A DNA stretch of 64,000 bases, taken from assembly GCA_002282015.1 (NCBI GenBank), contig NCIJ01000005.1, forward strand, positions 598 through 64,597. Reading direction: 5' to 3'. Origin of the DNA: Sulfuricurvum sp. 17-40-25 (GTDB lineage Bacteria > Campylobacterota > Campylobacteria > Campylobacterales > Sulfurimonadaceae). This document shows positions 1 to 64,000 of the stretch, piece after piece. How positions within the stretch are numbered: the stretch's first letter is position 1; each line of letters starts with the position of its first letter. Below the pieces are notes generated by a model. The model saw nothing but the letters and a program-made list of their open reading frames with translations. It did no database searches and had not been told where the DNA came from. Both the position numbers and the translations under genes were made by a program.

Positions 1-1
1 G

Positions 2-1228
2 TTACTTACTATCGCAAGCACATTAAATGTCGAAGATCCCAATGAGCTTAAACGCCAAGACCTGATCTTCGAAATCCTCAAAACACAGGTACAGCAAGGC
101 GGATTCATTCTCTTTACGGGTATTTTGGAGATTATGCAGGATGGTTACGGTTTCTTACGTGCTATCGATCAAGGCTTTAGTGATTCCATGCACGATGCCT
201 ATGTTTCTAGCACACAGATTCGCCGTTTCGCGTTGCGTAATGGGGATATCGTTACAGGACAAGTTCGTGCACCCAAAGACCAAGAGCGCTATTATGCCCT
301 TCTCAAAGTCGAAGCAATCAACTATCTTCCACCTGAAGAGTCAAAAAAACGCCCTCTTTTTGAAAATCTCACACCTCTTTATGCGTTAGAGCAGATCAAA
401 CTCGAGCACAATCCGATGAAACTCACGGGACGTATGATGGATCTTTTCTCTCCTATTGGAAAAGGACAACGCGGTTTGATCGTAGCACCTCCACGTTCAG
501 GTAAGACAGAACTTATGAAAGAGATTGCTCACGGGATTACCAACAATCACCCTGAAATCGAGCTTATGGTCTTGCTCGTTGATGAGCGTCCTGAAGAAGT
601 TACCGATATGGAGCGTTCAGTCAAGGGTGAAGTCTACAGTTCAACCTTTGATGAACCTGCCAAAAACCACGTAAAAGTTGCCGAAATGGTAATCGAACGT
701 GCGAAACGTCGTGTTGAGCTTGGTAAAGACGTTGTTATTTTATTGGACTCTATCACACGACTAGCTCGTGCATACAATACCGTTACCCCATCAAGCGGTA
801 AAGTCCTCTCAGGAGGGGTTGATGCCAATGCCCTGCACAAACCAAAACGTTTCTTCGGTGCCGCACGTAACATCGAAAATGGTGGAAGTTTGACCATCAT
901 TGCAACCGCATTGGTCGAAACCGGCAGTAAAATGGACGAGGTTATTTTTGAAGAGTTCAAAGGTACCGGTAACTCCGAAGTCGTTCTCAGCCGTAAGATC
1001 TCTGAACGACGTATTTACCCGGCTATCGATATCCTCAAATCAGGAACACGAAAAGAAGAGCTTCTTTTGGGTGCAGACGTTTTACAAAAAGTCTTTATTT
1101 TACGTTCAATGCTGCACAAACAAGAAGATGAAGTCGAGGCACTACGTTTCCTCTACAGCACCATGAACAAGAGCAAAAGCAATGCTGAGTTTTTGGACAG
1201 CATGAATAACGGCGAGTCAGCCAAATAA
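2..1228 (+). CDS. rho: Transcription termination factor Rho (5' end lies outside the window)
   Basis: The frame of ORF 125..1228 stays open back to nt 2 (..[33 protein letters not shown]). RNA-binding block [16 protein letters not shown], Walker A PPRSGKT, and [13 protein letters not shown]. Confidence 0.95.
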
Positions 1229-1229
1229 A

Positions 1230-1982
1230 ATGCGTGTTGGAGTCTTTGACAGCGGCGTTGGAGGCTTAAGCGTCGTTAAATCGTTGCTAGAGCACCAGCT
1301 TTTTGAAGAGATCATCTATTTTGGTGATACTGCCCGTGTCCCTTATGGGGTAAAAGACCAAAATACCATCATCCGATACTCTCTCGAAGCCCTCGAATTT
1401 TTCAAAAACTTTGAAATCGATTTGTTGATCACTGCGTGTAATACCGTCAGCGCGTATGCTCTGGCTGAAATGCGTTTGCACAGCAAATACGACGTTATCG
1501 GTGTGGTTGATCCCGGTGTATTAGCACTGAAAAACGCAATGCCCGACACCAATGCCGATATATTGATTCTAGGGACCAAAGCAACTGTCAAATCGCAAGC
1601 CTATGAAAAAGGGCTTCAAGAGCTTGGCTACCATAATTTAAGCGCTATTGCCACTACATTACTGGTCCCGATCGTTGAAGAGGGATTGTACGATGGAGAA
1701 ATCCTGCAAAGTACTTTGCACTACTACTTTTCCAATCTCTCCAAAGCACCTGATGCCATCATCTTAGGATGTACCCATTTTCCTCTTGTTGCCGATGCTA
1801 TTCATCGCTATTTTGACGGAAAAAGCACCCTGATCCACTCCGGTGAAGCGATTGTCGAATATCTCGAAAAACATTACGATTTGACTCAACGTTATGCGCG
1901 TACAGAACTTAAATTTTTTGCTTCCGAGAATCCGGAGGGCTTACGTAAAACTGCCCGTGAGTGGCTAGGAGAAAATATATGA
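1230..1982 (+). CDS. murI: Glutamate racemase
   Basis: MRVGVFDSGVGGLSV N-terminus plus both catalytic Cys blocks (ITACNT and ILGCTHFP). Confidence 0.93.
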   Translation: MRVGVFDSGVGGLSVVKSLLEHQLFEEIIYFGDTARVPYGVKDQNTIIRYSLEALEFFKNFEIDLLITACNTVSAYALAEMRLHSKYDVIGVVDPGVLALKNAMPDTNADILILGTKATVKSQAYEKGLQELGYHNLSAIATTLLVPIVEEGLYDGEILQSTLHYYFSNLSKAPDAIILGCTHFPLVADAIHRYFDGKSTLIHSGEAIVEYLEKHYDLTQRYARTELKFFASENPEGLRKTAREWLGENI

Positions 1983-3592
1983 GCCAAAAATCTGAAGTCT
2001 TAGCACTTAAATACCGTCCAAGACGATTTGAAGAACTGATCGGTCAAGAGAGTATTTCTCAAACACTTTCTTTGGCACTTGATACCAAACGTTTATCCCA
2101 CGCGTACCTCTTCTCAGGCCTACGTGGTTCGGGCAAAACCTCTACGGCGCGGATTTTAGCTAAATCACTGATGTGTGATGATGGCCCGACCTCATCGCCC
2201 TGTGACATATGTCCCAACTGTACGATGGCCAACGAGGGACGACACATTGATATTATCGAGATGGATGCCGCATCCAGCCGAAAGATCGATGATATACGGG
2301 ATTTGATCGAACACACCAAATACCGTCCAGCCAGTGGCAAGTACAAGATATTTATCATCGATGAAGTCCATATGCTCACCAAAGAGGCTCATAACGCATT
2401 ACTAAAAACGCTAGAAGAGCCTCCTGAGTATGTGAAATTCATCCTTGCAACAACCGATCCGCTTAAACTACCTGCCACTATTTTGAGCCGTACCCAGCAC
2501 TTTCGTTTCAAGCGTATCAGTATCCCCAATATCGTTCATCATCTCTCCCATATCCTCCATTTAGAAAAAATTGAATTTCAAAATGAAGCGCTTGATATTT
2601 TGGCACGCAGCGGCTTTGGAAGTCTGCGCGATACACTTACCCTACTCGATCAAGCTATCATTTACTCCAAAGGCTTTGTAGACGTCCAAACCATTGCCGA
2701 CATGTTAGGACTGCTGGACCCAAAATACATAGATACGCTTTTTGATGCCATCTTTGCCAAAGATCGTCCAGTATTGATTGAAAAGCTCAAAGAACTCGAA
2801 GCCTATGAAGCGGAGATGGTCGTAGATGAACTGATCGCGTATCTCAAAGACAAACTGTATGAGGGGAGTCATCGATTTAGTCCCCTGATCATTGAACGCT
2901 TTTTTCGAATTCTCAGCGATGCAAAAACTCTCTTTGCTATCAATGCCGATGGCGGCTTTGTCATCAGCTTGATTGTCTTTAAAATGATCGAAGCCTTAAA
3001 GATCAAAGAGATTGATGAGATGATCGAATCACTCGAATCCCGTACACCAATGCATGATATTCCAGTAGCAGCAGCTCACAAAGTACCTGAAGCCCAAACT
3101 CCAAATATCCACGTTGTGCCTGACACCCCTAGTAAATCTTCATTTGAACTTCTTTGCGATAAGATCCGTGATCGCAGCATTACCTTGGGTGAATGCTTTG
3201 AGCGTAATGTTGCCTTCCTCTCTTATGAAGACAATACTCTTACATGGGAAAGCTGTGCATCAGGGGATGATAAAGAACTGCTCAAAAACAGCTTTGGGAT
3301 TATTCGTCAATTTGTCCGAGAAATTTACGGGATTGACACTGTCATCAAATCAGAAGCCTGCAGTAAAGAAAGCATTGAAGCTGAAGCGCCCATAGAGACT
3401 CCTACTGAGCCTTTATTTGAATCTGCATCGATGATTGAAGAATCTGAGATCAGTGTGGGAAGCTGTGTAAGCCAATGCGATGAGACCAGTGTCAAAGAGT
3501 TTGACGGTTCAGATGTTCTTAGTGAGCCGATGATCGCAAAGGCGGCAGAACTCTTTGAAGCAACCAAAATTACGGTGCAATCAAAGGTTTAA
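1979..3592 (+). CDS. dnaX: DNA polymerase III subunit gamma/tau
   Basis: KYRPRRFEELIGQE, Walker A GLRGSGKTSTARILAK, Zn module CDDGPTSSPCDICPNC, IIDEVHMLT. The ATG at 1979 overlaps the murI TGA (ATATGA) and is preferred over the GTG at 1961. Confidence 0.92.
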   Translation: MSQKSEVLALKYRPRRFEELIGQESISQTLSLALDTKRLSHAYLFSGLRGSGKTSTARILAKSLMCDDGPTSSPCDICPNCTMANEGRHIDIIEMDAASSRKIDDIRDLIEHTKYRPASGKYKIFIIDEVHMLTKEAHNALLKTLEEPPEYVKFILATTDPLKLPATILSRTQHFRFKRISIPNIVHHLSHILHLEKIEFQNEALDILARSGFGSLRDTLTLLDQAIIYSKGFVDVQTIADMLGLLDPKYIDTLFDAIFAKDRPVLIEKLKELEAYEAEMVVDELIAYLKDKLYEGSHRFSPLIIERFFRILSDAKTLFAINADGGFVISLIVFKMIEALKIKEIDEMIESLESRTPMHDIPVAAAHKVPEAQTPNIHVVPDTPSKSSFELLCDKIRDRSITLGECFERNVAFLSYEDNTLTWESCASGDDKELLKNSFGIIRQFVREIYGIDTVIKSEACSKESIEAEAPIETPTEPLFESASMIEESEISVGSCVSQCDETSVKEFDGSDVLSEPMIAKAAELFEATKITVQSKV

Positions 3593-3600
3593 CGCAAGTC

Positions 3601-4356
3601 TTATTTCTTTTTCCACACCGACATCTGAGAAATCGTGTATTGAAATTTACGCGGTGTTTCACGGATGACAAAAGGGACGTCTTCTGTAGTAACGAGTTCA
3701 AAGTTTTCTCCCAGCATATCGATCAGAGCATTGAGCGTCGTGATTTCCTTGCCGTTTTCATCTGCATAACCACCTACCCAGAACTCTTTAGCCGTGTATT
3801 CTTCTTTCCAGGTATAAGGAGAGGTCAGTACCAAAATCCCATTTTCATTCAGACGTTCATGGATACTTTTCAAAAACAGGTGTGGCTGATACAATCGGTC
3901 GATAAGGTTCGTTGCCATTATCAAATCGTATTCTGTAAACTCTGGATTTAGCGCACATGCATCGCCTTGCGAAAAATGCACTTTATCACTCACTGCACCA
4001 AATCCGAAATCATCGATAGCCACTTCTTTACGGTTTTTGATCTCCCCTTCGCCGTTTTGCGTATAGCTAATACGTCCCGCTTTTTGGAATTCACTCCCCA
4101 CATTGACAAAGGCCTGTGAATAATCGATTCCGTCAACATAGTCAAACTTCTTTGCCAACTCAAACGATGCGTATCCTGTTGCACATCCTAAATCCAGCGC
4201 TTTTTTTTGAGGTGTATTTTTACTATATTCAATTGCTTTATGGGCACATGCTTTTGCAAAATTGGTCACACCAAAATATTCATCTCCATATTGAAAATCG
4301 CAGTATTGCCCCACGAGTTCATCGGTTTCATAAATGTTTGTTTCTTTCGTATTCAT
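3601..4356 (-). CDS. Stand-alone class I SAM-dependent methyltransferase resembling the OvoA C-terminal domain (putative 4-mercaptohistidine N1-methyltransferase family)
   Basis: N-terminal NIYETDELVGQYCDFQYGDEYFGVTNF block as I recall it for the ovoA_Cterm family. SAM motif I ALDLGCATGYASFELA. Lies 12 nt downstream of the ARH-family gene on the same strand. Confidence 0.6.
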   Translation of the reverse strand: MNTKETNIYETDELVGQYCDFQYGDEYFGVTNFAKACAHKAIEYSKNTPQKKALDLGCATGYASFELAKKFDYVDGIDYSQAFVNVGSEFQKAGRISYTQNGEGEIKNRKEVAIDDFGFGAVSDKVHFSQGDACALNPEFTEYDLIMATNLIDRLYQPHLFLKSIHERLNENGILVLTSPYTWKEEYTAKEFWVGGYADENGKEITTLNALIDMLGENFELVTTEDVPFVIRETPRKFQYTISQMSVWKKK

Positions 4357-4368
4357 CCTATCCCTTTG

Positions 4369-5433
4369 TTATTTTTTCAGAAGTGGTAATTGGTTCAATA
4401 GATTATCACAATAATCCCATTGTTCCAAGGTTTCCTGCCACTCTTTAGGTATAGCGTTTACACCCCTGTACGCTCCTAAAACCATTCCGATAGCTATAGA
4501 GCGTGATGCATTATCCCCCCCTACCATCGCATTGGCTTGGAGTGCTTTCTTTAACCCGTCTTCTTGATCAGCGTATTTGAGGATGAAGTAGACAGCACCT
4601 GGCAATGTCCCCTCTGTCGGGCTGGCTTTTCCGACTTTGATAGGTTCTGAACGTCCGATGTCCCAAAGTCGTGCCATACTGGTCAATGCCAAATCATCGG
4701 CAAACGGCTCACGAGACAGCGGCGCATCAGGATTGGTTGCCTCTTTGTATTTTGCAATCGCCTGAACGACTTTTGTTTCAAAGAAACCACCCATTTGAAC
4801 CGCAACCGATTCAATCGCATCTTGAGGTGTGGCGCCGTTTATCACACGATGGGTCACTCGTGCAAAAAACTCTCCTCCACCCAGTGCTTCGCTACTCTTA
4901 TGCGTAAACATCGATTTACGTGCAACATCTACAAGCTCCTCTTCGGTTTCATAGTAGGCATGTGCCGCAACATGACGAATCGCCATAGCGTTTGAGATTC
5001 CACCCAACTGTTCAACCGGGAATCCATTTTTTATCTGCGAATAAGTCTCTTTGGTCATGGTACATATCCATGAACCCCAGTTGTTTTCCAAACGATTCAT
5101 CCAGTGGGGTATTATCTCCGCCACACTAAACGCTCTTGGAGGATTGGCAGTAGCAGCTAAGTGCTCTAACACTACGATATTATAATCACCGTAGTCCGTC
5201 GTACCTCCTGCACTCTTACCGGGATGATAATTTCGCTCTCCCCATCCGATTCCATGAGTTTGTCCCCCCATCATTTCACCCGGTGCCATAAATTTTTCAA
5301 TAGGTTTATTCCCATACGCTTTGTATATTTTCTGAGCATCGTATTCGTAATGACTCCCTAAACATAAGGCATCACCGATGATTGCTCCCATAAAAGCACC
5401 CTTAATTGATTCTTCTTTTGATATATTGTTCAT
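4369..5433 (-). CDS. ADP-ribosylglycohydrolase (ARH/DraG) family protein, divergent metal-site motifs
   Basis: GAIIGDALCLGSHYEY N-terminal ARH block. The C-terminal block is GGDNASRSIAIGMVLGA where the canonical form is GGDTDT..GA. The ATG at 5433 follows an AGGTGA RBS and is preferred over the track's GTG at 5442. Confidence 0.75.
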   Translation of the reverse strand: MNNISKEESIKGAFMGAIIGDALCLGSHYEYDAQKIYKAYGNKPIEKFMAPGEMMGGQTHGIGWGERNYHPGKSAGGTTDYGDYNIVVLEHLAATANPPRAFSVAEIIPHWMNRLENNWGSWICTMTKETYSQIKNGFPVEQLGGISNAMAIRHVAAHAYYETEEELVDVARKSMFTHKSSEALGGGEFFARVTHRVINGATPQDAIESVAVQMGGFFETKVVQAIAKYKEATNPDAPLSREPFADDLALTSMARLWDIGRSEPIKVGKASPTEGTLPGAVYFILKYADQEDGLKKALQANAMVGGDNASRSIAIGMVLGAYRGVNAIPKEWQETLEQWDYCDNLLNQLPLLKK

Positions 5434-5493
5434 AGTATTCACCTAATTTTTCTAAGATTCTAACCAACCAAGATCTAAATACCAAATGATTCC

Positions 5494-5522
5494 TTGCACA
5501 TTTAATATTTTTCAGTTATAAT
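5494..5522 (+). promoter_or_regulatory. Sigma70-type promoter of cspA
   Basis: TTGCAC (5494-5499), 17-nt spacer, TATAAT (5517-5522). This predicts a leader of about 150 nt before the cspA ATG. Confidence 0.6.
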
Positions 5523-5677
5523 TAAGTCATAGAAAGATGATTTTTAGAGTTTCATCTTTAGGTAAGTGTTTTATTAGAGGCCTTGTGCCACCAGTATGAT
5601 TACCCTTTAGAATACTCCAATATTAGATTTTCGACCATCTTGGCAACAAGATGTATTAACAACAAAAGGGTTACCAC

Positions 5678-5896
5678 ATGGCAGCTACAGTAAACGGAAC
5701 AGTTAAATGGTTCAACAGTGAAAAAGGTTTTGGATTTATCCAACAAGACAACGGAGACAAAGATTTGTTTGTACACTTTCGTCAAATCAACCACACTGGT
5801 TATGGTCGTGTTTCTCTAGAAGAGGGTCAAAAAGTATCTTATACTGTTGGCCAAGGCGATAAAGGTCCACAAGCAGAAAACGTAACTGTTCTCTAA
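5678..5896 (+). CDS. cspA: Cold-shock protein (CspA family)
   Basis: [15 protein letters not shown] (RNP1) and DLFVHF (RNP2); 72 aa. Confidence 0.95.
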
Positions 5897-5905
5897 GTTT
5901 ACCTT

Positions 5906-5923
5906 GGGCAGATTTATCTGCCC
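5906..5923 (+). terminator. Hairpin terminator candidate after cspA
   Basis: Perfect 8-bp stem GGGCAGAT/ATCTGCCC with a TT loop, 10 nt after the stop. The downstream T-tract is weak (GCTCTTTC). Confidence 0.55.
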
Positions 5924-6052
5924 GCTCTTTCACTACTACCCTTATTTAATTCATACTATTTCTACTAACTATTTACCTAAACGAAACATTCATTAATTTA
6001 TTCCGCTAAGGCACCAACGGGTGTTTTAAAGAGCAATTTTAAAGGATAATGT

Positions 6053-6238
6053 ATGGAAAGCAGAGAAGCAGTCATAGCAGCACTAGCAGCAGGCAAAAAA
6101 CTCACCAGTACGGTTACCGGACTTCAATACATTTACATCGACGGAAAGCTACATGCTCGTCACGGTGAAAAGAATGACTGGAATTCCAGCGCATTGTGTT
6201 TTGACAATCCGCCATCATGGCTCAATCTTCGAGATTAA
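6053..6238 (+). CDS. Small hypothetical protein (61 aa)
   Basis: AAAGGA RBS 6 nt upstream of the ATG. The stop abuts the RBS and TTG start of the ywbE-like gene, so the two are probably co-transcribed. Confidence 0.5.
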   Translation: MESREAVIAALAAGKKLTSTVTGLQYIYIDGKLHARHGEKNDWNSSALCFDNPPSWLNLRD

Positions 6239-6248
6239 GGAATCCATC

Positions 6249-6440
6249 TTGGACGGTAAAGAACGTAAAAATATTCAATCAGGAAAGCGCGTAACCATCG
6301 TGCTCAAAGAAGATCAACGCACAGGAAACCTCACAGAGGGAATCGTGCGAGACATCCTCACCAACTCCAGCAATCACCCGCATGGGATCAAAGTACGGTT
6401 AATGAGCGGAGAAGTAGGTCGTGTCAAAGAAGTCTTCTAA
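6249..6440 (+). CDS. YwbE-family small protein
   Basis: GKRVTIVLKEDQRTGNLTEGIVRDILTNSSNHPHGIKVRL..GRVKEV matches my recollection of the YwbE family. TTG start at 6249 with an AAGGA RBS at 6237-6241. The longer track ORF (6153) overlaps the preceding ORF. Confidence 0.65.
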   Translation: MDGKERKNIQSGKRVTIVLKEDQRTGNLTEGIVRDILTNSSNHPHGIKVRLMSGEVGRVKEVF

Positions 6441-6461
6441 GACTTCTTTATCCAGCAAAAC

Positions 6462-6590
6462 TTAGTTATTATTCCCGCGAACAACACGTTTAACATCATC
6501 AACACCCGAGCTTACGCCATCACCAAACTCTTTTACTGTACATCCGCTAAACACTGCAACTGCCAATACCGAAAAAATAAAAAAACGCAT
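6462..6590 (-). CDS. Small lipoprotein (42 aa), absent from the ORF track
   Basis: Reverse strand encodes MRFFIFSVLAVAVFSGCTVKEFGDGVSSGVDDVKRVVRGNNN*. Lipobox VFSGC; AAGGAG RBS 5 nt upstream of the ATG. Confidence 0.65.
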   Translation of the reverse strand: MRFFIFSVLAVAVFSGCTVKEFGDGVSSGVDDVKRVVRGNNN

Positions 6591-6658
6591 TTAAGCTCCT
6601 TGAAATAATGGTGGAATTATAACGCTTTTCCCGTTACTATTGTGTTTCATCTACTCAA

Positions 6659-7042
6659 TTACAAGCAAATATTTTTGATAGTTTCGTAAAGCTCTTGCGT
6701 TTTAATAATATACACTTTGGTTTGCTCTTTTGAGGGAGAGAAGATAACTGGCATCGGATAGCGTGAAGCGATGTAGAATCCATTTAACCGAGTCATCATT
6801 TCAACATAATCATCAAATTTTAAAATATTATCAATCTCAGCCAACAGCTCAACTAAATCATGAACTTTTGTAATCTTTTTATTCTCATAAGCAAATACTG
6901 CTTTAAGACATTTTTCACTCGCTTGCTGTAATGAAAATCCGATCTTATCAGTATAAAAATCGTGCTGATCTAAGAGAACTGCTTCTTCTAAGTCTTTGTA
7001 TGCAAAAGATAACCATTCAATCGCCGCTGATGTATTACCCAT
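6659..7042 (-). CDS. HEPN domain protein (toxin partner of a HEPN/MNT pair)
   Basis: 127 aa. HEPN-type blocks KITKVHDLVELL and FYIASRYP. Overlaps the upstream MNT gene by 8 nt. Confidence 0.75.
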   Translation of the reverse strand: MGNTSAAIEWLSFAYKDLEEAVLLDQHDFYTDKIGFSLQQASEKCLKAVFAYENKKITKVHDLVELLAEIDNILKFDDYVEMMTRLNGFYIASRYPMPVIFSPSKEQTKVYIIKTQELYETIKNICL

Positions 7043-7340
7043 ACATCACCTTGGCATTATAATAAAGATCATTAAATGCGGGATCATTCGTTAAAAGTTT
7101 TACCGATAATGCTTCGGGAGTAACATAGATAATATCGAGAGGGATACGAACGTTTTGACGATAAAGTTCACGACGAACCTGCACATCTTCATCATTACAG
7201 TGTTTTGTTACAACGAGAAAATCAAGATCGCTATCAGCCTTCATCGTTCCTATTGCACCACTACCAAATAAAAGGAGTTTCTGAGGTTGCGCAATACGTA
7301 TAATCGTATCGCTAATTTTCATAATATCATTTTCACTCAT
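7035..7340 (-). CDS. Minimal nucleotidyltransferase (MNT) domain protein (antitoxin partner)
   Basis: LLFGSGAIGTMKADSDLDFLVV is the GS..(n)..DxD pol-beta-type NTase motif; 101 aa. Confidence 0.8.
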   Translation of the reverse strand: MSENDIMKISDTIIRIAQPQKLLLFGSGAIGTMKADSDLDFLVVTKHCNDEDVQVRRELYRQNVRIPLDIIYVTPEALSVKLLTNDPAFNDLYYNAKVMYG

Positions 7341-7370
7341 TTTCTCCCCCTCATTTGTTCATCCTTATAA

Positions 7371-7379
7371 ATTATAGCA
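7371..7379 (-). promoter_or_regulatory. Extended -10 promoter candidate for the MNT-HEPN operon
   Basis: Reverse strand reads TGCTATAAT about 30 nt upstream of the ATG, followed by a GAGGGGGAG RBS. Confidence 0.45.
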
Positions 7380-7488
7380 CAAACTCAAGTAGATGATAAA
7401 TTAGTAAGAAAGTGAAGGGAGTCAAAAGTTACTGTAAAGTTTTATTGATTCGATATAAAAGAAAAAACATTACACAAGCGGGACTTTA

Positions 7489-8367
7489 ATGGACTTACCA
7501 AAATTCAATGAAACATTCCTTCCTATTTTGGAAATTTTATCAGATGGTTCTATTATAAAGGGACGTGATTTAATTCGATTAGTTGAAGAAAAATTTTATT
7601 CAAACTTATCTCAAGAACTTTTAGAAGAAAAAACCAAAAGTGGTGATAGACTCATCGAGAACCGTATAGCCTGGGGCAAGTCATACTTGAAAAAAGGTGG
7701 ATTAGTCCATTATCCTCAACGAGGTTATGTACAAATAACAGACAAAGGAAAATCCGCTAAATCAGAAAATATATCACTTACTGATATTCAATCAAATGTT
7801 ATTACTTTTTTTAAGCCAGAGGATGAAGCTAGATTAAATAAAAATATTAAAAGTGATGCAAGCCCCCAAGATCTAATTGATTCTGGTTTTGAACAAATTG
7901 AACGTGAAGTCAAAAATGAGTTGTTATCAAAGTTAAAAGAAGTTGATCCTTATGCTTTCGAAAAAATCATACTTATTTTATTGAACAAAATGGGGTATGG
8001 TGATTTTATTGAAACTGCTAAGTCTGGTGATGGTGGTATCGACGGTATTATTAATGAAGATCAACTTGGATTAGAAAAAATATATATTCAAGCAAAACGA
8101 TACAGTGAAAACAAAGTTCGTGAAACAGACATAAGAAATTTTATTGGAGCCATGAGTGGTGACACTCGAAAAGGAATTTTCGTAACTACATCTGGATTTG
8201 ACGAAAAAGCAAAAATTAAAGCAAGAGATGCACACCACACTATCATCCTAATCGATGGAGCAAAACTTGTTGACCTAATGCATAAATATAACGTCGGTGT
8301 TCAAACGAAAAATTATTACGAAGTCAAAGCTATAGACAATGATTTTTTTGATGCTGAGGAAATTTAA
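7489..8367 (+). CDS. mrr: Mrr-family type IV (modification-dependent) restriction endonuclease
   Basis: N-terminal winged-helix region (RIAWGKSYLKKGGL) and C-terminal Mrr_cat core GDGGIDGII...IYIQAKRY. Confidence 0.85.
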   Translation: MDLPKFNETFLPILEILSDGSIIKGRDLIRLVEEKFYSNLSQELLEEKTKSGDRLIENRIAWGKSYLKKGGLVHYPQRGYVQITDKGKSAKSENISLTDIQSNVITFFKPEDEARLNKNIKSDASPQDLIDSGFEQIEREVKNELLSKLKEVDPYAFEKIILILLNKMGYGDFIETAKSGDGGIDGIINEDQLGLEKIYIQAKRYSENKVRETDIRNFIGAMSGDTRKGIFVTTSGFDEKAKIKARDAHHTIILIDGAKLVDLMHKYNVGVQTKNYYEVKAIDNDFFDAEEI

Positions 8368-8388
8368 CCTATACAACAAATTAGATAC

Positions 8389-9054
8389 CTACTTGATATC
8401 TAAAATTTTCATAGTATTTACCACTTTTCCCTTACTATTGCTCTTCACATATTCCACAATCATCCCGTGAAAATGAGCAAAAGTACGCTGAAGCATCGAT
8501 TCATCACAATGCTCTCTGATACCACGCTCGCACCACTCCTGTAGATCATTGTAGTTTTCAAACTCATAGCCAAAAGCTCGCAACAATCGTGCCGTATAAC
8601 TATCGACAACCATCACGGGACGCTCACACGCATAGCAGAGAATAGAATCCGCCGTCTCTGGCCCTATTCCCTTTTGTGCCAACAACCATTCTCGTGTCAC
8701 TTCTTCCTTAAAGGCATCAAAGGAACTAAATTCCTCTAGAATAGCTCGAGACAATAGTATGATGTTTTTGGATTTTGCATTGATGAGTCCGCTTGGACGG
8801 ATGAGTTCCATCAAGGTCTCAGGGTCAATTTGAGAAAGTATTTCGAGGCTCAAGGCTTTTGCTTGAGCAAGATTTTCAAGTGAGACCGTGACTCTGGTCC
8901 ATTGAGTATTTTGCGTCAGGATTGCGCCTACAACGACTTCAAACGTACCGTGTTGCGGCCACCAAAGAGGCTGTGAGTTTTGGAGCAGGTCTAAGCGTTC
9001 AAGGGCAGTGTACAGTTCCCATGAATCAGAGAGTTCGGTCACTCTTCCATCCAT
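8389..9054 (-). CDS. Endonuclease III-domain (HhH-GPD) DNA glycosylase-like protein
   Basis: GAILTQNTQWTRV and the HhH block LLAQKGIGPETADSILCYA followed by VVDSYT. Confidence 0.8.
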   Translation of the reverse strand: MDGRVTELSDSWELYTALERLDLLQNSQPLWWPQHGTFEVVVGAILTQNTQWTRVTVSLENLAQAKALSLEILSQIDPETLMELIRPSGLINAKSKNIILLSRAILEEFSSFDAFKEEVTREWLLAQKGIGPETADSILCYACERPVMVVDSYTARLLRAFGYEFENYNDLQEWCERGIREHCDESMLQRTFAHFHGMIVEYVKSNSKGKVVNTMKILDIK

Positions 9055-9848
9055 GCATCTGTAACAAGTGTTCTGCCATCATCAAATATTTTAAATTTTT
9101 GTGCTTGGACACATTTACCGTCTTCCAGTGTCATGACGGCCACCTGCAAAATTCGTTTGCATTTTTCAGGGACTTCAAATCTCCCTGAAACCCCTGTCAA
9201 AAATCGCTCCAAGGGTACTTTTTCATCCATCCCAATCACATTATCACGACAACCGCTAAGCCCTATGTCGGTGAGATACGCTGTTCCATGTGATATCTGT
9301 AGATCATCAGTTCCCACATGGGTATGGGTGCCCATGATACCGCTGACTTCTCCTTGCAACAACATCATCATCGCTCTTTTTTCACTGGAAGCTTCTGCAT
9401 GCACATCAACAAAGATTGATTTGATCCCCTGCTCTTTTAAGTCGGCAACTGTATCACGGGCACATCGAAAGGCATTGTCTACATACGGCATACCGTAATG
9501 CCCCATAATGTTTAACACAGCCAGTTTTTCGCCTGCTACCTCAAATATCTTACAGCCTGTTCCAGGGACACCCAGTGGATAATTATGAGGACGTAGAAGC
9601 GGTAATGTCTCAAGTAAAGGAATGACCTCTTTTTTATCCCAGGTGTGATTGCCACCGGTCATGGCGTCTATGCCTAATTCAAAAAGCTCTTTGGCATTTT
9701 TGAGGGTCAATCCAAAACCATGTGATGCATTTTCATAGTTTCCGATAACGAAATCAATCCCCTCTGATTTTCGCAATTTTCTCAAGTTTTCTTTGATCAT
9801 ACTACGACCGGGACGACCTACGATATCGCCTATAAATGCTATTTTCAC
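9039..9848 (-). CDS. YmdB-like metallophosphoesterase
   Basis: MKIAFIGDIVGRPGR, GNYENASHGFG, TGGNHTWD, DVHAEASSEK, GTHTHVGT. Confidence 0.88.
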   Translation of the reverse strand: MKIAFIGDIVGRPGRSMIKENLRKLRKSEGIDFVIGNYENASHGFGLTLKNAKELFELGIDAMTGGNHTWDKKEVIPLLETLPLLRPHNYPLGVPGTGCKIFEVAGEKLAVLNIMGHYGMPYVDNAFRCARDTVADLKEQGIKSIFVDVHAEASSEKRAMMMLLQGEVSGIMGTHTHVGTDDLQISHGTAYLTDIGLSGCRDNVIGMDEKVPLERFLTGVSGRFEVPEKCKRILQVAVMTLEDGKCVQAQKFKIFDDGRTLVTDAWMEE

Positions 9849-9913
9849 TACTTAAACCTTATCTATTGTTAATTACGAAAGTGTACCGAAACAAAGCTTT
9901 TGTATAATTCCCT

Positions 9914-10407
9914 ATGCTAAAGTACATCAATGGATACAACGAGACCATAAAAACGCAGGTTCAGGACCTCATCAACAGCGGAAATTTGGGGAGTCATCTG
10001 GAACACAAATATCCTGATAATCACACCTATACAACCGATAAAAGTCTCTATGATTATGTGATGGATCTCAAAAACAGCCATTTTCGCCATTCTCCACCGA
10101 TTACAAAAGTTCATTATGACACCAAAATACGTGATCTGCACTCCGCATTGGGAACCCATACCTTTGTCTCACGCGTTCAGGGGGAAAACTCAAGGCCAAA
10201 AATGAGATACGAATCTCGCATCTGTTTAAAAAAGTACCCGAGCCTTTTTTACGGATGATCGTGGTTCATGAGCTAGCCCATCTCAAAGAAAAAGAGCATA
10301 ATAAAGCGTTTTATTCCCTATGCAAACACATCGAACCCCAATATCATCAGCTTGAATTTGATGTACGGCTGTACCTCACGTACATGGATATCTCGAAGAG
10401 AATCTAA
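9914..10407 (+). pseudogene. YgjP-like (DUF45/M48-type) metallopeptidase, frameshifted
   Basis: ORF 9914..10258 ends prematurely. The -1 frame from about 10183 reads GKLKAKNEIRISHLFKKVPEPFLRMIVVHELAHLKEKEHNKAFYSLC..* (stop 10405-10407) and carries the HExxH motif. The switch point is the G5A4 tract at 10180-10188; one extra nt would restore a single ORF. Confidence 0.8.
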
Positions 10408-10449
10408 TGTATAATCTAAGATTAAAATTTAAAATAAAGTAATCTTATC

Positions 10450-12477
10450 ATGCTTAGATCAGCGACCTTTAAACCAAAACCAATTATTAAATACCTGTTG
10501 GTAGTTTTAGTCTTTATGAGTAGCACTCTTTTTGCAAATGAGCTACCCAATAAATGCAGTCGTGATAAAAACCCCAACGAATTTACCATTCTAAGCTATC
10601 ATGAAATTTCCGAAAAAAGTGAAACGCTTGATTCAAGCTATGCTGTTACACCTGCTAATTTTGAAGCGCAAATTCAATGGTTTATCAAAAACGGTTACCA
10701 CTTTGTAAATATTGATGCTATTTTAAAATACCGTAAAGAGGGCAAGCCTTTGCCGGACAAAGCAGTTTTGATGACATTTGACGATGGGTATGCATCGGTT
10801 TATACTAACGCCTTTCCCCTTATCAAAAAATATAAAGTTCCGGTTGTCATCGCATTGGTCGGAAGTTGGTTGGAGGCCAAAGAAAAGGTAGATTTTGATG
10901 GGCATATGATTGGACGTGAAAAGTTTTTAAATCAAGAACAGCTCAAAGAGATGGTCCACAGCGGTCTCATTGAAATCGCCAGTCATACACACTCTTTGCA
11001 CAAAGGTATTGCAGGCAATCCTCAAGGCAATATGCAGCCAGCGGTTAGAACCCGCCAATGGTTGGCTCAGACACAAAAATATGAAGATGAAGCACGTTAT
11101 CAAAAACGTGTTTACAATGATTTACTGAAAAACAATACTTTTTTAGAGAAATACACAGGGCAAAAACCACGTATCATCGTCTGGCCTTATGGACATTACA
11201 ATATAGAGGTTCGAAAAATTGCTGAAAAATTGGGAATGCCCATCGGATTAACACTAGATGATGGGAGCAATACTGCAATTACCCCTTTATGGGGACTACG
11301 ACGCATATTGGTTGAGCAAAAAATGACGCTGAAAGAATTAGAACTCATCATGTTGGTTCGAAATGGGAATTTCATAGACGATGATCGCATTACCAAAGCG
11401 GCCCATATTGATCTGGATTATATCTACGATGCTGATCCCGCTCAACAAGAAAGAAATTTAGGTGCATTACTGGACCGTATAAAAACATTGGGTATTAACA
11501 CGATCTATCTGCAGGCATTTGCCGATCCTGACGCCAATGGTGCAGCCGATTATGTCTATTTTTCAACCCGAAACGTACCGATGCGTGCCGATTTGTTTAA
11601 TCGTGTGGCCTGGCAAATTTCAACACGTACCCAAGTCAAACGTATTTATGCATGGATGCCAATGATCGCGTGGCAATTACCACAAAACAATCCAGCAGTA
11701 AACGATACTGTTGTGACATTGCAAGTAGATCCAACCCATCTGAACATGGGATATCCACGACTCTCTCCCTTTTCACCAAAAGCAAAAAAAGTCATTAAAG
11801 AGATCTACGAAGATTTGTCCAAATCAGCCTACATCGATGGGATATTGTTTCATGACGATGTGACCCTATCCGATTTTGAAGATGACAGTAACGCAGCACG
11901 TGCACAATACAAAAAATGGGGGTTGGCGTCAAATGTGACCCAAATTCGTGCCAATAGAAAGCAGTTTCAACGATGGACAACGCTCAAAACAAACTATTTA
12001 GACGACTTTGCCATGGAATTGGCACAAATTGTGCGAAATGAGCAACCTGGGCTTAAAACAGCGCGTAATCTTTATGCCCAAGTGGCTATCAACCCAGATG
12101 CACAAGAGTGGTACGCACAAAGTCTCTCTGATTCAATCAAAAAGTATGACTACACCGCCATCATGGCAATGCCCTATATGGAGCAAGCCGATGACCACAA
12201 GGCGTTTTACACACAAATCGTCAATAACGTTAAAAAAGAGCACTGTGGAGTTGAACGCGTAGTCATGGAACTACAAACGGTCAATTGGCGAAAAGAAAGC
12301 GAACCGTTGCCTAAAGCAGAAATAAGCCAGACCATCAGCGATCTTCAGGATATGGGGATTAATCATCTTGCCTACTACCCTGATAATGTATTTAAAAATG
12401 TACCCGATGCCGATGCGATTCGTGAAGATTTTGTCCAAATACCCTTACGTATGCATCCCTATCCTCCTACACAATAA
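10450..12477 (+). CDS. pgaB: Poly-beta-1,6-N-acetyl-D-glucosamine N-deacetylase PgaB
   Basis: Signal peptide, CE4 domain (LMTFDDGY, HTHSLH) and a long C-terminal glycoside-hydrolase-like domain; 675 aa. Lies directly upstream of pgaC. Confidence 0.88.
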   Translation: MLRSATFKPKPIIKYLLVVLVFMSSTLFANELPNKCSRDKNPNEFTILSYHEISEKSETLDSSYAVTPANFEAQIQWFIKNGYHFVNIDAILKYRKEGKPLPDKAVLMTFDDGYASVYTNAFPLIKKYKVPVVIALVGSWLEAKEKVDFDGHMIGREKFLNQEQLKEMVHSGLIEIASHTHSLHKGIAGNPQGNMQPAVRTRQWLAQTQKYEDEARYQKRVYNDLLKNNTFLEKYTGQKPRIIVWPYGHYNIEVRKIAEKLGMPIGLTLDDGSNTAITPLWGLRRILVEQKMTLKELELIMLVRNGNFIDDDRITKAAHIDLDYIYDADPAQQERNLGALLDRIKTLGINTIYLQAFADPDANGAADYVYFSTRNVPMRADLFNRVAWQISTRTQVKRIYAWMPMIAWQLPQNNPAVNDTVVTLQVDPTHLNMGYPRLSPFSPKAKKVIKEIYEDLSKSAYIDGILFHDDVTLSDFEDDSNAARAQYKKWGLASNVTQIRANRKQFQRWTTLKTNYLDDFAMELAQIVRNEQPGLKTARNLYAQVAINPDAQEWYAQSLSDSIKKYDYTAIMAMPYMEQADDHKAFYTQIVNNVKKEHCGVERVVMELQTVNWRKESEPLPKAEISQTISDLQDMGINHLAYYPDNVFKNVPDADAIREDFVQIPLRMHPYPPTQ

Positions 12478-12492
12478 CCGAGAAGGATTTTA

Positions 12493-13782
12493 ATGACTTT
12501 TACTGTTCTGTTGCATTTAATATGGCATACACTTTTAGGTTTTATCTTTTACTATCCACTCTTTATGTCAAGTTTATGGATTATAGGAGCTATCTTTTTT
12601 TATTACAAAAATGAAAAACCTTATCTTACGCATACGATTCCAGAGCTTAGACCCAATGAAAGCTGGCCGGGTGTCAGTATTTTGATCCCCTGCTATAACG
12701 AAGGTGAAAATGCGATCGAAACCATTACCTATGCTCTAAATGTAGATTATCCAGAATTTGAAGTCATCGCTATCAATGATGGCAGCAAAGACGATACATT
12801 AGAAATACTGCTTAATTTAGCCAAAGACAATCCAAAATTAAAAGTGGTTAATTTAGCCGAAAATCAAGGAAAAGCATTAGGGCTGCAAGCCGGTGCCCTA
12901 TTGGCAAAGTATGAATATTTGATCGGTATCGACGGTGATGCTCTTATTGACAAATATTGTCCCTATTGGATGGTGAAACATTTTATCCGTTATCCAGAAG
13001 TTGCCGCCGTAACGGGCAATCCAAGAATACGCAATCGCTCAACACTCTTAGGGAAAATTCAAGTAGGCGAATTTTCATCCATCGTCGGGATGATCAAACG
13101 TGCTCAGCGCAGTTTTGGACGTATATTTACCGTTTCAGGAGTCATTACCGGTTTTCGAAAAGCAGCGGTGCATGAAGTTGGCTACTGGAGTCCAGATATG
13201 CTGACTGAAGACATCGATGTTACCTGGAAACTACAGCGTAATGGTTGGGATGTACGCTTTGAACCTCGCGCCTTGGTATGGATTTTAATGCCTGAGACCT
13301 TAAGCGGATTATGGAAACAGCGATTACGTTGGGCTATGGGCGGCGTTCAAGTCATGTTTAAAAACTTCACTGTTTTATTTCGTCCAAAACAAACCCATCT
13401 ATGGGGACTCATGGTAGAACTGATGCTCAGCACTCTTTGGGCATACAGTATGATATTAGTATTTGCAGTCTGGTTTATGAGCCTATTTATACCGATTAAC
13501 TATGTCATGCCATCTCATTCACCTATATTACCGGATGAGACCAGTATCATCTTAATCGGAGCATGTTTGATACAGTTTGCCGTGAGTAAATGGCTCGATG
13601 GGCATTATGATGAAGGGTTAGGTAAAAACTACTTCTGGATGATTTGGTATCCGTTTGCCTATTGGCTGCTTAACTTGTTTACTGCCGTTACCGCCGTACC
13701 TAAAGTTTTATTTGGTAAAAAAGGTCGCGCACGTTGGGTTAGTCCAGATCGTGGCGCGCATCAAAAGCCTAAAAAAAGTTAG
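12493..13782 (+). CDS. pgaC: Poly-beta-1,6-N-acetyl-D-glucosamine synthase PgaC (GT2)
   Basis: ILIPCYNE, AINDGSKDDT, GIDGDA (DxD), QRLRWAMGG (QxxRW), and flanking TM helices. Confidence 0.9.
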   Translation: MTFTVLLHLIWHTLLGFIFYYPLFMSSLWIIGAIFFYYKNEKPYLTHTIPELRPNESWPGVSILIPCYNEGENAIETITYALNVDYPEFEVIAINDGSKDDTLEILLNLAKDNPKLKVVNLAENQGKALGLQAGALLAKYEYLIGIDGDALIDKYCPYWMVKHFIRYPEVAAVTGNPRIRNRSTLLGKIQVGEFSSIVGMIKRAQRSFGRIFTVSGVITGFRKAAVHEVGYWSPDMLTEDIDVTWKLQRNGWDVRFEPRALVWILMPETLSGLWKQRLRWAMGGVQVMFKNFTVLFRPKQTHLWGLMVELMLSTLWAYSMILVFAVWFMSLFIPINYVMPSHSPILPDETSIILIGACLIQFAVSKWLDGHYDEGLGKNYFWMIWYPFAYWLLNLFTAVTAVPKVLFGKKGRARWVSPDRGAHQKPKKS

Positions 13783-13792
13783 CTTAACCGTT

Positions 13793-14845
13793 TTAAAAGT
13801 TGCCACACTCTTTTATATTTTTAGAGAGTGCTCGGTTGGCTTTTTGCAACTGGAAATTGTCTTTTATCAGATATTTACCACCTTTCATCTCTTGTAACAT
13901 CCATGTATTAATGCGCTGATGATAGTGAAGCAAGTCTTTGTAGTTATCAAGATCGCACGTCACCTCTTTAGATTGTTGAAAGTCGTATAGTTTTACATTT
14001 GGATAATGCGCCAAGGTAATAAATACATGGCGCTTGAATCGCTCTACGGTATTAAGCCATCCCTTGTTTTGCATATCTTTGTATGCCAATATCGAGTACG
14101 GTGGATAAAATATATAAAAGGTAGTTTCAGGATGATTTTGGATAAGTGGAATTAAATTGATGTCAACATTCTTCTTCATCGCTTCAAGAGCATATTCTTC
14201 TTTACGATAATCTGGATTAAACCCATACTTTTCTTTCCATTCCGAAATACGATCGGCCCGATTAAAATCATCTTCATGAAACTCATGCTGCCACTGATAC
14301 ATACGGTTATAATCAAACATTACAGCTTCTTTTGGAACGATTAACGAGTCTACGGAAAATTTAAAAGTGTCGAAATTAAAAAGATAGCGATAGTCGTTTA
14401 AAAGATTGTCATCGTACAAATAAAAAGGGAGTGACCCCTCGCCTCCAAACAGACGTGTTGTATTTCCCGTAAATGAAAAAAGATCAAGCCCATAGATAAC
14501 GGTGTCGATTTTACGATGCTCATACGCATGCTTCAACACGACGCTAATCTCATACGCCGTTGCTGCAGACATACAAAGCTTGATCGGTTTATCAAATCCT
14601 AAAGTCTCTTTAGCTTCGGAAAGAACAAAGTTTTCTGTCATGGATGAGCCGATAATCACCTGCTTGTAATCATACGTTTTGGCTAATCCAGAGTTTAAAT
14701 AACGCTCATTGTCATAAACGGGCTTATACAACTGTGCTTTTGCGTATTGCGCAAATGGGTCCAGTATAAAGTTCACAACACCCATAGCCAGAAGCCCTAG
14801 TATGACAAATAGAATAATGTTGATTATCCATTGCATTGGTTTCAT
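13793..14845 (-). CDS. Membrane-anchored DltD-like/SGNH-fold protein, partner of the MBOAT
   Basis: N-terminal TM helix, VIIGSSMTENF (GSS catalytic-Ser-type block), and C-terminal DLLHYH (DxxH). Lies 8 nt downstream of the MBOAT gene. Confidence 0.55.
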   Translation of the reverse strand: MKPMQWIINIILFVILGLLAMGVVNFILDPFAQYAKAQLYKPVYDNERYLNSGLAKTYDYKQVIIGSSMTENFVLSEAKETLGFDKPIKLCMSAATAYEISVVLKHAYEHRKIDTVIYGLDLFSFTGNTTRLFGGEGSLPFYLYDDNLLNDYRYLFNFDTFKFSVDSLIVPKEAVMFDYNRMYQWQHEFHEDDFNRADRISEWKEKYGFNPDYRKEEYALEAMKKNVDINLIPLIQNHPETTFYIFYPPYSILAYKDMQNKGWLNTVERFKRHVFITLAHYPNVKLYDFQQSKEVTCDLDNYKDLLHYHQRINTWMLQEMKGGKYLIKDNFQLQKANRALSKNIKECGNF

Positions 14846-14853
14846 AAATAAGC

Positions 14854-16284
14854 CTAAAAATTAAAATAGAGAAAAGTAGATACTTTACTCAGATGCAATA
14901 TACCAACACACATCAAGAATGCTCCAAAGAACATGCTTTTTTTATTCAAACGCAAAGCACTAACCATCTGATTGGAATTCTTTGTGAAAAAAGTGCTAAA
15001 CCCGATCATAAACACGATCAGCATCATTACCAAATCTATGGTTGACAATCCACCAAACTCAGCTAACTCGGTGATATCTCCAAGCTCATTGAATCCAAAC
15101 ATCCCGCGCAGTACATTCACCGCATCGTCCCACTCTTTTGCCCGAAAGAAGATCCAAGTGATGTTGATAAAGTTAAACGTAATGAACCATGCCAGTAATG
15201 CGTTCATCTTGAACCCCATACTCTGCCATACACGATGAAGGACAATAGCACCGCCATGTAAAGCACCCCACATCACAAACATCCATGATGCACCATGCCA
15301 TAAACCACCGACTAAAAAAACAGCAAAAAGATTACTATACGTTCGCCATTGTCCCTTTTGATTTCCTCCTAGGGGGAAATAGATGTAGTCGCGTAAAAAG
15401 CGCGATAGTGTAATGTGCCATCGTCGCCAGAAATCTTGGATACTCAACGCTTTATACGGACTGTTAAAATTGATCGGGAGTTTGATATTAAAAAGCAATG
15501 CAACGGCAAGTGCCATATCGGTATAACCGCTAAAATCAAAATAAAGCTGAAATGTGTAGGAAAGTGATGTCGTCCAAGCGGTTACGAATGTCAACGAATC
15601 TGTACTGCCATATCCACACGATACCCAAACCACGAAAGTATCGGCGATAACCACCTTTTTAAAAAGCCCGATCGCAAACAGATACATCCCTGCAGTGATA
15701 TTTTTGGTGTTGAACACTTTGTTTCGAACAGCATCAAACTGCGGCATCATCTCTTTATGATGCAAAATAGGACCCGCCAGTACATGAGGGAAAAACGTGA
15801 CAAAGAGGGTGTAATTAAGATAATCCATCTCTTTGACTTCATCTCGATACGCATCCACCAAATAAGCGATCTGAGTGAAGGTGAAAAAACTGATTCCCAA
15901 TGGAAGTACGATATGGATTAAATCCAAATGCGTACCGACCATAGCGTTGAGATTAAGAATAAAAAAGTCCATGTATTTAAAATAAGCCAATAGCAGGACA
16001 TTGGCGATAATCCCGAAGATCAACATCGTTTTAGAAGAGATCCGTTTCTTGGAAGATTGCGTACCATTGATATGAGTAATCGTCGAACCAACTGCAAAAT
16101 TAAAGAGAATAGAACCCAACATAATTGGTAGATAGATAACATTCCACCATGAATAAAAAAACAAGGATGAAAATACCATCCACGCTTTTGAAGCTTGTGT
16201 CAGCCGTTTTTTATTAAGCCAAAAATAAATACCCAACGTGATTGGTAAAAATAAAAAGATAAACTCATAACTGTTAAAAAGCAT
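14854..16284 (-). CDS. MBOAT-family membrane O-acyltransferase (AlgI/DltB/PatA-like)
   Basis: MLFNSYEFIFLFLP start, FWRRWHITLSRFLRDYIY, GGLWHGASW (conserved His), multiple TM helices. Confidence 0.88.
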   Translation of the reverse strand: MLFNSYEFIFLFLPITLGIYFWLNKKRLTQASKAWMVFSSLFFYSWWNVIYLPIMLGSILFNFAVGSTITHINGTQSSKKRISSKTMLIFGIIANVLLLAYFKYMDFFILNLNAMVGTHLDLIHIVLPLGISFFTFTQIAYLVDAYRDEVKEMDYLNYTLFVTFFPHVLAGPILHHKEMMPQFDAVRNKVFNTKNITAGMYLFAIGLFKKVVIADTFVVWVSCGYGSTDSLTFVTAWTTSLSYTFQLYFDFSGYTDMALAVALLFNIKLPINFNSPYKALSIQDFWRRWHITLSRFLRDYIYFPLGGNQKGQWRTYSNLFAVFLVGGLWHGASWMFVMWGALHGGAIVLHRVWQSMGFKMNALLAWFITFNFINITWIFFRAKEWDDAVNVLRGMFGFNELGDITELAEFGGLSTIDLVMMLIVFMIGFSTFFTKNSNQMVSALRLNKKSMFFGAFLMCVGILHLSKVSTFLYFNF

Positions 16285-16323
16285 TTTTACCTACTGCTTA
16301 TCGTATTGTGATGGATCAATATA

Positions 16324-16746
16324 TTAATTATCACGGACACAACGTACATAAAAATTTGAATTCTTTAGCTGGAGCGAATCGTCACCATTCTCGAAATTCA
16401 TACTCCATGCGTACCCGCTGTCGTAAACATTGCTTGAAGACCAATAATTTTTTGGTATTACATTTTTAAAAGCTGTATTAATGGCAATATTTGCTCTTTT
16501 TTCATCTCTAATTGAAAATAAATCATCCATAATTGGAAGTCTCCAATCACTGTGTCCTGCAAAACTAAGATTTGCACAATACGCCCTTGCCCCTTGTAAA
16601 TCCTGACTCACTCTTTCAACATCACGGCTATCCTGCCACATGAGTTTATTGTTCGCATCAATAACTACTTCTTGTGAGTCAATCCTAAGGACGTCTGCAT
16701 TACTAAATGCAACAAACAAACAAAAGATCAAAGAGAGTATTTTCAT
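16324..16746 (-). CDS. Secreted DUF1566 (Lcl C-terminal-like) domain protein
   Basis: Signal peptide MKILSLIFCLFVAFSNA, taken from the internal ATG at 16746. LMWQD, ARAYCANLSFAGHSDWRLP, YWSSS and YVRCVR blocks. Confidence 0.7.
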   Translation of the reverse strand: MKILSLIFCLFVAFSNADVLRIDSQEVVIDANNKLMWQDSRDVERVSQDLQGARAYCANLSFAGHSDWRLPIMDDLFSIRDEKRANIAINTAFKNVIPKNYWSSSNVYDSGYAWSMNFENGDDSLQLKNSNFYVRCVRDN

Positions 16747-16750
16747 TGCT

Positions 16751-17557
16751 CTACTTCTTCTCATTAAGTTGTTGGCGATAGGCTTTGATCTTGAGCAAAT
16801 CTTCAAGGCTTACAAAGGTATACCCCTGCTCTTTGAGGTTTTTGATGATTTGGGTCAGGGCACCGACACTGCTGCTATTACAATGCATCATGATAATATC
16901 ACCGCTTTGAATCTTACTGCCAACGATTTGGACAATAGGTTTTGGATCATCAATCGCCCAGTCAAGCGAATCCATAGACCATAAAATCGTCGTCATATTA
17001 TGCTCATTGGTGACATCCACCACCAAAGGATTGATGGCACCGTATGGCGGACGAAACAATAACGGATATTTTCCGGTAATTTCTTCGATACGCTGAGACG
17101 TTCGATCCAATTGAGCACTCATACCCGTAGCATTAAGATCGGTCATACGCGGATGGCTAAAACTGTGACTTAAAACAAGATGCCCTTCATCGTAAGCTCG
17201 CTTTACCAATGCAATGTTACTGCCTCTCATATTTTCACCAATCATAAAAAAAGAGGCTTTAACATCATTTTCTTTGAGAATATCCAGTAGTTTATGGGTG
17301 TTCAGTTCATCGGGAGCATCATCAAAGGTGAGAGTGATATTTTTAAGGGTACCATCGCCATGGGTGATCACATTTTTATACGTCCCAACAGGGAGTGGTT
17401 TGACGGTATTCGTACCCCATTGCCCTAAAAACAAAGTTTGATTAACATCCATAAACCATGAATTACCTCGGATACTGTCACGAGAATTTGAGTGCGCAAA
17501 GAGAGATAGTTGATTCAAGAGCAAAAGGATAAAAAAAAGTTTATACATTACAACCAT
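16751..17557 (-). CDS. Secreted polysaccharide deacetylase (CE4/NodB domain)
   Basis: TLTFDDAP, SHSFSHP, RPPYG, DSLDW, IIMMH; N-terminal signal peptide. Confidence 0.88.
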   Translation of the reverse strand: MVVMYKLFFILLLLNQLSLFAHSNSRDSIRGNSWFMDVNQTLFLGQWGTNTVKPLPVGTYKNVITHGDGTLKNITLTFDDAPDELNTHKLLDILKENDVKASFFMIGENMRGSNIALVKRAYDEGHLVLSHSFSHPRMTDLNATGMSAQLDRTSQRIEEITGKYPLLFRPPYGAINPLVVDVTNEHNMTTILWSMDSLDWAIDDPKPIVQIVGSKIQSGDIIMMHCNSSSVGALTQIIKNLKEQGYTFVSLEDLLKIKAYRQQLNEKK

Positions 17558-17626
17558 TTCACTAAAAAATTCAAATTTTATCCATGAGTTCTATGTTTTT
17601 TTGACGACGCTATTATACGATTATTC

Positions 17627-17635
17627 TGCTATAAT
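17627..17635 (+). promoter_or_regulatory. Extended -10 promoter candidate for pgaD and the OMP gene
   Basis: TGCTATAAT about 43 nt upstream of the TTG start at 17678; GAAGGGA RBS. Confidence 0.4.
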
Positions 17636-17677
17636 TTTCCCTATTTAAAGCATCTTCATTGAAGGGAATCAGGCTAC

Positions 17678-18121
17678 TTGGAAACATTAATCATTAACAA
17701 GCGTCGTGAATTGCCTAAAGCCAAACGGATCTTTTGGGACGGAATAACGGTCTTACTTTGGTTGGGTTTTCTTTATTTATGGAAGCCTGTATTTCTCATA
17801 TTTTATAAAATAATTACACTGGGTGCACCCGCCGATGAAATCGCAGATTGGATATTTGGTGAAATTCATAGCGTAACCTTTGAACACGCTATTATTGTAT
17901 TGATTACGACACCCATTGTATTATTTATATTGTCAAGACTAAACCGACACCAAGCCCCTAGTGAACATTTACTATATGACGCTAAAGACTATGCCGATTA
18001 TTTCGACCTAGACGATACCAACTTGCAACAGTGTACAAATAGCCAGTTAGTTACGGTTTACCATGATACACACGGTCATATCATCCGTCTGAATGATCAA
18101 ATCACAACACATAACCAATAA
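17678..18121 (+). CDS. pgaD: PgaD-like PNAG biosynthesis protein
   Basis: 147 aa with two N-terminal TM helices and a cytosolic tail. The overall layout and the tail (YDAKDYADYFDLDDTNLQQC..LVTVYHDTHGHIIRL) resemble E. coli PgaD as I recall it. Confidence 0.55.
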   Translation: METLIINKRRELPKAKRIFWDGITVLLWLGFLYLWKPVFLIFYKIITLGAPADEIADWIFGEIHSVTFEHAIIVLITTPIVLFILSRLNRHQAPSEHLLYDAKDYADYFDLDDTNLQQCTNSQLVTVYHDTHGHIIRLNDQITTHNQ

Positions 18122-19007
18122 AAAAAAATTTCTAACTTTGAAGCATATTAAGCTATTTAGTATATTGATTTTGATTTTTGGATCAATCACACTCAATGCT
18201 TCTACGATGGATGATTTAAGTCTATTAATCAAAAATAAAAAAGTCTTTATTTATGGCGTTAAAAGCACAGACAAAAACATAAGCAACGGCGTGGGTCTTT
18301 TTTATAATACACACAATCTAAAAGTAAAAGTCGAAGGCTCTGACACTGTATTTAAAACGGGTGCTGTTCTCACCTACAATCCGTTTCAAAATTCTACTTA
18401 CATCAATATCGGGGCGAACTACATTAATCAAAATGTGCAAGAAAATAATTCCATACATAATGACTTTAACCAATATTCCAGTGCAGTTTCCGTTGGCTAT
18501 ATGCTCAATAATGATCTCTATGTAGAGCTAGGAGAAAATATTAGCAGATTAAATGGTCCCCAAGTTTCTGAAGATACCAAAGCTAACAGTCAAATCATAA
18601 AAAACACCTATATACAAACAGGAAAACGATTTGAAACACCTATAGGAACAATCGACACTCACTTAAACAGCAGTCAGATTTACAACACGCTTGCAGTAAA
18701 AGAGGAAAATTACGAAAGTAAGATCAACTATTATCTTGATGATGCGATTAAAGTAGGTTATGCCTACAGTATTAATCAAGATCAAATATGCAATGCATAC
18801 TCTCTGAATCTCAGTTATTTTTCTACTGAATATATGAATAATATTACTCAGGACAGTTATAATGTGACCTTAGGGATTAAGGCAAACTTTACAGATATTA
18901 CCAATTTTTCGACCTATAAGCCATTAAATAAAGTAAAAAAACACTTAGCAAGAGCGCAAAAATTTGACCATCTCGTGCTACAGCACAATATGAACCTTCG
19001 TAAATAA
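18093..19007 (+). CDS. Putative outer-membrane beta-barrel protein (possible minimal PgaA-type porin)
   Basis: Signal-like N-terminus (LFSILILIFGSITLNAST), then about 12-14 amphipathic alternating strands (GVGLFYN, LKVKVEG, YINIGANYI, SAVSVGYML, IKVGYAYSI, AYSLNLSYF, YNVTLGIKANF). Rich in N and Y. The start codon is uncertain. Confidence 0.45.
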   Translation: MIKSQHITNKKKFLTLKHIKLFSILILIFGSITLNASTMDDLSLLIKNKKVFIYGVKSTDKNISNGVGLFYNTHNLKVKVEGSDTVFKTGAVLTYNPFQNSTYINIGANYINQNVQENNSIHNDFNQYSSAVSVGYMLNNDLYVELGENISRLNGPQVSEDTKANSQIIKNTYIQTGKRFETPIGTIDTHLNSSQIYNTLAVKEENYESKINYYLDDAIKVGYAYSINQDQICNAYSLNLSYFSTEYMNNITQDSYNVTLGIKANFTDITNFSTYKPLNKVKKHLARAQKFDHLVLQHNMNLRK

Positions 19008-19013
19008 AACGAT

Positions 19014-20132
19014 TTACTTCTTTTTCAAATGGACCAGTGTCTCATAATGCTGAGTGTGTGCAAACATATCAAACAACTGTACTTTGATAATCTCATAGGA
19101 TTTAAGCCACTCTATGTCTTTTGCAAGACTGGTTGCATTACAGCTTGAGTAGAGGATATCTTCAGGTGAGACTCTCTCTAACCATTTGCACAACTCTTGC
19201 CCCAATCCCCTACGTGGAGGATTCACGATAACAACATCCGGAGCTTTTGACGTTTCCGTACTAAAGCTCACCGCATCAAGTGCTTTAAATGTCAGGGTAT
19301 CAATGCCCAAAATGAGCGCTGAATCTTTGGCACACTCAATAGCTTCATTCTCAATCTCGACGCCAATAACATTTCGTTCATTAGTAGCCACATGCAACGC
19401 AAAGCCGCCAACACCGCAGAAAAGATCAATAATGCTCTTAGCCTCAAGATCATCAGTCCACTTTGCAACGGTTTTATACAGTTTTGCCGCTATGTCTGGA
19501 TTCGTTTGAAAAAAACTTTTGGGTCGAATAAAAAGAGGGATGCCATTGAGTTGTTCTTCCAAGCGTGTTTCCTCGGTCAAAAAGATCTCTTCCTCCCCTT
19601 CCAGTATCGCCATGTGAACGGGCTGAATGTTCACAGAGATGACACGAATATCAGGAGCCAATACTAGGAGTGACTCCATATTGCCTTGCAATCGTGAAAT
19701 GACTCCATGAGAACGCAATATAAAACGCAGCATCATAGTGCCATTATAAGAGCTACGCGTCAGCAGCACATATTTCAGCTCACCCTTTTTCTTTTTCACA
19801 TCATAGGCTTTTATTCCCAACCCTCTTAGCCAGTTTTGCGTGTGCTCCAGCACAGTTTGCATACTGATATCGTATAAAGGGCAGTTGATCAAACTTACTT
19901 CATCCGATAGCCCCAAGACTATCCCCTCATCACTGTTAGAAGCTACCATTTTGGCTTTATTGCGAAATCCCTTGAGCTGACTCGCAACGGGCTTCAACCA
20001 CTCTTGCACTCTAAAAGCTTCCAGTGCCTTATGTAAATGAGCACTCTTCTCAGTTAATTGCTCTGCATAGAACAGATCAATCTGTGAGCACGAATGACAT
20101 ACTTGCGTATCGTAATAGGAACAAAAACTCAT
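19014..20132 (-). CDS. rlmC: 23S rRNA (uracil747-C5)-methyltransferase RlmC
   Basis: Similar along its full length to E. coli RlmC/RumB as recalled: N-terminal Cys cluster, GFRNKAKMV, GELKYVLLT, VNIQPVHMAILEGEEEI, SFFQTNP, DLFCGVGGF, VNPPRRG, QLFDMF. Confidence 0.88.
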   Translation of the reverse strand: MSFCSYYDTQVCHSCSQIDLFYAEQLTEKSAHLHKALEAFRVQEWLKPVASQLKGFRNKAKMVASNSDEGIVLGLSDEVSLINCPLYDISMQTVLEHTQNWLRGLGIKAYDVKKKKGELKYVLLTRSSYNGTMMLRFILRSHGVISRLQGNMESLLVLAPDIRVISVNIQPVHMAILEGEEEIFLTEETRLEEQLNGIPLFIRPKSFFQTNPDIAAKLYKTVAKWTDDLEAKSIIDLFCGVGGFALHVATNERNVIGVEIENEAIECAKDSALILGIDTLTFKALDAVSFSTETSKAPDVVIVNPPRRGLGQELCKWLERVSPEDILYSSCNATSLAKDIEWLKSYEIIKVQLFDMFAHTQHYETLVHLKKK

Positions 20133-23119
20133 TATAGGACCTTCGGCTTTGCCGTACGCAAATAATGCAGAACAGTCGCAATCAAATCATCATCATCTTT
20201 ACTTTTACTTTGCAAGGTCTCTTTTGACCCATTCAGATACTCAATCGTGATGTTTTGGTTGTAGTTACCCACCATTTTGATCTTTTTTTCAATACTTAAA
20301 AGCTTGATAACCATTATCTCAAAAAATTGTTTGGTCGGATTGTCCAGTTTACCAAAACGATCTCCAATCTCTTCTTCGATCTCATAGATCTCTGTTGGTT
20401 CTTCACAATGACTGAGACGTCGATAGATCTCTAAACGTAGACGGTCTTCTCGTACGACCTCATCGCTGATAAAGGCGCTGACCGTGAGTTTTATATCTAC
20501 TTTGGCACGTACGGTAGTGGTTTGATTGGTGAGAATTTTGATCGCATCTTCCAACATACGCAAATACAAGGCATACCCGATATTTTTGATATGTCCGCTT
20601 TGCGCATCCCCTACGAGATTTCCCCCTCCTCTGATTTCCAGATCATGGTGCGCCAACATCGAACCGCTTCCCAAAAAGGAGTTTGATTCAAGGGCTATAA
20701 GTCTTTTCTTTGCCTCTTCGGTAAGGTTGTCTTTATCATTAACAATAAAATACGCATATCCTTCGATATGACCACGCCCTACACGCCCTCGTAACTGATG
20801 CAAGTCTGCCATACCAAATCGGTCCGCACCATCGATGATCATCGTGTTAACCGTCGGCATATGTATCCCTGATTCGATAATCGAAGTTGCTAACAAGACA
20901 TCGTATTCGCGGTCTTCAAATTTTTTGAGTTCCTCTTCCGTTTGAGCCGCACCAATTTGTGAGTGAAGGATCAAAATACGTAAATTTGGGAGAATCGCTT
21001 TGAGTTCTCCTGATTTAATCACCATCGAATCAATCGAGTTATGAACGTAGAAAAGCTGACCACCACGACGAAGCTCACGTAAAATGACCTCTTTGATCAA
21101 CTTCTCATCGTAGTTTTTAACAAAAGTTCGGACGCCTAGACGCTCACTAGGAGGGGTAAGAAGCTCAGACATCGTTTTAATCGAGCTTAGGGCTTGATTG
21201 AGACTGCGAGGGATTGGAGTGGCACTCATGGAGAGAAGATGCACATTGTCGTACAGTGATTTGAGTTTCTCTTTTTGTTTGACTCCAAATTTATGCTCTT
21301 CATCGATGATGACCAGACCCAACTTCGCGCAGCTGACATTGAACAGCGCATGCGTTCCCACGACACAATCAATCTCTCCCAATGAAAGCGCTTTGAGTGT
21401 GGCTGTTTTTTCTTTAGCAGTGACAAAACGGTCCAGCTTGGCAACCCGCAATCCAAATGAACCCAGCCTGGTTTTGAGCGAGGTAAAGTGTTGTGAGCTC
21501 AACAGGGTCGTAGGTACGACTAACAAGGTCTGATACCCTCCACGTGCGGCGGTAAAAATAGCATTCATTGCCACTTCGGTTTTTCCAAAACCGACATCAC
21601 CGCTGAGCAGTCGATCCATGATGTGCCCAGAGCTTAAATCGCTGACGATGGCGGCAATCGCACTGGCTTGATCAGGAGTGTAATCAAAACCTGCCGCATT
21701 TTGAAAACGGCGCAGTTCTCCCGCATCGACTTGCATAACGGATGCCTTGATCAACGCACGGCTTGCCGCAATGCCTACGATTTCTGATGCGATCTCAAAG
21801 AGGCGCATACGTACAGACTCTTTGAGTTTACCGAAGCTTCCTTTTCCTAAGCGATCCAGTACCGGCAGTGATCCTGAAGCGATGTAGCGGTCAATCGCAT
21901 CGAGATTCTCAACTGGAAGAAGAAGTTTATCATCCCCCATGTATTTAAGGACGACAAAATCTTTGATCGCACCCAAAATTTCGGCTTGTTCAATCCCCTC
22001 AAATATCCCTACACCGTACTCTTCATGAACAACGTAATCCCCTACTTTGAGATCATCCAACAATATCGAGGTTTTACGACGGCGGCGTTTTTTCTCATGC
22101 TTATTGAGTGAAATGATCACCTCATCGGGGCCTATGAGATTGAGGACTATCCCTGCAGTTTTAACCTCTAACCCCGTAAGATCAAAAATATTCGCCGCTT
22201 TTAGCTGCATCTCATTGGCCGCGATAATGGTGAATTTTTTCTTTTTATGGACACTGCGTAATGTTTCCAAACTCGGGGCAATCAACGGCGAATAGTGTAC
22301 GGCTTCAGGTATAACAGAGCACTCTAAATGTTCTCTTGGTAGCATAGGATGATCCGTACCATAGGATTCATCCAATAGGCTTTTCATCTCACGAAGACGC
22401 ATCACTTTCTTATCCAGAGTAAAATCATTTCCTTCATTACCCAGTATCCAAAAACCTAACGATGCGATGTCTTTGACAAAACTGTCACTTTCGCACTTTG
22501 CTATCTCTTTTTCAAAACGCTCAAATTGTCCCTCGTCCAAAGAGAAAAAAGCACTCGTCACACTAATTGAGGCCAGTTCCTCTGTCAGTGTACGCTGTGT
22601 CTCTACATCAAATGCTTTGATCTCTTCTACTTCATCATCGAACAAACTGATACGATGTGGATTTTCCTCACCCGGAATATAAATATCCAAAATATCCCCA
22701 CGATGTGAGACTTCACCTTCCATTTCCACCATATCCACAAAGGTATAGCCCCAATGCAGTAATCTCTGCTTTAATGCACTTAAATCAATACGCGAAGCAA
22801 ATTCAATCTCTGTGCTTTGCAGTAATGTCTCTTTTGGCATCGGGTACAGCAAGGTTTTAAGCGGTGAGATGACCAAGGGCTTTTTGCCCGCTTTGTAATA
22901 CGACCGCAATGCCGCAAACAGTGCAAACAGCTCTTCTCCAAACGGACGTAAGTCATCCATATACATCGCACGAAAATCAGGAAAAACAACCGTGTCAATA
23001 TTTAAGAATTTGGCAACATCCGACAGTTCTCCCGCTTCTTTTACATCCTCACAGATGATGATATCGCATCGGTTTTTAGGATTGTTTTTTAGATATTCGT
23101 AAAATCTGGCTTGTGACAT
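20132..23119 (-). CDS. mfd: Transcription-repair coupling factor Mfd
   Basis: 995 aa. CarD-like LKVGDYVVHEEYGVG, helicase motifs GDVGFGKTEVA, DEEHKFG and SATPIPRS, and a TRG region. Confidence 0.95.
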   Translation of the reverse strand: MSQARFYEYLKNNPKNRCDIIICEDVKEAGELSDVAKFLNIDTVVFPDFRAMYMDDLRPFGEELFALFAALRSYYKAGKKPLVISPLKTLLYPMPKETLLQSTEIEFASRIDLSALKQRLLHWGYTFVDMVEMEGEVSHRGDILDIYIPGEENPHRISLFDDEVEEIKAFDVETQRTLTEELASISVTSAFFSLDEGQFERFEKEIAKCESDSFVKDIASLGFWILGNEGNDFTLDKKVMRLREMKSLLDESYGTDHPMLPREHLECSVIPEAVHYSPLIAPSLETLRSVHKKKKFTIIAANEMQLKAANIFDLTGLEVKTAGIVLNLIGPDEVIISLNKHEKKRRRRKTSILLDDLKVGDYVVHEEYGVGIFEGIEQAEILGAIKDFVVLKYMGDDKLLLPVENLDAIDRYIASGSLPVLDRLGKGSFGKLKESVRMRLFEIASEIVGIAASRALIKASVMQVDAGELRRFQNAAGFDYTPDQASAIAAIVSDLSSGHIMDRLLSGDVGFGKTEVAMNAIFTAARGGYQTLLVVPTTLLSSQHFTSLKTRLGSFGLRVAKLDRFVTAKEKTATLKALSLGEIDCVVGTHALFNVSCAKLGLVIIDEEHKFGVKQKEKLKSLYDNVHLLSMSATPIPRSLNQALSSIKTMSELLTPPSERLGVRTFVKNYDEKLIKEVILRELRRGGQLFYVHNSIDSMVIKSGELKAILPNLRILILHSQIGAAQTEEELKKFEDREYDVLLATSIIESGIHMPTVNTMIIDGADRFGMADLHQLRGRVGRGHIEGYAYFIVNDKDNLTEEAKKRLIALESNSFLGSGSMLAHHDLEIRGGGNLVGDAQSGHIKNIGYALYLRMLEDAIKILTNQTTTVRAKVDIKLTVSAFISDEVVREDRLRLEIYRRLSHCEEPTEIYEIEEEIGDRFGKLDNPTKQFFEIMVIKLLSIEKKIKMVGNYNQNITIEYLNGSKETLQSKSKDDDDLIATVLHYLRTAKPKVL

Positions 23120-23194
23120 TATCCTTTTCTTTCCTCGCTCATCAAAGTTTTTTTCTCCCTCTCATTTTAATTCAGCGTGTCCCCGTTTTTTTCA

Positions 23195-23956
23195 TCATCT
23201 ATATTTTAATCTGATGATTCGATGTTGTGGATCGATATTATTTATAGCATCTTCGAGATTAAAGCCCAGATGTGCCAAAATCAATTCCATATCATCGACG
23301 ATTTCATGCCGTCTCTTTCTGCTACTATGAAACGGTTTATGGTGTGCATTGTCATTACGAGACTTTCGTATCGATTCCAGCATCAACGTCATAGCTTTTT
23401 TACCGATCTTTTTTAAATCATGACCTTTAAAAGTTTTTTCTTCAAATAGGTCTGACAAATCCACCCAAAACGAAATATACAATGTCTTTAAGCCGCCGAG
23501 CAAAATATAATCGAAAATTTGAAATGTATCCATCAGTAGAATATTCTCACTATCAAGAGTGATAATTTCTTTAGATTTATCTAATGTATGCTGAATTTTA
23601 GTGGGAACCAAAGATCGATTATGTAGCCAATCATCTTGATTTGCTGAACTGTACTTTTCAGACAAGACAATTGCCGCTTTTGAGCGAATAGCCGTCTCGA
23701 AAATATTGAAAAGCAAAAACATCACTTGATGCTCTTTGATATGCTTATTGTACAGACCCATCAAAAAATCAAAATCAGATTCTATGACCTTAGCAGGATT
23801 GGAGGTTTTAATATAAGCAAATTCTTTGCTAGCAATTTTAAAATAAGCTTGATTGACGAGATCACCTGCTTTTGCAAATTTTGAATATTCAGAATGTGTA
23901 TTATCAATATATATCGCCGCACATAACTCATGCAATACCTTGTCATGTAACGTCAA
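23195..23956 (-). CDS. Abi_2 (AbiD/AbiF-like) HEPN-containing abortive-infection-type protein
   Basis: 253 aa. NIFETAIRSKAA and LLGGLKTLYISFW blocks; C-terminal IRKSRNDNAHHKP contains an Rx4H HEPN motif. TTG start with an AAGGGA RBS. Confidence 0.6.
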   Translation of the reverse strand: MTLHDKVLHELCAAIYIDNTHSEYSKFAKAGDLVNQAYFKIASKEFAYIKTSNPAKVIESDFDFLMGLYNKHIKEHQVMFLLFNIFETAIRSKAAIVLSEKYSSANQDDWLHNRSLVPTKIQHTLDKSKEIITLDSENILLMDTFQIFDYILLGGLKTLYISFWVDLSDLFEEKTFKGHDLKKIGKKAMTLMLESIRKSRNDNAHHKPFHSSRKRRHEIVDDMELILAHLGFNLEDAINNIDPQHRIIRLKYR

Positions 23957-24087
23957 TTGATTCCCTTTATTGCTATTTAACTATTTTTATTCTATCATTC
24001 CATCACTTAGGCTTTCTAACGGACGCACATTGTCTGGTACTGCTTGCAGCTGAAAGCCAAGTCTCTCTTCATAATTTCATCAAAATA

Positions 24088-24111
24088 TTACTGTTTAATC
24101 ATTTTGTAATA
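24088..24111. repeat. Decayed copy of the DUF3800 gene 3' end (direct repeat of 24355-24378)
   Basis: TTACTGTTTAATCATTTTGTAATA versus ATACTGTTTAATCATTTCATAATA matches at 21 of 24 positions. The minus strand of the intergenic copy encodes ..GYRVKHGMTEKIEYYKMIKQ*, compared with ..RKYEHGDPSYYEMIKQY.. in the intact gene. Confidence 0.6.
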
Positions 24112-24303
24112 CTCTATTTTCTCCGTCATACCGTGCTTGACACGGTATCCATCCCCATCTTTGCTCATCTTAATTCAGCCTCTTCACATTTTCATAACTC
24201 TTTATTTATCATTTCCTAATTGTATGGTATAATTCTAGTTAAAGGTTCCCAGCTACTGACAAGACTCCAAGGGAGGCTTCTTCGGATAGGTAGCATGGGT
24301 CAT

Positions 24304-25287
24304 TTAATAATGAACTTCGACTCTATCTCTTGTCATAACTTCTTCTTCCAATAAATACTGTTTAATCATTTCATAATAGCTTGGATCACCATGCTCATAT
24401 TTTCGGTTAACAGCCCATCCGATATAGTCAATAATCTGTAAATTTGAACTGGATGCACTACAATGATGATGGATTGTGTAGCGCAAGTCTTTACCATTTG
24501 TCTTTAAATACTGTTTGATGCCTTTTTTAAGTGCTTTAATTTGTGCATTTTTATTTGCAAGAACAGGTAATCTATCCGTGATAATTATAAAATTTCGATT
24601 GATGTGAATTTTATCGAGTAGCTGCGTAATAGCAAACATAAGGTTGTCTACATAAAAGATAGAACGCTCTTTCCGTTTTTCGGGATGAACTTTTGGTTTT
24701 TCAAGAATGTATGAATAGACTTGTACCGCTTCTTTAGTAAAGGTGCTGATAGTTTCAAACATTTTTTGTCTTATATATTTATTATCTTCGCACGCATGAA
24801 AAGCTTCAATATCCAATACCTCTTTTACAAAAGGATCAAGATTTCGTTCAATCAATTCATAGCGATAATTGGCAATATACTCATGCAGTTGAAACGGACG
24901 AGTTTTAACCAAAAAGTTAAACATATAATGTTTGCTACCCTTGGTGGAGAAATCCATATCACCTGATTCATCAACAAAAATATAAACTGCATCGCCGATA
25001 TTAGATTGATGGATATTTTCGTTAATAGCGAATTCAATATTAGTTGTTTCACTATAATCGGATCTAAACCCATTAATGAATTCTAAAATAAGTTGTTTAT
25101 CTTCCGTGTCAATCTTTTGTAATTCAAAATAATAAATTGGATTGACATAAAATATTGCAATTTTATAGGTTTCATTCCATTCTCTATGTTCATCCTTTTC
25201 AATATAAGCATTTTCAAATTTCAATGCCAAATCAAAGCGTTTTTGTATTCTTAAAAGATTTTGGATAGTTTTGATTGTATTGCTCAC
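24304..25287 (-). CDS. DUF3800-family protein with a unique N-terminal extension of about 100 aa
   Basis: VYIFVDESGD (aa 101-110) and C-terminal SSSNLQIIDYIGWAV are DUF3800 signature blocks. The GTG start overlaps the stop of the upstream type IIG gene (GTGTGA). Confidence 0.65.
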   Translation of the reverse strand: MSNTIKTIQNLLRIQKRFDLALKFENAYIEKDEHREWNETYKIAIFYVNPIYYFELQKIDTEDKQLILEFINGFRSDYSETTNIEFAINENIHQSNIGDAVYIFVDESGDMDFSTKGSKHYMFNFLVKTRPFQLHEYIANYRYELIERNLDPFVKEVLDIEAFHACEDNKYIRQKMFETISTFTKEAVQVYSYILEKPKVHPEKRKERSIFYVDNLMFAITQLLDKIHINRNFIIITDRLPVLANKNAQIKALKKGIKQYLKTNGKDLRYTIHHHCSASSSNLQIIDYIGWAVNRKYEHGDPSYYEMIKQYLLEEEVMTRDRVEVHY

Positions 25288-28211
25288 ACTTTCCCCTCCA
25301 CAATTCTAATCTCATCCGCACTCAAACCATAAAGCGCATACACCATCCCATCGATCTCTTTTTCGCACTCGACTACTCTAGCCTCTAGTTTTTCCGTCGC
25401 CTCTTTTATCTCGATTTTATCAATCGCACTTAGGCTATCGAAGTGTTTTTTGTATTTTTTGAGTGTTTCTTTGGCATTTAAAATTTCATCCACAAAATTT
25501 ATAAACTGTGTTTCATCATCTGCCGATGACCTTTTAATAGGTAAGATTTGCAAATGCCCTCGTTTAACTTGTGCTAATGCTTTTCCCTCTTCAGGGTTGA
25601 TAATATTTCTATAAAACCATGTTAATAGTTTCGAGTTTATAAGGGCTAAAAGGTATTTTAAATTTATATTTTTTTCATCATTTCTTATAACATATAAGTT
25701 ATCCCTTGCAATAAACTGCTGATTATCATATGTAGCAATTAATGAGTCAGAAGTTTGTCGAATTACTAATTTTTCATCACAATCAAATTTAGCTGACAAT
25801 CTCGGTTCAGCCAACCATTCCCCATAACTAATCCAATAGTTATTGCTCCAATGGATTGAATAACGCTCCATTAAACTACCTCTTAATAACGGCAAAAATG
25901 TATCATCATTTTTTATTTCTGATACAAAAGGTTTTTTTTCTAAAATTTCTTTTGTTTGTTTTGGAACACCTTTATTAACCTGAAAAGGTTTTGTTCCTTG
26001 AACGATTTGTGTAATCTCACCTAATGGAGTCGAATCTAACATTTTTGCTTTTATAATTTGTAGTTCCATTGTCTCATAGATGTTAATCGGCTCTCCATTC
26101 TTTTGCCATATCTCTTGATTCACAATATGACTTTTTTCAGAGATTTTATTTTTTATTTTGATAGTGATTTGGTTGTTTAATGGTTCAGTCGTTTTGAAAA
26201 AATATGTATCTGCTTCTACAGTTGCATCCTCAAATACAAAGTAATCATAATGTGTAATTTCTGGAATTGTTACTTTATAGGTAATAAAATTTCTTATTTT
26301 TTTAGCAAATAATGATGACATCCATGTGTTAGGCATAATAAAACCAATTAAAGAATCTGGTTTTAAAAGGTCAATAGATTTTTCAATAAAAAGCAAATAT
26401 GTATCAAGCTGATATTCAACAGTTTTAAAACGCTCATAGAAATATTTTTTATGTTTTTCGCTGAGTTGTGCGCCATAAGGCGGGTTCCCAATAACAACAT
26501 CGAAACCACCTTGTGCAAAAACTTCGGGAAATTCATCTTCCCATACAAACGCATTTTCAGCAACGCTACGATCTGATATAAGACTATTTCCACATTTTAT
26601 TTTAGCACCTAAATTGATAAGCTCTCGCCCCTTATGAGCAGTTCGTAGCCATAAACTAAGCTTCGCAATCTCCACTGCATCCTCGTTTATATCCACACCG
26701 TAGAGGTTATGTTCGAGGATACTTTTTTCGACTTCGTATCCGATCATCAAATCCTCATACGGCAACAGTAAATCCCGTATGAGGGTATGCTCACGGATGA
26801 GAAACTCTAGCGCTTGGTTAAGAAACGCACCGCTTCCGCAAGCAGGGTCTAGGATTTTGAGATGGGTTAGCCATTCTCTGTAGTTTAACAATATTTCTTT
26901 GTAGCTCTGCTCTTGCTTCGTGAGTTTACGAGGATTGACAACCACCGTTTCGGACTCGATTTTCAGCTCTGTTTTTTTGTCACTACACAATTTGCCTAGG
27001 GTGTTTTCGACGATGTAACGTGTAATATATTCAGGAGTATAAAATACTCCATCTTTTTTACGCTTGGATTTTTTCTTGTCAAACTCTGTATCGTTGATTG
27101 AGGCGTTCATCTCTTCGAGGTCAGTAAGCGACTGCTCGAAAATATGTCCCAAAATGTTGACACTAATATCACTTTCAAAATCAAAGTCTGAGAGTTTTTG
27201 TGCTTCCATGTCGAGGTAGCTATCATCTATTTTAAGAGAGTCAAGCATCTCGTCGGTGGCGAACAATCCACCATTATATTTCGGAATGCCGAGTTTGTCG
27301 TTTCCCGTGTTGATAGCGTTAAAATAGAGCTTGTAGTAATCGTACATACTGCGGTCACCAAAACCATCTTGTTGGTGGCGTGAGCGTATCTCTTTGACGG
27401 TATTTGCTTTTAATAAATTTCGATCTTCGGCAAAGAGGATAAAGATGATTCGGTCGCAGAGTTTTTGGGTGAGGCGCAGGAGGGTTTGTTTGTCTAACTC
27501 CGTTCGCCCTGAGCCTGTCGAAGGGTGTTGTGGTTCGACAAGCTTACCACGAACGGAAGTTTCGGCAGAGTAATTGTTCTTGATAATATTCTCAAAAAGA
27601 TGTGATCTAAATTGGCTAAAGTCACGATAGAGTTCTTTTGAAATTGTTTGCTCAAAACTTGCCGATTTCTCTTTGAGTTTGAGGGGGATATCCTCTTTTA
27701 GACTCTCAAAGCAAATGAGTACGTGAAGCTTTTTAAATTCGTCATACGTGAGGGTAAAAAGATTGAACTTTTCATAGGCTGTTTTTTTATCGATGTAAAA
27801 GCGCAGTTCATTGAAGTTGGAAATAATAATGTATTTGGAATTGGAGTGAGAGGCGTGATAGTTAAAAGCTTGACCCTCAACCACATCAAGATTTTTGGTC
27901 TTTTGATCTTTTAGCTCGACTATCCCGATAATCTCACCGTTAACATAAATAACGCCGTCGGCTTTTTTGCCATCAGTTTCATTTTTCTTTTCCCGTTCCA
28001 AATTATAATCATCTGGGTTGGTGGTTTTGAGGGTATAGCCTAAGCAGGATTCAAAAATATCTTTAAAAAATCCGTCTTGATACACCTCTTCTTTAAAGCC
28101 TTTGATCGCTTCAACTTTGGCTAAATAGCTTTGATATTTTGCCCATCGCTGTGCGATGAGGCTTTCATCTTGTTTGACTGAATTTAAAACAGATTTTTGA
28201 AAAATTGACAA
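25284..28211 (-). CDS. Type IIG/IIL single-polypeptide restriction-modification enzyme (MmeI/Eco57I-like: nuclease + N6-adenine methyltransferase + TRD)
   Basis: N-terminal D85..E99-x-K101 block (ADGVIYV..GIVELKDQK). MTase motifs GVFYTPEYI, ILDPACGSGAFL and VVIGNPPYG. Long C-terminal specificity region ending in a YGLSADEIRIVE tail. TTG start with an AAGG RBS. Confidence 0.82.
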   Translation of the reverse strand: MSIFQKSVLNSVKQDESLIAQRWAKYQSYLAKVEAIKGFKEEVYQDGFFKDIFESCLGYTLKTTNPDDYNLEREKKNETDGKKADGVIYVNGEIIGIVELKDQKTKNLDVVEGQAFNYHASHSNSKYIIISNFNELRFYIDKKTAYEKFNLFTLTYDEFKKLHVLICFESLKEDIPLKLKEKSASFEQTISKELYRDFSQFRSHLFENIIKNNYSAETSVRGKLVEPQHPSTGSGRTELDKQTLLRLTQKLCDRIIFILFAEDRNLLKANTVKEIRSRHQQDGFGDRSMYDYYKLYFNAINTGNDKLGIPKYNGGLFATDEMLDSLKIDDSYLDMEAQKLSDFDFESDISVNILGHIFEQSLTDLEEMNASINDTEFDKKKSKRKKDGVFYTPEYITRYIVENTLGKLCSDKKTELKIESETVVVNPRKLTKQEQSYKEILLNYREWLTHLKILDPACGSGAFLNQALEFLIREHTLIRDLLLPYEDLMIGYEVEKSILEHNLYGVDINEDAVEIAKLSLWLRTAHKGRELINLGAKIKCGNSLISDRSVAENAFVWEDEFPEVFAQGGFDVVIGNPPYGAQLSEKHKKYFYERFKTVEYQLDTYLLFIEKSIDLLKPDSLIGFIMPNTWMSSLFAKKIRNFITYKVTIPEITHYDYFVFEDATVEADTYFFKTTEPLNNQITIKIKNKISEKSHIVNQEIWQKNGEPINIYETMELQIIKAKMLDSTPLGEITQIVQGTKPFQVNKGVPKQTKEILEKKPFVSEIKNDDTFLPLLRGSLMERYSIHWSNNYWISYGEWLAEPRLSAKFDCDEKLVIRQTSDSLIATYDNQQFIARDNLYVIRNDEKNINLKYLLALINSKLLTWFYRNIINPEEGKALAQVKRGHLQILPIKRSSADDETQFINFVDEILNAKETLKKYKKHFDSLSAIDKIEIKEATEKLEARVVECEKEIDGMVYALYGLSADEIRIVEGKV
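27495..27557 (-). repeat. GC-rich nested palindromic element inserted in-frame in the type IIG gene
   Basis: Coding strand reads TCCGTTCGTGGTAAGCTTGTCGAACCACAACACCCTTCGACAGGCTCAGGGCGAACGGAG. Outer stem CCGTTCG/CGAACGG, inner stem GTCGAA/TTCGAC. Encodes SVRGKLVEPQHPSTGSGRTE. Confidence 0.6.
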
Positions 28212-28285
28212 GTGAAAACCTTACAGTAAATTAGAATAATTATAGCGAAAATTTATAAGTGCTATTTTCATGTGACCACAGAGCA

Positions 28286-29440
28286 CTATAGCTTACCCAT
28301 CCTCTTTAAAAATGCTTCGGCTACACTGAAGGAACCAAAAACGAGATATTCTTTCTGGGGATCTATGGATTCAAATGTTCCATAGGTAAGCCCAAGCTCT
28401 ACTAAAACTGCTTCCAACAAAGGGCGCTCAACAATACGCTCCTCATCTACCGTGATAATCTCTACACAATCAATGATCGGAGCCAAAAGACTCAAAATCT
28501 CACGGTAGTCTTTATCCCCATAGCTGTTGTAGATCAGGCTTATTTTTTTACCTTGAAAAGCTGCTGCAATCGCGCTTGCGGCAAGAGCGTTATGTCCGAC
28601 ATCCAAAGTCACGTTGTGCGCAACTTTACTCAGTCGTCCAAAAAGGGCTTTTTGATCAAAATATACTTCTTGAGCCTTGTACCCTAGTAACTCAAACGCC
28701 ACCATAGCCAGTTCACAATTATCCCGTAAATACTCGCTCAATCCGTTTTTTAGGGCAAGTTGCAATCCCCTCGTGCGAATACGCGAATCTATAGATTCCT
28801 GAAGCGTTTGCAATCGGCACTGTTTACTCACTGCAATCTCATGTGCTATACTCTGAACCTCATCGTATTTTTGTATCCCCAACAGCGCATTGGTTTGCAT
28901 ACTGCGCAATTTTGTACTCGCTATTGATTCAATGGTTGATCCTAAAAAAGCGGCATGATCAAAAGCAATCGGGGTGAAGATGCTGAGCACTTTATCAAAC
29001 ACATTCGTCGCATCAAATTCACCGCCAAGCCCGGCTTCCAAGACCACATACTCACACGACTCAAAAGCTACCATCGCCAGCAGCGTTGTGTACTCAAAAT
29101 AGCTCAAAGACTCAGCCGTAGAAGTGTCTAAAAATTTTCCTAGCTTTTGATAGGCATCATTCAATGTAGCATCACTGACATCCTCACCATCGATCCATAT
29201 ACGTTCATTGAATTGGAGAATATGAGGAGACGTATAATGCCCCGTTTTTTTACCAGCACGACTCAAAGCCGTGGCTAAAAATCGCCCCGTACTTCCTTTG
29301 CCATTCGTTCCGACAATATGGATGATTTTGGGGAGATGCAGAAAGTGAGCAATTTTTGCATAGGCTTTTGGGAACCGATCATAATCAATAACATCGTAAA
29401 AGAGTGGTTTAGCGGCTAAAAATGATTCGAGATCCATCAT
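28286..29440 (-). CDS. folC: Folylpolyglutamate synthase/dihydrofolate synthase
   Basis: HIVGTNGKGSTGRF P-loop and the Mur-ligase-type layout. Confidence 0.88.
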   Translation of the reverse strand: MMDLESFLAAKPLFYDVIDYDRFPKAYAKIAHFLHLPKIIHIVGTNGKGSTGRFLATALSRAGKKTGHYTSPHILQFNERIWIDGEDVSDATLNDAYQKLGKFLDTSTAESLSYFEYTTLLAMVAFESCEYVVLEAGLGGEFDATNVFDKVLSIFTPIAFDHAAFLGSTIESIASTKLRSMQTNALLGIQKYDEVQSIAHEIAVSKQCRLQTLQESIDSRIRTRGLQLALKNGLSEYLRDNCELAMVAFELLGYKAQEVYFDQKALFGRLSKVAHNVTLDVGHNALAASAIAAAFQGKKISLIYNSYGDKDYREILSLLAPIIDCVEIITVDEERIVERPLLEAVLVELGLTYGTFESIDPQKEYLVFGSFSVAEAFLKRMGKL

Positions 29441-30969
29441 GCCTCTACGCGGTTGCGCCCTTTGTGCTTGGCATCATACAAACGCTCATCCGCACCTACT
29501 TTAAGAGTATCCAATGATGGATAATCCTTACGCTGTGCAATCCCAATGCTGACCGTAACCGTAATACGTTGTCCTTGGTACATAAAATGAGCTTCTTCCA
29601 CATGCCCGCGTACCTTTTGCGCAAATGTTTGTGCCCCTGAAAGATCCGTGTCCCCCAGTATTGCTAAAAACTCTTCTCCCCCAAAACGTCCTACTGTATC
29701 ATTAACACGGGCTTCATCTTTAAGAATTTGGGCAAATGCTTTGAGAACTGCATCTCCGGCTTCGTGTCCATAGGTGTCATTGACAGATTTAAAAAAGTCC
29801 AAATCAAGCATAGCGATACAGTAATTACGGCCATACCGCTCATATTCTGCTTCTTTGACCTCTATGACTTCTTGGAGGGCGCGTTTGTTAAGCAGTTTTG
29901 TTAAAAAATCTTCCCTAGACGCTTGTGTCGCAGTTTCCAGTTGGGATTCAAGCACCGCAATTTTTTGACCCATTTCATTGACCTTCGTATTATGCGAGCG
30001 TAAATCAATACTTAATATTTCGACTTTTTCTTCCAACGCCGTCGCAATCGCGTACAATCGCTTATGCGCTGTTTTAAAATCTTTGGGCTTATCGGAATCA
30101 AGCGCCTCAAGGTCTCGCTTGACATCCCGTATTTCAGTCGTTGAGTTTTCACTGCGCTCTATAAGATCAATCAACTGTACGGAGAGTTTCCCCAACAATT
30201 CATCCAATCCTTTTACCATCTCTTCAACGCTTTGTTTATCCAGTGCGATACGCATGGCAATTGCTGCCCTAATCTCTTTTTCAAACACATCACGGGAAAT
30301 ATAATCAGGATTCTCTTGCAGTTTTTGGGTCAAGAGCGCTGTCTTATCGTCTATTGCAGGAGCAATGGAGGGTGAAAGTCCCATTACCAGCAACTGTGCT
30401 ACGCGAGTAAGGTCGTTTTTTTGCGGTGCAGAAGAATCAATACGCAAACTCTCAATGGTTTTTTTTAAATTATGGGAATCGACTTTTCCATAATCCGATA
30501 ACTTTTCTAAAAAACTATCATCGTACATTTCAAGAAAGTTTTCCCAGGCTTGCTTCAGAAGCTCAATCTGGGTTTTTCCCCCTTGAGTCTCAATCATACT
30601 GATTGTTTTCTTAGCTAAAGCAGTAGCATTATGATTATGTAAAGTAGTGATACTCATAGCCATTACTTTTGTCAAAGCGCTTAACGCTTCAACCAATATG
30701 GATGCTTCACTCGGATTTAAACGACTCATTTTAGAGATCAAAAATCGTACCAATTCAGCGGTTGTTTTGACACGATATTGTTTCACTTCATCCTGTGTCT
30801 TTTTATCCATCAATGGGGTATAACGGTCAATCCCCTGACAGTCTTCTACCTTAACACCTGCTTTTTTAGCTTCAATACAAAATGCTTCAGCATAAAGATC
30901 AGGACTCCACGCTTTCCCCTCTGCCTTTAAACGCTCAACGGTATTACGTACAATTTGATTAATCGTCAT
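29437..30969 (-). CDS. Diguanylate cyclase (GGDEF) with a long N-terminal coiled-coil/helical region
   Basis: C-terminal DLDFFKSVNDTYGHEAGD and RFGGEEFLAIL (GGEEF active site). Confidence 0.88.
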   Translation of the reverse strand: MTINQIVRNTVERLKAEGKAWSPDLYAEAFCIEAKKAGVKVEDCQGIDRYTPLMDKKTQDEVKQYRVKTTAELVRFLISKMSRLNPSEASILVEALSALTKVMAMSITTLHNHNATALAKKTISMIETQGGKTQIELLKQAWENFLEMYDDSFLEKLSDYGKVDSHNLKKTIESLRIDSSAPQKNDLTRVAQLLVMGLSPSIAPAIDDKTALLTQKLQENPDYISRDVFEKEIRAAIAMRIALDKQSVEEMVKGLDELLGKLSVQLIDLIERSENSTTEIRDVKRDLEALDSDKPKDFKTAHKRLYAIATALEEKVEILSIDLRSHNTKVNEMGQKIAVLESQLETATQASREDFLTKLLNKRALQEVIEVKEAEYERYGRNYCIAMLDLDFFKSVNDTYGHEAGDAVLKAFAQILKDEARVNDTVGRFGGEEFLAILGDTDLSGAQTFAQKVRGHVEEAHFMYQGQRITVTVSIGIAQRKDYPSLDTLKVGADERLYDAKHKGRNRVEA

Positions 30970-30972
30970 AAC

Positions 30973-31482
30973 TTATTCCTTAGGTGGGTTCGAACCTTCT
31001 GCCGCAATTTGTGCAACAAAAGCATCAATGGCTTTTTGCGCACCTATAGTGATGGCATTAAAACGTGCTCTATCTGAGATAATCGCATTGGGTTCAATGT
31101 CAAAGTCATACATACCCGAGGTATTATACCCATGTACTTTGTCCGATGTAATACGATCAATATGCATACTTACCGTAGTACGATAGGTTGTCACATACCC
31201 GTTAGTGTCATAACGTATCGGCGAAAAGCCAACCGATGAAATTTGTACTTTAAGATGGGTTTGTGACGCATTTTTCGAGGTTAAGGAAGTACGAAATTTG
31301 GTAATAATCGCTGTGTCTACAGCATCTTTGATAATAACGGTATTTTGCGGGTCTTCCATAGAGATCAGTACTTCCGTACTCACGCTCTCTCCAACAACCG
31401 ACTGTGTATAATGAGCGGCACTCACATATCCACACCCCGTGAACACCATAACCGCGATTATACACCCTGCCAAAATACGCAT
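30973..31482 (-). CDS. lptE: LPS-assembly lipoprotein LptE-like
   Basis: Lipobox VFTGCGY; about 170 aa. Lies immediately downstream of leuS, which is the conserved leuS-lptE arrangement. Confidence 0.65.
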   Translation of the reverse strand: MRILAGCIIAVMVFTGCGYVSAAHYTQSVVGESVSTEVLISMEDPQNTVIIKDAVDTAIITKFRTSLTSKNASQTHLKVQISSVGFSPIRYDTNGYVTTYRTTVSMHIDRITSDKVHGYNTSGMYDFDIEPNAIISDRARFNAITIGAQKAIDAFVAQIAAEGSNPPKE

Positions 31483-31484
31483 AT

Positions 31485-33953
31485 TTATCCTTTTATGACC
31501 AGATTGACCAGCTTACCTGGGATCACGATTGCTTTGACAATCTCTTTTCCCTCTATCCATTTTTCCACGGATGCTTTGGCAATTTCGATAATTGTCTCTT
31601 CGGACTCTTGAACACCTACTTCGATCGTGGCGCGGTTCTTACCGTTTACCGATACTCCCAATGTAAGCGCTTCGACTTCAAAGACCTCTTCGCATACTTT
31701 TTGAACGCCTAAATTTTTCCCACCAAAAAGAGCGTGAGACAGTTCCCAACATATATGGGGGACAATCGGCTCTAAAATCGAGGTTAAAACCCAATACCCT
31801 TCTGTCCATACTTTAGGATTATTTTGTTCATTCAAAGCGTTCATAGCTTCCATGACACCTGCGATCATCGTATTGAAAGTATAACGCTCATTGTACACTT
31901 CGTTTGCACGATTCAATGCTTCATAGACTTTTTTACGTGCTGCTTTTTCTTCTTTGCTAAGCGTTGAATGATCAATTTTTGGCAAGGTTGCTGTTTTTTG
32001 GGCAAATTGACTTCGATCCGCAAAACGTTTCAAAAACCGATACGCACCCTCAACCGCACTGTCATTCCATTCCAGCTCTTGTGTCGGAGGAGCCGCAAAC
32101 AATATAAACAAACGCGCCGTATCTGCACCGTATTTTTCGATTATGGCGTCAGGATCGACCGTATTTCCTTTGGATTTGGACATTTTTGCCCCATCTTTTA
32201 AGACCATCCCTTGTGTTAACAGCTTATCAAACGGCTCATCAAACTCTACATACCCTAGATCTCTAAAGACTTTAGTAAAGAAACGGGCATACAATAGATG
32301 CAAAATAGCGTGTTCGATCCCACCTATGTAGTGATCGACACCTTCATGCCCTTTAGGGTGCATCCAATATTTGATTTGTTCGGCTGAAAATGCTTCTTTT
32401 TCCCAATTTGCAGGCGATGCACAAAAACGTAAGAAATACCAACTTGATTCGACGAACGTATCCATCGTATCCGTTTCACGAATCGCATCTTTTCCACAGA
32501 CAGGACATTTACAATGCTTCCACGTTGGGTGTTTTTCGAGTGGATTTCCCTCTCCTGTGATCTCCACATCATGAGGAAGTGCAATAGGAAGATTCTCTTT
32601 TTTCTCCATCACCAAGCCACAATCATCACAATGGACAAAAGGAATTGGTGCACCCCAATAGCGCTGACGCGATACGCCCCAGTCCTTGAGTTTATAATTG
32701 GTCGTCTTTTGCCCTAGTTTAGCACTTTCAAAATGGTCAATGACTTTACTTTGGGCCTCTTTGGAATTGATACCGTCAAACTTTCCTGAATTAAACAGCA
32801 CTCCCACTTCTGTGTATGCTTTAGTTAAATCCAATTCACCATCCGCGGGTTTTATAACCGCATGAATCGGTAAACTATACTTCTTTGCAAAATCAAAATC
32901 ACGATCATCATGTGCGGGTACAGCCATAACTGCACCACTGCCGTAATCCATCAATACAAAATTAGCGATCCATACAGGGATTTTTTCATTCGTTAGCGGA
33001 TGAATAACATTGAGCCCTAGAGATACACCACTTTTTTCTTTTTGGCGATCGATCGATGAACTGTTTTTCATCTCTTTAATTTGAGTAATAACCGCAGCGT
33101 CCAACAAAGCATTGTCGATCATGTACGTCACGATAGGATGTTCAGGTGCCAATGCAGTATAGGACACACCATAAATGGTATCAGGGCGTGTAGTAAAGAC
33201 ATCAAAAGAGTCAAAATTCGACCCAAGATTTGCTTTACTCTCTTCATCAAAAAATAGATTAAACGCTAAACCATTGGATTTTCCAATCCAGTTCTCTTGC
33301 ATGGTCAAAACCTGTTTAGGCCAACCGCCCTCGAGCTTATGTAAATCCTCTAACAGCTCGTCACCGTATTGGGTGATCTTGAAATAGTATTGGTTCATGT
33401 CTTTTTTGACGATAGGAGTATCGCATCTCCAACAACAGCCATCAACGACTTGCTCATTTGCCAGTACCGTCATATCATGCGGGCACCAGTTGAGCATCCC
33501 TTTTTTACGATAGAGAAGCCCTTTTTCATACATATCGATGATAAAGCCCTGCTCAAATTTCGTATACAGTTCATCGCTGGTTGCAAGCTCTCTATCTTTT
33601 GAAAAAGAAAAGCCCAAAGAGGCAAACTCTTTTTTCATGTAGTCGATATTGTCGTAGGTCCATCCCTTTGGATGGGAGCCATTTTTGATCGCCGCATTTT
33701 CAGCAGGCATACCAAAGCTGTCAAATCCGATCGGGTGTAAGACATTGAAACCTTGCTGACGGTAATAACGGGCAAACGTATCACTGAGCGTGTAGTTTCG
33801 TACATGTCCCATGTGCAGTCTTCCACTAGGGAACGGGAACATGCTCAAGATGTATTTTTTTTCTTTCGAAAAATCTTCACTTGGCTCAAAGCTTTTATGC
33901 TCTAGCCAAAATTTTTGCCATTTGGCTTCAATATCTTTGGAAACGTAATTCAA
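31485..33953 (-). CDS. leuS: Leucine--tRNA ligase
   Basis: HMGH ([11 protein letters not shown]) and KMSKS (AKMSKSKGN); 822 aa. Confidence 0.97.
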
Positions 33954-33965
33954 AAAAACTCCTGA

Positions 33966-34896
33966 TTAAACCATGCCCTGCTCAAATTGAGCACGCATTT
34001 TCTCTTTTTCCATTGTATTTCGCAATCGCTGTGCTTGTGCCGCTTTTGCTTTTGCCACATCGTAACCAAACCAGATCAAAAATGGAGATGCCACAAAGAT
34101 CGAACTGTATGCCCCAAAAATGATACCAATCAGCATCGCAAAGCTAAATCCGTGAATAATCTCTCCTCCGAACAAGAAAAGAGTCAAAATAACAAAGAAA
34201 ACCGTAGTAACCGTCAAAATAGTACGTGAAAGCGTATTGGTCACACTCTCATTTCGTCTCACGAATACGGTCAAAAATAACGATCGTATCATTGATTGAA
34301 AATCCTAGAATCGTCAACAAAGCGGCCAAGACGGTTAAGTCAAACTCAACTTCAAACAAACTCACCATCCCCGCAGTAATGACCACATCATGTGTCAGTG
34401 AGATAATAGCGGCAACCCCAAAACGCCATTCAAAACGAAATGCGACATAGAGTAAAATCCCTAAAACAGAGACCAAGAGAGCGATTGTCCCTTGTGTTTG
34501 CAATTCTTTCCCTACTTTTGGCCCTACAATATCAACACGTCGGATCTCAAAATTTCCAGTACCTTTAAGTGCTTGAGTAACACTAAGCGCTGTATCTTTT
34601 GTCACATCCGACGTAGAGTTTTGCAGACGTAAAACGATCTCTTCGGGTGAACCGAATTCCTGAATCCCTGCAGAAGAAAACTGTGTCGATGAAAGATGCT
34701 TACGAACTTGCTCGATTTGTACCGGTTTATCGTATTTTACCTGTACCACGGTACCGCCGGCAAAATCAATCCCGTATACAAACCCTTTTTGGAAAATCAA
34801 ATACAACGCAACAAGCGTGATTAAAAATGAAAACGTAAAAATGGGCTTTACCCATCCCATAAAATTAAATGCTTTTTGAGCTTTGAAAAACTCCAC
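33966..34896 (-). pseudogene. secF: Protein-export membrane protein SecF, split by a frameshift
   Basis: ORF 34249..34896 ends ..GFSINDTIVIFDRIRETK*. The +1 frame continues ..RRNESVTNTLSRTILTVTTVFFVILTLFLFGGEIIHGFSFAMLIG.. to 33966. Together they make a normal-length SecF. Confidence 0.85.
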
Positions 34897-34898
34897 GG

Positions 34899-36476
34899 TT
34901 ACTCCTTACGCTCTAGACGAATACCAAACCAACGGTTCATATTGCCACTTTTTTCGATTCGCGTCATGAGCATATTGAAAATGCCATGCGTTCCCATAAT
35001 AGCCGTAAACATCGATACAATAATTCCCACTGCCAACGTGACAGCAAACCCTTTAATCGGGCCCGTACCATAGGTATACAATGCAACCGCCGCAATCAAT
35101 GTCGTGAGATTCGCATCCACAAGGGTACTAAACGCTTTCGTATAGCCCCCTTCAATAGCATTTCGAATCGAAGAACCTTCTCGTAAAAGCTCACGAATAC
35201 GTTCATTAATAATGACGTTTCCATCCACGGCCATACCGACCGTCAGAACAATACCCGCCATACCAGGTAGGGTAAGCGTCGCGCCAAACATCGCCATAAA
35301 TGCGATTATCAACACGATATTGATGACCATCGCCGTCGTAGCAATAACACCCGCATAGCCATAATAAACGATCATAAAGAAAACAACCAATAAAGCACCC
35401 GTAGCAAACGCTATCAAACTGGCTTTAATACTGTCCGCACCCAGACTTGGTCCAACAGAGCGTTTTTCCATCATATAAATCGGTGCAAGCAAAGCGCCTG
35501 AACGAAGAGCGATAGCCAGATCATTAGCTTCTGCAACCGAATAATTCCCACTGATCTGTCCTGAACCACCACCGATACGTTCGTTGATCACAGGAGCAGA
35601 ATAGACTTTTCCATCCAAGACGATCGCAAGACGTTTTCCGACATTTTTACCCGTAAAGTCCCCAAATATCTGAGCTCCCTCAGAATTAAGTGAGAAATTA
35701 ATGATAGGACGGTTGTTTTGATCGTATCCAACTTGCGCGTTGGTCAGCATCGTTCCATCAAGAATAGCGATCTCATGTACAAGATGTTTGATGTTTGGTT
35801 CTATCGCATCTTCTAGAAGTCTGTCTCCAAAACTTTCCGCTTCCATTTCAGTCACATCATTAGAGCGCATCGCACGATCTTCGTCGATTGCCATCATCTC
35901 TAACTTAGCCGCACGGGAGATCAGCTCACGAGCACGCTGTTCTTCTTGAGGTGTTTTGATCCCTGGCAATTCAACCAAGATCTTATCAACACCTTGTTTT
36001 GCAACGTTTGGCTCTGAAAGACCAAATTGATCGAGTCGATTACGAATGGTCTCAATAGCTTGATCCACCGATTGGACTTTGAGCTTTTCAATGGCCGCTG
36101 GTGTCATTGCCAAAGAATACTGCCCTTTTGCAGAATGGACGATCGTACCGTCCACTTTTTTCAAGTACTCATCCATGACAATCGCATCGTCTTCATCCAA
36201 AAGTTCAAACGTAACCGTATTCTTACTGGTACTAAGCCCATCAAGAAGGATATCGTTATGCTCGCTAAAGTGTTTGATTCCTGATGCCACAGATTTGATC
36301 TGAGAAGTCACTGCTTCATTCGTCTTCACACCCAATAGCATGTGTAAACCACCTTGCAGATCAAGACCCAACGTGATTTTTGCACCGCTTTGAGTTTGCA
36401 TAACAGAAGGAAGTGAAAAAGCCAGTCCGAAGATCGTGGCAAAGATGAGGAGCGCTACGCGATAATTAAGCTTCAT
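34899..36476 (-). CDS. secD: Protein-export membrane protein SecD
   Basis: 525 aa. LGLDLQGG and the C-terminal TM bundle with GIVLTVGMAVDGNVIINERIRE. Confidence 0.95.
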   Translation of the reverse strand: MKLNYRVALLIFATIFGLAFSLPSVMQTQSGAKITLGLDLQGGLHMLLGVKTNEAVTSQIKSVASGIKHFSEHNDILLDGLSTSKNTVTFELLDEDDAIVMDEYLKKVDGTIVHSAKGQYSLAMTPAAIEKLKVQSVDQAIETIRNRLDQFGLSEPNVAKQGVDKILVELPGIKTPQEEQRARELISRAAKLEMMAIDEDRAMRSNDVTEMEAESFGDRLLEDAIEPNIKHLVHEIAILDGTMLTNAQVGYDQNNRPIINFSLNSEGAQIFGDFTGKNVGKRLAIVLDGKVYSAPVINERIGGGSGQISGNYSVAEANDLAIALRSGALLAPIYMMEKRSVGPSLGADSIKASLIAFATGALLVVFFMIVYYGYAGVIATTAMVINIVLIIAFMAMFGATLTLPGMAGIVLTVGMAVDGNVIINERIRELLREGSSIRNAIEGGYTKAFSTLVDANLTTLIAAVALYTYGTGPIKGFAVTLAVGIIVSMFTAIMGTHGIFNMLMTRIEKSGNMNRWFGIRLERKE

Positions 36477-36732
36477 CCTCGTACTTTCTTGCCACAGCGT
36501 CTTTTACCAAGCGCCCTTCGACATCATTGTTGAATTTTACGGAGAAAAACTTCTCTTCTACTTTTTTAATTTCTACAATCAAACCACCAGTAGTGACAAC
36601 CATATCCCCTTTAACCAAAGAAGCCAGCATCTCAGTGTGCTTTTTAGCCTGCTGTTGTTGTGGGCGAATAATAACAAAATACATGATTGCAATCAAAAAT
36701 GCAAACGGGAGCAATTGGGAGACAAATTCCAT
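36466..36732 (-). CDS. yajC: Preprotein translocase subunit YajC
   Basis: MEFVSQLLPFAFLIAIMYFVIIRPQQQQAKKH..GDMVVTTGGLIV, read from the internal ATG at 36732. Confidence 0.88.
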   Translation of the reverse strand: MEFVSQLLPFAFLIAIMYFVIIRPQQQQAKKHTEMLASLVKGDMVVTTGGLIVEIKKVEEKFFSVKFNNDVEGRLVKDAVARKYEDEA

Positions 36733-36798
36733 AGAAATCCTTGAACAAAATATGACTGCATTATACTCATAATAGATTAACATCGGTATAATTTCCCC

Positions 36799-38016
36799 AT
36801 GAAACTACAATCAAAAACAACTTTCGAACTTCTCACGCTTCCCCTGCTCATAGCCATTAGCTTCAGTGCTTTCATCTATTTTGAACATTTTCACCTCACG
36901 CTTAAAGCCCTCAATACCATCGCAGGGCTCCTAGCTCTCTATGGGCTTTTGCATGCACCCAAACGCACCTTGCCCATTGCGGGTTTTTGGATCGGCTTAT
37001 TATGGTGTTATTGGATCGGATACAGCTTTCAGTATTATGGGTTGGGCTGGGCAAAAATATGGGTTGCATTAGGATTTGGAGTCGTCTATGCTCTGTATTA
37101 CGGTTCGATGGGATTAACTAATAATCCATGGCTTCGGGCACTGATTCTTTTTGTACTTACCTATTTTTGGCCGATGGATTTCAACTGGATGCAGCCCGAA
37201 CTGATTTTCGTTGAGAGTTATATCGGCTATGAAAAATGGCAGTTTGCTGTTGTCTTACTCTCACTTGCATCGACGTCATACTTTGTAAAGTATAAAAAAA
37301 TCATCCCTTTATTGGCGCTTATCATCGCCATACCCTTCCCTTATACACCGCCAAAAATTCCTGATTTACGCATAAAACTGGTCTCTACGGACATCTCACA
37401 AGACCTAAAATGGCAAGAATCCATGATGAGTGACATCCTCAATGAAAACCTGCGCCAAATAGATCTGGCCATCGCTCAAGGATACGATCTCGTCGTACTC
37501 CCAGAATCCGCGTTTGTCCTTTATATGAACCATTATCCCTTCCTTGAAGAACAACTGCAGCTACGCTCTCAGTCCATAGCTATCTTAACGGGTACACTGC
37601 ACGAAGAGAATCAATTGCATTATAATGTTTCCTATCTCTTTAATAAAGGGGAGATTACGGTTGCCAAAAAAACGATTCTCGTCCCGTTTGGAGAGTACAT
37701 ACCGCTGCCGAAGATTTTACAAGATTGGGTCAATCGCCATGTGTTTGAAGGTGGCTCTAATTTCGTAACCGCCGATAAACCAACGGATTTCATTATCAAA
37801 GGGGTGAAGTTTCGTAATGCAATCTGCTATGAAGCGACACGAGAAGAACTCTATACGCCTGATGCCAAGTACATGATAGCCATCAGTAATAACGGCTGGT
37901 TCAAACCCTCGATAGAACCCACACTACAGAATCTTCTGATACGTTTTTATGCTCGTAAAAATGGTACGATGGTGTTTCATGCAGCTAATGGTGGAGGAAC
38001 GGGAATAGTATATTAA
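36799..38016 (+). CDS. lnt: Apolipoprotein N-acyltransferase
   Basis: N-terminal polytopic region plus a CN-hydrolase domain (VVLPESAF, NAICYEAT). Confidence 0.85.
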   Translation: MKLQSKTTFELLTLPLLIAISFSAFIYFEHFHLTLKALNTIAGLLALYGLLHAPKRTLPIAGFWIGLLWCYWIGYSFQYYGLGWAKIWVALGFGVVYALYYGSMGLTNNPWLRALILFVLTYFWPMDFNWMQPELIFVESYIGYEKWQFAVVLLSLASTSYFVKYKKIIPLLALIIAIPFPYTPPKIPDLRIKLVSTDISQDLKWQESMMSDILNENLRQIDLAIAQGYDLVVLPESAFVLYMNHYPFLEEQLQLRSQSIAILTGTLHEENQLHYNVSYLFNKGEITVAKKTILVPFGEYIPLPKILQDWVNRHVFEGGSNFVTADKPTDFIIKGVKFRNAICYEATREELYTPDAKYMIAISNNGWFKPSIEPTLQNLLIRFYARKNGTMVFHAANGGGTGIVY

Positions 38017-38034
38017 AGAAAAAAGAGTGGATAT

Positions 38035-38055
38035 TTTGCCCGTAAATCGGGCAAA
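38035..38055. terminator. Bidirectional hairpin between convergent lnt and the biotin carboxylase gene
   Basis: TTTGCCCG-TAAAT-CGGGCAAA forms a perfect 8-bp stem flanked by T/A runs on both strands. Confidence 0.6.
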
Positions 38056-38064
38056 CGGCATACA

Positions 38065-39522
38065 CTAGTGGCGAACGGTTAGGTTCTTTGCATTGATCGC
38101 GGCGATTAGTTCTTCGATGTGTTTCATCTTTTCTTCTTCGTCTTCCATGTTATGGATAGCATCAAGATTAAACGTTTGAAGTTTTCCATCTAGGTACCCT
38201 GTGTCAAGTTTACCATCGATGAAATCTTGGTCACGGACGATCTGGCGGTGCAATGCGATATTAGTAGGGACACCTTCGATGATGAACTCATCCAAAGCAC
38301 GTCTTGCCTTACGGACACAATCTTCCCACGTTTGCCCTGATACGATCAACTTAGCGATCATAGAGTCATAGTTTGATGGGATAAGGTAGTTCGTATACGC
38401 CATACTGTCCATACGTACACCTGGACCACCTGGGGCAAGATAACGTGTGATAAGACCCGGTGATGGAACGAAGCCCAATTTCGGATTTTCAGCATTGATA
38501 CGAAACTCGATCGCATATCCGCGAAGATGAATCTCTTCTTGCATGTATATAAGTCTATCGCCCTCAGCGATTTGGATCATACGCTGAATCAAATCGATAC
38601 CTGAGATAAGCTCTGTTACCGGATGCTCAACTTGGACACGAGTATTCATCTCGATGAAGTAAAAATTGTCGTCTTGGTCAACTAGATACTCGATCGTTCC
38701 AACACTCTCATACCCTAAACGATACATCGCTTTTTTAGATACTCGGTAAAGCTCGCGACGAACGTCTCTGCTGAGAAGCGGTGATGGAGCGATTTCGATT
38801 ACTTTTTGGTGACGACGCTGTATCGAACAGTCACGATCACCTAAGTGAACGATATTGCCGTATTTGTCTGCAACCATTTGGATTTCAATATGACGAGGAT
38901 TTTTGAGATATTTCTCAATAAACACTTCTCCACGGTTGAAAAAACGGATCGCTTCATTGGTCGCTGATTCGTACATCTCTTTGAAGTCAGATGCTTTTTC
39001 AACGATACGCATACCACGTCCACCTCCACCAAATGCAGCTTTGATGATGATCGGGAATCCGATATCGCTCGCGATCTTCTCAGCATCATTGATGTTGTCA
39101 ATCGGCTCATCCGTACCCGGAAGCATCGGAACACCCACTTCGCGCATCGCTACTTTGGATGCCATCTTGTCACCAAACAACGCGATATGCTCAGGTTTTG
39201 GACCGACGAAAATAATGCCGTTATCCGCACATGCTGACGCAAATTCTGCACTCTCTGAGAGGAATCCGTATCCAGGATGAATCGCATCACAATCTGCTTT
39301 TTTTGCCAAATTGATAATACGATCATAATCCAAATACGCAGCGATAGGATCACCCATGATCGGATAACACTCATCCGCTTTACGCACCCATACGCCATTA
39401 ACGTCTGCTTCTGAAAAAACTACAACACTTTTAATCTCAAGCTCTTTACAGGCTCGAATAATACGCAATGCAATCTCACCGCGGTTTGCAATCAACATTT
39501 TGTTAATTTTTTTGCATTCCAT
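38065..39522 (-). CDS. Biotin carboxylase (AccC family; length suggests pyruvate carboxylase subunit A-like)
   Basis: MLIANRGEIALRIIRA, HPGYGFLSE, GGGGRGMRIV, EMNTRVQVEHPVTE. Confidence 0.88.
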   Translation of the reverse strand: MECKKINKMLIANRGEIALRIIRACKELEIKSVVVFSEADVNGVWVRKADECYPIMGDPIAAYLDYDRIINLAKKADCDAIHPGYGFLSESAEFASACADNGIIFVGPKPEHIALFGDKMASKVAMREVGVPMLPGTDEPIDNINDAEKIASDIGFPIIIKAAFGGGGRGMRIVEKASDFKEMYESATNEAIRFFNRGEVFIEKYLKNPRHIEIQMVADKYGNIVHLGDRDCSIQRRHQKVIEIAPSPLLSRDVRRELYRVSKKAMYRLGYESVGTIEYLVDQDDNFYFIEMNTRVQVEHPVTELISGIDLIQRMIQIAEGDRLIYMQEEIHLRGYAIEFRINAENPKLGFVPSPGLITRYLAPGGPGVRMDSMAYTNYLIPSNYDSMIAKLIVSGQTWEDCVRKARRALDEFIIEGVPTNIALHRQIVRDQDFIDGKLDTGYLDGKLQTFNLDAIHNMEDEEEKMKHIEELIAAINAKNLTVRH

Positions 39523-39670
39523 CAGGTACCTCTAAATTATAGATTTTTATTGCGAGATTATACCGACTTAACATTTAAAACCCATTAGTTGTTTATACTT
39601 GAATTAGGCACTCATATATCTTTGGATTTTTTCAAATACACACTATAATATGTCAAAAATGGATGTCACA

Positions 39671-40594
39671 ATGAAGATCGCTGCTAACATAACAGAGCTC
39701 ATCGGCAATACTCCGCTTGTGAGACTCAATACTCAATCCACCGCTACTGGTGCGACCATATTAGGTAAATGTGAGTTTATGAATCCGACCAGTTCTGTCA
39801 AAGACCGTATTGGTATCAACATGATCAAATCGGCTATGGCAGAGGGAAAAATAACGGCGGATACGCTCATCATCGAGCCTACAAGCGGCAATACCGGTAT
39901 TGCGTTAGCATCAATTTGTGCGGCATTAGGGTTAAACCTCACCTTGACGATGCCTGAATCCATGAGTCTTGAGCGCCGTAATCTTTTGTTAGCATTGGGT
40001 GCCAAACTCGTGTTGACTCCAGCGGCCCAAGGGATGAAGGGGGCGATTGATGAAGCCAATAATCTTGCAGCAAACACCCCAAATGCGATTGTCCTACAGC
40101 AATTTTCCAATCCTGCCAATCCGCAGATCCATCGAGAGACAACAGGACCTGAAATATTGCGCGATACCGACGGTAAAGTTGATATTTTTGTTGCAGCAGT
40201 AGGGACAGGCGGTACCATCACGGGAACAGGTGAGCTTTTAAAAGCCTCTTTACCCCATATCCAGATTATCGCCGTCGAGCCCAAAGACTCTCCCGTACTT
40301 GCAGGCGGCAAAGCAGGACCCCATAAGATCCAAGGTATTGGCGCAGGATTTATCCCCGATGTCCTCAATGTCTCTGTTTACAATGAGATCATCGCGGTGA
40401 GTAACGAAGATGCTATCGCAACCGCCAAAGAACTCGCCAAGACCGAGGGAATGCTCGTAGGTATATCCGCAGGTGCCAATGTCTATGCCGCTATGCAAGT
40501 AGCAAAACGTCCAGAGAACCAAGGCAAGACCATCGTGACTATTTTATGCGATACGGCGGAACGCTATTTAAGTACCGCGTTGTTTGAAGCCTGA
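39671..40594 (+). CDS. cysK: Cysteine synthase A (O-acetylserine sulfhydrylase)
   Basis: [14 protein letters not shown]-Lys block [23 protein letters not shown] element at about 39640 favours the ATG at 39671 over 39650. Confidence 0.92.
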
Positions 40595-41165
40595 TCTTCT
40601 TTTCGAGACCATCCGTTGCCAGGATGGTCTCGTTGCGCATCTCTCCTACCATCAAGAACGTCTGAACGCTTCTTTGCAATGTTTGGGGTCCCAAACACAC
40701 TTTGATTTAAACACACTCATTGTCCCTCCTTCAAGCGGACTGTACCGATGTCGGTTTGTATACGATGCTACTGATTTTCACATAGAGTATCATCCCTACA
40801 CTCCTCGAACCATTACCTCACTGCGTTTGGTATGCGACGACACCATTCACTATCCTCTCAAATACACCCATCGCGATAATCTCAATAGCTTATTTGAGCG
40901 TAGAGAGTCATGCGATGATGTGCTTATCGTTAAAGAAGGGGTAATTAGAGACACTACCATCGCCAATATTGCCCTATACATTGAGGGACAATGGCTAACA
41001 CCCCAAGTACCTCTTTTACGAGGGACTACACGCGCAAGACTATTGGATGAAGGGTTTTTATTACCTGCTGTTTTGACCCCGATAGATATAGCTCATGCAC
41101 AGAAGATTGCCATAATGAATGCGATGGTGGGATTTGTGGAGATCGAAAATGGTATAATTACTTAA
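40584..41165 (+). CDS. Aminotransferase class IV family protein (short PabC/aminodeoxychorismate lyase-like)
   Basis: 193 aa. Fold-type IV-like layout ([33 protein letters not shown]). Confidence 0.55.
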
Positions 41166-41188
41166 AATACACAAACAGGCTGTAAAGA

Positions 41189-41659
41189 ATGCTCTTCGAT
41201 ATTATTAAAAATCCTTCGTTTGCCAGGCTCATGGAAACGCACGCTCGTGAAATACTGATACATCTATTTGAAAGTAACCAAAACTTTGGCATATTATGTA
41301 AAATAGAACATTTAACCTTTGATCCGCCACTTCCTGAGGATATTAGCAGTGAATTTAGAGCTATGACTCTCTTCTTTCTAGCAGGGTATACCTTTGAAAG
41401 CGCACGATTGGAAAACAATATGCTGTATTTTGAAGCAGGATTTGGTCATGCGAATATCGGAAGCGTGGTCAGTGTACCATTATTAAGTATTGTTCAGATT
41501 ATTATTGATGACACTCCCGCATTTGTAAATCTCGCTTTACCTCGCGAACAGTCTGTAAGTGTCAATATTGAAAAAGATGAAGGGGTCAAAAACTCGATGA
41601 GCTCTTTTCTCTCCAATCCTGAAAATCAGAAGTTTATAAAAGAGCCCGCGAAGACATAA
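41189..41659 (+). CDS. Hypothetical protein, tentatively SspB-like ClpXP adaptor
   Basis: The pattern ..LFFLAGYTFESARLENNMLYFEAGFG..VVSVPLLSIVQII resembles the SspB core (..FNARFGG..VSVPLAAVLAIY). It is followed by an acidic/polar tail. Confidence 0.4.
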   Translation: MLFDIIKNPSFARLMETHAREILIHLFESNQNFGILCKIEHLTFDPPLPEDISSEFRAMTLFFLAGYTFESARLENNMLYFEAGFGHANIGSVVSVPLLSIVQIIIDDTPAFVNLALPREQSVSVNIEKDEGVKNSMSSFLSNPENQKFIKEPAKT

Positions 41660-41667
41660 GGGGTAGC

Positions 41668-42567
41668 TTACAGCTTGATCCCATGTAAGAAAGTAACTAC
41701 ATTGTCAATAAAGGCATCGTGCTTACGCTCTTTACTGTATGCGATGTAAAATTTACGCTTGATCTTATAATTTTTAATACGTCCTTCATACAATCGCCCC
41801 TCTTCAACTTCTTCACCAATAACGTGTTGAGAGATAACCGATACAACAGGGCGCTCTGCATTTTTAGGTGAATGCATGATCGTCTCTTTGATCGTTGTCG
41901 TACTGGCAACGACACCAATAACGCTAAAGCTTGCACAATCGACTCCAATCTCTTCAAAGACTTCGGATGTCAGTTTACGCGTATGAGACGCTTCATCACG
42001 ACAGATCCAGTCAAATTTGTACAGATCTTCTTTACGTAGCTGTTTTGGAATCGGTTGATTGGAAAAAATAACCAACTCATCCTCTTCCCACTCTCGATAG
42101 ATAACCCCATCTTTAAATACTGGTGATTCAATCAATGCGATATCAATTTTTTTATCCAATAGTTGGTCGATAATTTCTTCAGAAAGAGCTACACGAACGT
42201 GTACTTCATTGTGGATTTTATCTTTTAACTTAGCAAGATACTTAGGAAGGACATAGTTTCCAATCGCGTACGAAGCACCAACTACAAACGTAAATTCTTT
42301 GTTGATGATTTTAAGAAGATCTTTTTCACTGGCTAAAATTGCTTTTTCCAATCTAACCGCTATTCTATAGAGGTCTTCACCCTCTTTGGTTAATTTAATC
42401 CCATTTTTCTTACGCTCGACGATGCGCGTATCCAAATATTCCTCAAGAAATTTAATCTGTTGTGTGACTGCAGGCTGTGAAATTCCCAGTTTAGCTGAGG
42501 CTTTTGAAAAACTTTTTTCTTTGATAACCGTCAAAAAAGTCAGTAGTTTCGCAAAATCTTTTAACAT
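41668..42567 (-). CDS. LysR-family transcriptional regulator
   Basis: N-terminal HTH SFSKASAKLGISQPAVTQQIKFLE plus a substrate-binding domain. Confidence 0.88.
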   Translation of the reverse strand: MLKDFAKLLTFLTVIKEKSFSKASAKLGISQPAVTQQIKFLEEYLDTRIVERKKNGIKLTKEGEDLYRIAVRLEKAILASEKDLLKIINKEFTFVVGASYAIGNYVLPKYLAKLKDKIHNEVHVRVALSEEIIDQLLDKKIDIALIESPVFKDGVIYREWEEDELVIFSNQPIPKQLRKEDLYKFDWICRDEASHTRKLTSEVFEEIGVDCASFSVIGVVASTTTIKETIMHSPKNAERPVVSVISQHVIGEEVEEGRLYEGRIKNYKIKRKFYIAYSKERKHDAFIDNVVTFLHGIKL

Positions 42568-42705
42568 AATGATTCCTATAAGTAAAGTGTATAAACGTAT
42601 TATAACCCATTATTATGTTGATTACAAGAGATTGACACTTTTAAATAGCTTTGTGAAAGATTGGGCTATAATAAAAGAATTCATGCACGAAGGCGCACTA
42701 TTATT

Positions 42706-44754
42706 ATGGATAAAATTTTCGATAGTCTCAACGATGCACAGCGACAAGCCGTTGAACAAACTGAGGGTCCGCTTTTGATCCTAGCAGGTGCAGGCAGCGG
42801 TAAAACTAAAACCATTACCTCGCGATTAGCCTATTTACTAGATACCGTTGGAATACCCTCCAGCCAAACATTGACCCTTACGTTTACCAACAAAGCCGCC
42901 AAAGAGATGCGTGAGCGAGCAATGGGTCTAATAACCCAAAACTCTTTTCCTCCCCTATTGTGTACCTTTCATAAGTTTGGACTCTTATTTTTAAAATTTC
43001 ACATTCACCTTTTGGGGCGCAGTAACAATTTTGTGGTTATTGATACCGACGATAAAAAAAAGATCCTCAAAAAAATAAATGCTGAACTCCCAACAGCCCT
43101 TATCGCCAGTGAGATCTCACGCTATAAAAACTCGATGATCGATCCCCAAGAAGCCTACTCCCAAGCAGAACTGACCAACTACAAAAATATTGCCAAGATT
43201 TATGAAGAGTACCAAGTCTATTTAGTCAAAAACAACCTGGTCGATTTTGATGATCTGTTGTGTCTTACCTTTCAGCTTTTGGATGATAATCCAGATTTAT
43301 GCATACAAACCAGCCAAAAATACCGCTACATCATGATCGATGAATACCAAGACACCAATGAACTGCAGTTGCGTCTTTTACAAAAACTGTGTACGTCGCA
43401 TAACAACCTATGTGTTGTCGGTGATGATGATCAAAGCATCTATGGATGGCGCGGGGCACATGTTCGTAATATCTTAGAGTTTGATCAAGACTTCGCAGAT
43501 GCCACCGTCGTCAAACTCGAGTACAATTACCGCTCCACCCAAGCGATTCTCACTGTCGCCAACTCACTCATCGAACACAATCGCTCACGACTGGGTAAAA
43601 CCCTCATCGCTACCAAGACAGGTGGAGACGATGTCACGATCCTTGCGTCCAATGACGAAAGCGAAGAAGCCAAAAAGATCGCAAAAGCAATACGCGTTTT
43701 ATTGGACAAAGGAGTCCGTGCCAGCGATATAGCCGTTCTTTACCGTATCAATGCCCTGAGTCGATCTCTTGAAGAGGGACTCAATCGTGGCGGTATTGCC
43801 TATCGTCTTGTCGGCGGACTGCGTTTCTATGATCGTGCAGAGATCAAAGACCTGATCAGTTATCTTCGTGTCATCACCAACGTACATGATAATTTCTCCC
43901 TCAAACGCATCATCAATAAACCAAAACGCGGTCTTGGAAAAGCCAGTATCGAAAAAATAGAGCTCACTGCTATGGAAGCTGAAAAATCGATGTTTGAGTT
44001 TATTGTCACCTCCAGCGACAGTGAGCTAGAAGCTTTAGCACGTAAAAAAAGCACCCAAGAACTGCGTAAATTTATCGTTGAGATCAATGAGCTTCGCACC
44101 ATTGCGGCAGAAGCCATGTACAAATTCATCGATGCTCTCGAAGAGCGTTTTAAGATCAAAGAAACCCTCAAAGGGCTGCCCGATGAGAGCGATAAAATTT
44201 CCAACGTTGATGAGTTTTACGGATTGTTTCGTGATTACGTCAAACAAAACCCTGATGCACAACTCGCTGAGTTTCTAAACGACATCACCTTGCAAAGTGA
44301 TCAAGACCAAGTAGAGGGTGAGAGCATCTACATCATGAGTATCCATGCGTCCAAAGGGCTGGAATTTGAGCACCTTTTTGTTATCGGAATGGAAGAAGGG
44401 TTCTTGCCTCTAGTGGGTGATGGGAGTGATTTGGAAGAGGAACGCCGTTTGGGCTACGTTGCCTTCACCCGCGCCAAATCCAACCTCACCATTTCCAGTG
44501 TAAACAGCCGTTTTTACAAAGGCCGCCGTACCGATTTGCATAAAAGCCGATTTATCAATGAGGCAGGATTGTGCGAGGGGTCTTTGATCTTAGAAAAAAA
44601 CACCTCCTTTAAAAAAGGGGATCTGGTTCGCCACAAAATATTTGGGGCAGGAAGAGTCGAGGGTGTGAGTAAATCGGGACGCGAGTTTAAGTTGCTCATC
44701 AACTTTGGCGGCAATAAACGCGATATTCTTGCCTCTTTTGTAGAAAAGCTCTAA
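42706..44754 (+). CDS. UvrD/PcrA/Rep-family ATP-dependent DNA helicase
   Basis: LNDAQRQAV, AGAGSGKT, DEYQDTN, NYRST, HASKGLEF, VAFTRAK. The ATG at 42706 is preferred over the upstream track start. Confidence 0.9.
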   Translation: MDKIFDSLNDAQRQAVEQTEGPLLILAGAGSGKTKTITSRLAYLLDTVGIPSSQTLTLTFTNKAAKEMRERAMGLITQNSFPPLLCTFHKFGLLFLKFHIHLLGRSNNFVVIDTDDKKKILKKINAELPTALIASEISRYKNSMIDPQEAYSQAELTNYKNIAKIYEEYQVYLVKNNLVDFDDLLCLTFQLLDDNPDLCIQTSQKYRYIMIDEYQDTNELQLRLLQKLCTSHNNLCVVGDDDQSIYGWRGAHVRNILEFDQDFADATVVKLEYNYRSTQAILTVANSLIEHNRSRLGKTLIATKTGGDDVTILASNDESEEAKKIAKAIRVLLDKGVRASDIAVLYRINALSRSLEEGLNRGGIAYRLVGGLRFYDRAEIKDLISYLRVITNVHDNFSLKRIINKPKRGLGKASIEKIELTAMEAEKSMFEFIVTSSDSELEALARKKSTQELRKFIVEINELRTIAAEAMYKFIDALEERFKIKETLKGLPDESDKISNVDEFYGLFRDYVKQNPDAQLAEFLNDITLQSDQDQVEGESIYIMSIHASKGLEFEHLFVIGMEEGFLPLVGDGSDLEEERRLGYVAFTRAKSNLTISSVNSRFYKGRRTDLHKSRFINEAGLCEGSLILEKNTSFKKGDLVRHKIFGAGRVEGVSKSGREFKLLINFGGNKRDILASFVEKL

Positions 44755-44757
44755 TCA

Positions 44758-45582
44758 ATGTCCTCTAAACTTTTTGTAGCCTATAAACCTACGGGCATGA
44801 GTTCCAATCAACTTCTGGGACGTATTAAGCGCCGTTTTGGAGAAAAAAAAGCCGGATATTCAGGAACCCTTGACCCTTTTGCCAAAGGTGTCTTGATTGT
44901 AGCATTCGGAAATCACGGTCGATTGTTTCGATTTTTAAACAAAGCCCCAAAACGCTACCGTGCAACACTGTGGCTTGGCGCGTATTCACCAACTTTGGAT
45001 ATCGAAAAAATCGAGGATATTGACACCATTGCACCCATCCCCAAAGAGACTCTTATCCAAGCCATCGAATCGCTAAAAGGAGAGTTGACCTATCTGCCAC
45101 CCAAGTACAGTGCTAAACGACTCAATGGTAAACGTGCCTACGAGTTTGCACGTGCCGGTATTGAGGTAGAACTCAAAAGCGTGACCTCCACCATTTATGA
45201 TATTCATCTTGTCCATTATTGTCACCCTTTTGTGACTTTTGAAGCGACGGTCTCTGAGGGGAGCTATATTCGTTCACTGGGTGAGTTAATTGCCAATAAA
45301 CTTGGCTGTAATGGAGCCTTAAGTGCTTTAGAACGACTCAATGAAGGTCAATTTGTTTACGATGATGAGCGTCCAATTGATATTAAAAAAGCTTTAGGAA
45401 TCCCTAAAAATTGCTATAATGGCAATGGCGAATCAATCCTTCTGGGACAACCGCTTAGCAAAGAAGATTTTGAGATACACGCCAACGGAACCTACTGGAT
45501 TGACAATGGTGATACTATCTCTGTTCTTGAGTTCACCGATGAAAAAATACACTATTTACTCAACAAGGTTGCTGCATGCTGA
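44758..45582 (+). CDS. truB: tRNA pseudouridine(55) synthase
   Basis: GYSGTLDPFAKGVL (catalytic Asp) and PPKYSAKRLNGKRAYE. Confidence 0.9.
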   Translation: MSSKLFVAYKPTGMSSNQLLGRIKRRFGEKKAGYSGTLDPFAKGVLIVAFGNHGRLFRFLNKAPKRYRATLWLGAYSPTLDIEKIEDIDTIAPIPKETLIQAIESLKGELTYLPPKYSAKRLNGKRAYEFARAGIEVELKSVTSTIYDIHLVHYCHPFVTFEATVSEGSYIRSLGELIANKLGCNGALSALERLNEGQFVYDDERPIDIKKALGIPKNCYNGNGESILLGQPLSKEDFEIHANGTYWIDNGDTISVLEFTDEKIHYLLNKVAAC

Positions 45583-45806
45583 TACTTTCACGCAAACTGG
45601 ATGAATCTATTCTCATTGGAGATTCCATCACTTTGAAAGTCATTTCAATTGACAAAGGAAGTGTCAAACTCGGCATCGATGCACCTCTGAATGTTCGTGT
45701 ATTACGCAGCGAACTCATCAATGCCGTAAAAGATTCCAATCAAGCAGCATCAACACAGCAAGACGATTCTCTCTTACGCCAGCTCGCCCAAAAATTCAAA
45801 CTATGA
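45576..45806 (+). CDS. csrA: Carbon storage regulator CsrA
   Basis: MLILSRKLDESILIGDSITLKVISI..GIDAP..V.R.E; 76 aa. Confidence 0.92.
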   Translation: MLILSRKLDESILIGDSITLKVISIDKGSVKLGIDAPLNVRVLRSELINAVKDSNQAASTQQDDSLLRQLAQKFKL

Positions 45807-46579
45807 CCTACTACAACGCCTTTGCAAAAGTCAATATTTTTCTCAAAATAACGGGAAAAAGAGGAGATTATCACACTATAACCTCTCGCTTTATGCGTGT
45901 GAATACTCTCTATGACACCCTATGGTTTGAGGAAAAAGAAGCTGGGGATTTTGAGCTTAGAGGGGATTTTACGTGTCCAATAAACGACAATACCATTTAT
46001 AAAGCATACAAAGCATTACTCCAAACCACACAAAGTAAAGAACTGCTTACATGGATGCAGACACATGCCCTATGTGTGGAAAAAAGAATCCCTTCATTTG
46101 CAGGTCTTGGTGGTGGAAGCTCCGATGCCGCTACATTTTTAAATATGTGTAATGACATCCTAGCCCTTGGGCTCACGCATGATGAACTTGCACGTATCGG
46201 AGCAACAGTAGGTGCAGATGTCCCCTTTTTCATCTATGGATACGAAAGTGCCAACGTAAGTGGTATCGGTGAAATCGTCCAACCCTTTCATGAGCCATTA
46301 CTGGAGTTTGAGATCAATACTCCAAGTATTCAGATAAGCACCCCTACAGTATATAGCTATTATCGTCAGCACCTCTACTCCCCCATTAGCGCCCAAGAAG
46401 CGATACTCTTGGAAGCAACCCCATCACGCGATATTCTCGCACGCATGGACCCAAAAGAAGCAAATGATCTGTATCTCTCCGCCCTTGGGTGCTATAGCGA
46501 ACTTAGCGAACAAGATGGATGGTTTTTTTCCGGTAGCGGAAGCAGTTTTTTCAGATTAAAGGAACCTACACATGGGTGA
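45803..46579 (+). CDS. ispE: 4-(cytidine 5'-diphospho)-2-C-methyl-D-erythritol kinase
   Basis: [13 protein letters not shown] and the GHMP motif [15 protein letters not shown]. Confidence 0.88.
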
Positions 46580-47024
46580 AAACATAGCCACCAATAAAAA
46601 AGCATTTTTTGACTTTCACATTGAAGAGAAGTTTGAAGCAGGCGTGGTCTTACACGGAAGCGAAGTTAAAGCCCTACGAGCAGGACGTGTCAATCTCAAA
46701 GACGGGTTTATCAAAATCGTACGCGGTGAAGCCATACTGTTTAATGTCCATATTGGGATTTTAAATACAACGCATCATTATTACGGTCATGAAGAGCGCG
46801 GAAGCCGTAAATTACTTTTGCATAAAAAGCAAATTGAGAAGATGTTTAAAGCAGTCGAAAAAGAAGGCTTTACTCTTGTACCTCTGAGTATCTATTTCAA
46901 CGATCGCAATCTTGCAAAACTTCAAGTTGCCATCGCCAAAGGTAAAAAGCTTTACGATAAGCGGGAAGATTTAAAAGAAAAAAGTCTAAAAAGAGATATG
47001 GAACGCGCACTTAAAGGAGACTAG
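46572..47024 (+). CDS. smpB: SsrA-binding protein
   Basis: [29 protein letters not shown] and [10 protein letters not shown]. Confidence 0.93.
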
Positions 47025-47026
47025 CT

Positions 47027-47800
47027 ATGATCACATTACACGATCTTCACCAAGAAGATCTTCAAGACCCTCTTCATCCTTCAACGTTCGAAGAATATCA
47101 CGATTATCAAATCCTCGTTCTTCGCTTACCCGAACATATTGGCAATAAAGCTAAATTTCACTCTTATGGATTCGTTTTACACCAGCAAAAAGTCTACTAT
47201 TATGATCAAAATGCCAAAAATTTACTTTAACTGACGGATGATTTAGATGGTCTTTACCATTTTTTAGATACAAAAATCGACACACTTATGAATGAAATTG
47301 ATAAGATGCAAGAAAAAATAGTCACCTTGGAAACAAAGTTATACCGTCAACTTGGATCGCGTTTTATGGAGCACTGGCATGCCTTTAAAGAAGAGCTTTC
47401 ACATTCAGAACGGATCATTCTAAAAGCGGTAGATGTCTTGGGCATGTTTATCACAAAATCAAAATCAAATACTAATTTCCCTCTCAATGAGTTCAATGAC
47501 CTCCACGAACATTTGGAGCGTACCTTGCGTACCAATGTGAGTGCCAACGATCAGCTTAATAACTTATACAACTACTACACACTTCGTTCAAACGATCGGA
47601 TGAATCGCAGTATCTATATACTCACAATCGTTTCTATTGTATTTTTACCTCTAAACCTCGTCGTCGGATTTTTTGGGATGAACACAGGAGGGCTTCCGTT
47701 TCAAGACAGTACAATGGGGACAACCTATGCGTTTATAAGCATGATTTTATTTACAGCAATATTGGCAATAGCAGTATTTTTAAAGATAGAAAGACCGTAG
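47027..47800 (+). pseudogene. CorA-family divalent cation transporter-like gene interrupted by one in-frame TAA
   Basis: ORFs 47027..47230 and 47288..47800 share a frame. The only stop between them is the TAA at 47228-47230 (..NAKNLL*LTDDLDGLYHFLDTKIDTLMNEID..). The C-terminus has the TM pair with FFGMNTGGLPF (GMN motif). Confidence 0.7.
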
Positions 47801-47859
47801 TTAGTGATTTAGACGAAAGAAGGAAGAAGCTTTGCCACTCAAAAGAGTGACAATGGGGA

Positions 47860-48222
47860 TTATTTAGGGCGACGAATTTCTTTGATACGAGCTTTCTTAC
47901 CAGCAAGATCACGAAGATAGAACAATTTAGCACGACGAACGCGACCACGACGTAATACTTCGATTTTCTCTAAGCTGTCGCTGTAGATTGGGAATACACG
48001 CTCGATACCGATAGCATTAGCTCCGATTTTACGAACCGTGATAGTACGGCCTGTGCCTTCTCCACGAATAGAGATACAAACACCTTCATAAACCTGAGTA
48101 CGTGATTTCTCACCCTCTTTAATGATTACAGAAAGACGTACAGTATCACCTGCGCGAAACTGTGGAACGTTTTTACCTTCCATTTGTGCTTGCTCAAAGC
48201 CAGCGATGTATTTATTTTTCAT
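47860..48222 (-). CDS. rplS: 50S ribosomal protein L19
   Basis: [24 protein letters not shown]; 120 aa. Lies in the rpsP-rimM-trmD-rplS operon. Confidence 0.96.
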
Positions 48223-48910
48223 AAGACGTCCTTATTTTATGCTTCAGTAGCTGTTCAGGTCTGAAATATTTTGTTTTGCATTCAGACATAGCTAATTTTA
48301 GTGCTTGAATTTTACTGTGATTTCCCTTTAAGTATTCTGATGGAACACCCAAATTGTTATATATTGGCGGTTTTCCAAAAGAAGGTGCTTCTAAAAGTGG
48401 CGTTTCAAAACTTTCAGTTTCCAACGATTCACTGTTTCCTAGAACACCCTCTATATTTCGGACAATCGCATCGGTCATTACAAGCGATGGAAGCTCACCG
48501 CCAGTGAGGACATAATCCCCAATGCTAAAGACTTCATCGGCAAAGGTTTCGATGACTCTCTCATCAATACCTTCATACCGACCGCTTACAAATACGATAT
48601 GCGATTTGTTGGCTAAACGTTTTGCATCATTTTGTGTAAACTGCTTGCCAACTGGTGCTGCAAAGATGATATAGGCCTCATCATCCAATGTCGACAGTGC
48701 ATCAAACAAAGGTTGTGGCGTCATGACCATCCCTGCTCCGCCTCCAACACACGTATCATCTACCTTAGCGTGCTTGGATGCGCTGTAATCCCTCGGATTC
48801 AAAAATGAGATATGAAACTTATTCGATTCAATCGCCCGTTTTAGAATAGAGTCTTGGAAATACCCTTCAATCAAGTTTGAAAAAAGAGTGACATACGTAA
48901 AATGCATCAC
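48212..48910 (-). CDS. trmD: tRNA (guanine37-N1)-methyltransferase
   Basis: [28 protein letters not shown]. Confidence 0.94.
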
Positions 48911-49461
48911 GATGCTTCCAATAAATCCAAACCGCCCTCGACCATGATTTTTTTACCCTCTAAATCTGCTTTGAGCACAAAACGATCAATATAAGGGATT
49001 AAAAATGTTTCAGGAAGTCCTTTGGTCACTAATGCGCCATCTGTCTTGACCGACAAATAATCCTGTGGACCGATACGTTCAATCTCATCCAATGTCCCTA
49101 ATAGTACATTGCCTTCATAGATCGATAATCCAATAAGGTCAAACCAAAAATATTCACCCTCTTTGAGCTTACATCTCTGGCGAGTTTCCTCGTACGTGGT
49201 GTACAGCTTTGCATTGGTCAATGTTTTGGCAGCTTCTGGAGTATCGTAACCGACAATATGCACAAGCTCACGATCAGGATTGTAACTACCAAGAGTGATT
49301 ACAGAGCCATTATCGAGCGTAAACGTTGCATTTTTTTTAAATTGTTCGGGGAAATCTGTGAAGAGATTCAATTTCATGTCGCCTTTCAAGGCCACTGTAC
49401 GACCAATCGTGGCGACATGAAGAAGGGTAGAATCAGGTGAATTACGAAATCGGTTCGACAT
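48907..49461 (-). CDS. rimM: 16S rRNA processing protein RimM
   Basis: VATIGRTVALKGDMKL, FWFDLIGLSIY (PRC barrel), and operon context. The start is uncertain (49461 or 49482). Confidence 0.8.
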   Translation of the reverse strand: MSNRFRNSPDSTLLHVATIGRTVALKGDMKLNLFTDFPEQFKKNATFTLDNGSVITLGSYNPDRELVHIVGYDTPEAAKTLTNAKLYTTYEETRQRCKLKEGEYFWFDLIGLSIYEGNVLLGTLDEIERIGPQDYLSVKTDGALVTKGLPETFLIPYIDRFVLKADLEGKKIMVEGGLDLLEAS

Positions 49462-49681
49462 TGATACGGTAACTCTTACCATCTTTGGCTTTACAGCCTG
49501 AAATAACGGTTTTAATCGCACCGATCATTTTGCCCTCTTTGCCGATAAGCTTGCCTACATCCGCTTGATTAGCGTGCAGTACAATCTCGGTGACTTCATC
49601 GCCCTCATGCGTATCTACCCTGATCTCTTCAGGATAAGACGCGATTAATCGCGCGAATCCGGCGACGAAGTCGGCTACCAT
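49442..49681 (-). CDS. KH-domain RNA-binding protein (YlqC/UPF0109 family)
   Basis: GKLIGKEGKMIGAIKTVI (GxxG KH motif); 79 aa. Lies between rpsP and rimM. Confidence 0.85.
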   Translation of the reverse strand: MVADFVAGFARLIASYPEEIRVDTHEGDEVTEIVLHANQADVGKLIGKEGKMIGAIKTVISGCKAKDGKSYRINVEPIS

Positions 49682-49683
49682 GA

Positions 49684-49914
49684 TTATTTACCTGTGATTT
49701 TTTTAACGCGATCAGATAACTGAGCACCAACGCTCATCCAATACGCAAGACGCTCTTCATCAACTTTAACCGTTGAAGGCTCTGTCATTGGGTTATAATA
49801 ACCGATCAATTCAATCCAACCACCATCACGACGCTTACGGCTGTCTGTTACAGCGATACGGTAGAAAGGTTGTTTTTTACGTCCCATACGGGTTAAGCGA
49901 ATGACTGTTGCCAT
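49684..49914 (-). CDS. rpsP: 30S ribosomal protein S16
   Basis: [31 protein letters not shown]. Confidence 0.96.
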
Positions 49915-50054
49915 GTTATATCCTTTTGTAATTATAGTGTCGCGCTCAGTAACTTAGAAGAGTGTTTTACCCACAAAAGTAAAAAAAAACCTCTAAATCG
50001 CTGGAACGCTAAGTCAGAGATTTTAACTAAAATCCCCTGCTTAACGCTCTAGGT

Positions 50055-51401
50055 TTATCGTGGGATTTTAGCCCCTTGCATCTGACCCATCATGTTTTGT
50101 AGGTCTTGCATCCCTTTTTTACCTGAAAAGCGTTTTGCCATTTTAGAAGCATTTTTAAACTGCTTCAAAATACGGTTAACATCAACCACGGTCAATCCAC
50201 ACCCTTTTGAGATACGGGCTTTGCGTGTATTGTTGAGCAACTCTGGGTCTTCACGCTCTTTCATCGTCATAGAAGATACAAGCGCTTTGATCTTTTTCAA
50301 CTCGCCTGAGTTTTCCATGTCAAAATCTTTGAGCGCAGATGCCATACCGCTCATGCCGGGGATCATACCCATGATGGATTTCATGCTTCCCATTTTCTTG
50401 AGGCTTTCCATCTGCTCTAAAAAGTCGTTAAAATTAAACTCGCCTTTTTTGATCTTACGGTTAAGCTCTTTTGCTTTTTTCTCATCAATGATCGAAGAAG
50501 TACGCTCAGCAAGACCTTCGATATCCCCAAGACCCATCAAACGGTTGACGATACGATCCGGCAAGAAGATCTCAAGATCTTCCATCTTTTCACCCGCACC
50601 AATAAAGCGCAACGGAACTTGAATCTGAGAAGCGATCCCTAAAGCAACACCACCCTTGGAATCTCCATCATACTTCGTTAGGATAACCCCGTCGATACCG
50701 ATCTTTTCATTAAAGCTCTCTGCTGTTCGAACCGCATCTTGTCCACTCATGGAGTCCGCTACATAGAAAATCTCATGCGGCTTTGCCGCCGCTTTGACTT
50801 CGGCCAATTCACCCATGAGCGCATCATCGATAGCCAATCGTCCTGCCGTATCGATTAGTACCACATCGACCAATGATTTTTTAGCGTGTTCCAATGCCCC
50901 TTTGACAACGTCAACAGGATTTTTACTGACCTCATCTGCATACAGTTCAACTTCAATCGAAGCACACACTTGTCGAAGCTGTTCAACCGCAGCAAGACGC
51001 TGTAAGTCAGCCGCAACGACCAAAACACGTTTTTTCTGACGTACTTTTAAATAGTTAGCCAGCTTACCCGTGGTAGTCGTTTTTCCTGAACCTTGTAATC
51101 CGGTCATCAAAATAACCGTAGGAGAGACAGGTGCATAGACAAAACCAGCATTTCCTTTGACCTTTAGAAGGTCATACAATGAACTGCGAAGAGCGTCTAG
51201 AAACTGATCTTTGCCAATAGCCGATAGCTTGGTCTTAGCCTCAACAGAATCAATCAAATCTTTGACCACTTTGTGGTGTACATCAGCTTTTAAGAGTGCT
51301 TTTTTAAGCTCACCCAATGCTTTGGTAAGTGCTTTTTCATCGTCATGAAAACGAATTTTGCGTACTGCTGATGTAAATGATTCTGTTAGTGTTTCAAACA
51401 C
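50055..51401 (-). CDS. ffh: Signal recognition particle protein Ffh
   Basis: GLQGSGKTTTTGKLA, DTAGRL, TKYDGDSKGG, and a Met-rich M domain. Confidence 0.96.
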   Translation of the reverse strand: MFETLTESFTSAVRKIRFHDDEKALTKALGELKKALLKADVHHKVVKDLIDSVEAKTKLSAIGKDQFLDALRSSLYDLLKVKGNAGFVYAPVSPTVILMTGLQGSGKTTTTGKLANYLKVRQKKRVLVVAADLQRLAAVEQLRQVCASIEVELYADEVSKNPVDVVKGALEHAKKSLVDVVLIDTAGRLAIDDALMGELAEVKAAAKPHEIFYVADSMSGQDAVRTAESFNEKIGIDGVILTKYDGDSKGGVALGIASQIQVPLRFIGAGEKMEDLEIFLPDRIVNRLMGLGDIEGLAERTSSIIDEKKAKELNRKIKKGEFNFNDFLEQMESLKKMGSMKSIMGMIPGMSGMASALKDFDMENSGELKKIKALVSSMTMKEREDPELLNNTRKARISKGCGLTVVDVNRILKQFKNASKMAKRFSGKKGMQDLQNMMGQMQGAKIPR

Positions 51402-51476
51402 TTATACTCCTAAATCGCGTCTATAAAGGGCCTAGTTAAAGTTTCGCATTATAGCAAATTGTTACTTTGTCGTCAA

Positions 51477-52211
51477 TTAATTACCGAAGTGATCAAATAC
51501 CTTCGGCTCTTGTGCTTCAAACGTTCGTCCCATCAAAATAACCTTACGAGCATGCAACATCACACGCTTTGACTGACGTCCGCCGTAACTCTCATCGCCT
51601 ACAATCGGAAACTGTGCGTATTTGAGATGTGCCCGTATTTGATGGGTGCGTCCATGATGGATGATGAGCTGTACTTTGGTCTTTTTACCCGATACAATCA
51701 ACGGGGTTACTTCCGTAATCGCAGGTTTCCCTTTTTTGGCGACCTTGGTGTAGGCCTTGTTACCTACTTTTTCAGTGATAAGCGGCTGATCGATTATAAA
51801 CGGTTCACTCACAATCCCATCTACCCATGCCACGTACTCTTTATAGACTTCGTCTTTTTTAAAGGCAGAAATCGCTTTGAGGCGGAACTCTTCATTTTTA
51901 ACCAACATCAGTACACCGCTGGTCTCACGGTCAAGACGATGCAATAACTGCGAACCTTTGAACTGTCGCTCTATCTCATCTGAGTTAACAAATGCCGGTT
52001 TATCGACAACGATCAAGTCATCATTTTCAAAAATAGGACGAACTTTTTCGACCTTTTGGACAATGAAAGAAGTCTTCGGGCTGATCTCACCCCGAGCAAT
52101 CATCACTTTTGAGTTCCCCACATAAACCAATCCGCGGTCGATCAATGACTTTGCTTCGGAATTGGAGATTCCCTCTTGTGCTGATAATAATTTGTACGCT
52201 TTTTCTTTCAT
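51477..52211 (-). CDS. RluA-family pseudouridine synthase with an S4-like N-terminus
   Basis: HRLDRETSGVLMLVK (catalytic Asp) and HGRTHQIRAHL. Confidence 0.85.
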   Translation of the reverse strand: MKEKAYKLLSAQEGISNSEAKSLIDRGLVYVGNSKVMIARGEISPKTSFIVQKVEKVRPIFENDDLIVVDKPAFVNSDEIERQFKGSQLLHRLDRETSGVLMLVKNEEFRLKAISAFKKDEVYKEYVAWVDGIVSEPFIIDQPLITEKVGNKAYTKVAKKGKPAITEVTPLIVSGKKTKVQLIIHHGRTHQIRAHLKYAQFPIVGDESYGGRQSKRVMLHARKVILMGRTFEAQEPKVFDHFGN

Positions 52212-52341
52212 TCTACTGTCCTCAGGTTGATTTTCAATCCGTTAATATTTGGAATTATAGCAGGTTCGTACTTCAGGTAAGATAGTTTTGTAGTTAATAA
52301 AATAAGAAGATGTAATTATAAAATTAATAAAGAGTAAATAT

Positions 52342-53508
52342 TTATAGCTGACTCTGCACTTTTAAATAATCAATGATAATATCCAAGTCAATCGTTTCAT
52401 CAACATGTGAAGGTGGAAGTGTTTGCGCGTCTACTAGGGCTTGTGCAATGCCCTGCGGTGTCACAAACTGTACATGATGGACATATTTCAAGAGTTCCCG
52501 CTGTGAGAAGATATGTTCACCCGTAATGATCTTACATCCAAAATAAGCTGGTTCCAGAGGATTGTGCCCGCCTATAGGTGCAAATGCTCCTCCTAGAATC
52601 GCGATGTCACTGATCGCATAGAGATTGTTGAGCTCTCCCATCGCATTGACAAGAATAATATCGCTTTGTAACTCTTTGGAATCACTCCAACGAACAGTGC
52701 TGAGATGCGGTGCTGTTTTTTGAATAATCGCAAATACTTTTTCAAAACGTTCCGGATGACGTGGGACAACCAACAGTTTTGCATCTGTATTAGCTTCTTT
52801 ATAGGTCAAAAAGGCCTTGATAATAGCCTCTTCCTCTCCCTCATGGGTACTTGCGGCTACAATGAGCGTGCATGGAGGTTTTGGGTACTCTTTGGTTGCA
52901 ATGATCTTTTGTGCGAGTTTGATATTACCCAGCACTTCTACATTCGTAGCACCCAATGCGATAAAGCGAACCATATCCTCTGTGCTTTGGCAAAAGATAC
53001 GATCGCACTGTGCCAGTAATCGTTTGTAAAACCATCGCATCTTATAATATTTTGGAAAACTTCGCTCACTGATACGTGCGTTTAGAGCAATCACTTTTGC
53101 CCCGCGCGCATTGGCAATGCGAAACAATAAATACCAAAACTCTGCTTCCAGTACCACCACCATTTTGGGAGTACGTATCCATAACCACAACCAAAGTTCA
53201 TAGGGTAAGTAGCGTACTTGTGCCGGGTATTTAGAGGCTACTTCATAGCCTGTGTGGGTGATGGTCGTGATCGCTATTTTAAACTCACCTAAACGTTCGA
53301 TCAAAGGAGCAATGGCTTTTGCTTCACCCAAAGAACAGACATGAAACCAGATGTCATGAGAAGCAAAGGGAGGATTTTTCCATACAAAAAAGCGTGCTGG
53401 AATCGAATGACGGTATTTTTTCTTAAAAGAGAGAAGGATTAAAAAAGGGAGAGCCGCAAGAAAAAGAACTGCGGCTAAAAAGGTATAGAAAAGGTCAAAT
53501 ACCTTCAC
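52342..53508 (-). CDS. waaA: 3-deoxy-D-manno-octulosonic acid (Kdo) transferase
   Basis: IWFHVCSLGEAKA, VPRHPERF, GGSF-type block GGAFAPIGGHNPLEP; 388 aa. Confidence 0.88.
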   Translation of the reverse strand: MKVFDLFYTFLAAVLFLAALPFLILLSFKKKYRHSIPARFFVWKNPPFASHDIWFHVCSLGEAKAIAPLIERLGEFKIAITTITHTGYEVASKYPAQVRYLPYELWLWLWIRTPKMVVVLEAEFWYLLFRIANARGAKVIALNARISERSFPKYYKMRWFYKRLLAQCDRIFCQSTEDMVRFIALGATNVEVLGNIKLAQKIIATKEYPKPPCTLIVAASTHEGEEEAIIKAFLTYKEANTDAKLLVVPRHPERFEKVFAIIQKTAPHLSTVRWSDSKELQSDIILVNAMGELNNLYAISDIAILGGAFAPIGGHNPLEPAYFGCKIITGEHIFSQRELLKYVHHVQFVTPQGIAQALVDAQTLPPSHVDETIDLDIIIDYLKVQSQL

Positions 53509-53516
53509 GAAGGGAT

Positions 53517-54242
53517 TTACGCCCCAATCTCTTCAGTATTAGGCTCAAGATACAACAAGCGTCCGCAATGTGGACAGGTAGTGATCTCTTCACCTTTGAT
53601 GACTTCTGAATAGACTTTATCGCTAAGTGCCATGTAACAGCCCATACATGCTTGGTTACGAACAGGAACTGCTGTCGTATTTTTAGCCCAGCGACGGATC
53701 TTTTGGTAAAAAGAGAGACCTTTTTGGTTCATTGCTGCAACCAAAATCTCTTTTTTCGCAAAAATTACCTTGCGGTCTGCATCGATTTTTGACAATTTAA
53801 CATCAACGTCTGCTTTTACGCCCGAAATTTTTCCTTCGATTTCTGCTTCTTTTGCAGCAAGCTCATCGATTTTCGTTTGCTTATGCGCAATGAGTTTTTC
53901 CAAACGATCAATCTCTTCATTGGCAAAGTTGACTTGCTCTTTAGCAATTTCTTCTTCAAGCTGAAGTGATTTCATCTCACGTTCGGTTTTGATCTCAGCA
54001 CTTTTCTTGCTGTTTTCTTCCAATTTAGCGGACAATTCTGCAAGGTGAAGCTCATTTTTTTGCTTCTTGATTTGCTCATCTTTGATCTCGCCAGAGAGTG
54101 TTGCGATTTCATTCACAACGGAGTTTTTAGTTGCCAAAAGTGCATCGTACTGGAGGTTTGCCTCTTCGATTTGCGGTTCGAACGCATCGATCTCTTTGTC
54201 TATCAACGAAAGGTCGATAAGCTGTTCTAAATGTTTGTTCAT
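53517..54242 (-). CDS. Coiled-coil/C4 zinc-ribbon protein, H. pylori HP0958-like
   Basis: Long coiled coil plus C-terminal CMGCYM...CPHCGR. Lies between Nif3 and waaA, as in the H. pylori HP0959-HP0958-HP0957 arrangement as I recall it. The ATG at 54242 (MNKHLEQL) is preferred. Confidence 0.7.
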   Translation of the reverse strand: MNKHLEQLIDLSLIDKEIDAFEPQIEEANLQYDALLATKNSVVNEIATLSGEIKDEQIKKQKNELHLAELSAKLEENSKKSAEIKTEREMKSLQLEEEIAKEQVNFANEEIDRLEKLIAHKQTKIDELAAKEAEIEGKISGVKADVDVKLSKIDADRKVIFAKKEILVAAMNQKGLSFYQKIRRWAKNTTAVPVRNQACMGCYMALSDKVYSEVIKGEEITTCPHCGRLLYLEPNTEEIGA

Positions 54243-54270
54243 AAGTTTCCTTTTCGGAGGTCCCAATTAC

Positions 54271-54993
54271 TCAATGATAGGTGAAGGGGTTTTTCGATGG
54301 TGAAATTATAACACTCAATCCTAATTTTTCCAAGTGTGTTGCCAAAACTTCCCCAAAATAATGTTCACTTTCATAATGTCCTATATCCATCATCGATAAT
54401 CCTAGGGTTTTGGCTTCCATTGCATCGTGATATTTTATGTCCCCTGTCAAGAAACAATCGGCTTCGATATTGCGCATCAAAGAGGCTCCAGAACCCGTTA
54501 CCAATGCACAAGAGCGTATATGCTCATGGCATTGAACGGATCGAATCACGCTAAGCCCTAATGCCATTTTAATCTTTTGCGCAAATACTTCAAAAGGCTC
54601 ATCCACTCCTAGATACGCTACAAATCCCTCTTTGGTGATAATATCGTAGCCTAACACATGCGTTGCCACATACTCATTGAGATGCGTTTGATCAAAATTC
54701 GTGTGCATAGCGATGTTCGTAATGTTTTTACGGATCATCGGAGCTATGAGTTTGGCAGGATACTGATTGAATTTCAGCTGCTTAAGCCCTCCAAAAATAA
54801 TAGGATGATGGGTTATTAGAAGTGCATTGTCCGGTATAGACTCGATTAAAGCTTCATCAATATCAATAGAGAGGATGACCGTGCTAATTTCTTGCGTAAA
54901 ATCACCTACTAGAAGTCCTGAATTATCCCAGCTTTCTTGCAGTTCAAAAGGGGAAAGAGCGTCTAAAAATGCGTAAATCTCTCGTACCGTCAT
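54271..54993 (-). CDS. Nif3-like dinuclear metal centre protein
   Basis: WDNSGLLVGD, ALLITHHP, NIAMHTNFD, TGDIKYHD. Confidence 0.88.
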   Translation of the reverse strand: MTVREIYAFLDALSPFELQESWDNSGLLVGDFTQEISTVILSIDIDEALIESIPDNALLITHHPIIFGGLKQLKFNQYPAKLIAPMIRKNITNIAMHTNFDQTHLNEYVATHVLGYDIITKEGFVAYLGVDEPFEVFAQKIKMALGLSVIRSVQCHEHIRSCALVTGSGASLMRNIEADCFLTGDIKYHDAMEAKTLGLSMMDIGHYESEHYFGEVLATHLEKLGLSVIISPSKNPFTYH

Positions 54994-55727
54994 TTTTCAT
55001 AACTCCTTTTTTTACGTTTTAATCGGACATGTATGGATTGTGACCCTGAAAGCGGATCGGAGTATTTGAATTCGAATACTCCAAGACCTTCGATCAAATC
55101 GACGAGTTTTTTATAGCCGTAGCTACGGGGGTCAAATTCGGGAAGTTTGTTGATCAGGTTTTGACCGATGGCTCCCATGTACGACCATCCAGCTTCATTG
55201 GTCGTGTCTTCTACCGCATTTTGTACCAAGGTGAGAAGTGCTTTTTCATCATGCTTGATCTTGGCGGTTGATTCCACTGTAGTATGCGTTCGTCGTAAGT
55301 TTTCGGTATAAATAAACTTATCGCACACACCGATAAAGGATTTAGGTGTTTTTTGTTCCCCGAATCCGTATACTTTTATCCCTGATTCTCGAATACGGCT
55401 GGCCAAACGTGTGAAATCACTGTCGCTGGAAACGATGCAAAAACCATCAAAATTTTTCGTGTACAGTAAATCCATCGCGTCGATGATCATGGCACTGTCG
55501 GTTGCATTTTTTCCCGTAGTGTACGCAAACTGCTGCATGGGGTGTAATCCATGGGTAAGCAGTTCATGTTTCCATCCTTTTAGTTTGGTATCGGTCCAGT
55601 CTCCATAAATACGCTTAACACTTGCGATACCATGTGCGGCGATTTCATCCAGTAATCCTGCGATAATAGAGGGCTGAGAGTTATCGGCATCGATTAATAC
55701 TGCCAGTCTGGCTTGATTTTGGTTCAT
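54990..55727 (-). CDS. NYN-domain (PIN-like RNase) protein with a C-terminal OST-HTH/LOTUS domain
   Basis: LAVLIDADN..KRIYGDW..NATDSAMIIDAMDLLY..FCIVSSDSDFTRLA is the NYN core. GWSYMGAIGQNLINKLPEFDPRSYGYKKLVDLI is the LOTUS part. Confidence 0.8.
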   Translation of the reverse strand: MNQNQARLAVLIDADNSQPSIIAGLLDEIAAHGIASVKRIYGDWTDTKLKGWKHELLTHGLHPMQQFAYTTGKNATDSAMIIDAMDLLYTKNFDGFCIVSSDSDFTRLASRIRESGIKVYGFGEQKTPKSFIGVCDKFIYTENLRRTHTTVESTAKIKHDEKALLTLVQNAVEDTTNEAGWSYMGAIGQNLINKLPEFDPRSYGYKKLVDLIEGLGVFEFKYSDPLSGSQSIHVRLKRKKRSYEK

Positions 55728-56323
55728 TGCGCTTTCCTCAAACTTTCTAACGCTTCATGTGCATCGCTCATCTGGCTGTCTAATTCCAGGGCTTTAAGAT
55801 ACATCTCTTCAGCTTGTTTATTCTCTCCTAAATCAACCAATAGATTTGCATAGTTATAATACGTCACCGCATATTCATCATCAATCATCAAGGCTTTCTC
55901 GTAATGTTCTTTTGCCAAGACCAACGAGCCGTTGGTGCGATACAAAGAAGCCAAAGCATTATGGGTTAGATCATCATTCTCGTCCATACCCAACGAGCGA
56001 TTGTAGAGATCTATGGCTAACTGTATATCACCGCGTTTTGCATGCACAAATGCTAATTTATTTAAAATCTCAATATCGTGCGGTTGTGTCAGATAGGCGG
56101 CTCCCAATTTTTCCTGTGCCGTTTTCAAGTCTTCATTTTGATACGCTTCATCCGCTTCTTCAACAAGTTGATTTACCTCTGAGATTCCCCCTGATTTTTC
56201 ATCATTCACCTGAGGACTGTCTTCCAAAGATTGAACATGCATGTATATTTGATACGCAAAATACAGTGTCGCTGCAAACATAATAATGGCAAAAACGCTC
56301 ATAAAACTCCCTTTTGTTATCAA
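55724..56323 (-). CDS. Membrane-anchored TPR-repeat protein
   Basis: N-terminal TM helix (VFAIIMFAATLYFAYQIY), then TPR-like repeats (AIDLYNRSLGMDENDDLTHNALASLY.., YEKALMIDDEYAVTYYNYANLL). The real start may be the ATG at 56302. Confidence 0.75.
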   Translation of the reverse strand: MITKGSFMSVFAIIMFAATLYFAYQIYMHVQSLEDSPQVNDEKSGGISEVNQLVEEADEAYQNEDLKTAQEKLGAAYLTQPHDIEILNKLAFVHAKRGDIQLAIDLYNRSLGMDENDDLTHNALASLYRTNGSLVLAKEHYEKALMIDDEYAVTYYNYANLLVDLGENKQAEEMYLKALELDSQMSDAHEALESLRKAQ

Positions 56324-56366
56324 AGTATAATATAATCACGTAAACATAACAATGATGGTGCCCAAA

Positions 56367-58466
56367 ATGTCTACTAATTTAAAAGATCCAGCTCTCTATA
56401 TTAACCGTGAACTTTCATGGCTACAATTTAATACGCGCGTACTCAAGCAAGCAGAAGAAGTGTCTCTGCCTTTGTTTGAACGATTAAAATTTTTAGCCAT
56501 CTATGCCACCAATCTTGATGAATTTTACATGATCCGTGTGGCGGGCTTGAAAAAACTTTTCAGTGCCGGGGTCAATGTATCGGGGGCTGACCGATTTACC
56601 CCTTTGCATCAACTTCGTGAAATACGCCAATATTTACACAACGAGCAACAAGAGGTTGAACACTGTTTGCAAGGGATCATGACAAATCTTGAAAAAGAAG
56701 GGATCTTTTTCAAGTCATACAAAGAAGTAACTCAAGCACAACGCCAAATCCTAAACCGTTATTTCTATGAAAACATTTATCCGGTTATTGTCCCTATTGC
56801 CGTCGATGCTACCCACCCTTTCCCCCATTTGAACAATCTCAGTTTTGGTTTGATTGTCAAACTGCGTGATAAAGATGACGCTAATATGGAGCGCTATGGA
56901 ATCGTACGTATTCCCAGAGTATTACCACGATTTGTGGATATCGACAACCGTATTTATATCCCTATTGGAAGTATCGTATCTGAACATATCCATGATCTCT
57001 TCCCAGGCTATGAACTGATCAAATTTGCCGCTTTTCGTGTCACTCGAAATGCCGACATCGCCATTGAAGAAGAGGAAGCCGACGACTTTATGGAAATCCT
57101 CGAAGAGGGGCTAAAGCTTCGAAAAAAAGGGGAATTGGTTCGATTGGAGCTTAGTAACCATGCGGATGATGATTTGCTCAATTTCTTTAACCGTCATGCC
57201 AACGTGTTCAAAGATGATATTTATCGTTTTCAAACCTATCTCAACTTGGGAGCGCTTTGGGAGGTCGTCGGTAATAAAGAATTTGCACATTTGACCAGCC
57301 CTAGTTTCAAACCTCGTAATCTTCCTCCACTCAATTCTGAAGAGAATTTATATGCCATTTTAGACAAGCAAGACCTCCTTTTATACCATCCCTTTGAAAG
57401 TTTTGAACCGGTTGTTCGCCTCATCCAAACCGCAGCCAAAGATCCTGATGTTGTCTCGATCCGTATGACCTTATACCGTTCAGGCTCTAAATCGCTGATT
57501 GTCCAATCCCTCATTGCCGCAGCAGAATCAGGTAAACAGGTCACGGTCATGGTAGAGCTTAAAGCCCGTTTTGATGAAGAAAACAATCTGATCTGGGCCA
57601 AGGCACTTGAGGCTGCTGGAGCCCATGTTATCTATGGGATCACCGGATTCAAAGTCCATGCAAAAGCAGCACTCATCACTCGCCGTGTCGATGGAAAACT
57701 CAAACAATATGCCCATTTGGGAACAGGAAACTACAATCCCTCAACCGCTACGGTTTATACCGATATTAGCTACATGACCTCTAACGATGCCATTACCCAT
57801 GATCTGACCCGCTTTTTTCACTTTCTCACCGGATTTAGCAAAAAAGGGAAGCTTAATGAACTGTATATGGCTCCTACACAAATAAAACCGAAGATCCTTT
57901 CGTTGATCCAAAACGAAACACGCATGGGCTCTGAGGGGGTGATCATTGCCAAAATGAACTCGCTCGTAGATGGAGACATTATCAAAGCGCTCTATAAAGC
58001 ATCTATGGCTGGTGTAAAGATCCAGCTTATCATCCGTGGAATTTGTTGTCTGCGGCCTAATATACCCGGTGTCAGTGACAATATTCGTGTCATTTCGATC
58101 ATCGGAAAATATTTGGAACATGCGCGTATGTTTTATTTTAAGCACTCTAATCCACAAACGTATATCAGCAGTGCCGATTGGATGCCGCGTAATCTGTTAC
58201 GACGCATTGAATTGTTGACCCCTATTGAGGGTGAAGAGGTCTCTGCAAAATTATTGCAAGTGTTACAGTTGCAAATTTCCGATAATGTACTGGCCCATGA
58301 GCTCCAAAATGACGGTACCTATGTCCAAGTAAAACATGAAAGCAGCAGTGTTATCAACACCCATCAAATAGTGGAAACACACACGACAAAAGTGTATAAT
58401 TCCACCAAAAAACAAGCTCCAAATTATGCCCAGCAACTCACTGCTCGGTTATTTAAAGAAAGTTAA
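56367..58466 (+). CDS. ppk1: Polyphosphate kinase 1
   Basis: YINRELSWLQFNTRVL, NLDEFYMIRVAGL, the autophosphorylated-His region KVHAKAALI, and two PLD-like C-domains. Confidence 0.94.
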   Translation: MSTNLKDPALYINRELSWLQFNTRVLKQAEEVSLPLFERLKFLAIYATNLDEFYMIRVAGLKKLFSAGVNVSGADRFTPLHQLREIRQYLHNEQQEVEHCLQGIMTNLEKEGIFFKSYKEVTQAQRQILNRYFYENIYPVIVPIAVDATHPFPHLNNLSFGLIVKLRDKDDANMERYGIVRIPRVLPRFVDIDNRIYIPIGSIVSEHIHDLFPGYELIKFAAFRVTRNADIAIEEEEADDFMEILEEGLKLRKKGELVRLELSNHADDDLLNFFNRHANVFKDDIYRFQTYLNLGALWEVVGNKEFAHLTSPSFKPRNLPPLNSEENLYAILDKQDLLLYHPFESFEPVVRLIQTAAKDPDVVSIRMTLYRSGSKSLIVQSLIAAAESGKQVTVMVELKARFDEENNLIWAKALEAAGAHVIYGITGFKVHAKAALITRRVDGKLKQYAHLGTGNYNPSTATVYTDISYMTSNDAITHDLTRFFHFLTGFSKKGKLNELYMAPTQIKPKILSLIQNETRMGSEGVIIAKMNSLVDGDIIKALYKASMAGVKIQLIIRGICCLRPNIPGVSDNIRVISIIGKYLEHARMFYFKHSNPQTYISSADWMPRNLLRRIELLTPIEGEEVSAKLLQVLQLQISDNVLAHELQNDGTYVQVKHESSSVINTHQIVETHTTKVYNSTKKQAPNYAQQLTARLFKES

Positions 58467-58477
58467 GAAGGATATTT

Positions 58478-59014
58478 ATGATCAGTAATTATTTACACTA
58501 TATTCCCCAGATGCAAGACCGCGTTTGGATTGCTCCATCAGCAGATGTTATCGGACGTGTTACGATGGGCGAAGATGTCAGTATTTGGTTTGGCTGCGTT
58601 GTTCGCGGGGATGTACACTTCATCACTATCGGTGACCGTACCAATATTCAAGACTTAAGCATGATCCATATAACCCACCACAAGCTCGAAGACATGAGCG
58701 ATGGGTATCCAACCGTTATTGGCAATGATGTGACTGTAGGGCATCGCGTTATGCTGCATGGTTGTACCATTGAAGATGCCTGCTTAATCGGGATGAGTGC
58801 CACTATCCTCGATGGTGCGGTTATTGGTAAAGAATCAATTGTCGGTGCGGGTGCACTGGTCACTAAAAATAAAATCTTCCCTCCCCGTTCGCTCATTATG
58901 GGAAGCCCTGCCAAAGTAGTGCGAGAGCTCACAAATGAAGAAGTAGCCGAATTGTATGCTTCTGCCAAACGATACGTAGCCTTCAAAGAAAACTACCGCG
59001 CGCCTAATGTCTGA
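58478..59014 (+). CDS. Gamma-carbonic anhydrase/LbH family protein
   Basis: Hexapeptide repeats with GDRTNIQDLSMIH and VGHRVMLHGCTIED. Confidence 0.85.
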   Translation: MISNYLHYIPQMQDRVWIAPSADVIGRVTMGEDVSIWFGCVVRGDVHFITIGDRTNIQDLSMIHITHHKLEDMSDGYPTVIGNDVTVGHRVMLHGCTIEDACLIGMSATILDGAVIGKESIVGAGALVTKNKIFPPRSLIMGSPAKVVRELTNEEVAELYASAKRYVAFKENYRAPNV

Positions 59015-59636
59015 ATTTAATCTCGTCGTTTTTGCCGATATTCTCGGGATTGTTGCTTTTGCCTTAAGCGGATTTCTCATCGGCGTGCGTCATAAACTCG
59101 ACTTATTGGGAATTATTATTGCGGCTTGTATCACTGCATTGGGCGGAGGTGTTGTTCGAGATGCCATTTTAATACGTACCCCATTTGCCTTTACGGAGTA
59201 CTACCCTGCCATTACCGTAATCGCTACTATTACGGTAGCCTTTGTGTTTCGTCTCTATCGCAGTGATCAACTGGAACGGAAAAGACTCTTTGTCATCAGC
59301 GATACGATTGGACTGGTGGCCTTTAGTATTACGGGAGCACTGTTGGCTATGGATGCCGGTTTTAATTTTTTCGGTGTCATTATCCTGAGCTTTCTCACAG
59401 CAGTGGGCGGAGGGGTAATACGAGATACGATGATCAATCAAGTCCCATCAGTTCTTGTAACCGATTTTTACGGTTCTATTGCGCTGATAGTGGCTATATT
59501 ACTACTGATTTCCAATAAGCTAATCGGTATACATACCATTCAAGTTGCCATTATCGCTGCATTTGCGATTATATTACGGCTTTTAGCCTATTATAAACAA
59601 TGGCATTTACCGCAACTTTCCTCGGATCATGAATGA
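59007..59636 (+). CDS. Trimeric intracellular cation channel (UPF0126/YadS) family membrane protein
   Basis: Two repeats carrying TALGGGVVRD and TAVGGGVIRD; seven TM helices. Confidence 0.82.
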   Translation: MSEFNLVVFADILGIVAFALSGFLIGVRHKLDLLGIIIAACITALGGGVVRDAILIRTPFAFTEYYPAITVIATITVAFVFRLYRSDQLERKRLFVISDTIGLVAFSITGALLAMDAGFNFFGVIILSFLTAVGGGVIRDTMINQVPSVLVTDFYGSIALIVAILLLISNKLIGIHTIQVAIIAAFAIILRLLAYYKQWHLPQLSSDHE

Positions 59637-60496
59637 AAAAAATTTGGAAGATAACGCTTATTCTTTTGCTGTTAGGTGCAGTAGATATTGCTCGCTATTT
59701 TGTGTATCCCGATATTAATGCCCTCAAAGAAATACGCCCTGTTCCAACCGCTTTCATGCAATACCGTCAGGATGAATGGGCAGCTGAAAACCGTGATATG
59801 CAGATCACTCAAAAATGGGTGAATATGAGTAATATTTCGCCTAATATCATTAAAGCGGTACTGATCGGTGAAGATGACGGTTTTTGGAAACATGACGGTT
59901 TTGATGTCAAAGGGATGGAAAATGCCATTGAACGAAGTATTAAAAAGGGAACACTGGCAGGAGGAAGTACTATTAGTCAACAGCTCTCCAAAAACCTCTA
60001 CCTCTCCCCGAGTAAAAATCCTGTCCGAAAAATAAAAGAAGCGATCATCACATGGCGTATCGAAAAAACACTCAGTAAACGCCGTATTTTAGAAATCTAT
60101 CTCAATGTTGCCGAATGGGGAGATGGGATATTTGGTATTGAAGCAGCTGCACGTCACTATTATCACAAAAGTGCCAAGAACTTAACCGCTAAAGAGGCTT
60201 CACGTCTAGCAGCCGTATTGCCCAATCCAATCCGATACAATCCAACAGGAAACCAAAAATACGTCAAAAATCGTTCTCGTATTATCCTCAAGATCATGAA
60301 ACGCAGAGGGGTAATCCAATCCATCTATAAAGAGGTGATGACAATACCTAAGGCGGATACAACTGATTCATCCGAGACAAATACCTCTTTGGATTCACTC
60401 TTCAATATCCATGATGATGCTCCAGTAAGCCTTCCATCAGAAGAGAATGAACAAGTTCCCAGTGAATCTTCTAATCTAGAGGCCAATGCTTCCTGA
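59633..60496 (+). CDS. mtgA: Monofunctional peptidoglycan glycosyltransferase (GT51)
   Basis: GEDDGFWKHDGFD, GGSTISQQLSKNL, RILEIYLNVAEWG. Confidence 0.88.
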   Translation: MKKIWKITLILLLLGAVDIARYFVYPDINALKEIRPVPTAFMQYRQDEWAAENRDMQITQKWVNMSNISPNIIKAVLIGEDDGFWKHDGFDVKGMENAIERSIKKGTLAGGSTISQQLSKNLYLSPSKNPVRKIKEAIITWRIEKTLSKRRILEIYLNVAEWGDGIFGIEAAARHYYHKSAKNLTAKEASRLAAVLPNPIRYNPTGNQKYVKNRSRIILKIMKRRGVIQSIYKEVMTIPKADTTDSSETNTSLDSLFNIHDDAPVSLPSEENEQVPSESSNLEANAS

Positions 60497-60500
60497 TATT

Positions 60501-61763
60501 TTAAACTCGTATACGCTTGAGAACGCTCCATGCAATCAAGGACGAAAGTCCGATCAAATATGCCGGTGAATAGGGATTATGCGTCAATTCGACAAGGGAT
60601 GTCATAAGCGCAGGGGTAATACCACCTACAATTCCAGCGGCACTTCCTAAAATCAGTGCCGTAAATGATGCACGAAACCCATGATGGTCTATCCCCATGA
60701 CCGTAGCTGCAAAAATAGGGGCTTGATACGCACACAGTAAAACGACCATAGCCGCTGTTGCAATCAGTGCTCCCAAAAATCCACCATGAATCATCATATA
60801 CAAAAGTGGAAAAATAGTAACTGCACTCGATAATGCGGCTATCTTCATCACTCGAAGGGAACCTATTTTATCTGCTAACATCGCCATAAGCGGGATAAAT
60901 ACAACTCCCATGATGATTGAAAACGTATTGATCTGTCCCGATTGCATTTTACTCAAACCGGCACTTCCCTCAAGCCAAATTGGCAAATATATGAAGAGGG
61001 TATAGTAAAACATCCAAACAACGGATGCAACAATGAGAAACTTTCCAAAGACTTTACGATGGTGACGGAAGATAGCTACTATCGGAACTAACTTTTCTTC
61101 ACTTGGCTCATAATCATCAATCAACCCTCTACGTAGATAGATTCCAATCATCGCAATAAAGATACTGAGAATAAACGGGATACGCCAACCCCATTCACCC
61201 ATTGTATCTTCACCCAAATACCATAGTAATCCACCACATAAAGAAGAGCCAAGGGCCATACCTATCTTAGCCCCTACGGAGACAAATGAACCATAAAGAT
61301 TTTGCCGTCCCGCACCCGCTTGCTCTACGAGATAGACAATCGAACTGGCATACTCTCCGCCTACAGAGAGTCCCTGGATCATACGTAAAGAGACCAATAA
61401 AATAGGTGCCATGATTCCAATTTGAGCATAGGTAGGTAAAAAACCAATTAAAAAAGTGGGCAATGCCATCAATACAAGCGAACTGATCAAGGCAAATCGC
61501 CGCCCTACTCGATCACCAATATGCCCAAAAATAGCCGCCCCAACAGGACGCATAATCATACCAGCAGCAAAGGCACCAAAAGAGCCTAAAAGAGAGAGGA
61601 AGGGGCTAGTAGAGGGGAAGAAAAGGTTTCCCATCATGACCGCTAAAAAACCAATCAGTGCAAAATCATAATACTCAATGATATTACCGATAATACCCGC
61701 AGCAATAATTTTTTGCTTGGGATTAAACAATCCACCCACCACCAATAAGTTTATCGCCGTCAT
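60501..61763 (-). CDS. MFS transporter (metabolite:H+ symporter-like)
   Basis: 12 TM helices. IEYYDFALIGF and GHIGDRVGRRFAL (MFS loop 2-3 motif). The start is uncertain because the ORF overlaps the mnmA 3' end. Confidence 0.82.
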   Translation of the reverse strand: MTAINLLVVGGLFNPKQKIIAAGIIGNIIEYYDFALIGFLAVMMGNLFFPSTSPFLSLLGSFGAFAAGMIMRPVGAAIFGHIGDRVGRRFALISSLVLMALPTFLIGFLPTYAQIGIMAPILLVSLRMIQGLSVGGEYASSIVYLVEQAGAGRQNLYGSFVSVGAKIGMALGSSLCGGLLWYLGEDTMGEWGWRIPFILSIFIAMIGIYLRRGLIDDYEPSEEKLVPIVAIFRHHRKVFGKFLIVASVVWMFYYTLFIYLPIWLEGSAGLSKMQSGQINTFSIIMGVVFIPLMAMLADKIGSLRVMKIAALSSAVTIFPLLYMMIHGGFLGALIATAAMVVLLCAYQAPIFAATVMGIDHHGFRASFTALILGSAAGIVGGITPALMTSLVELTHNPYSPAYLIGLSSLIAWSVLKRIRV

Positions 61764-62742
61764 AAAAAACGCCAGCTTGTCCCGCTGCGATTCCTAAGAC
61801 AGGTGTCTCCAAAGTGACTTTTGCTCGTTCACCCTCAATGATTACGTGGCAGTTGACTGCTTCTGTACGATAACGAAGCTTGACCGTAGAATCAAACTCT
61901 TTTCGTTCATCAAACATATTGATGTTTTCCAGTTCAACGTCATAACACTCAAGCGCTTCGCGTGGACCTACTACAATTTGATTCGTTTTAGCTCTGATCT
62001 CAACAACAAAATGGGGATCATGTGCACCATGTACCGTAAATCCTTTACGCTTACCAATGGTGTAATGCATGTAGCCTTTATGTTTTCCGACTACATTACC
62101 CTCTAGATCAAGAACATCCCCTTCTTGATCCACATTTACATACGGCTTTAACACATCCGCATACGTCGTCTCTACAAAGCATATCTCACTGGACTCGCCC
62201 TGCGATGCAAAAGATTCCAACCCTTCGATGCCTGCTGCATACGCTTTGATATCGACTTTATGTTTTTCACCTAGTGGAAAAAGCAACCGCGGTACTAACG
62301 TTGGATTGATGTAAAAAAGGAAGTAGCTTTGATCTTTGGTATCATCATGTGCTTGAAGCAAATATTGCCCGTCATGTCGAATATAATGACCTGTAGCAAT
62401 AAACTCAGCCCCTATACTGTCTGCGAACTCCACCATAGACCCAAATTTTATATTACGGTTGCACAAGGCACAAGGGTTAGGCGTTTTACCCTCTTGATAC
62501 GTTTGGATGAAGGGGGTAAATACTTTTTCATTGAATCGTTCTTGTAAATCCAAAATATGTAACTTTACACCTGCAAATTCAGCCGCTTTTTGCGCTCTGG
62601 CTTGATGGATCTCATGATAACCAGGTTTAGAATGAAGTTTCATGTAAACCCCTTCTACCTCATAACCTTGCTCTTTTAACAGTAACGTGGATACGGTTGA
62701 ATCAACCCCGCCACTCATTCCGATCAATACTTTTTTGGCCAT
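61723..62742 (-). CDS. mnmA: tRNA 2-thiouridine(34) synthase
   Basis: PP-loop GMSGGVDSTV, CALCNRNIKF, DQSYFL. Confidence 0.94.
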   Translation of the reverse strand: MAKKVLIGMSGGVDSTVSTLLLKEQGYEVEGVYMKLHSKPGYHEIHQARAQKAAEFAGVKLHILDLQERFNEKVFTPFIQTYQEGKTPNPCALCNRNIKFGSMVEFADSIGAEFIATGHYIRHDGQYLLQAHDDTKDQSYFLFYINPTLVPRLLFPLGEKHKVDIKAYAAGIEGLESFASQGESSEICFVETTYADVLKPYVNVDQEGDVLDLEGNVVGKHKGYMHYTIGKRKGFTVHGAHDPHFVVEIRAKTNQIVVGPREALECYDVELENINMFDERKEFDSTVKLRYRTEAVNCHVIIEGERAKVTLETPVLGIAAGQAGVFYDGDKLIGGGWIV

Positions 62743-63527
62743 TAATCCTCATCCTTATCACAGATTGGTCTGTTATCAAAATAAGAGGAAAGGACTTTAT
62801 AATACTTCGTATCATCCAGACCTTCTTTTTCGAGTATCGCCACTTGTGCAACCAATGATTTTTCAATTTCATGTACGACAAAATCAAGATCATCGGTCAA
62901 AGTTATAAGCTTCAGATCTTTTTCATCGATCATCCCCTCAGCCAACATCTTGTCTCTCATAAACTGCATAAGCGGGGTATAAAATTCTGTCCCAATGACA
63001 AATAGATGAACTCCCCAGACTTTTCGTGTTTGAATCAGTGTCAATGCTTCAAACAACTCATCAAGCGTTCCGAAACCTCCGGGAAAAATAACATACGCCA
63101 TCGAGTATTTAACCAACATCACTTTACGGGAAAAGAAATAGTCAAAACTTCGCCCTTTGGTAATATACCGGTTTGGGTCTTGTTCTTCTGGGAGTTCGAT
63201 GTTTAGTCCGATGGATTCAACATCTTCGTGCTCAAAAGCTCCCCGATTTGCAGCTTCCATAACACCCGGTCCACCTCCGGTTATAATATTAAATCCTCGC
63301 TCACCTAACATGCTGGCCAATTGTGTTGCCTGAATATAATAAGGATGATTTTCATCCACACGCGCGCTTCCAAATATTGTCACTGAGGGGCCAAGGTCTC
63401 CTAGCTCATCAAAACCTTGTACAAAATCGGCAATGATCTTAAAAACACTCCATACATCACCGGATTTGATGTCCTTTACGTAGCGATTGCTTTGATACTC
63501 TTTTTTTTTCGATCTTCCGTGTCGCAT
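62742..63527 (-). CDS. LOG-family (TIGR00730-type) nucleotide phosphoribohydrolase-like protein
   Basis: GGGPGVMEAANRGA and PGGFGTLDELFE. Confidence 0.85.
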   Translation of the reverse strand: MRHGRSKKKEYQSNRYVKDIKSGDVWSVFKIIADFVQGFDELGDLGPSVTIFGSARVDENHPYYIQATQLASMLGERGFNIITGGGPGVMEAANRGAFEHEDVESIGLNIELPEEQDPNRYITKGRSFDYFFSRKVMLVKYSMAYVIFPGGFGTLDELFEALTLIQTRKVWGVHLFVIGTEFYTPLMQFMRDKMLAEGMIDEKDLKLITLTDDLDFVVHEIEKSLVAQVAILEKEGLDDTKYYKVLSSYFDNRPICDKDED

Positions 63528-63529
63528 GC

Positions 63530-64000
63530 TTAGCCCTTAAGCTTTGTAAGACGATCTCGCTTACTGCCTATAGACGTAATCTGAACTCCAAAGTTTCCAT
63601 CTACAATGACCACTTCGCCTTGCGCAATTACATTATCATCTACTAAAATATCCAATGGATCATTGGCTAACTGATTGAGTTCAATAACCGAACCGATATC
63701 CATACTCAAAACATCTTTTAAAAGCATTTTTTTCTTTCCTATTCGAACACGTACCGGAAGTTTGACATCCAAAATAAGACCGATATTTTTCATCTCTGTA
63801 TCATCGAGTTTACGCTGGGGTCTTTGAGAATCTCCACTTGATGGTACATCAGAAGTAGAAGATGATGCATTGTTGGTTGTCACAACACTTGGCCCTTCCA
63901 ATGCTTCCACAATTCCCGAATCAATAGCAAACATGATTAGTGAGTTGATAGATCCTAAGCTAAAAGTAAAGACATACATTTTGGCATAACCGTCTAAGTC
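63530..64000 (-). CDS. fliY: Flagellar motor switch protein FliY/FliN (N-terminus lies outside the window)
   Basis: C-terminal SpoA/FliN domain IGSVIELNQLANDPLDILVDDNVIAQGEVVIVDGNFGVQIT. The frame stays open upstream of the ATG at 63979 to the window edge (DLDGYAKMYVF..). Confidence 0.85.
   Translation of the reverse strand, partial: DLDGYAKMYVFTFSLGSINSLIMFAIDSGIVEALEGPSVVTTNNASSSTSDVPSSGDSQRPQRKLDDTEMKNIGLILDVKLPVRVRIGKKKMLLKDVLSMDIGSVIELNQLANDPLDILVDDNVIAQGEVVIVDGNFGVQITSIGSKRDRLTKLKG

What the first reader, a model, noticed from the sequence alone, without database searches (positions are those of the whole stretch)
24304..28211. MmeI-like type IIG R-M enzyme translationally coupled to an N-terminally extended DUF3800 protein: candidate undescribed two-gene defence module
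Seen in sequence: a 975-aa ORF fuses three parts. These are a PD-(D/E)xK-like block (D85...E99-x-K101), gamma-class N6-adenine methyltransferase motifs (GVFYTPEYI; ILDPACGSGAFL; VVIGNPPYG), and a long C-terminal specificity region. Its TGA stop overlaps the GTG start of the next ORF (GTGTGA at 25284-25287). The two genes must therefore be co-transcribed and are probably translationally coupled. The 327-aa partner has both DUF3800 signature blocks (VYIFVDESGD at aa 101-110; SSSNLQIIDYIGWAV near the C-terminus). These sit behind an N-terminal extension of about 100 aa in which I recognise no motif. Established knowledge: MmeI-type enzymes are normally solitary single-polypeptide systems, and DUF3800 has no assigned function. 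Inference: the pair may work as one unit. DUF3800 could be a second effector, a sensor, or a modulator of the IIG enzyme. The pair sits beside an Abi_2/HEPN gene in a small island.
Basis: partly seen in the sequence, partly recalled or inferred. Interest (0 to 1): 0.75.

Follow-up and report, generated by a model that had tools for sequence, protein, structure and literature searches.

The report
RNase H-like gene with partner RNA
The gene after this restriction enzyme is not its dedicated partner: it is half of a portable unit, an RNase H-like nuclease gene plus a previously undescribed small structured RNA, that lodges in restriction-modification operons of every type, and some phages carry the RNA alone, which suggests an RNA antidote to a defence nuclease.

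Summary
A 975-aa type IIG restriction-modification gene (25284-28211, minus strand) overlaps by GTGA a 327-aa DUF3800 gene (24304-25287), and a divergent Abi_2/HEPN gene follows.

The interpretation, a dedicated IIG+DUF3800 module, holds only in part.
- In 97 non-redundant related loci, DUF3800 sits in type I operons (23), beside Mod/type III genes (8), beside IIG enzymes of at least three unrelated lineages (9), or alone among housekeeping genes.
- The closest relative found in the genome scan (84% identity) has DUF3800 alone at the same folC-mfd site.
- Stop/start fusion occurs with any upstream gene.

A ~70-nt structured element overlaps the DUF3800 stop codon (window ~24241-24310). It is present in essentially every locus with readable 3' flank, shows strong covariation, matches no Rfam family, and has a conserved extended -10 promoter on the opposite strand.

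At least four phage contigs, from three lineages, carry the RNA without DUF3800.

Best reading: an autonomous cassette made of an RNase HII-like nuclease gene and a small RNA gene, linked to R-M operons and probably acting like a toxin-antitoxin or abortive-infection system with the RNA as antidote. The architecture is shown; the mechanism is inferred.

The parts
25284..28211 (-). Type IIG restriction-modification enzyme, 975 aa, TTG start. Parts: N-terminal PD-(D/E)xK nuclease (D85, E99, K101), helical spacer, gamma-class N6-adenine methyltransferase, TaqI_C-type specificity domain.
   Evidence: Eco57I 1.6e-42, TaqI_C 1e-22, HSDR_N 30.3 bits; PADLOC REase_MTase_IIG 1e-163; more than 7,900 relatives; 100% identical to a Sulfuricurvum MAG protein.
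25284..25299 (-). Junction: Shine-Dalgarno-like GGAGG (25299-25295), GTG start of DUF3800 (25287-25285), overlapping the TGA stop of the IIG gene (25286-25284).
   Evidence: The same kind of fusion to unrelated upstream genes is seen in 41 of 92 related loci.
24994..25287 (-). N-terminal extension of the DUF3800 protein (aa 1-98): a compact alpha/beta domain specific to one clade, of unknown fold family.
   Evidence: Conserved in alignment A1. AlphaFold2 pLDDT 90.7. No PDB match, best E 0.17. Absent from short-form relatives that still carry the RNA (L025, L032, L033, L133).
24304..24993 (-). DUF3800 domain proper (aa 99-327): RNase HII-like fold with invariant D106, E107, D238 and Q284-x-x-D287.
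   Evidence: Pfam DUF3800 37 bits. Invariant columns. Full-length model pLDDT 86.4. Foldseek top hits are RNase HII 1eke (E 1.6e-5, probability 1.0), 1uax and 1x1p.
24241..24310 (+). Predicted small RNA of about 70 nt, transcribed towards DUF3800 so that its 3' end overlaps the DUF3800 stop codon (24304-24306). Features: 5' AAAGGUUCC; outer stem 24248-24256 with 24290-24299; conserved hairpin 24261-24279; vestigial variable hairpin 24280-24285; tail UCAUUUAAUAA 24300-24310. The ends are inferred, not mapped.
   Evidence: Covariance-model hit at window 24212-24306, 98 bits. Covariation. Strand evidence. Coordinates. No Rfam match.
24206..24233 (+). Promoter of the small RNA: -35-like TTATCA (24206-24211), 16-nt spacer, extended -10 TGgTATAAT (24225-24233).
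   Evidence: Promoter scan, 10 of 12 matches with TG. The box is conserved at a fixed distance in 97 of 100 distinct elements, 65 of them exact TATAAT.
23195..23956 (-). Divergent Abi_2/HEPN-family gene, 253 aa. It is a separate module that moves independently, not part of the DUF3800 cassette.
   Evidence: 18 of 23 family members match Abi_2; invariant R199-x4-H204. It occurs alone among housekeeping genes in L262-L264 and after a different IIG gene in L261. It is absent from L001.
28286..29440 (-). folC, the upstream chromosomal flank of the island.
   Evidence: NCBIfam folC 2e-75. In L001 this gene is fused directly to DUF3800.
20132..23119 (-). mfd (transcription-repair coupling factor), the downstream chromosomal flank of the island.
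   Evidence: Pfam TRCF, CarD_TRCF_RID, DEAD and UvrB_inter. Syntenic with L001.

Best explanation
The window holds three independent modules stacked between folC and mfd. (1) A self-sufficient single-chain type IIG R-M enzyme. (2) An autonomous two-part cassette: a promoterless gene for an RNase HII-like DUF3800 nuclease, and a small structured RNA gene of about 70 nt that is transcribed towards it from its own extended -10 promoter and ends over the DUF3800 stop codon. (3) A free-standing Abi_2/HEPN gene. The DUF3800+RNA cassette is the real unit. It lodges at the 3' end of other genes, often overlapping their stop codon and so borrowing their transcription and translation, and it prefers R-M operons of any type. 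That makes it a 'restriction-linked ORF' in the Campylobacter sense, not a subunit of the IIG enzyme. Most likely mechanism (inferred): the RNA binds and restrains the nuclease, in the manner of a type III toxin-antitoxin pair. Infection, or loss of the locus, lowers the level of the short-lived RNA and frees the nuclease to cut nucleic acid, perhaps RNA in RNA:DNA hybrids, which aborts the infection. Phages answer by carrying their own copy of the RNA. What is shown here: the cassette's anatomy, its constant RNA partner, the RNA's conserved structure and promoter, the interchangeable neighbours, and the orphan copies in phages. What is inferred: nuclease activity, RNA-protein binding, the antidote role, and the anti-phage phenotype.
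For: Cassette with sharp ends: similarity between the window and L001 runs from the DUF3800 start codon to 77 nt past the stop, at 83.5% nt, against 73-75% for the flanking housekeeping genes. The upstream flanks are unrelated between loci. Constant RNA partner: the covariance model finds one copy directly 3' of DUF3800 in all 35 close genome loci, including two with DUF3800 pseudogenes that were not in the training set; in distant loci from Ignavibacteriaceae, Caldisericota and Gammaproteobacteria (28-36% protein identity); and in 78 of 80 metagenome loci. Structure: 16 pairs, 9 with compensatory changes; 95.8% of cells paired against 28-44% in slid controls; 59 double-change cells against 0-11. 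This was replicated on 69 independent sequences: 95.4% paired, 88 double changes against 4-14. Own promoter on the opposite strand: 97 of 100 distinct elements have a TATAAT-like box at a fixed distance, 65 exact and 40 with TGn; variants keep T1, A2 and T6. The antisense strand folds better: alifold -15.2 against -8.5, and 29 of 34 single sequences. Rfam's DUF3800-X lies the same way, antisense at the 3' end of archaeal DUF3800 genes. Nuclease fold: RNase HII 1eke, E 1.6e-5, with invariant D106, E107, D238, D287; this agrees with PMC7736814 and PMC10910872. R-M linkage with interchangeable partners and solo copies. Phage copies of the RNA alone, in three lineages, with compensated stems and no DUF3800 in any frame, next to terminase, portal, HNH and RusA genes. 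No DUF3800 protein was found in viral contigs. One locus, L039, has a tandem array of RNA units, as type III antitoxins do. Precedents from the literature: rlo genes inside Campylobacter type I loci and the PrrC model (PMC2610378, PMC2928727). The precedent of phage-borne pseudo-ToxI RNA rests on my own knowledge and was not checked here.
Against: There are no expression or phenotype data, so the RNA's strand, ends and existence as a discrete transcript are inferred. The wobble evidence on strand is mixed: interior pairs favour antisense 23 to 6, but one junction pair shows 36 sense-only U-G. DUF3800 has no hit in PADLOC, NCBIfam or PHROGs, so no defence role is on record. In the window the RNA is a single copy, downstream and antisense, unlike classical type III antitoxins, which are tandem, upstream and sense. 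Phage copies could have other meanings, such as remnants, recombination sites or regulators. R-M neighbours were called with HMMs built from these same loci, seeded from Pfam-verified proteins, and no background rate of R-M adjacency in these R-M-rich lineages was measured. Most loci come from MAGs and metagenome contigs.
Confidence: 0.55

Rival explanations
1. One reading: IIG and the N-terminally extended DUF3800 form one dedicated two-gene defence system, with DUF3800 acting as second effector, sensor or modulator of this IIG enzyme.
For: GTGA overlap and a good Shine-Dalgarno sequence. The window-type IIG recurs directly upstream of DUF3800 in L007 and L113, and one gene away in L133. In all, IIG-DUF3800 adjacency is seen in about 9 non-redundant loci.
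Against: The closest relative has DUF3800 alone at the same site. Type I and type III partners together outnumber IIG. The IIG partners come from at least three unrelated lineages and show no co-divergence with DUF3800. Four of five sampled close IIG relatives have no DUF3800 nearby, and the fifth has it one gene further on. The N-terminal extension occurs equally in type I, type III and solo contexts, and is lost in L133, which does have a IIG gene.
Confidence: 0.08
2. A guard of restriction, like PrrC or RloC: the DUF3800+RNA unit is functionally tied in trans to whichever R-M system hosts it. It stays silent while restriction works and fires when a phage anti-restriction factor or DNA damage disables it.
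For: Embedding inside R-M operons, between hsdS and hsdR or between mod and res, and stop/start fusion to R-M genes. A literature precedent for exactly this arrangement in the same bacterial group (PMC2610378, PMC2928727).
Against: About 40% of well-flanked loci have no R-M gene within 5 kb. The partners span enzyme types with no shared subunit, so a common physical contact is hard to picture. The cassette brings its own regulator-like RNA. The phage copies are of the RNA, not of an anti-restriction protein.
Confidence: 0.17
3. RNA-dependent nuclease: the small RNA is a required cofactor or scaffold of DUF3800, as omega-RNA is for TnpB/IscB or msDNA for retron effectors, rather than an inhibitor.
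For: RNase H-like folds often work with nucleic-acid cofactors. DUF3800 is the effector of type VII retrons and accompanies some Cas12 systems. There is strict one-to-one linkage of protein and RNA across phyla.
Against: No variable, guide-like segment is visible: the whole transcribed part is conserved or covaries, and the variable spacer lies upstream of the inferred start. It is harder to see why phages would carry the cofactor alone.
Confidence: 0.12
4. A selfish insertion cassette with no defence role: a mobile gene that survives by slotting in behind other genes. The conserved 3' element would serve its mobility, or act as a bidirectional terminator plus outward promoter that limits polar damage.
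For: Sharp cassette ends, different insertion sites in close relatives, and precise fusion to upstream stop codons. The cassette is more conserved than its flanks.
Against: No recombinase, repeats or target-site signature were seen. Invariant unpaired nucleotides and covarying stems kept across phyla exceed what a terminator needs. Orphan copies with maintained structure in phages. The preference for R-M operons.
Confidence: 0.08

Closest known systems
DUF3800-associated RNA motifs DUF3800-I to -XI (Weinberg et al. 2017, PMC5737381; Rfam examples RF02968, RF02969, RF02984)
   Same: A conserved, structured non-coding RNA encoded right next to a DUF3800 gene. As with Rfam's DUF3800-X in the archaeal loci L043 and L045, it lies at the gene's 3' end on the opposite strand. 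Function unknown in both cases.
   Different: No Rfam model detects the window's element, even at E up to 10 on a 161-nt stretch. Its shape also differs: an outer stem enclosing a variable hairpin and a conserved hairpin, where DUF3800-X is a single nested rod. The R-M linkage and the phage orphan copies are not mentioned in the parts of that paper held here; its supplement was not available.
Type III toxin-antitoxin / abortive-infection systems (ToxIN type)
   Same: A protein nuclease paired with a small structured RNA. Phages carry the RNA alone, and one locus (L039) has tandem RNA units.
   Different: DUF3800 is an RNase H-like fold, not a ToxN/AbiQ fold. In the window the RNA is single-copy, downstream, convergent and has its own promoter. 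Binding and inhibition are untested.
Restriction-linked ORFs (rloA-H) and the PrrC/RloC anticodon nucleases embedded in type I and type III R-M loci (PMC2610378, PMC2928727)
   Same: An accessory nuclease-type gene inserted inside R-M operons, especially in Campylobacterota; also found away from R-M loci, as RloC is.
   Different: No ABC-ATPase or anticodon-nuclease domain. It has an RNA partner. It is also found next to single-chain IIG enzymes.
Eco57I/MmeI-type type IIG R-M enzymes
   Same: The 975-aa protein has the full architecture and motifs.
   Different: It is only weakly MmeI-like in sequence: MmeI_N is below threshold (17.3 against 27 bits) and no MmeI chain appears in the PDB sequence search. 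Close relatives usually carry a variable gene fused downstream.
Type VII retrons (reverse transcriptase plus DUF3800 effector; PMC7736814) and Cas12a2-linked TPR-DUF3800 (PMC10910872)
   Same: The same protein domain used next to a nucleic-acid-based immune component.
   Different: No reverse transcriptase, msr/msd or CRISPR-Cas genes among the neighbours. PADLOC models give no hit to this protein.

Membership tests
Type IIG R-M enzyme (Eco57I/MmeI architecture) | Single polypeptide with an N-terminal PD-(D/E)xK nuclease | tested here: met
   D85, E99-x-K101; Pfam HSDR_N 30.3 bits against a cut-off of 25.1 over aa 78-144.
Type IIG R-M enzyme (Eco57I/MmeI architecture) | Gamma-class N6-adenine methyltransferase motifs in the order X, I, IV, plus a C-terminal specificity domain | tested here: met
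   Motifs at 388-396, 453-464 and 572-580; Eco57I 145.9 bits, N6_Mtase 64.6, TaqI_C 81.1; PADLOC REase_MTase_IIG 1e-163.
Type IIG R-M enzyme (Eco57I/MmeI architecture) | Cuts at a fixed distance from an asymmetric site and methylates one strand | not testable with these tools
   Needs enzymology and a methylome.
MmeI family in the strict sense | Matches to the MmeI-specific N-terminal and helicase-spacer models | tested here: inconclusive
   MmeI_Mtase 52.9 and MmeI_hel 28.0 bits pass the cut-off of 27, but MmeI_N at 17.3 does not. No MmeI chain was found by sequence in the PDB.
DUF3800 (PF12686) | Pfam model above the gathering score; N-terminal DE motif and C-terminal QxxD motif | tested here: met
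   37 bits against 21; D106-E107 and Q284-x-x-D287, invariant in A1.
DUF3800 (PF12686) | RNase H2-like fold, as published predictions state | tested here: met
   AlphaFold2 pLDDT 86.4; Foldseek 1eke E 1.6e-5, 1uax 2e-3, 1x1p 1e-2.
Known DUF3800 RNA motifs in Rfam | Match to one of the Rfam DUF3800 covariance models | tested here: not met
   No hit at gathering score or at E up to 10, while the same library finds DUF3800-X in L043 and L045.
Known DUF3800 RNA motifs in Rfam | Conserved secondary structure supported by covariation, encoded next to a DUF3800 gene | tested here: met
Type III toxin-antitoxin | The RNA binds and neutralises the protein toxin; the toxin processes the RNA | not testable with these tools
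   Needs co-expression, toxicity rescue and binding assays.
Type III toxin-antitoxin | Tandem-repeat antitoxin RNA upstream of the toxin, in sense, separated from it by a terminator | tested here: not met
   In the window: single copy, downstream, convergent. Only L039 has tandem units.
PrrC/RloC-type restriction-linked nuclease | Embedded in a type I or type III R-M locus | tested here: met
   True for the family: 23 type I and 8 Mod/type III loci of 97. In the window itself the host is a IIG gene.
PrrC/RloC-type restriction-linked nuclease | ABC-ATPase N-domain plus an anticodon-nuclease C-domain | tested here: not met
   Only DUF3800 is detected, and the fold is RNase HII-like.
Type VII retron | Reverse transcriptase and msr/msd RNA next to DUF3800 | tested here: not met
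   The neighbours are the IIG gene, Abi_2-like, folC and mfd. No retron model or retron RNA was hit.
Abi_2 / HEPN (neighbouring 253-aa gene) | Pfam Abi_2 match and the HEPN R-x4-6-H motif | tested here: met
   The window protein alone is below threshold (20.1 against 25.6 bits). 18 of 23 family members match (best 2e-7), 11 match HEPN_Swt1, and R199-x4-H204 is invariant.

The most novel reading that the evidence does not exclude
DUF3800 proteins and their diverse neighbouring RNAs (this new motif plus the 11 unexplained Rfam motifs) form a widespread, so far unrecognised class of protein-RNA immune or addiction modules. In this class a small structured RNA is the antidote to an RNase H-like toxin, and phages defeat it with RNA decoys. 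The class rides inside R-M operons as a second line of defence.
Probability: 0.35. Interest if true: 0.85.

Novelty: new variant of a known kind. Interest (0 to 1): 0.68.

Why it matters
Since 2017 there have been eleven structured RNA motifs linked to DUF3800 genes and no idea what they do. This locus adds a twelfth, and with it three handles that make the question testable:
1. A clear gene layout: a promoterless nuclease gene and a convergent small RNA with its own strong promoter.
2. A strong habit of sitting inside restriction-modification operons of every type.
3. Phage genomes that carry the RNA alone.

Together these point to a specific experiment: is the RNA an antidote to an RNase H-like toxin, and do phages use it as a decoy? 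A positive answer would define a new family of RNA-controlled defence nucleases and explain a set of orphan Rfam families.

It would also give a mechanism for the DUF3800 effectors of type VII retrons and some Cas12 systems.

For annotation, the result warns against reading stop/start overlap as proof of a dedicated partnership.

Tried and rejected
- **Rfam.** Scans of the whole window, of a 6-kb stretch and of a 161-nt stretch gave nothing relevant.
- **Protein libraries.** PADLOC, NCBIfam and PHROGs gave no hit for the DUF3800 protein. A profile search of the DUF3800 family against PDB sequences found nothing, so no relative has a solved structure.
- **N-terminal domain.** The fold search found no significant match.
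- **Ancestral IIG-Abi pair.** I tested whether IIG plus the Abi-like gene was the original pair, split by insertion of DUF3800. Rejected: none of the genes downstream of five IIG relatives, and no neighbour in more than 110 DUF3800 loci, resembles the Abi-like protein. In L261 an unrelated 486-aa gene lies between IIG and Abi-like.
- **Co-divergence of IIG and DUF3800.** Tested and not found.
- **Viral searches.** The search of viral contigs for the DUF3800 protein found none. A loose, gapped RNA pattern returned 120 or more mostly chance hits, of which only two were real, L148 and the already known L136. A tight fixed-length pattern returned four hits, all real.
- **Sense-strand 3'-UTR reading of the RNA.** Considered and ranked below the antisense reading, but not excluded.
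- **Integron attC site, or phage attachment site inside an RNA gene.** Considered and set aside by inspection: no R'/R'' core sites, no integrase nearby, and the phage copies are full-length and diverged.
- **Weinberg 2017 supplement.** Not held in the library.

Full report
**1. The observation.**
The 975-aa ORF (25284-28211) carries every motif quoted, at the quoted residues. It is a type IIG enzyme by Pfam (Eco57I 1.6e-42, TaqI_C 1e-22, N6_Mtase, MmeI_Mtase, HSDR_N) and by PADLOC (REase_MTase_IIG 1e-163).

Its TGA stop overlaps the GTG start of the 327-aa ORF (24304-25287) by four bases, and GGAGG lies 7 nt upstream. The 327-aa protein passes Pfam's DUF3800 threshold (37 against 21 bits, aa 102-296).

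The region is low in GC, 33-34% against 41-45% in the flanks. It lies between folC and mfd. The organism is a Sulfuricurvum (Campylobacterota): both proteins are 100% identical to proteins of Sulfuricurvum MAGs.

**2. What was already known about DUF3800.**
It is not a blank. It is the effector of type VII retrons and was modelled on RNase H2 (PMC7736814). It accompanies a branch of Cas12a2 and was predicted to have an RNase H fold (PMC10910872). Eleven different structured RNA motifs, DUF3800-I to -XI, are encoded next to DUF3800 genes, with no known function (PMC5737381).

My own model (pLDDT 86.4) gives RNase HII structures as top PDB matches (1eke, E 1.6e-5). D106, E107, D238 and Q284-x-x-D287 are invariant.

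The N-terminal ~98 residues are conserved across ~330-aa homologues. They fold confidently on their own (pLDDT 90.7) but match nothing in the PDB.

**3. Is DUF3800 a dedicated partner of the IIG enzyme?**
I fetched 49 genome loci and 80 metagenome loci that encode relatives. I classified their neighbours with Pfam and with profile HMMs seeded from Pfam-verified proteins.

After removing near-duplicates, 97 loci of the close subfamily remain:

| Context (R-M gene within 5 kb) | Loci |
|---|---|
| Type I genes, typically hsdM-hsdS-DUF3800-hsdR | 23 |
| Mod methyltransferase or mod-DUF3800-res | 8 |
| IIG enzyme | 9 |
| No R-M gene detected (many are short contigs) | 57 |

Of the 28 loci with at least 3 kb on both sides, 16 have an R-M gene, or 17 counting a type ISP enzyme seen by Pfam. 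In 12 of the 28 an R-M gene is directly adjacent on the same strand.

So the linkage to restriction-modification is real and strong, but the partner can be swapped.

- **The IIG partners are unrelated to one another.** They fall into at least three lineages, and their divergence does not track that of DUF3800 (Spearman 0.13, p 0.41).
- **The closest relative is solo.** L001 is another Sulfuricurvum, 84% identical in protein. It has DUF3800 alone at the same chromosomal site, in the order leuS, lptE, folC, DUF3800, mfd, with a 4-nt overlap onto folC.
- **Other close relatives sit among housekeeping genes:** between hypF and hycI, ruvC and thyX, a miaB-like gene and DUF374, or phnA and ubiD.
- **From the IIG side the picture is the same.** The family has more than 7,900 members. 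Five close relatives each carry a different gene downstream (overlapping the IIG stop in four of them), followed by PemK, RNase T, Zeta toxin or Schlafen/AlbA_2 genes. Only one (L133) has DUF3800, one gene further on and without its N-terminal extension.

Upstream flanks are unrelated between loci. In 41 of 92 loci the DUF3800 start overlaps, or lies within 20 nt of, the stop of whatever gene is upstream.

**4. The partner that was missed.**
Similarity between the window and L001 covers the DUF3800 ORF plus 77 nt beyond its stop, and it is higher (83.5%) than in the flanking housekeeping genes (73-75%). Lining up the 3' flanks of all loci shows an element of about 70 nt that begins at the stop codon in every one.

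- **Structure.** RNAalifold predicts 16 pairs, 9 with compensatory changes.
- **Controls.** 95.8% of cells are paired against 28-44% when partners are slid. There are 59 double-change cells against 0-11, and no shuffle of 500 reaches the observed values. The independent metagenome set reproduces this: 69 distinct sequences, 95.4% paired, 88 double changes against 4-14.
- **Distribution.** A covariance model finds exactly one copy directly 3' of DUF3800 in the window (24212-24306, 98 bits) and in all 35 close genome loci, including two pseudogene loci not used in training. It also finds the element in distant loci from Ignavibacteriaceae, Caldisericota and Gammaproteobacteria, where the protein is only 28-36% identical (L039 has three tandem copies), and in 78 of 80 metagenome loci. 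In at least one of the two misses (L075) the contig ends at the gene.
- **Novelty.** No Rfam family matches, even at E up to 10 on a 161-nt stretch. The same library does find DUF3800-X directly 3' of two archaeal DUF3800 genes. The element is therefore a new member of the series of DUF3800-associated RNAs.

**5. Which strand?**
Just beyond the element, every locus has a box that reads TGnTATAAT on the strand opposite to DUF3800.

- **Promoter.** 97 of 100 distinct elements have a hexamer matching TATAAT in at least 5 of 6 positions. In 86 of them it lies 9-12 nt from the conserved GTNCC box. 65 are exact and 40 have the TGn extension. Variants keep T1, A2 and T6. A short spacer of variable sequence separates the box from the start of the conserved block, as expected between a promoter and a start site. 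The generic promoter scan flags it independently in the window: TTATCA, 16 nt, TATAAT, 24206-24233 on the + strand.
- **Folding.** The opposite strand folds better: alifold -15.2 against -8.5 kcal/mol, and 29 of 34 single sequences.
- **Wobble pairs.** Interior wobble pairs favour the opposite strand 23 to 6.
- **Precedent and phage context.** Rfam's DUF3800-X has the same orientation. In all the phage copies described below, that strand runs with the neighbouring genes.
- **Against.** One junction pair shows 36 U-G wobbles that work only on the sense strand.

I take the RNA to be a ~70-nt convergent transcript (window + strand, about 24241 to 24310) whose outer stem plus U-rich tail ends over the DUF3800 stop codon. 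I give this roughly 70% confidence.

**6. Phage copies.**
The DUF3800 protein was not found in viral contigs. The RNA was. Four contigs from three lineages carry it: L136, L139, and the related pair L148 and L260. They score 66-71 bits with compensated stems (L148: CCGCCCTGA with TCAGGGCGG). They lie among portal, terminase, HNH and RusA genes. A DUF3800 family profile finds no trace of the protein in any frame.

L136 and L139 share the ~85-nt element almost exactly but have unrelated flanks. So the RNA alone is maintained in phage genomes.

**7. The third gene.**
The 253-aa protein is a divergent Abi_2/HEPN protein at the family level. It is also an independent floater. It follows a different IIG gene and an unrelated 486-aa gene in L261, and it sits alone inside housekeeping operons in L262-L264. 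It is absent from L001. The 'island' is therefore three stacked modules, each found separately elsewhere.

**8. How it most likely works.**
Shown here: an autonomous cassette made of an RNase HII-like gene without its own conserved promoter, and a strongly promoted, structured, convergent small RNA gene. The cassette is inserted behind other genes, with a marked preference for R-M operons.

Inferred: the RNA binds and holds the nuclease in check, as in a type III toxin-antitoxin pair. The strong covariation argues that the RNA's shape matters rather than simple antisense pairing, because the phage versions differ in stem sequence. Infection or loss of the locus depletes the RNA and releases the nuclease. 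Phages carry the RNA as a decoy, as phage-borne pseudo-ToxI does against ToxIN (from my own knowledge, not checked here).

Its home inside R-M operons matches the 'restriction-linked ORFs' of Campylobacter and the PrrC model (PMC2610378, PMC2928727).

I rate the architecture at about 0.85-0.9 and the antidote mechanism at about 0.4. They are scored separately in the report sections.

**9. Limits.**
- There are no expression or phenotype data.
- Most loci are MAG or metagenome contigs.
- The R-M calls give a lower bound, and no background rate of R-M adjacency was measured.
- The protein search of viral contigs relied on two exact peptide patterns.
- The viral RNA scans were pattern-limited, so four phage copies is a minimum.

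**10. Verdict.**
What is really there is a new variant of a known but unexplained kind, the pairing of a DUF3800 gene with an RNA. It now comes with a gene layout, a genomic habitat and phage counter-copies that make its function directly testable.

Noticed in passing
L039:8700-9200 (Gammaproteobacteria bacterium AqS3): Downstream of a distant DUF3800 gene there is a tandem array: three full copies of the RNA element (35-50 bits) interleaved with shorter related hairpin units. This recalls the repeat arrays of type III antitoxins.
   Followed up: partly
L043:4296-4365 and L045:8642-8713 (archaeal MAGs): Rfam DUF3800-X (RF02984, 71-72 bits) lies directly 3' of archaeal DUF3800 genes, on the opposite strand. 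This is the same placement as the new element, although the sequence and shape differ.
   Followed up: partly
L136:7341-7432, L139:1267-1358, L148:2156-2249, L260:8734-8827 (IMG/VR viral contigs): Orphan copies of the RNA element sit inside phage gene modules with no DUF3800 gene. The hosts of these phages were not determined.
   Followed up: partly
L130, L132, L133, L134, L261 (loci of close IIG homologues): Window-type IIG genes usually have a gene fused to their stop codon, but a different one each time: proteins of 252, 337, 200, 212 and 486 aa, none with a Pfam match. These are often followed by PemK, Zeta toxin or Schlafen/AlbA_2 genes. A sixth locus, L131, has only a 61-aa ORF and then an RNase T gene. 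This looks like a variable accessory slot behind these enzymes.
   Followed up: partly
window:23195-23956; L262, L263, L264: The Abi_2/HEPN-like 253-aa gene occurs as a single inserted gene inside unrelated housekeeping operons in other Sulfuricurvum contigs (a MoxR/VWA operon, a cobalamin operon, and between coaE and dapF). It is therefore a mobile one-gene module of its own.
   Followed up: partly
L133:6613-7436 (Sulfuricurvum GCA_030654895.1): This DUF3800 copy is 95% identical to L002 over its C-terminal 240 residues but has lost the N-terminal extension. It keeps the RNA element (96 bits). The extension is therefore dispensable, or this copy is decaying.
   Followed up: no
L034:8007-8798 and L035:8295-8809: The DUF3800 genes here are broken by frameshifts or truncation, but the RNA element is intact (80-82 bits).
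   Followed up: no
window:29437-30969: A GGDEF diguanylate cyclase gene lies between folC and lptE in the window but is missing at the syntenic place in L001, so this neighbourhood varies beyond the three-gene island.
   Followed up: no
window:5000-9000 and 16000-19500: Two further low-GC stretches (35.6-38.5% against about 41-44%). The second includes a 304-aa ORF (18093-19007, + strand) with no hit in Pfam, PADLOC or NCBIfam. These may be other acquired segments.
   Followed up: no
window:23957-24205: About 250 nt between the small RNA's promoter and the Abi-like gene has no counterpart in L001 and no assigned feature. It presumably holds the Abi-like gene's own promoter; a TAGAAA, 18 nt, TAGAAT site with TG lies at 24018-23989 on the minus strand.
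   Followed up: no
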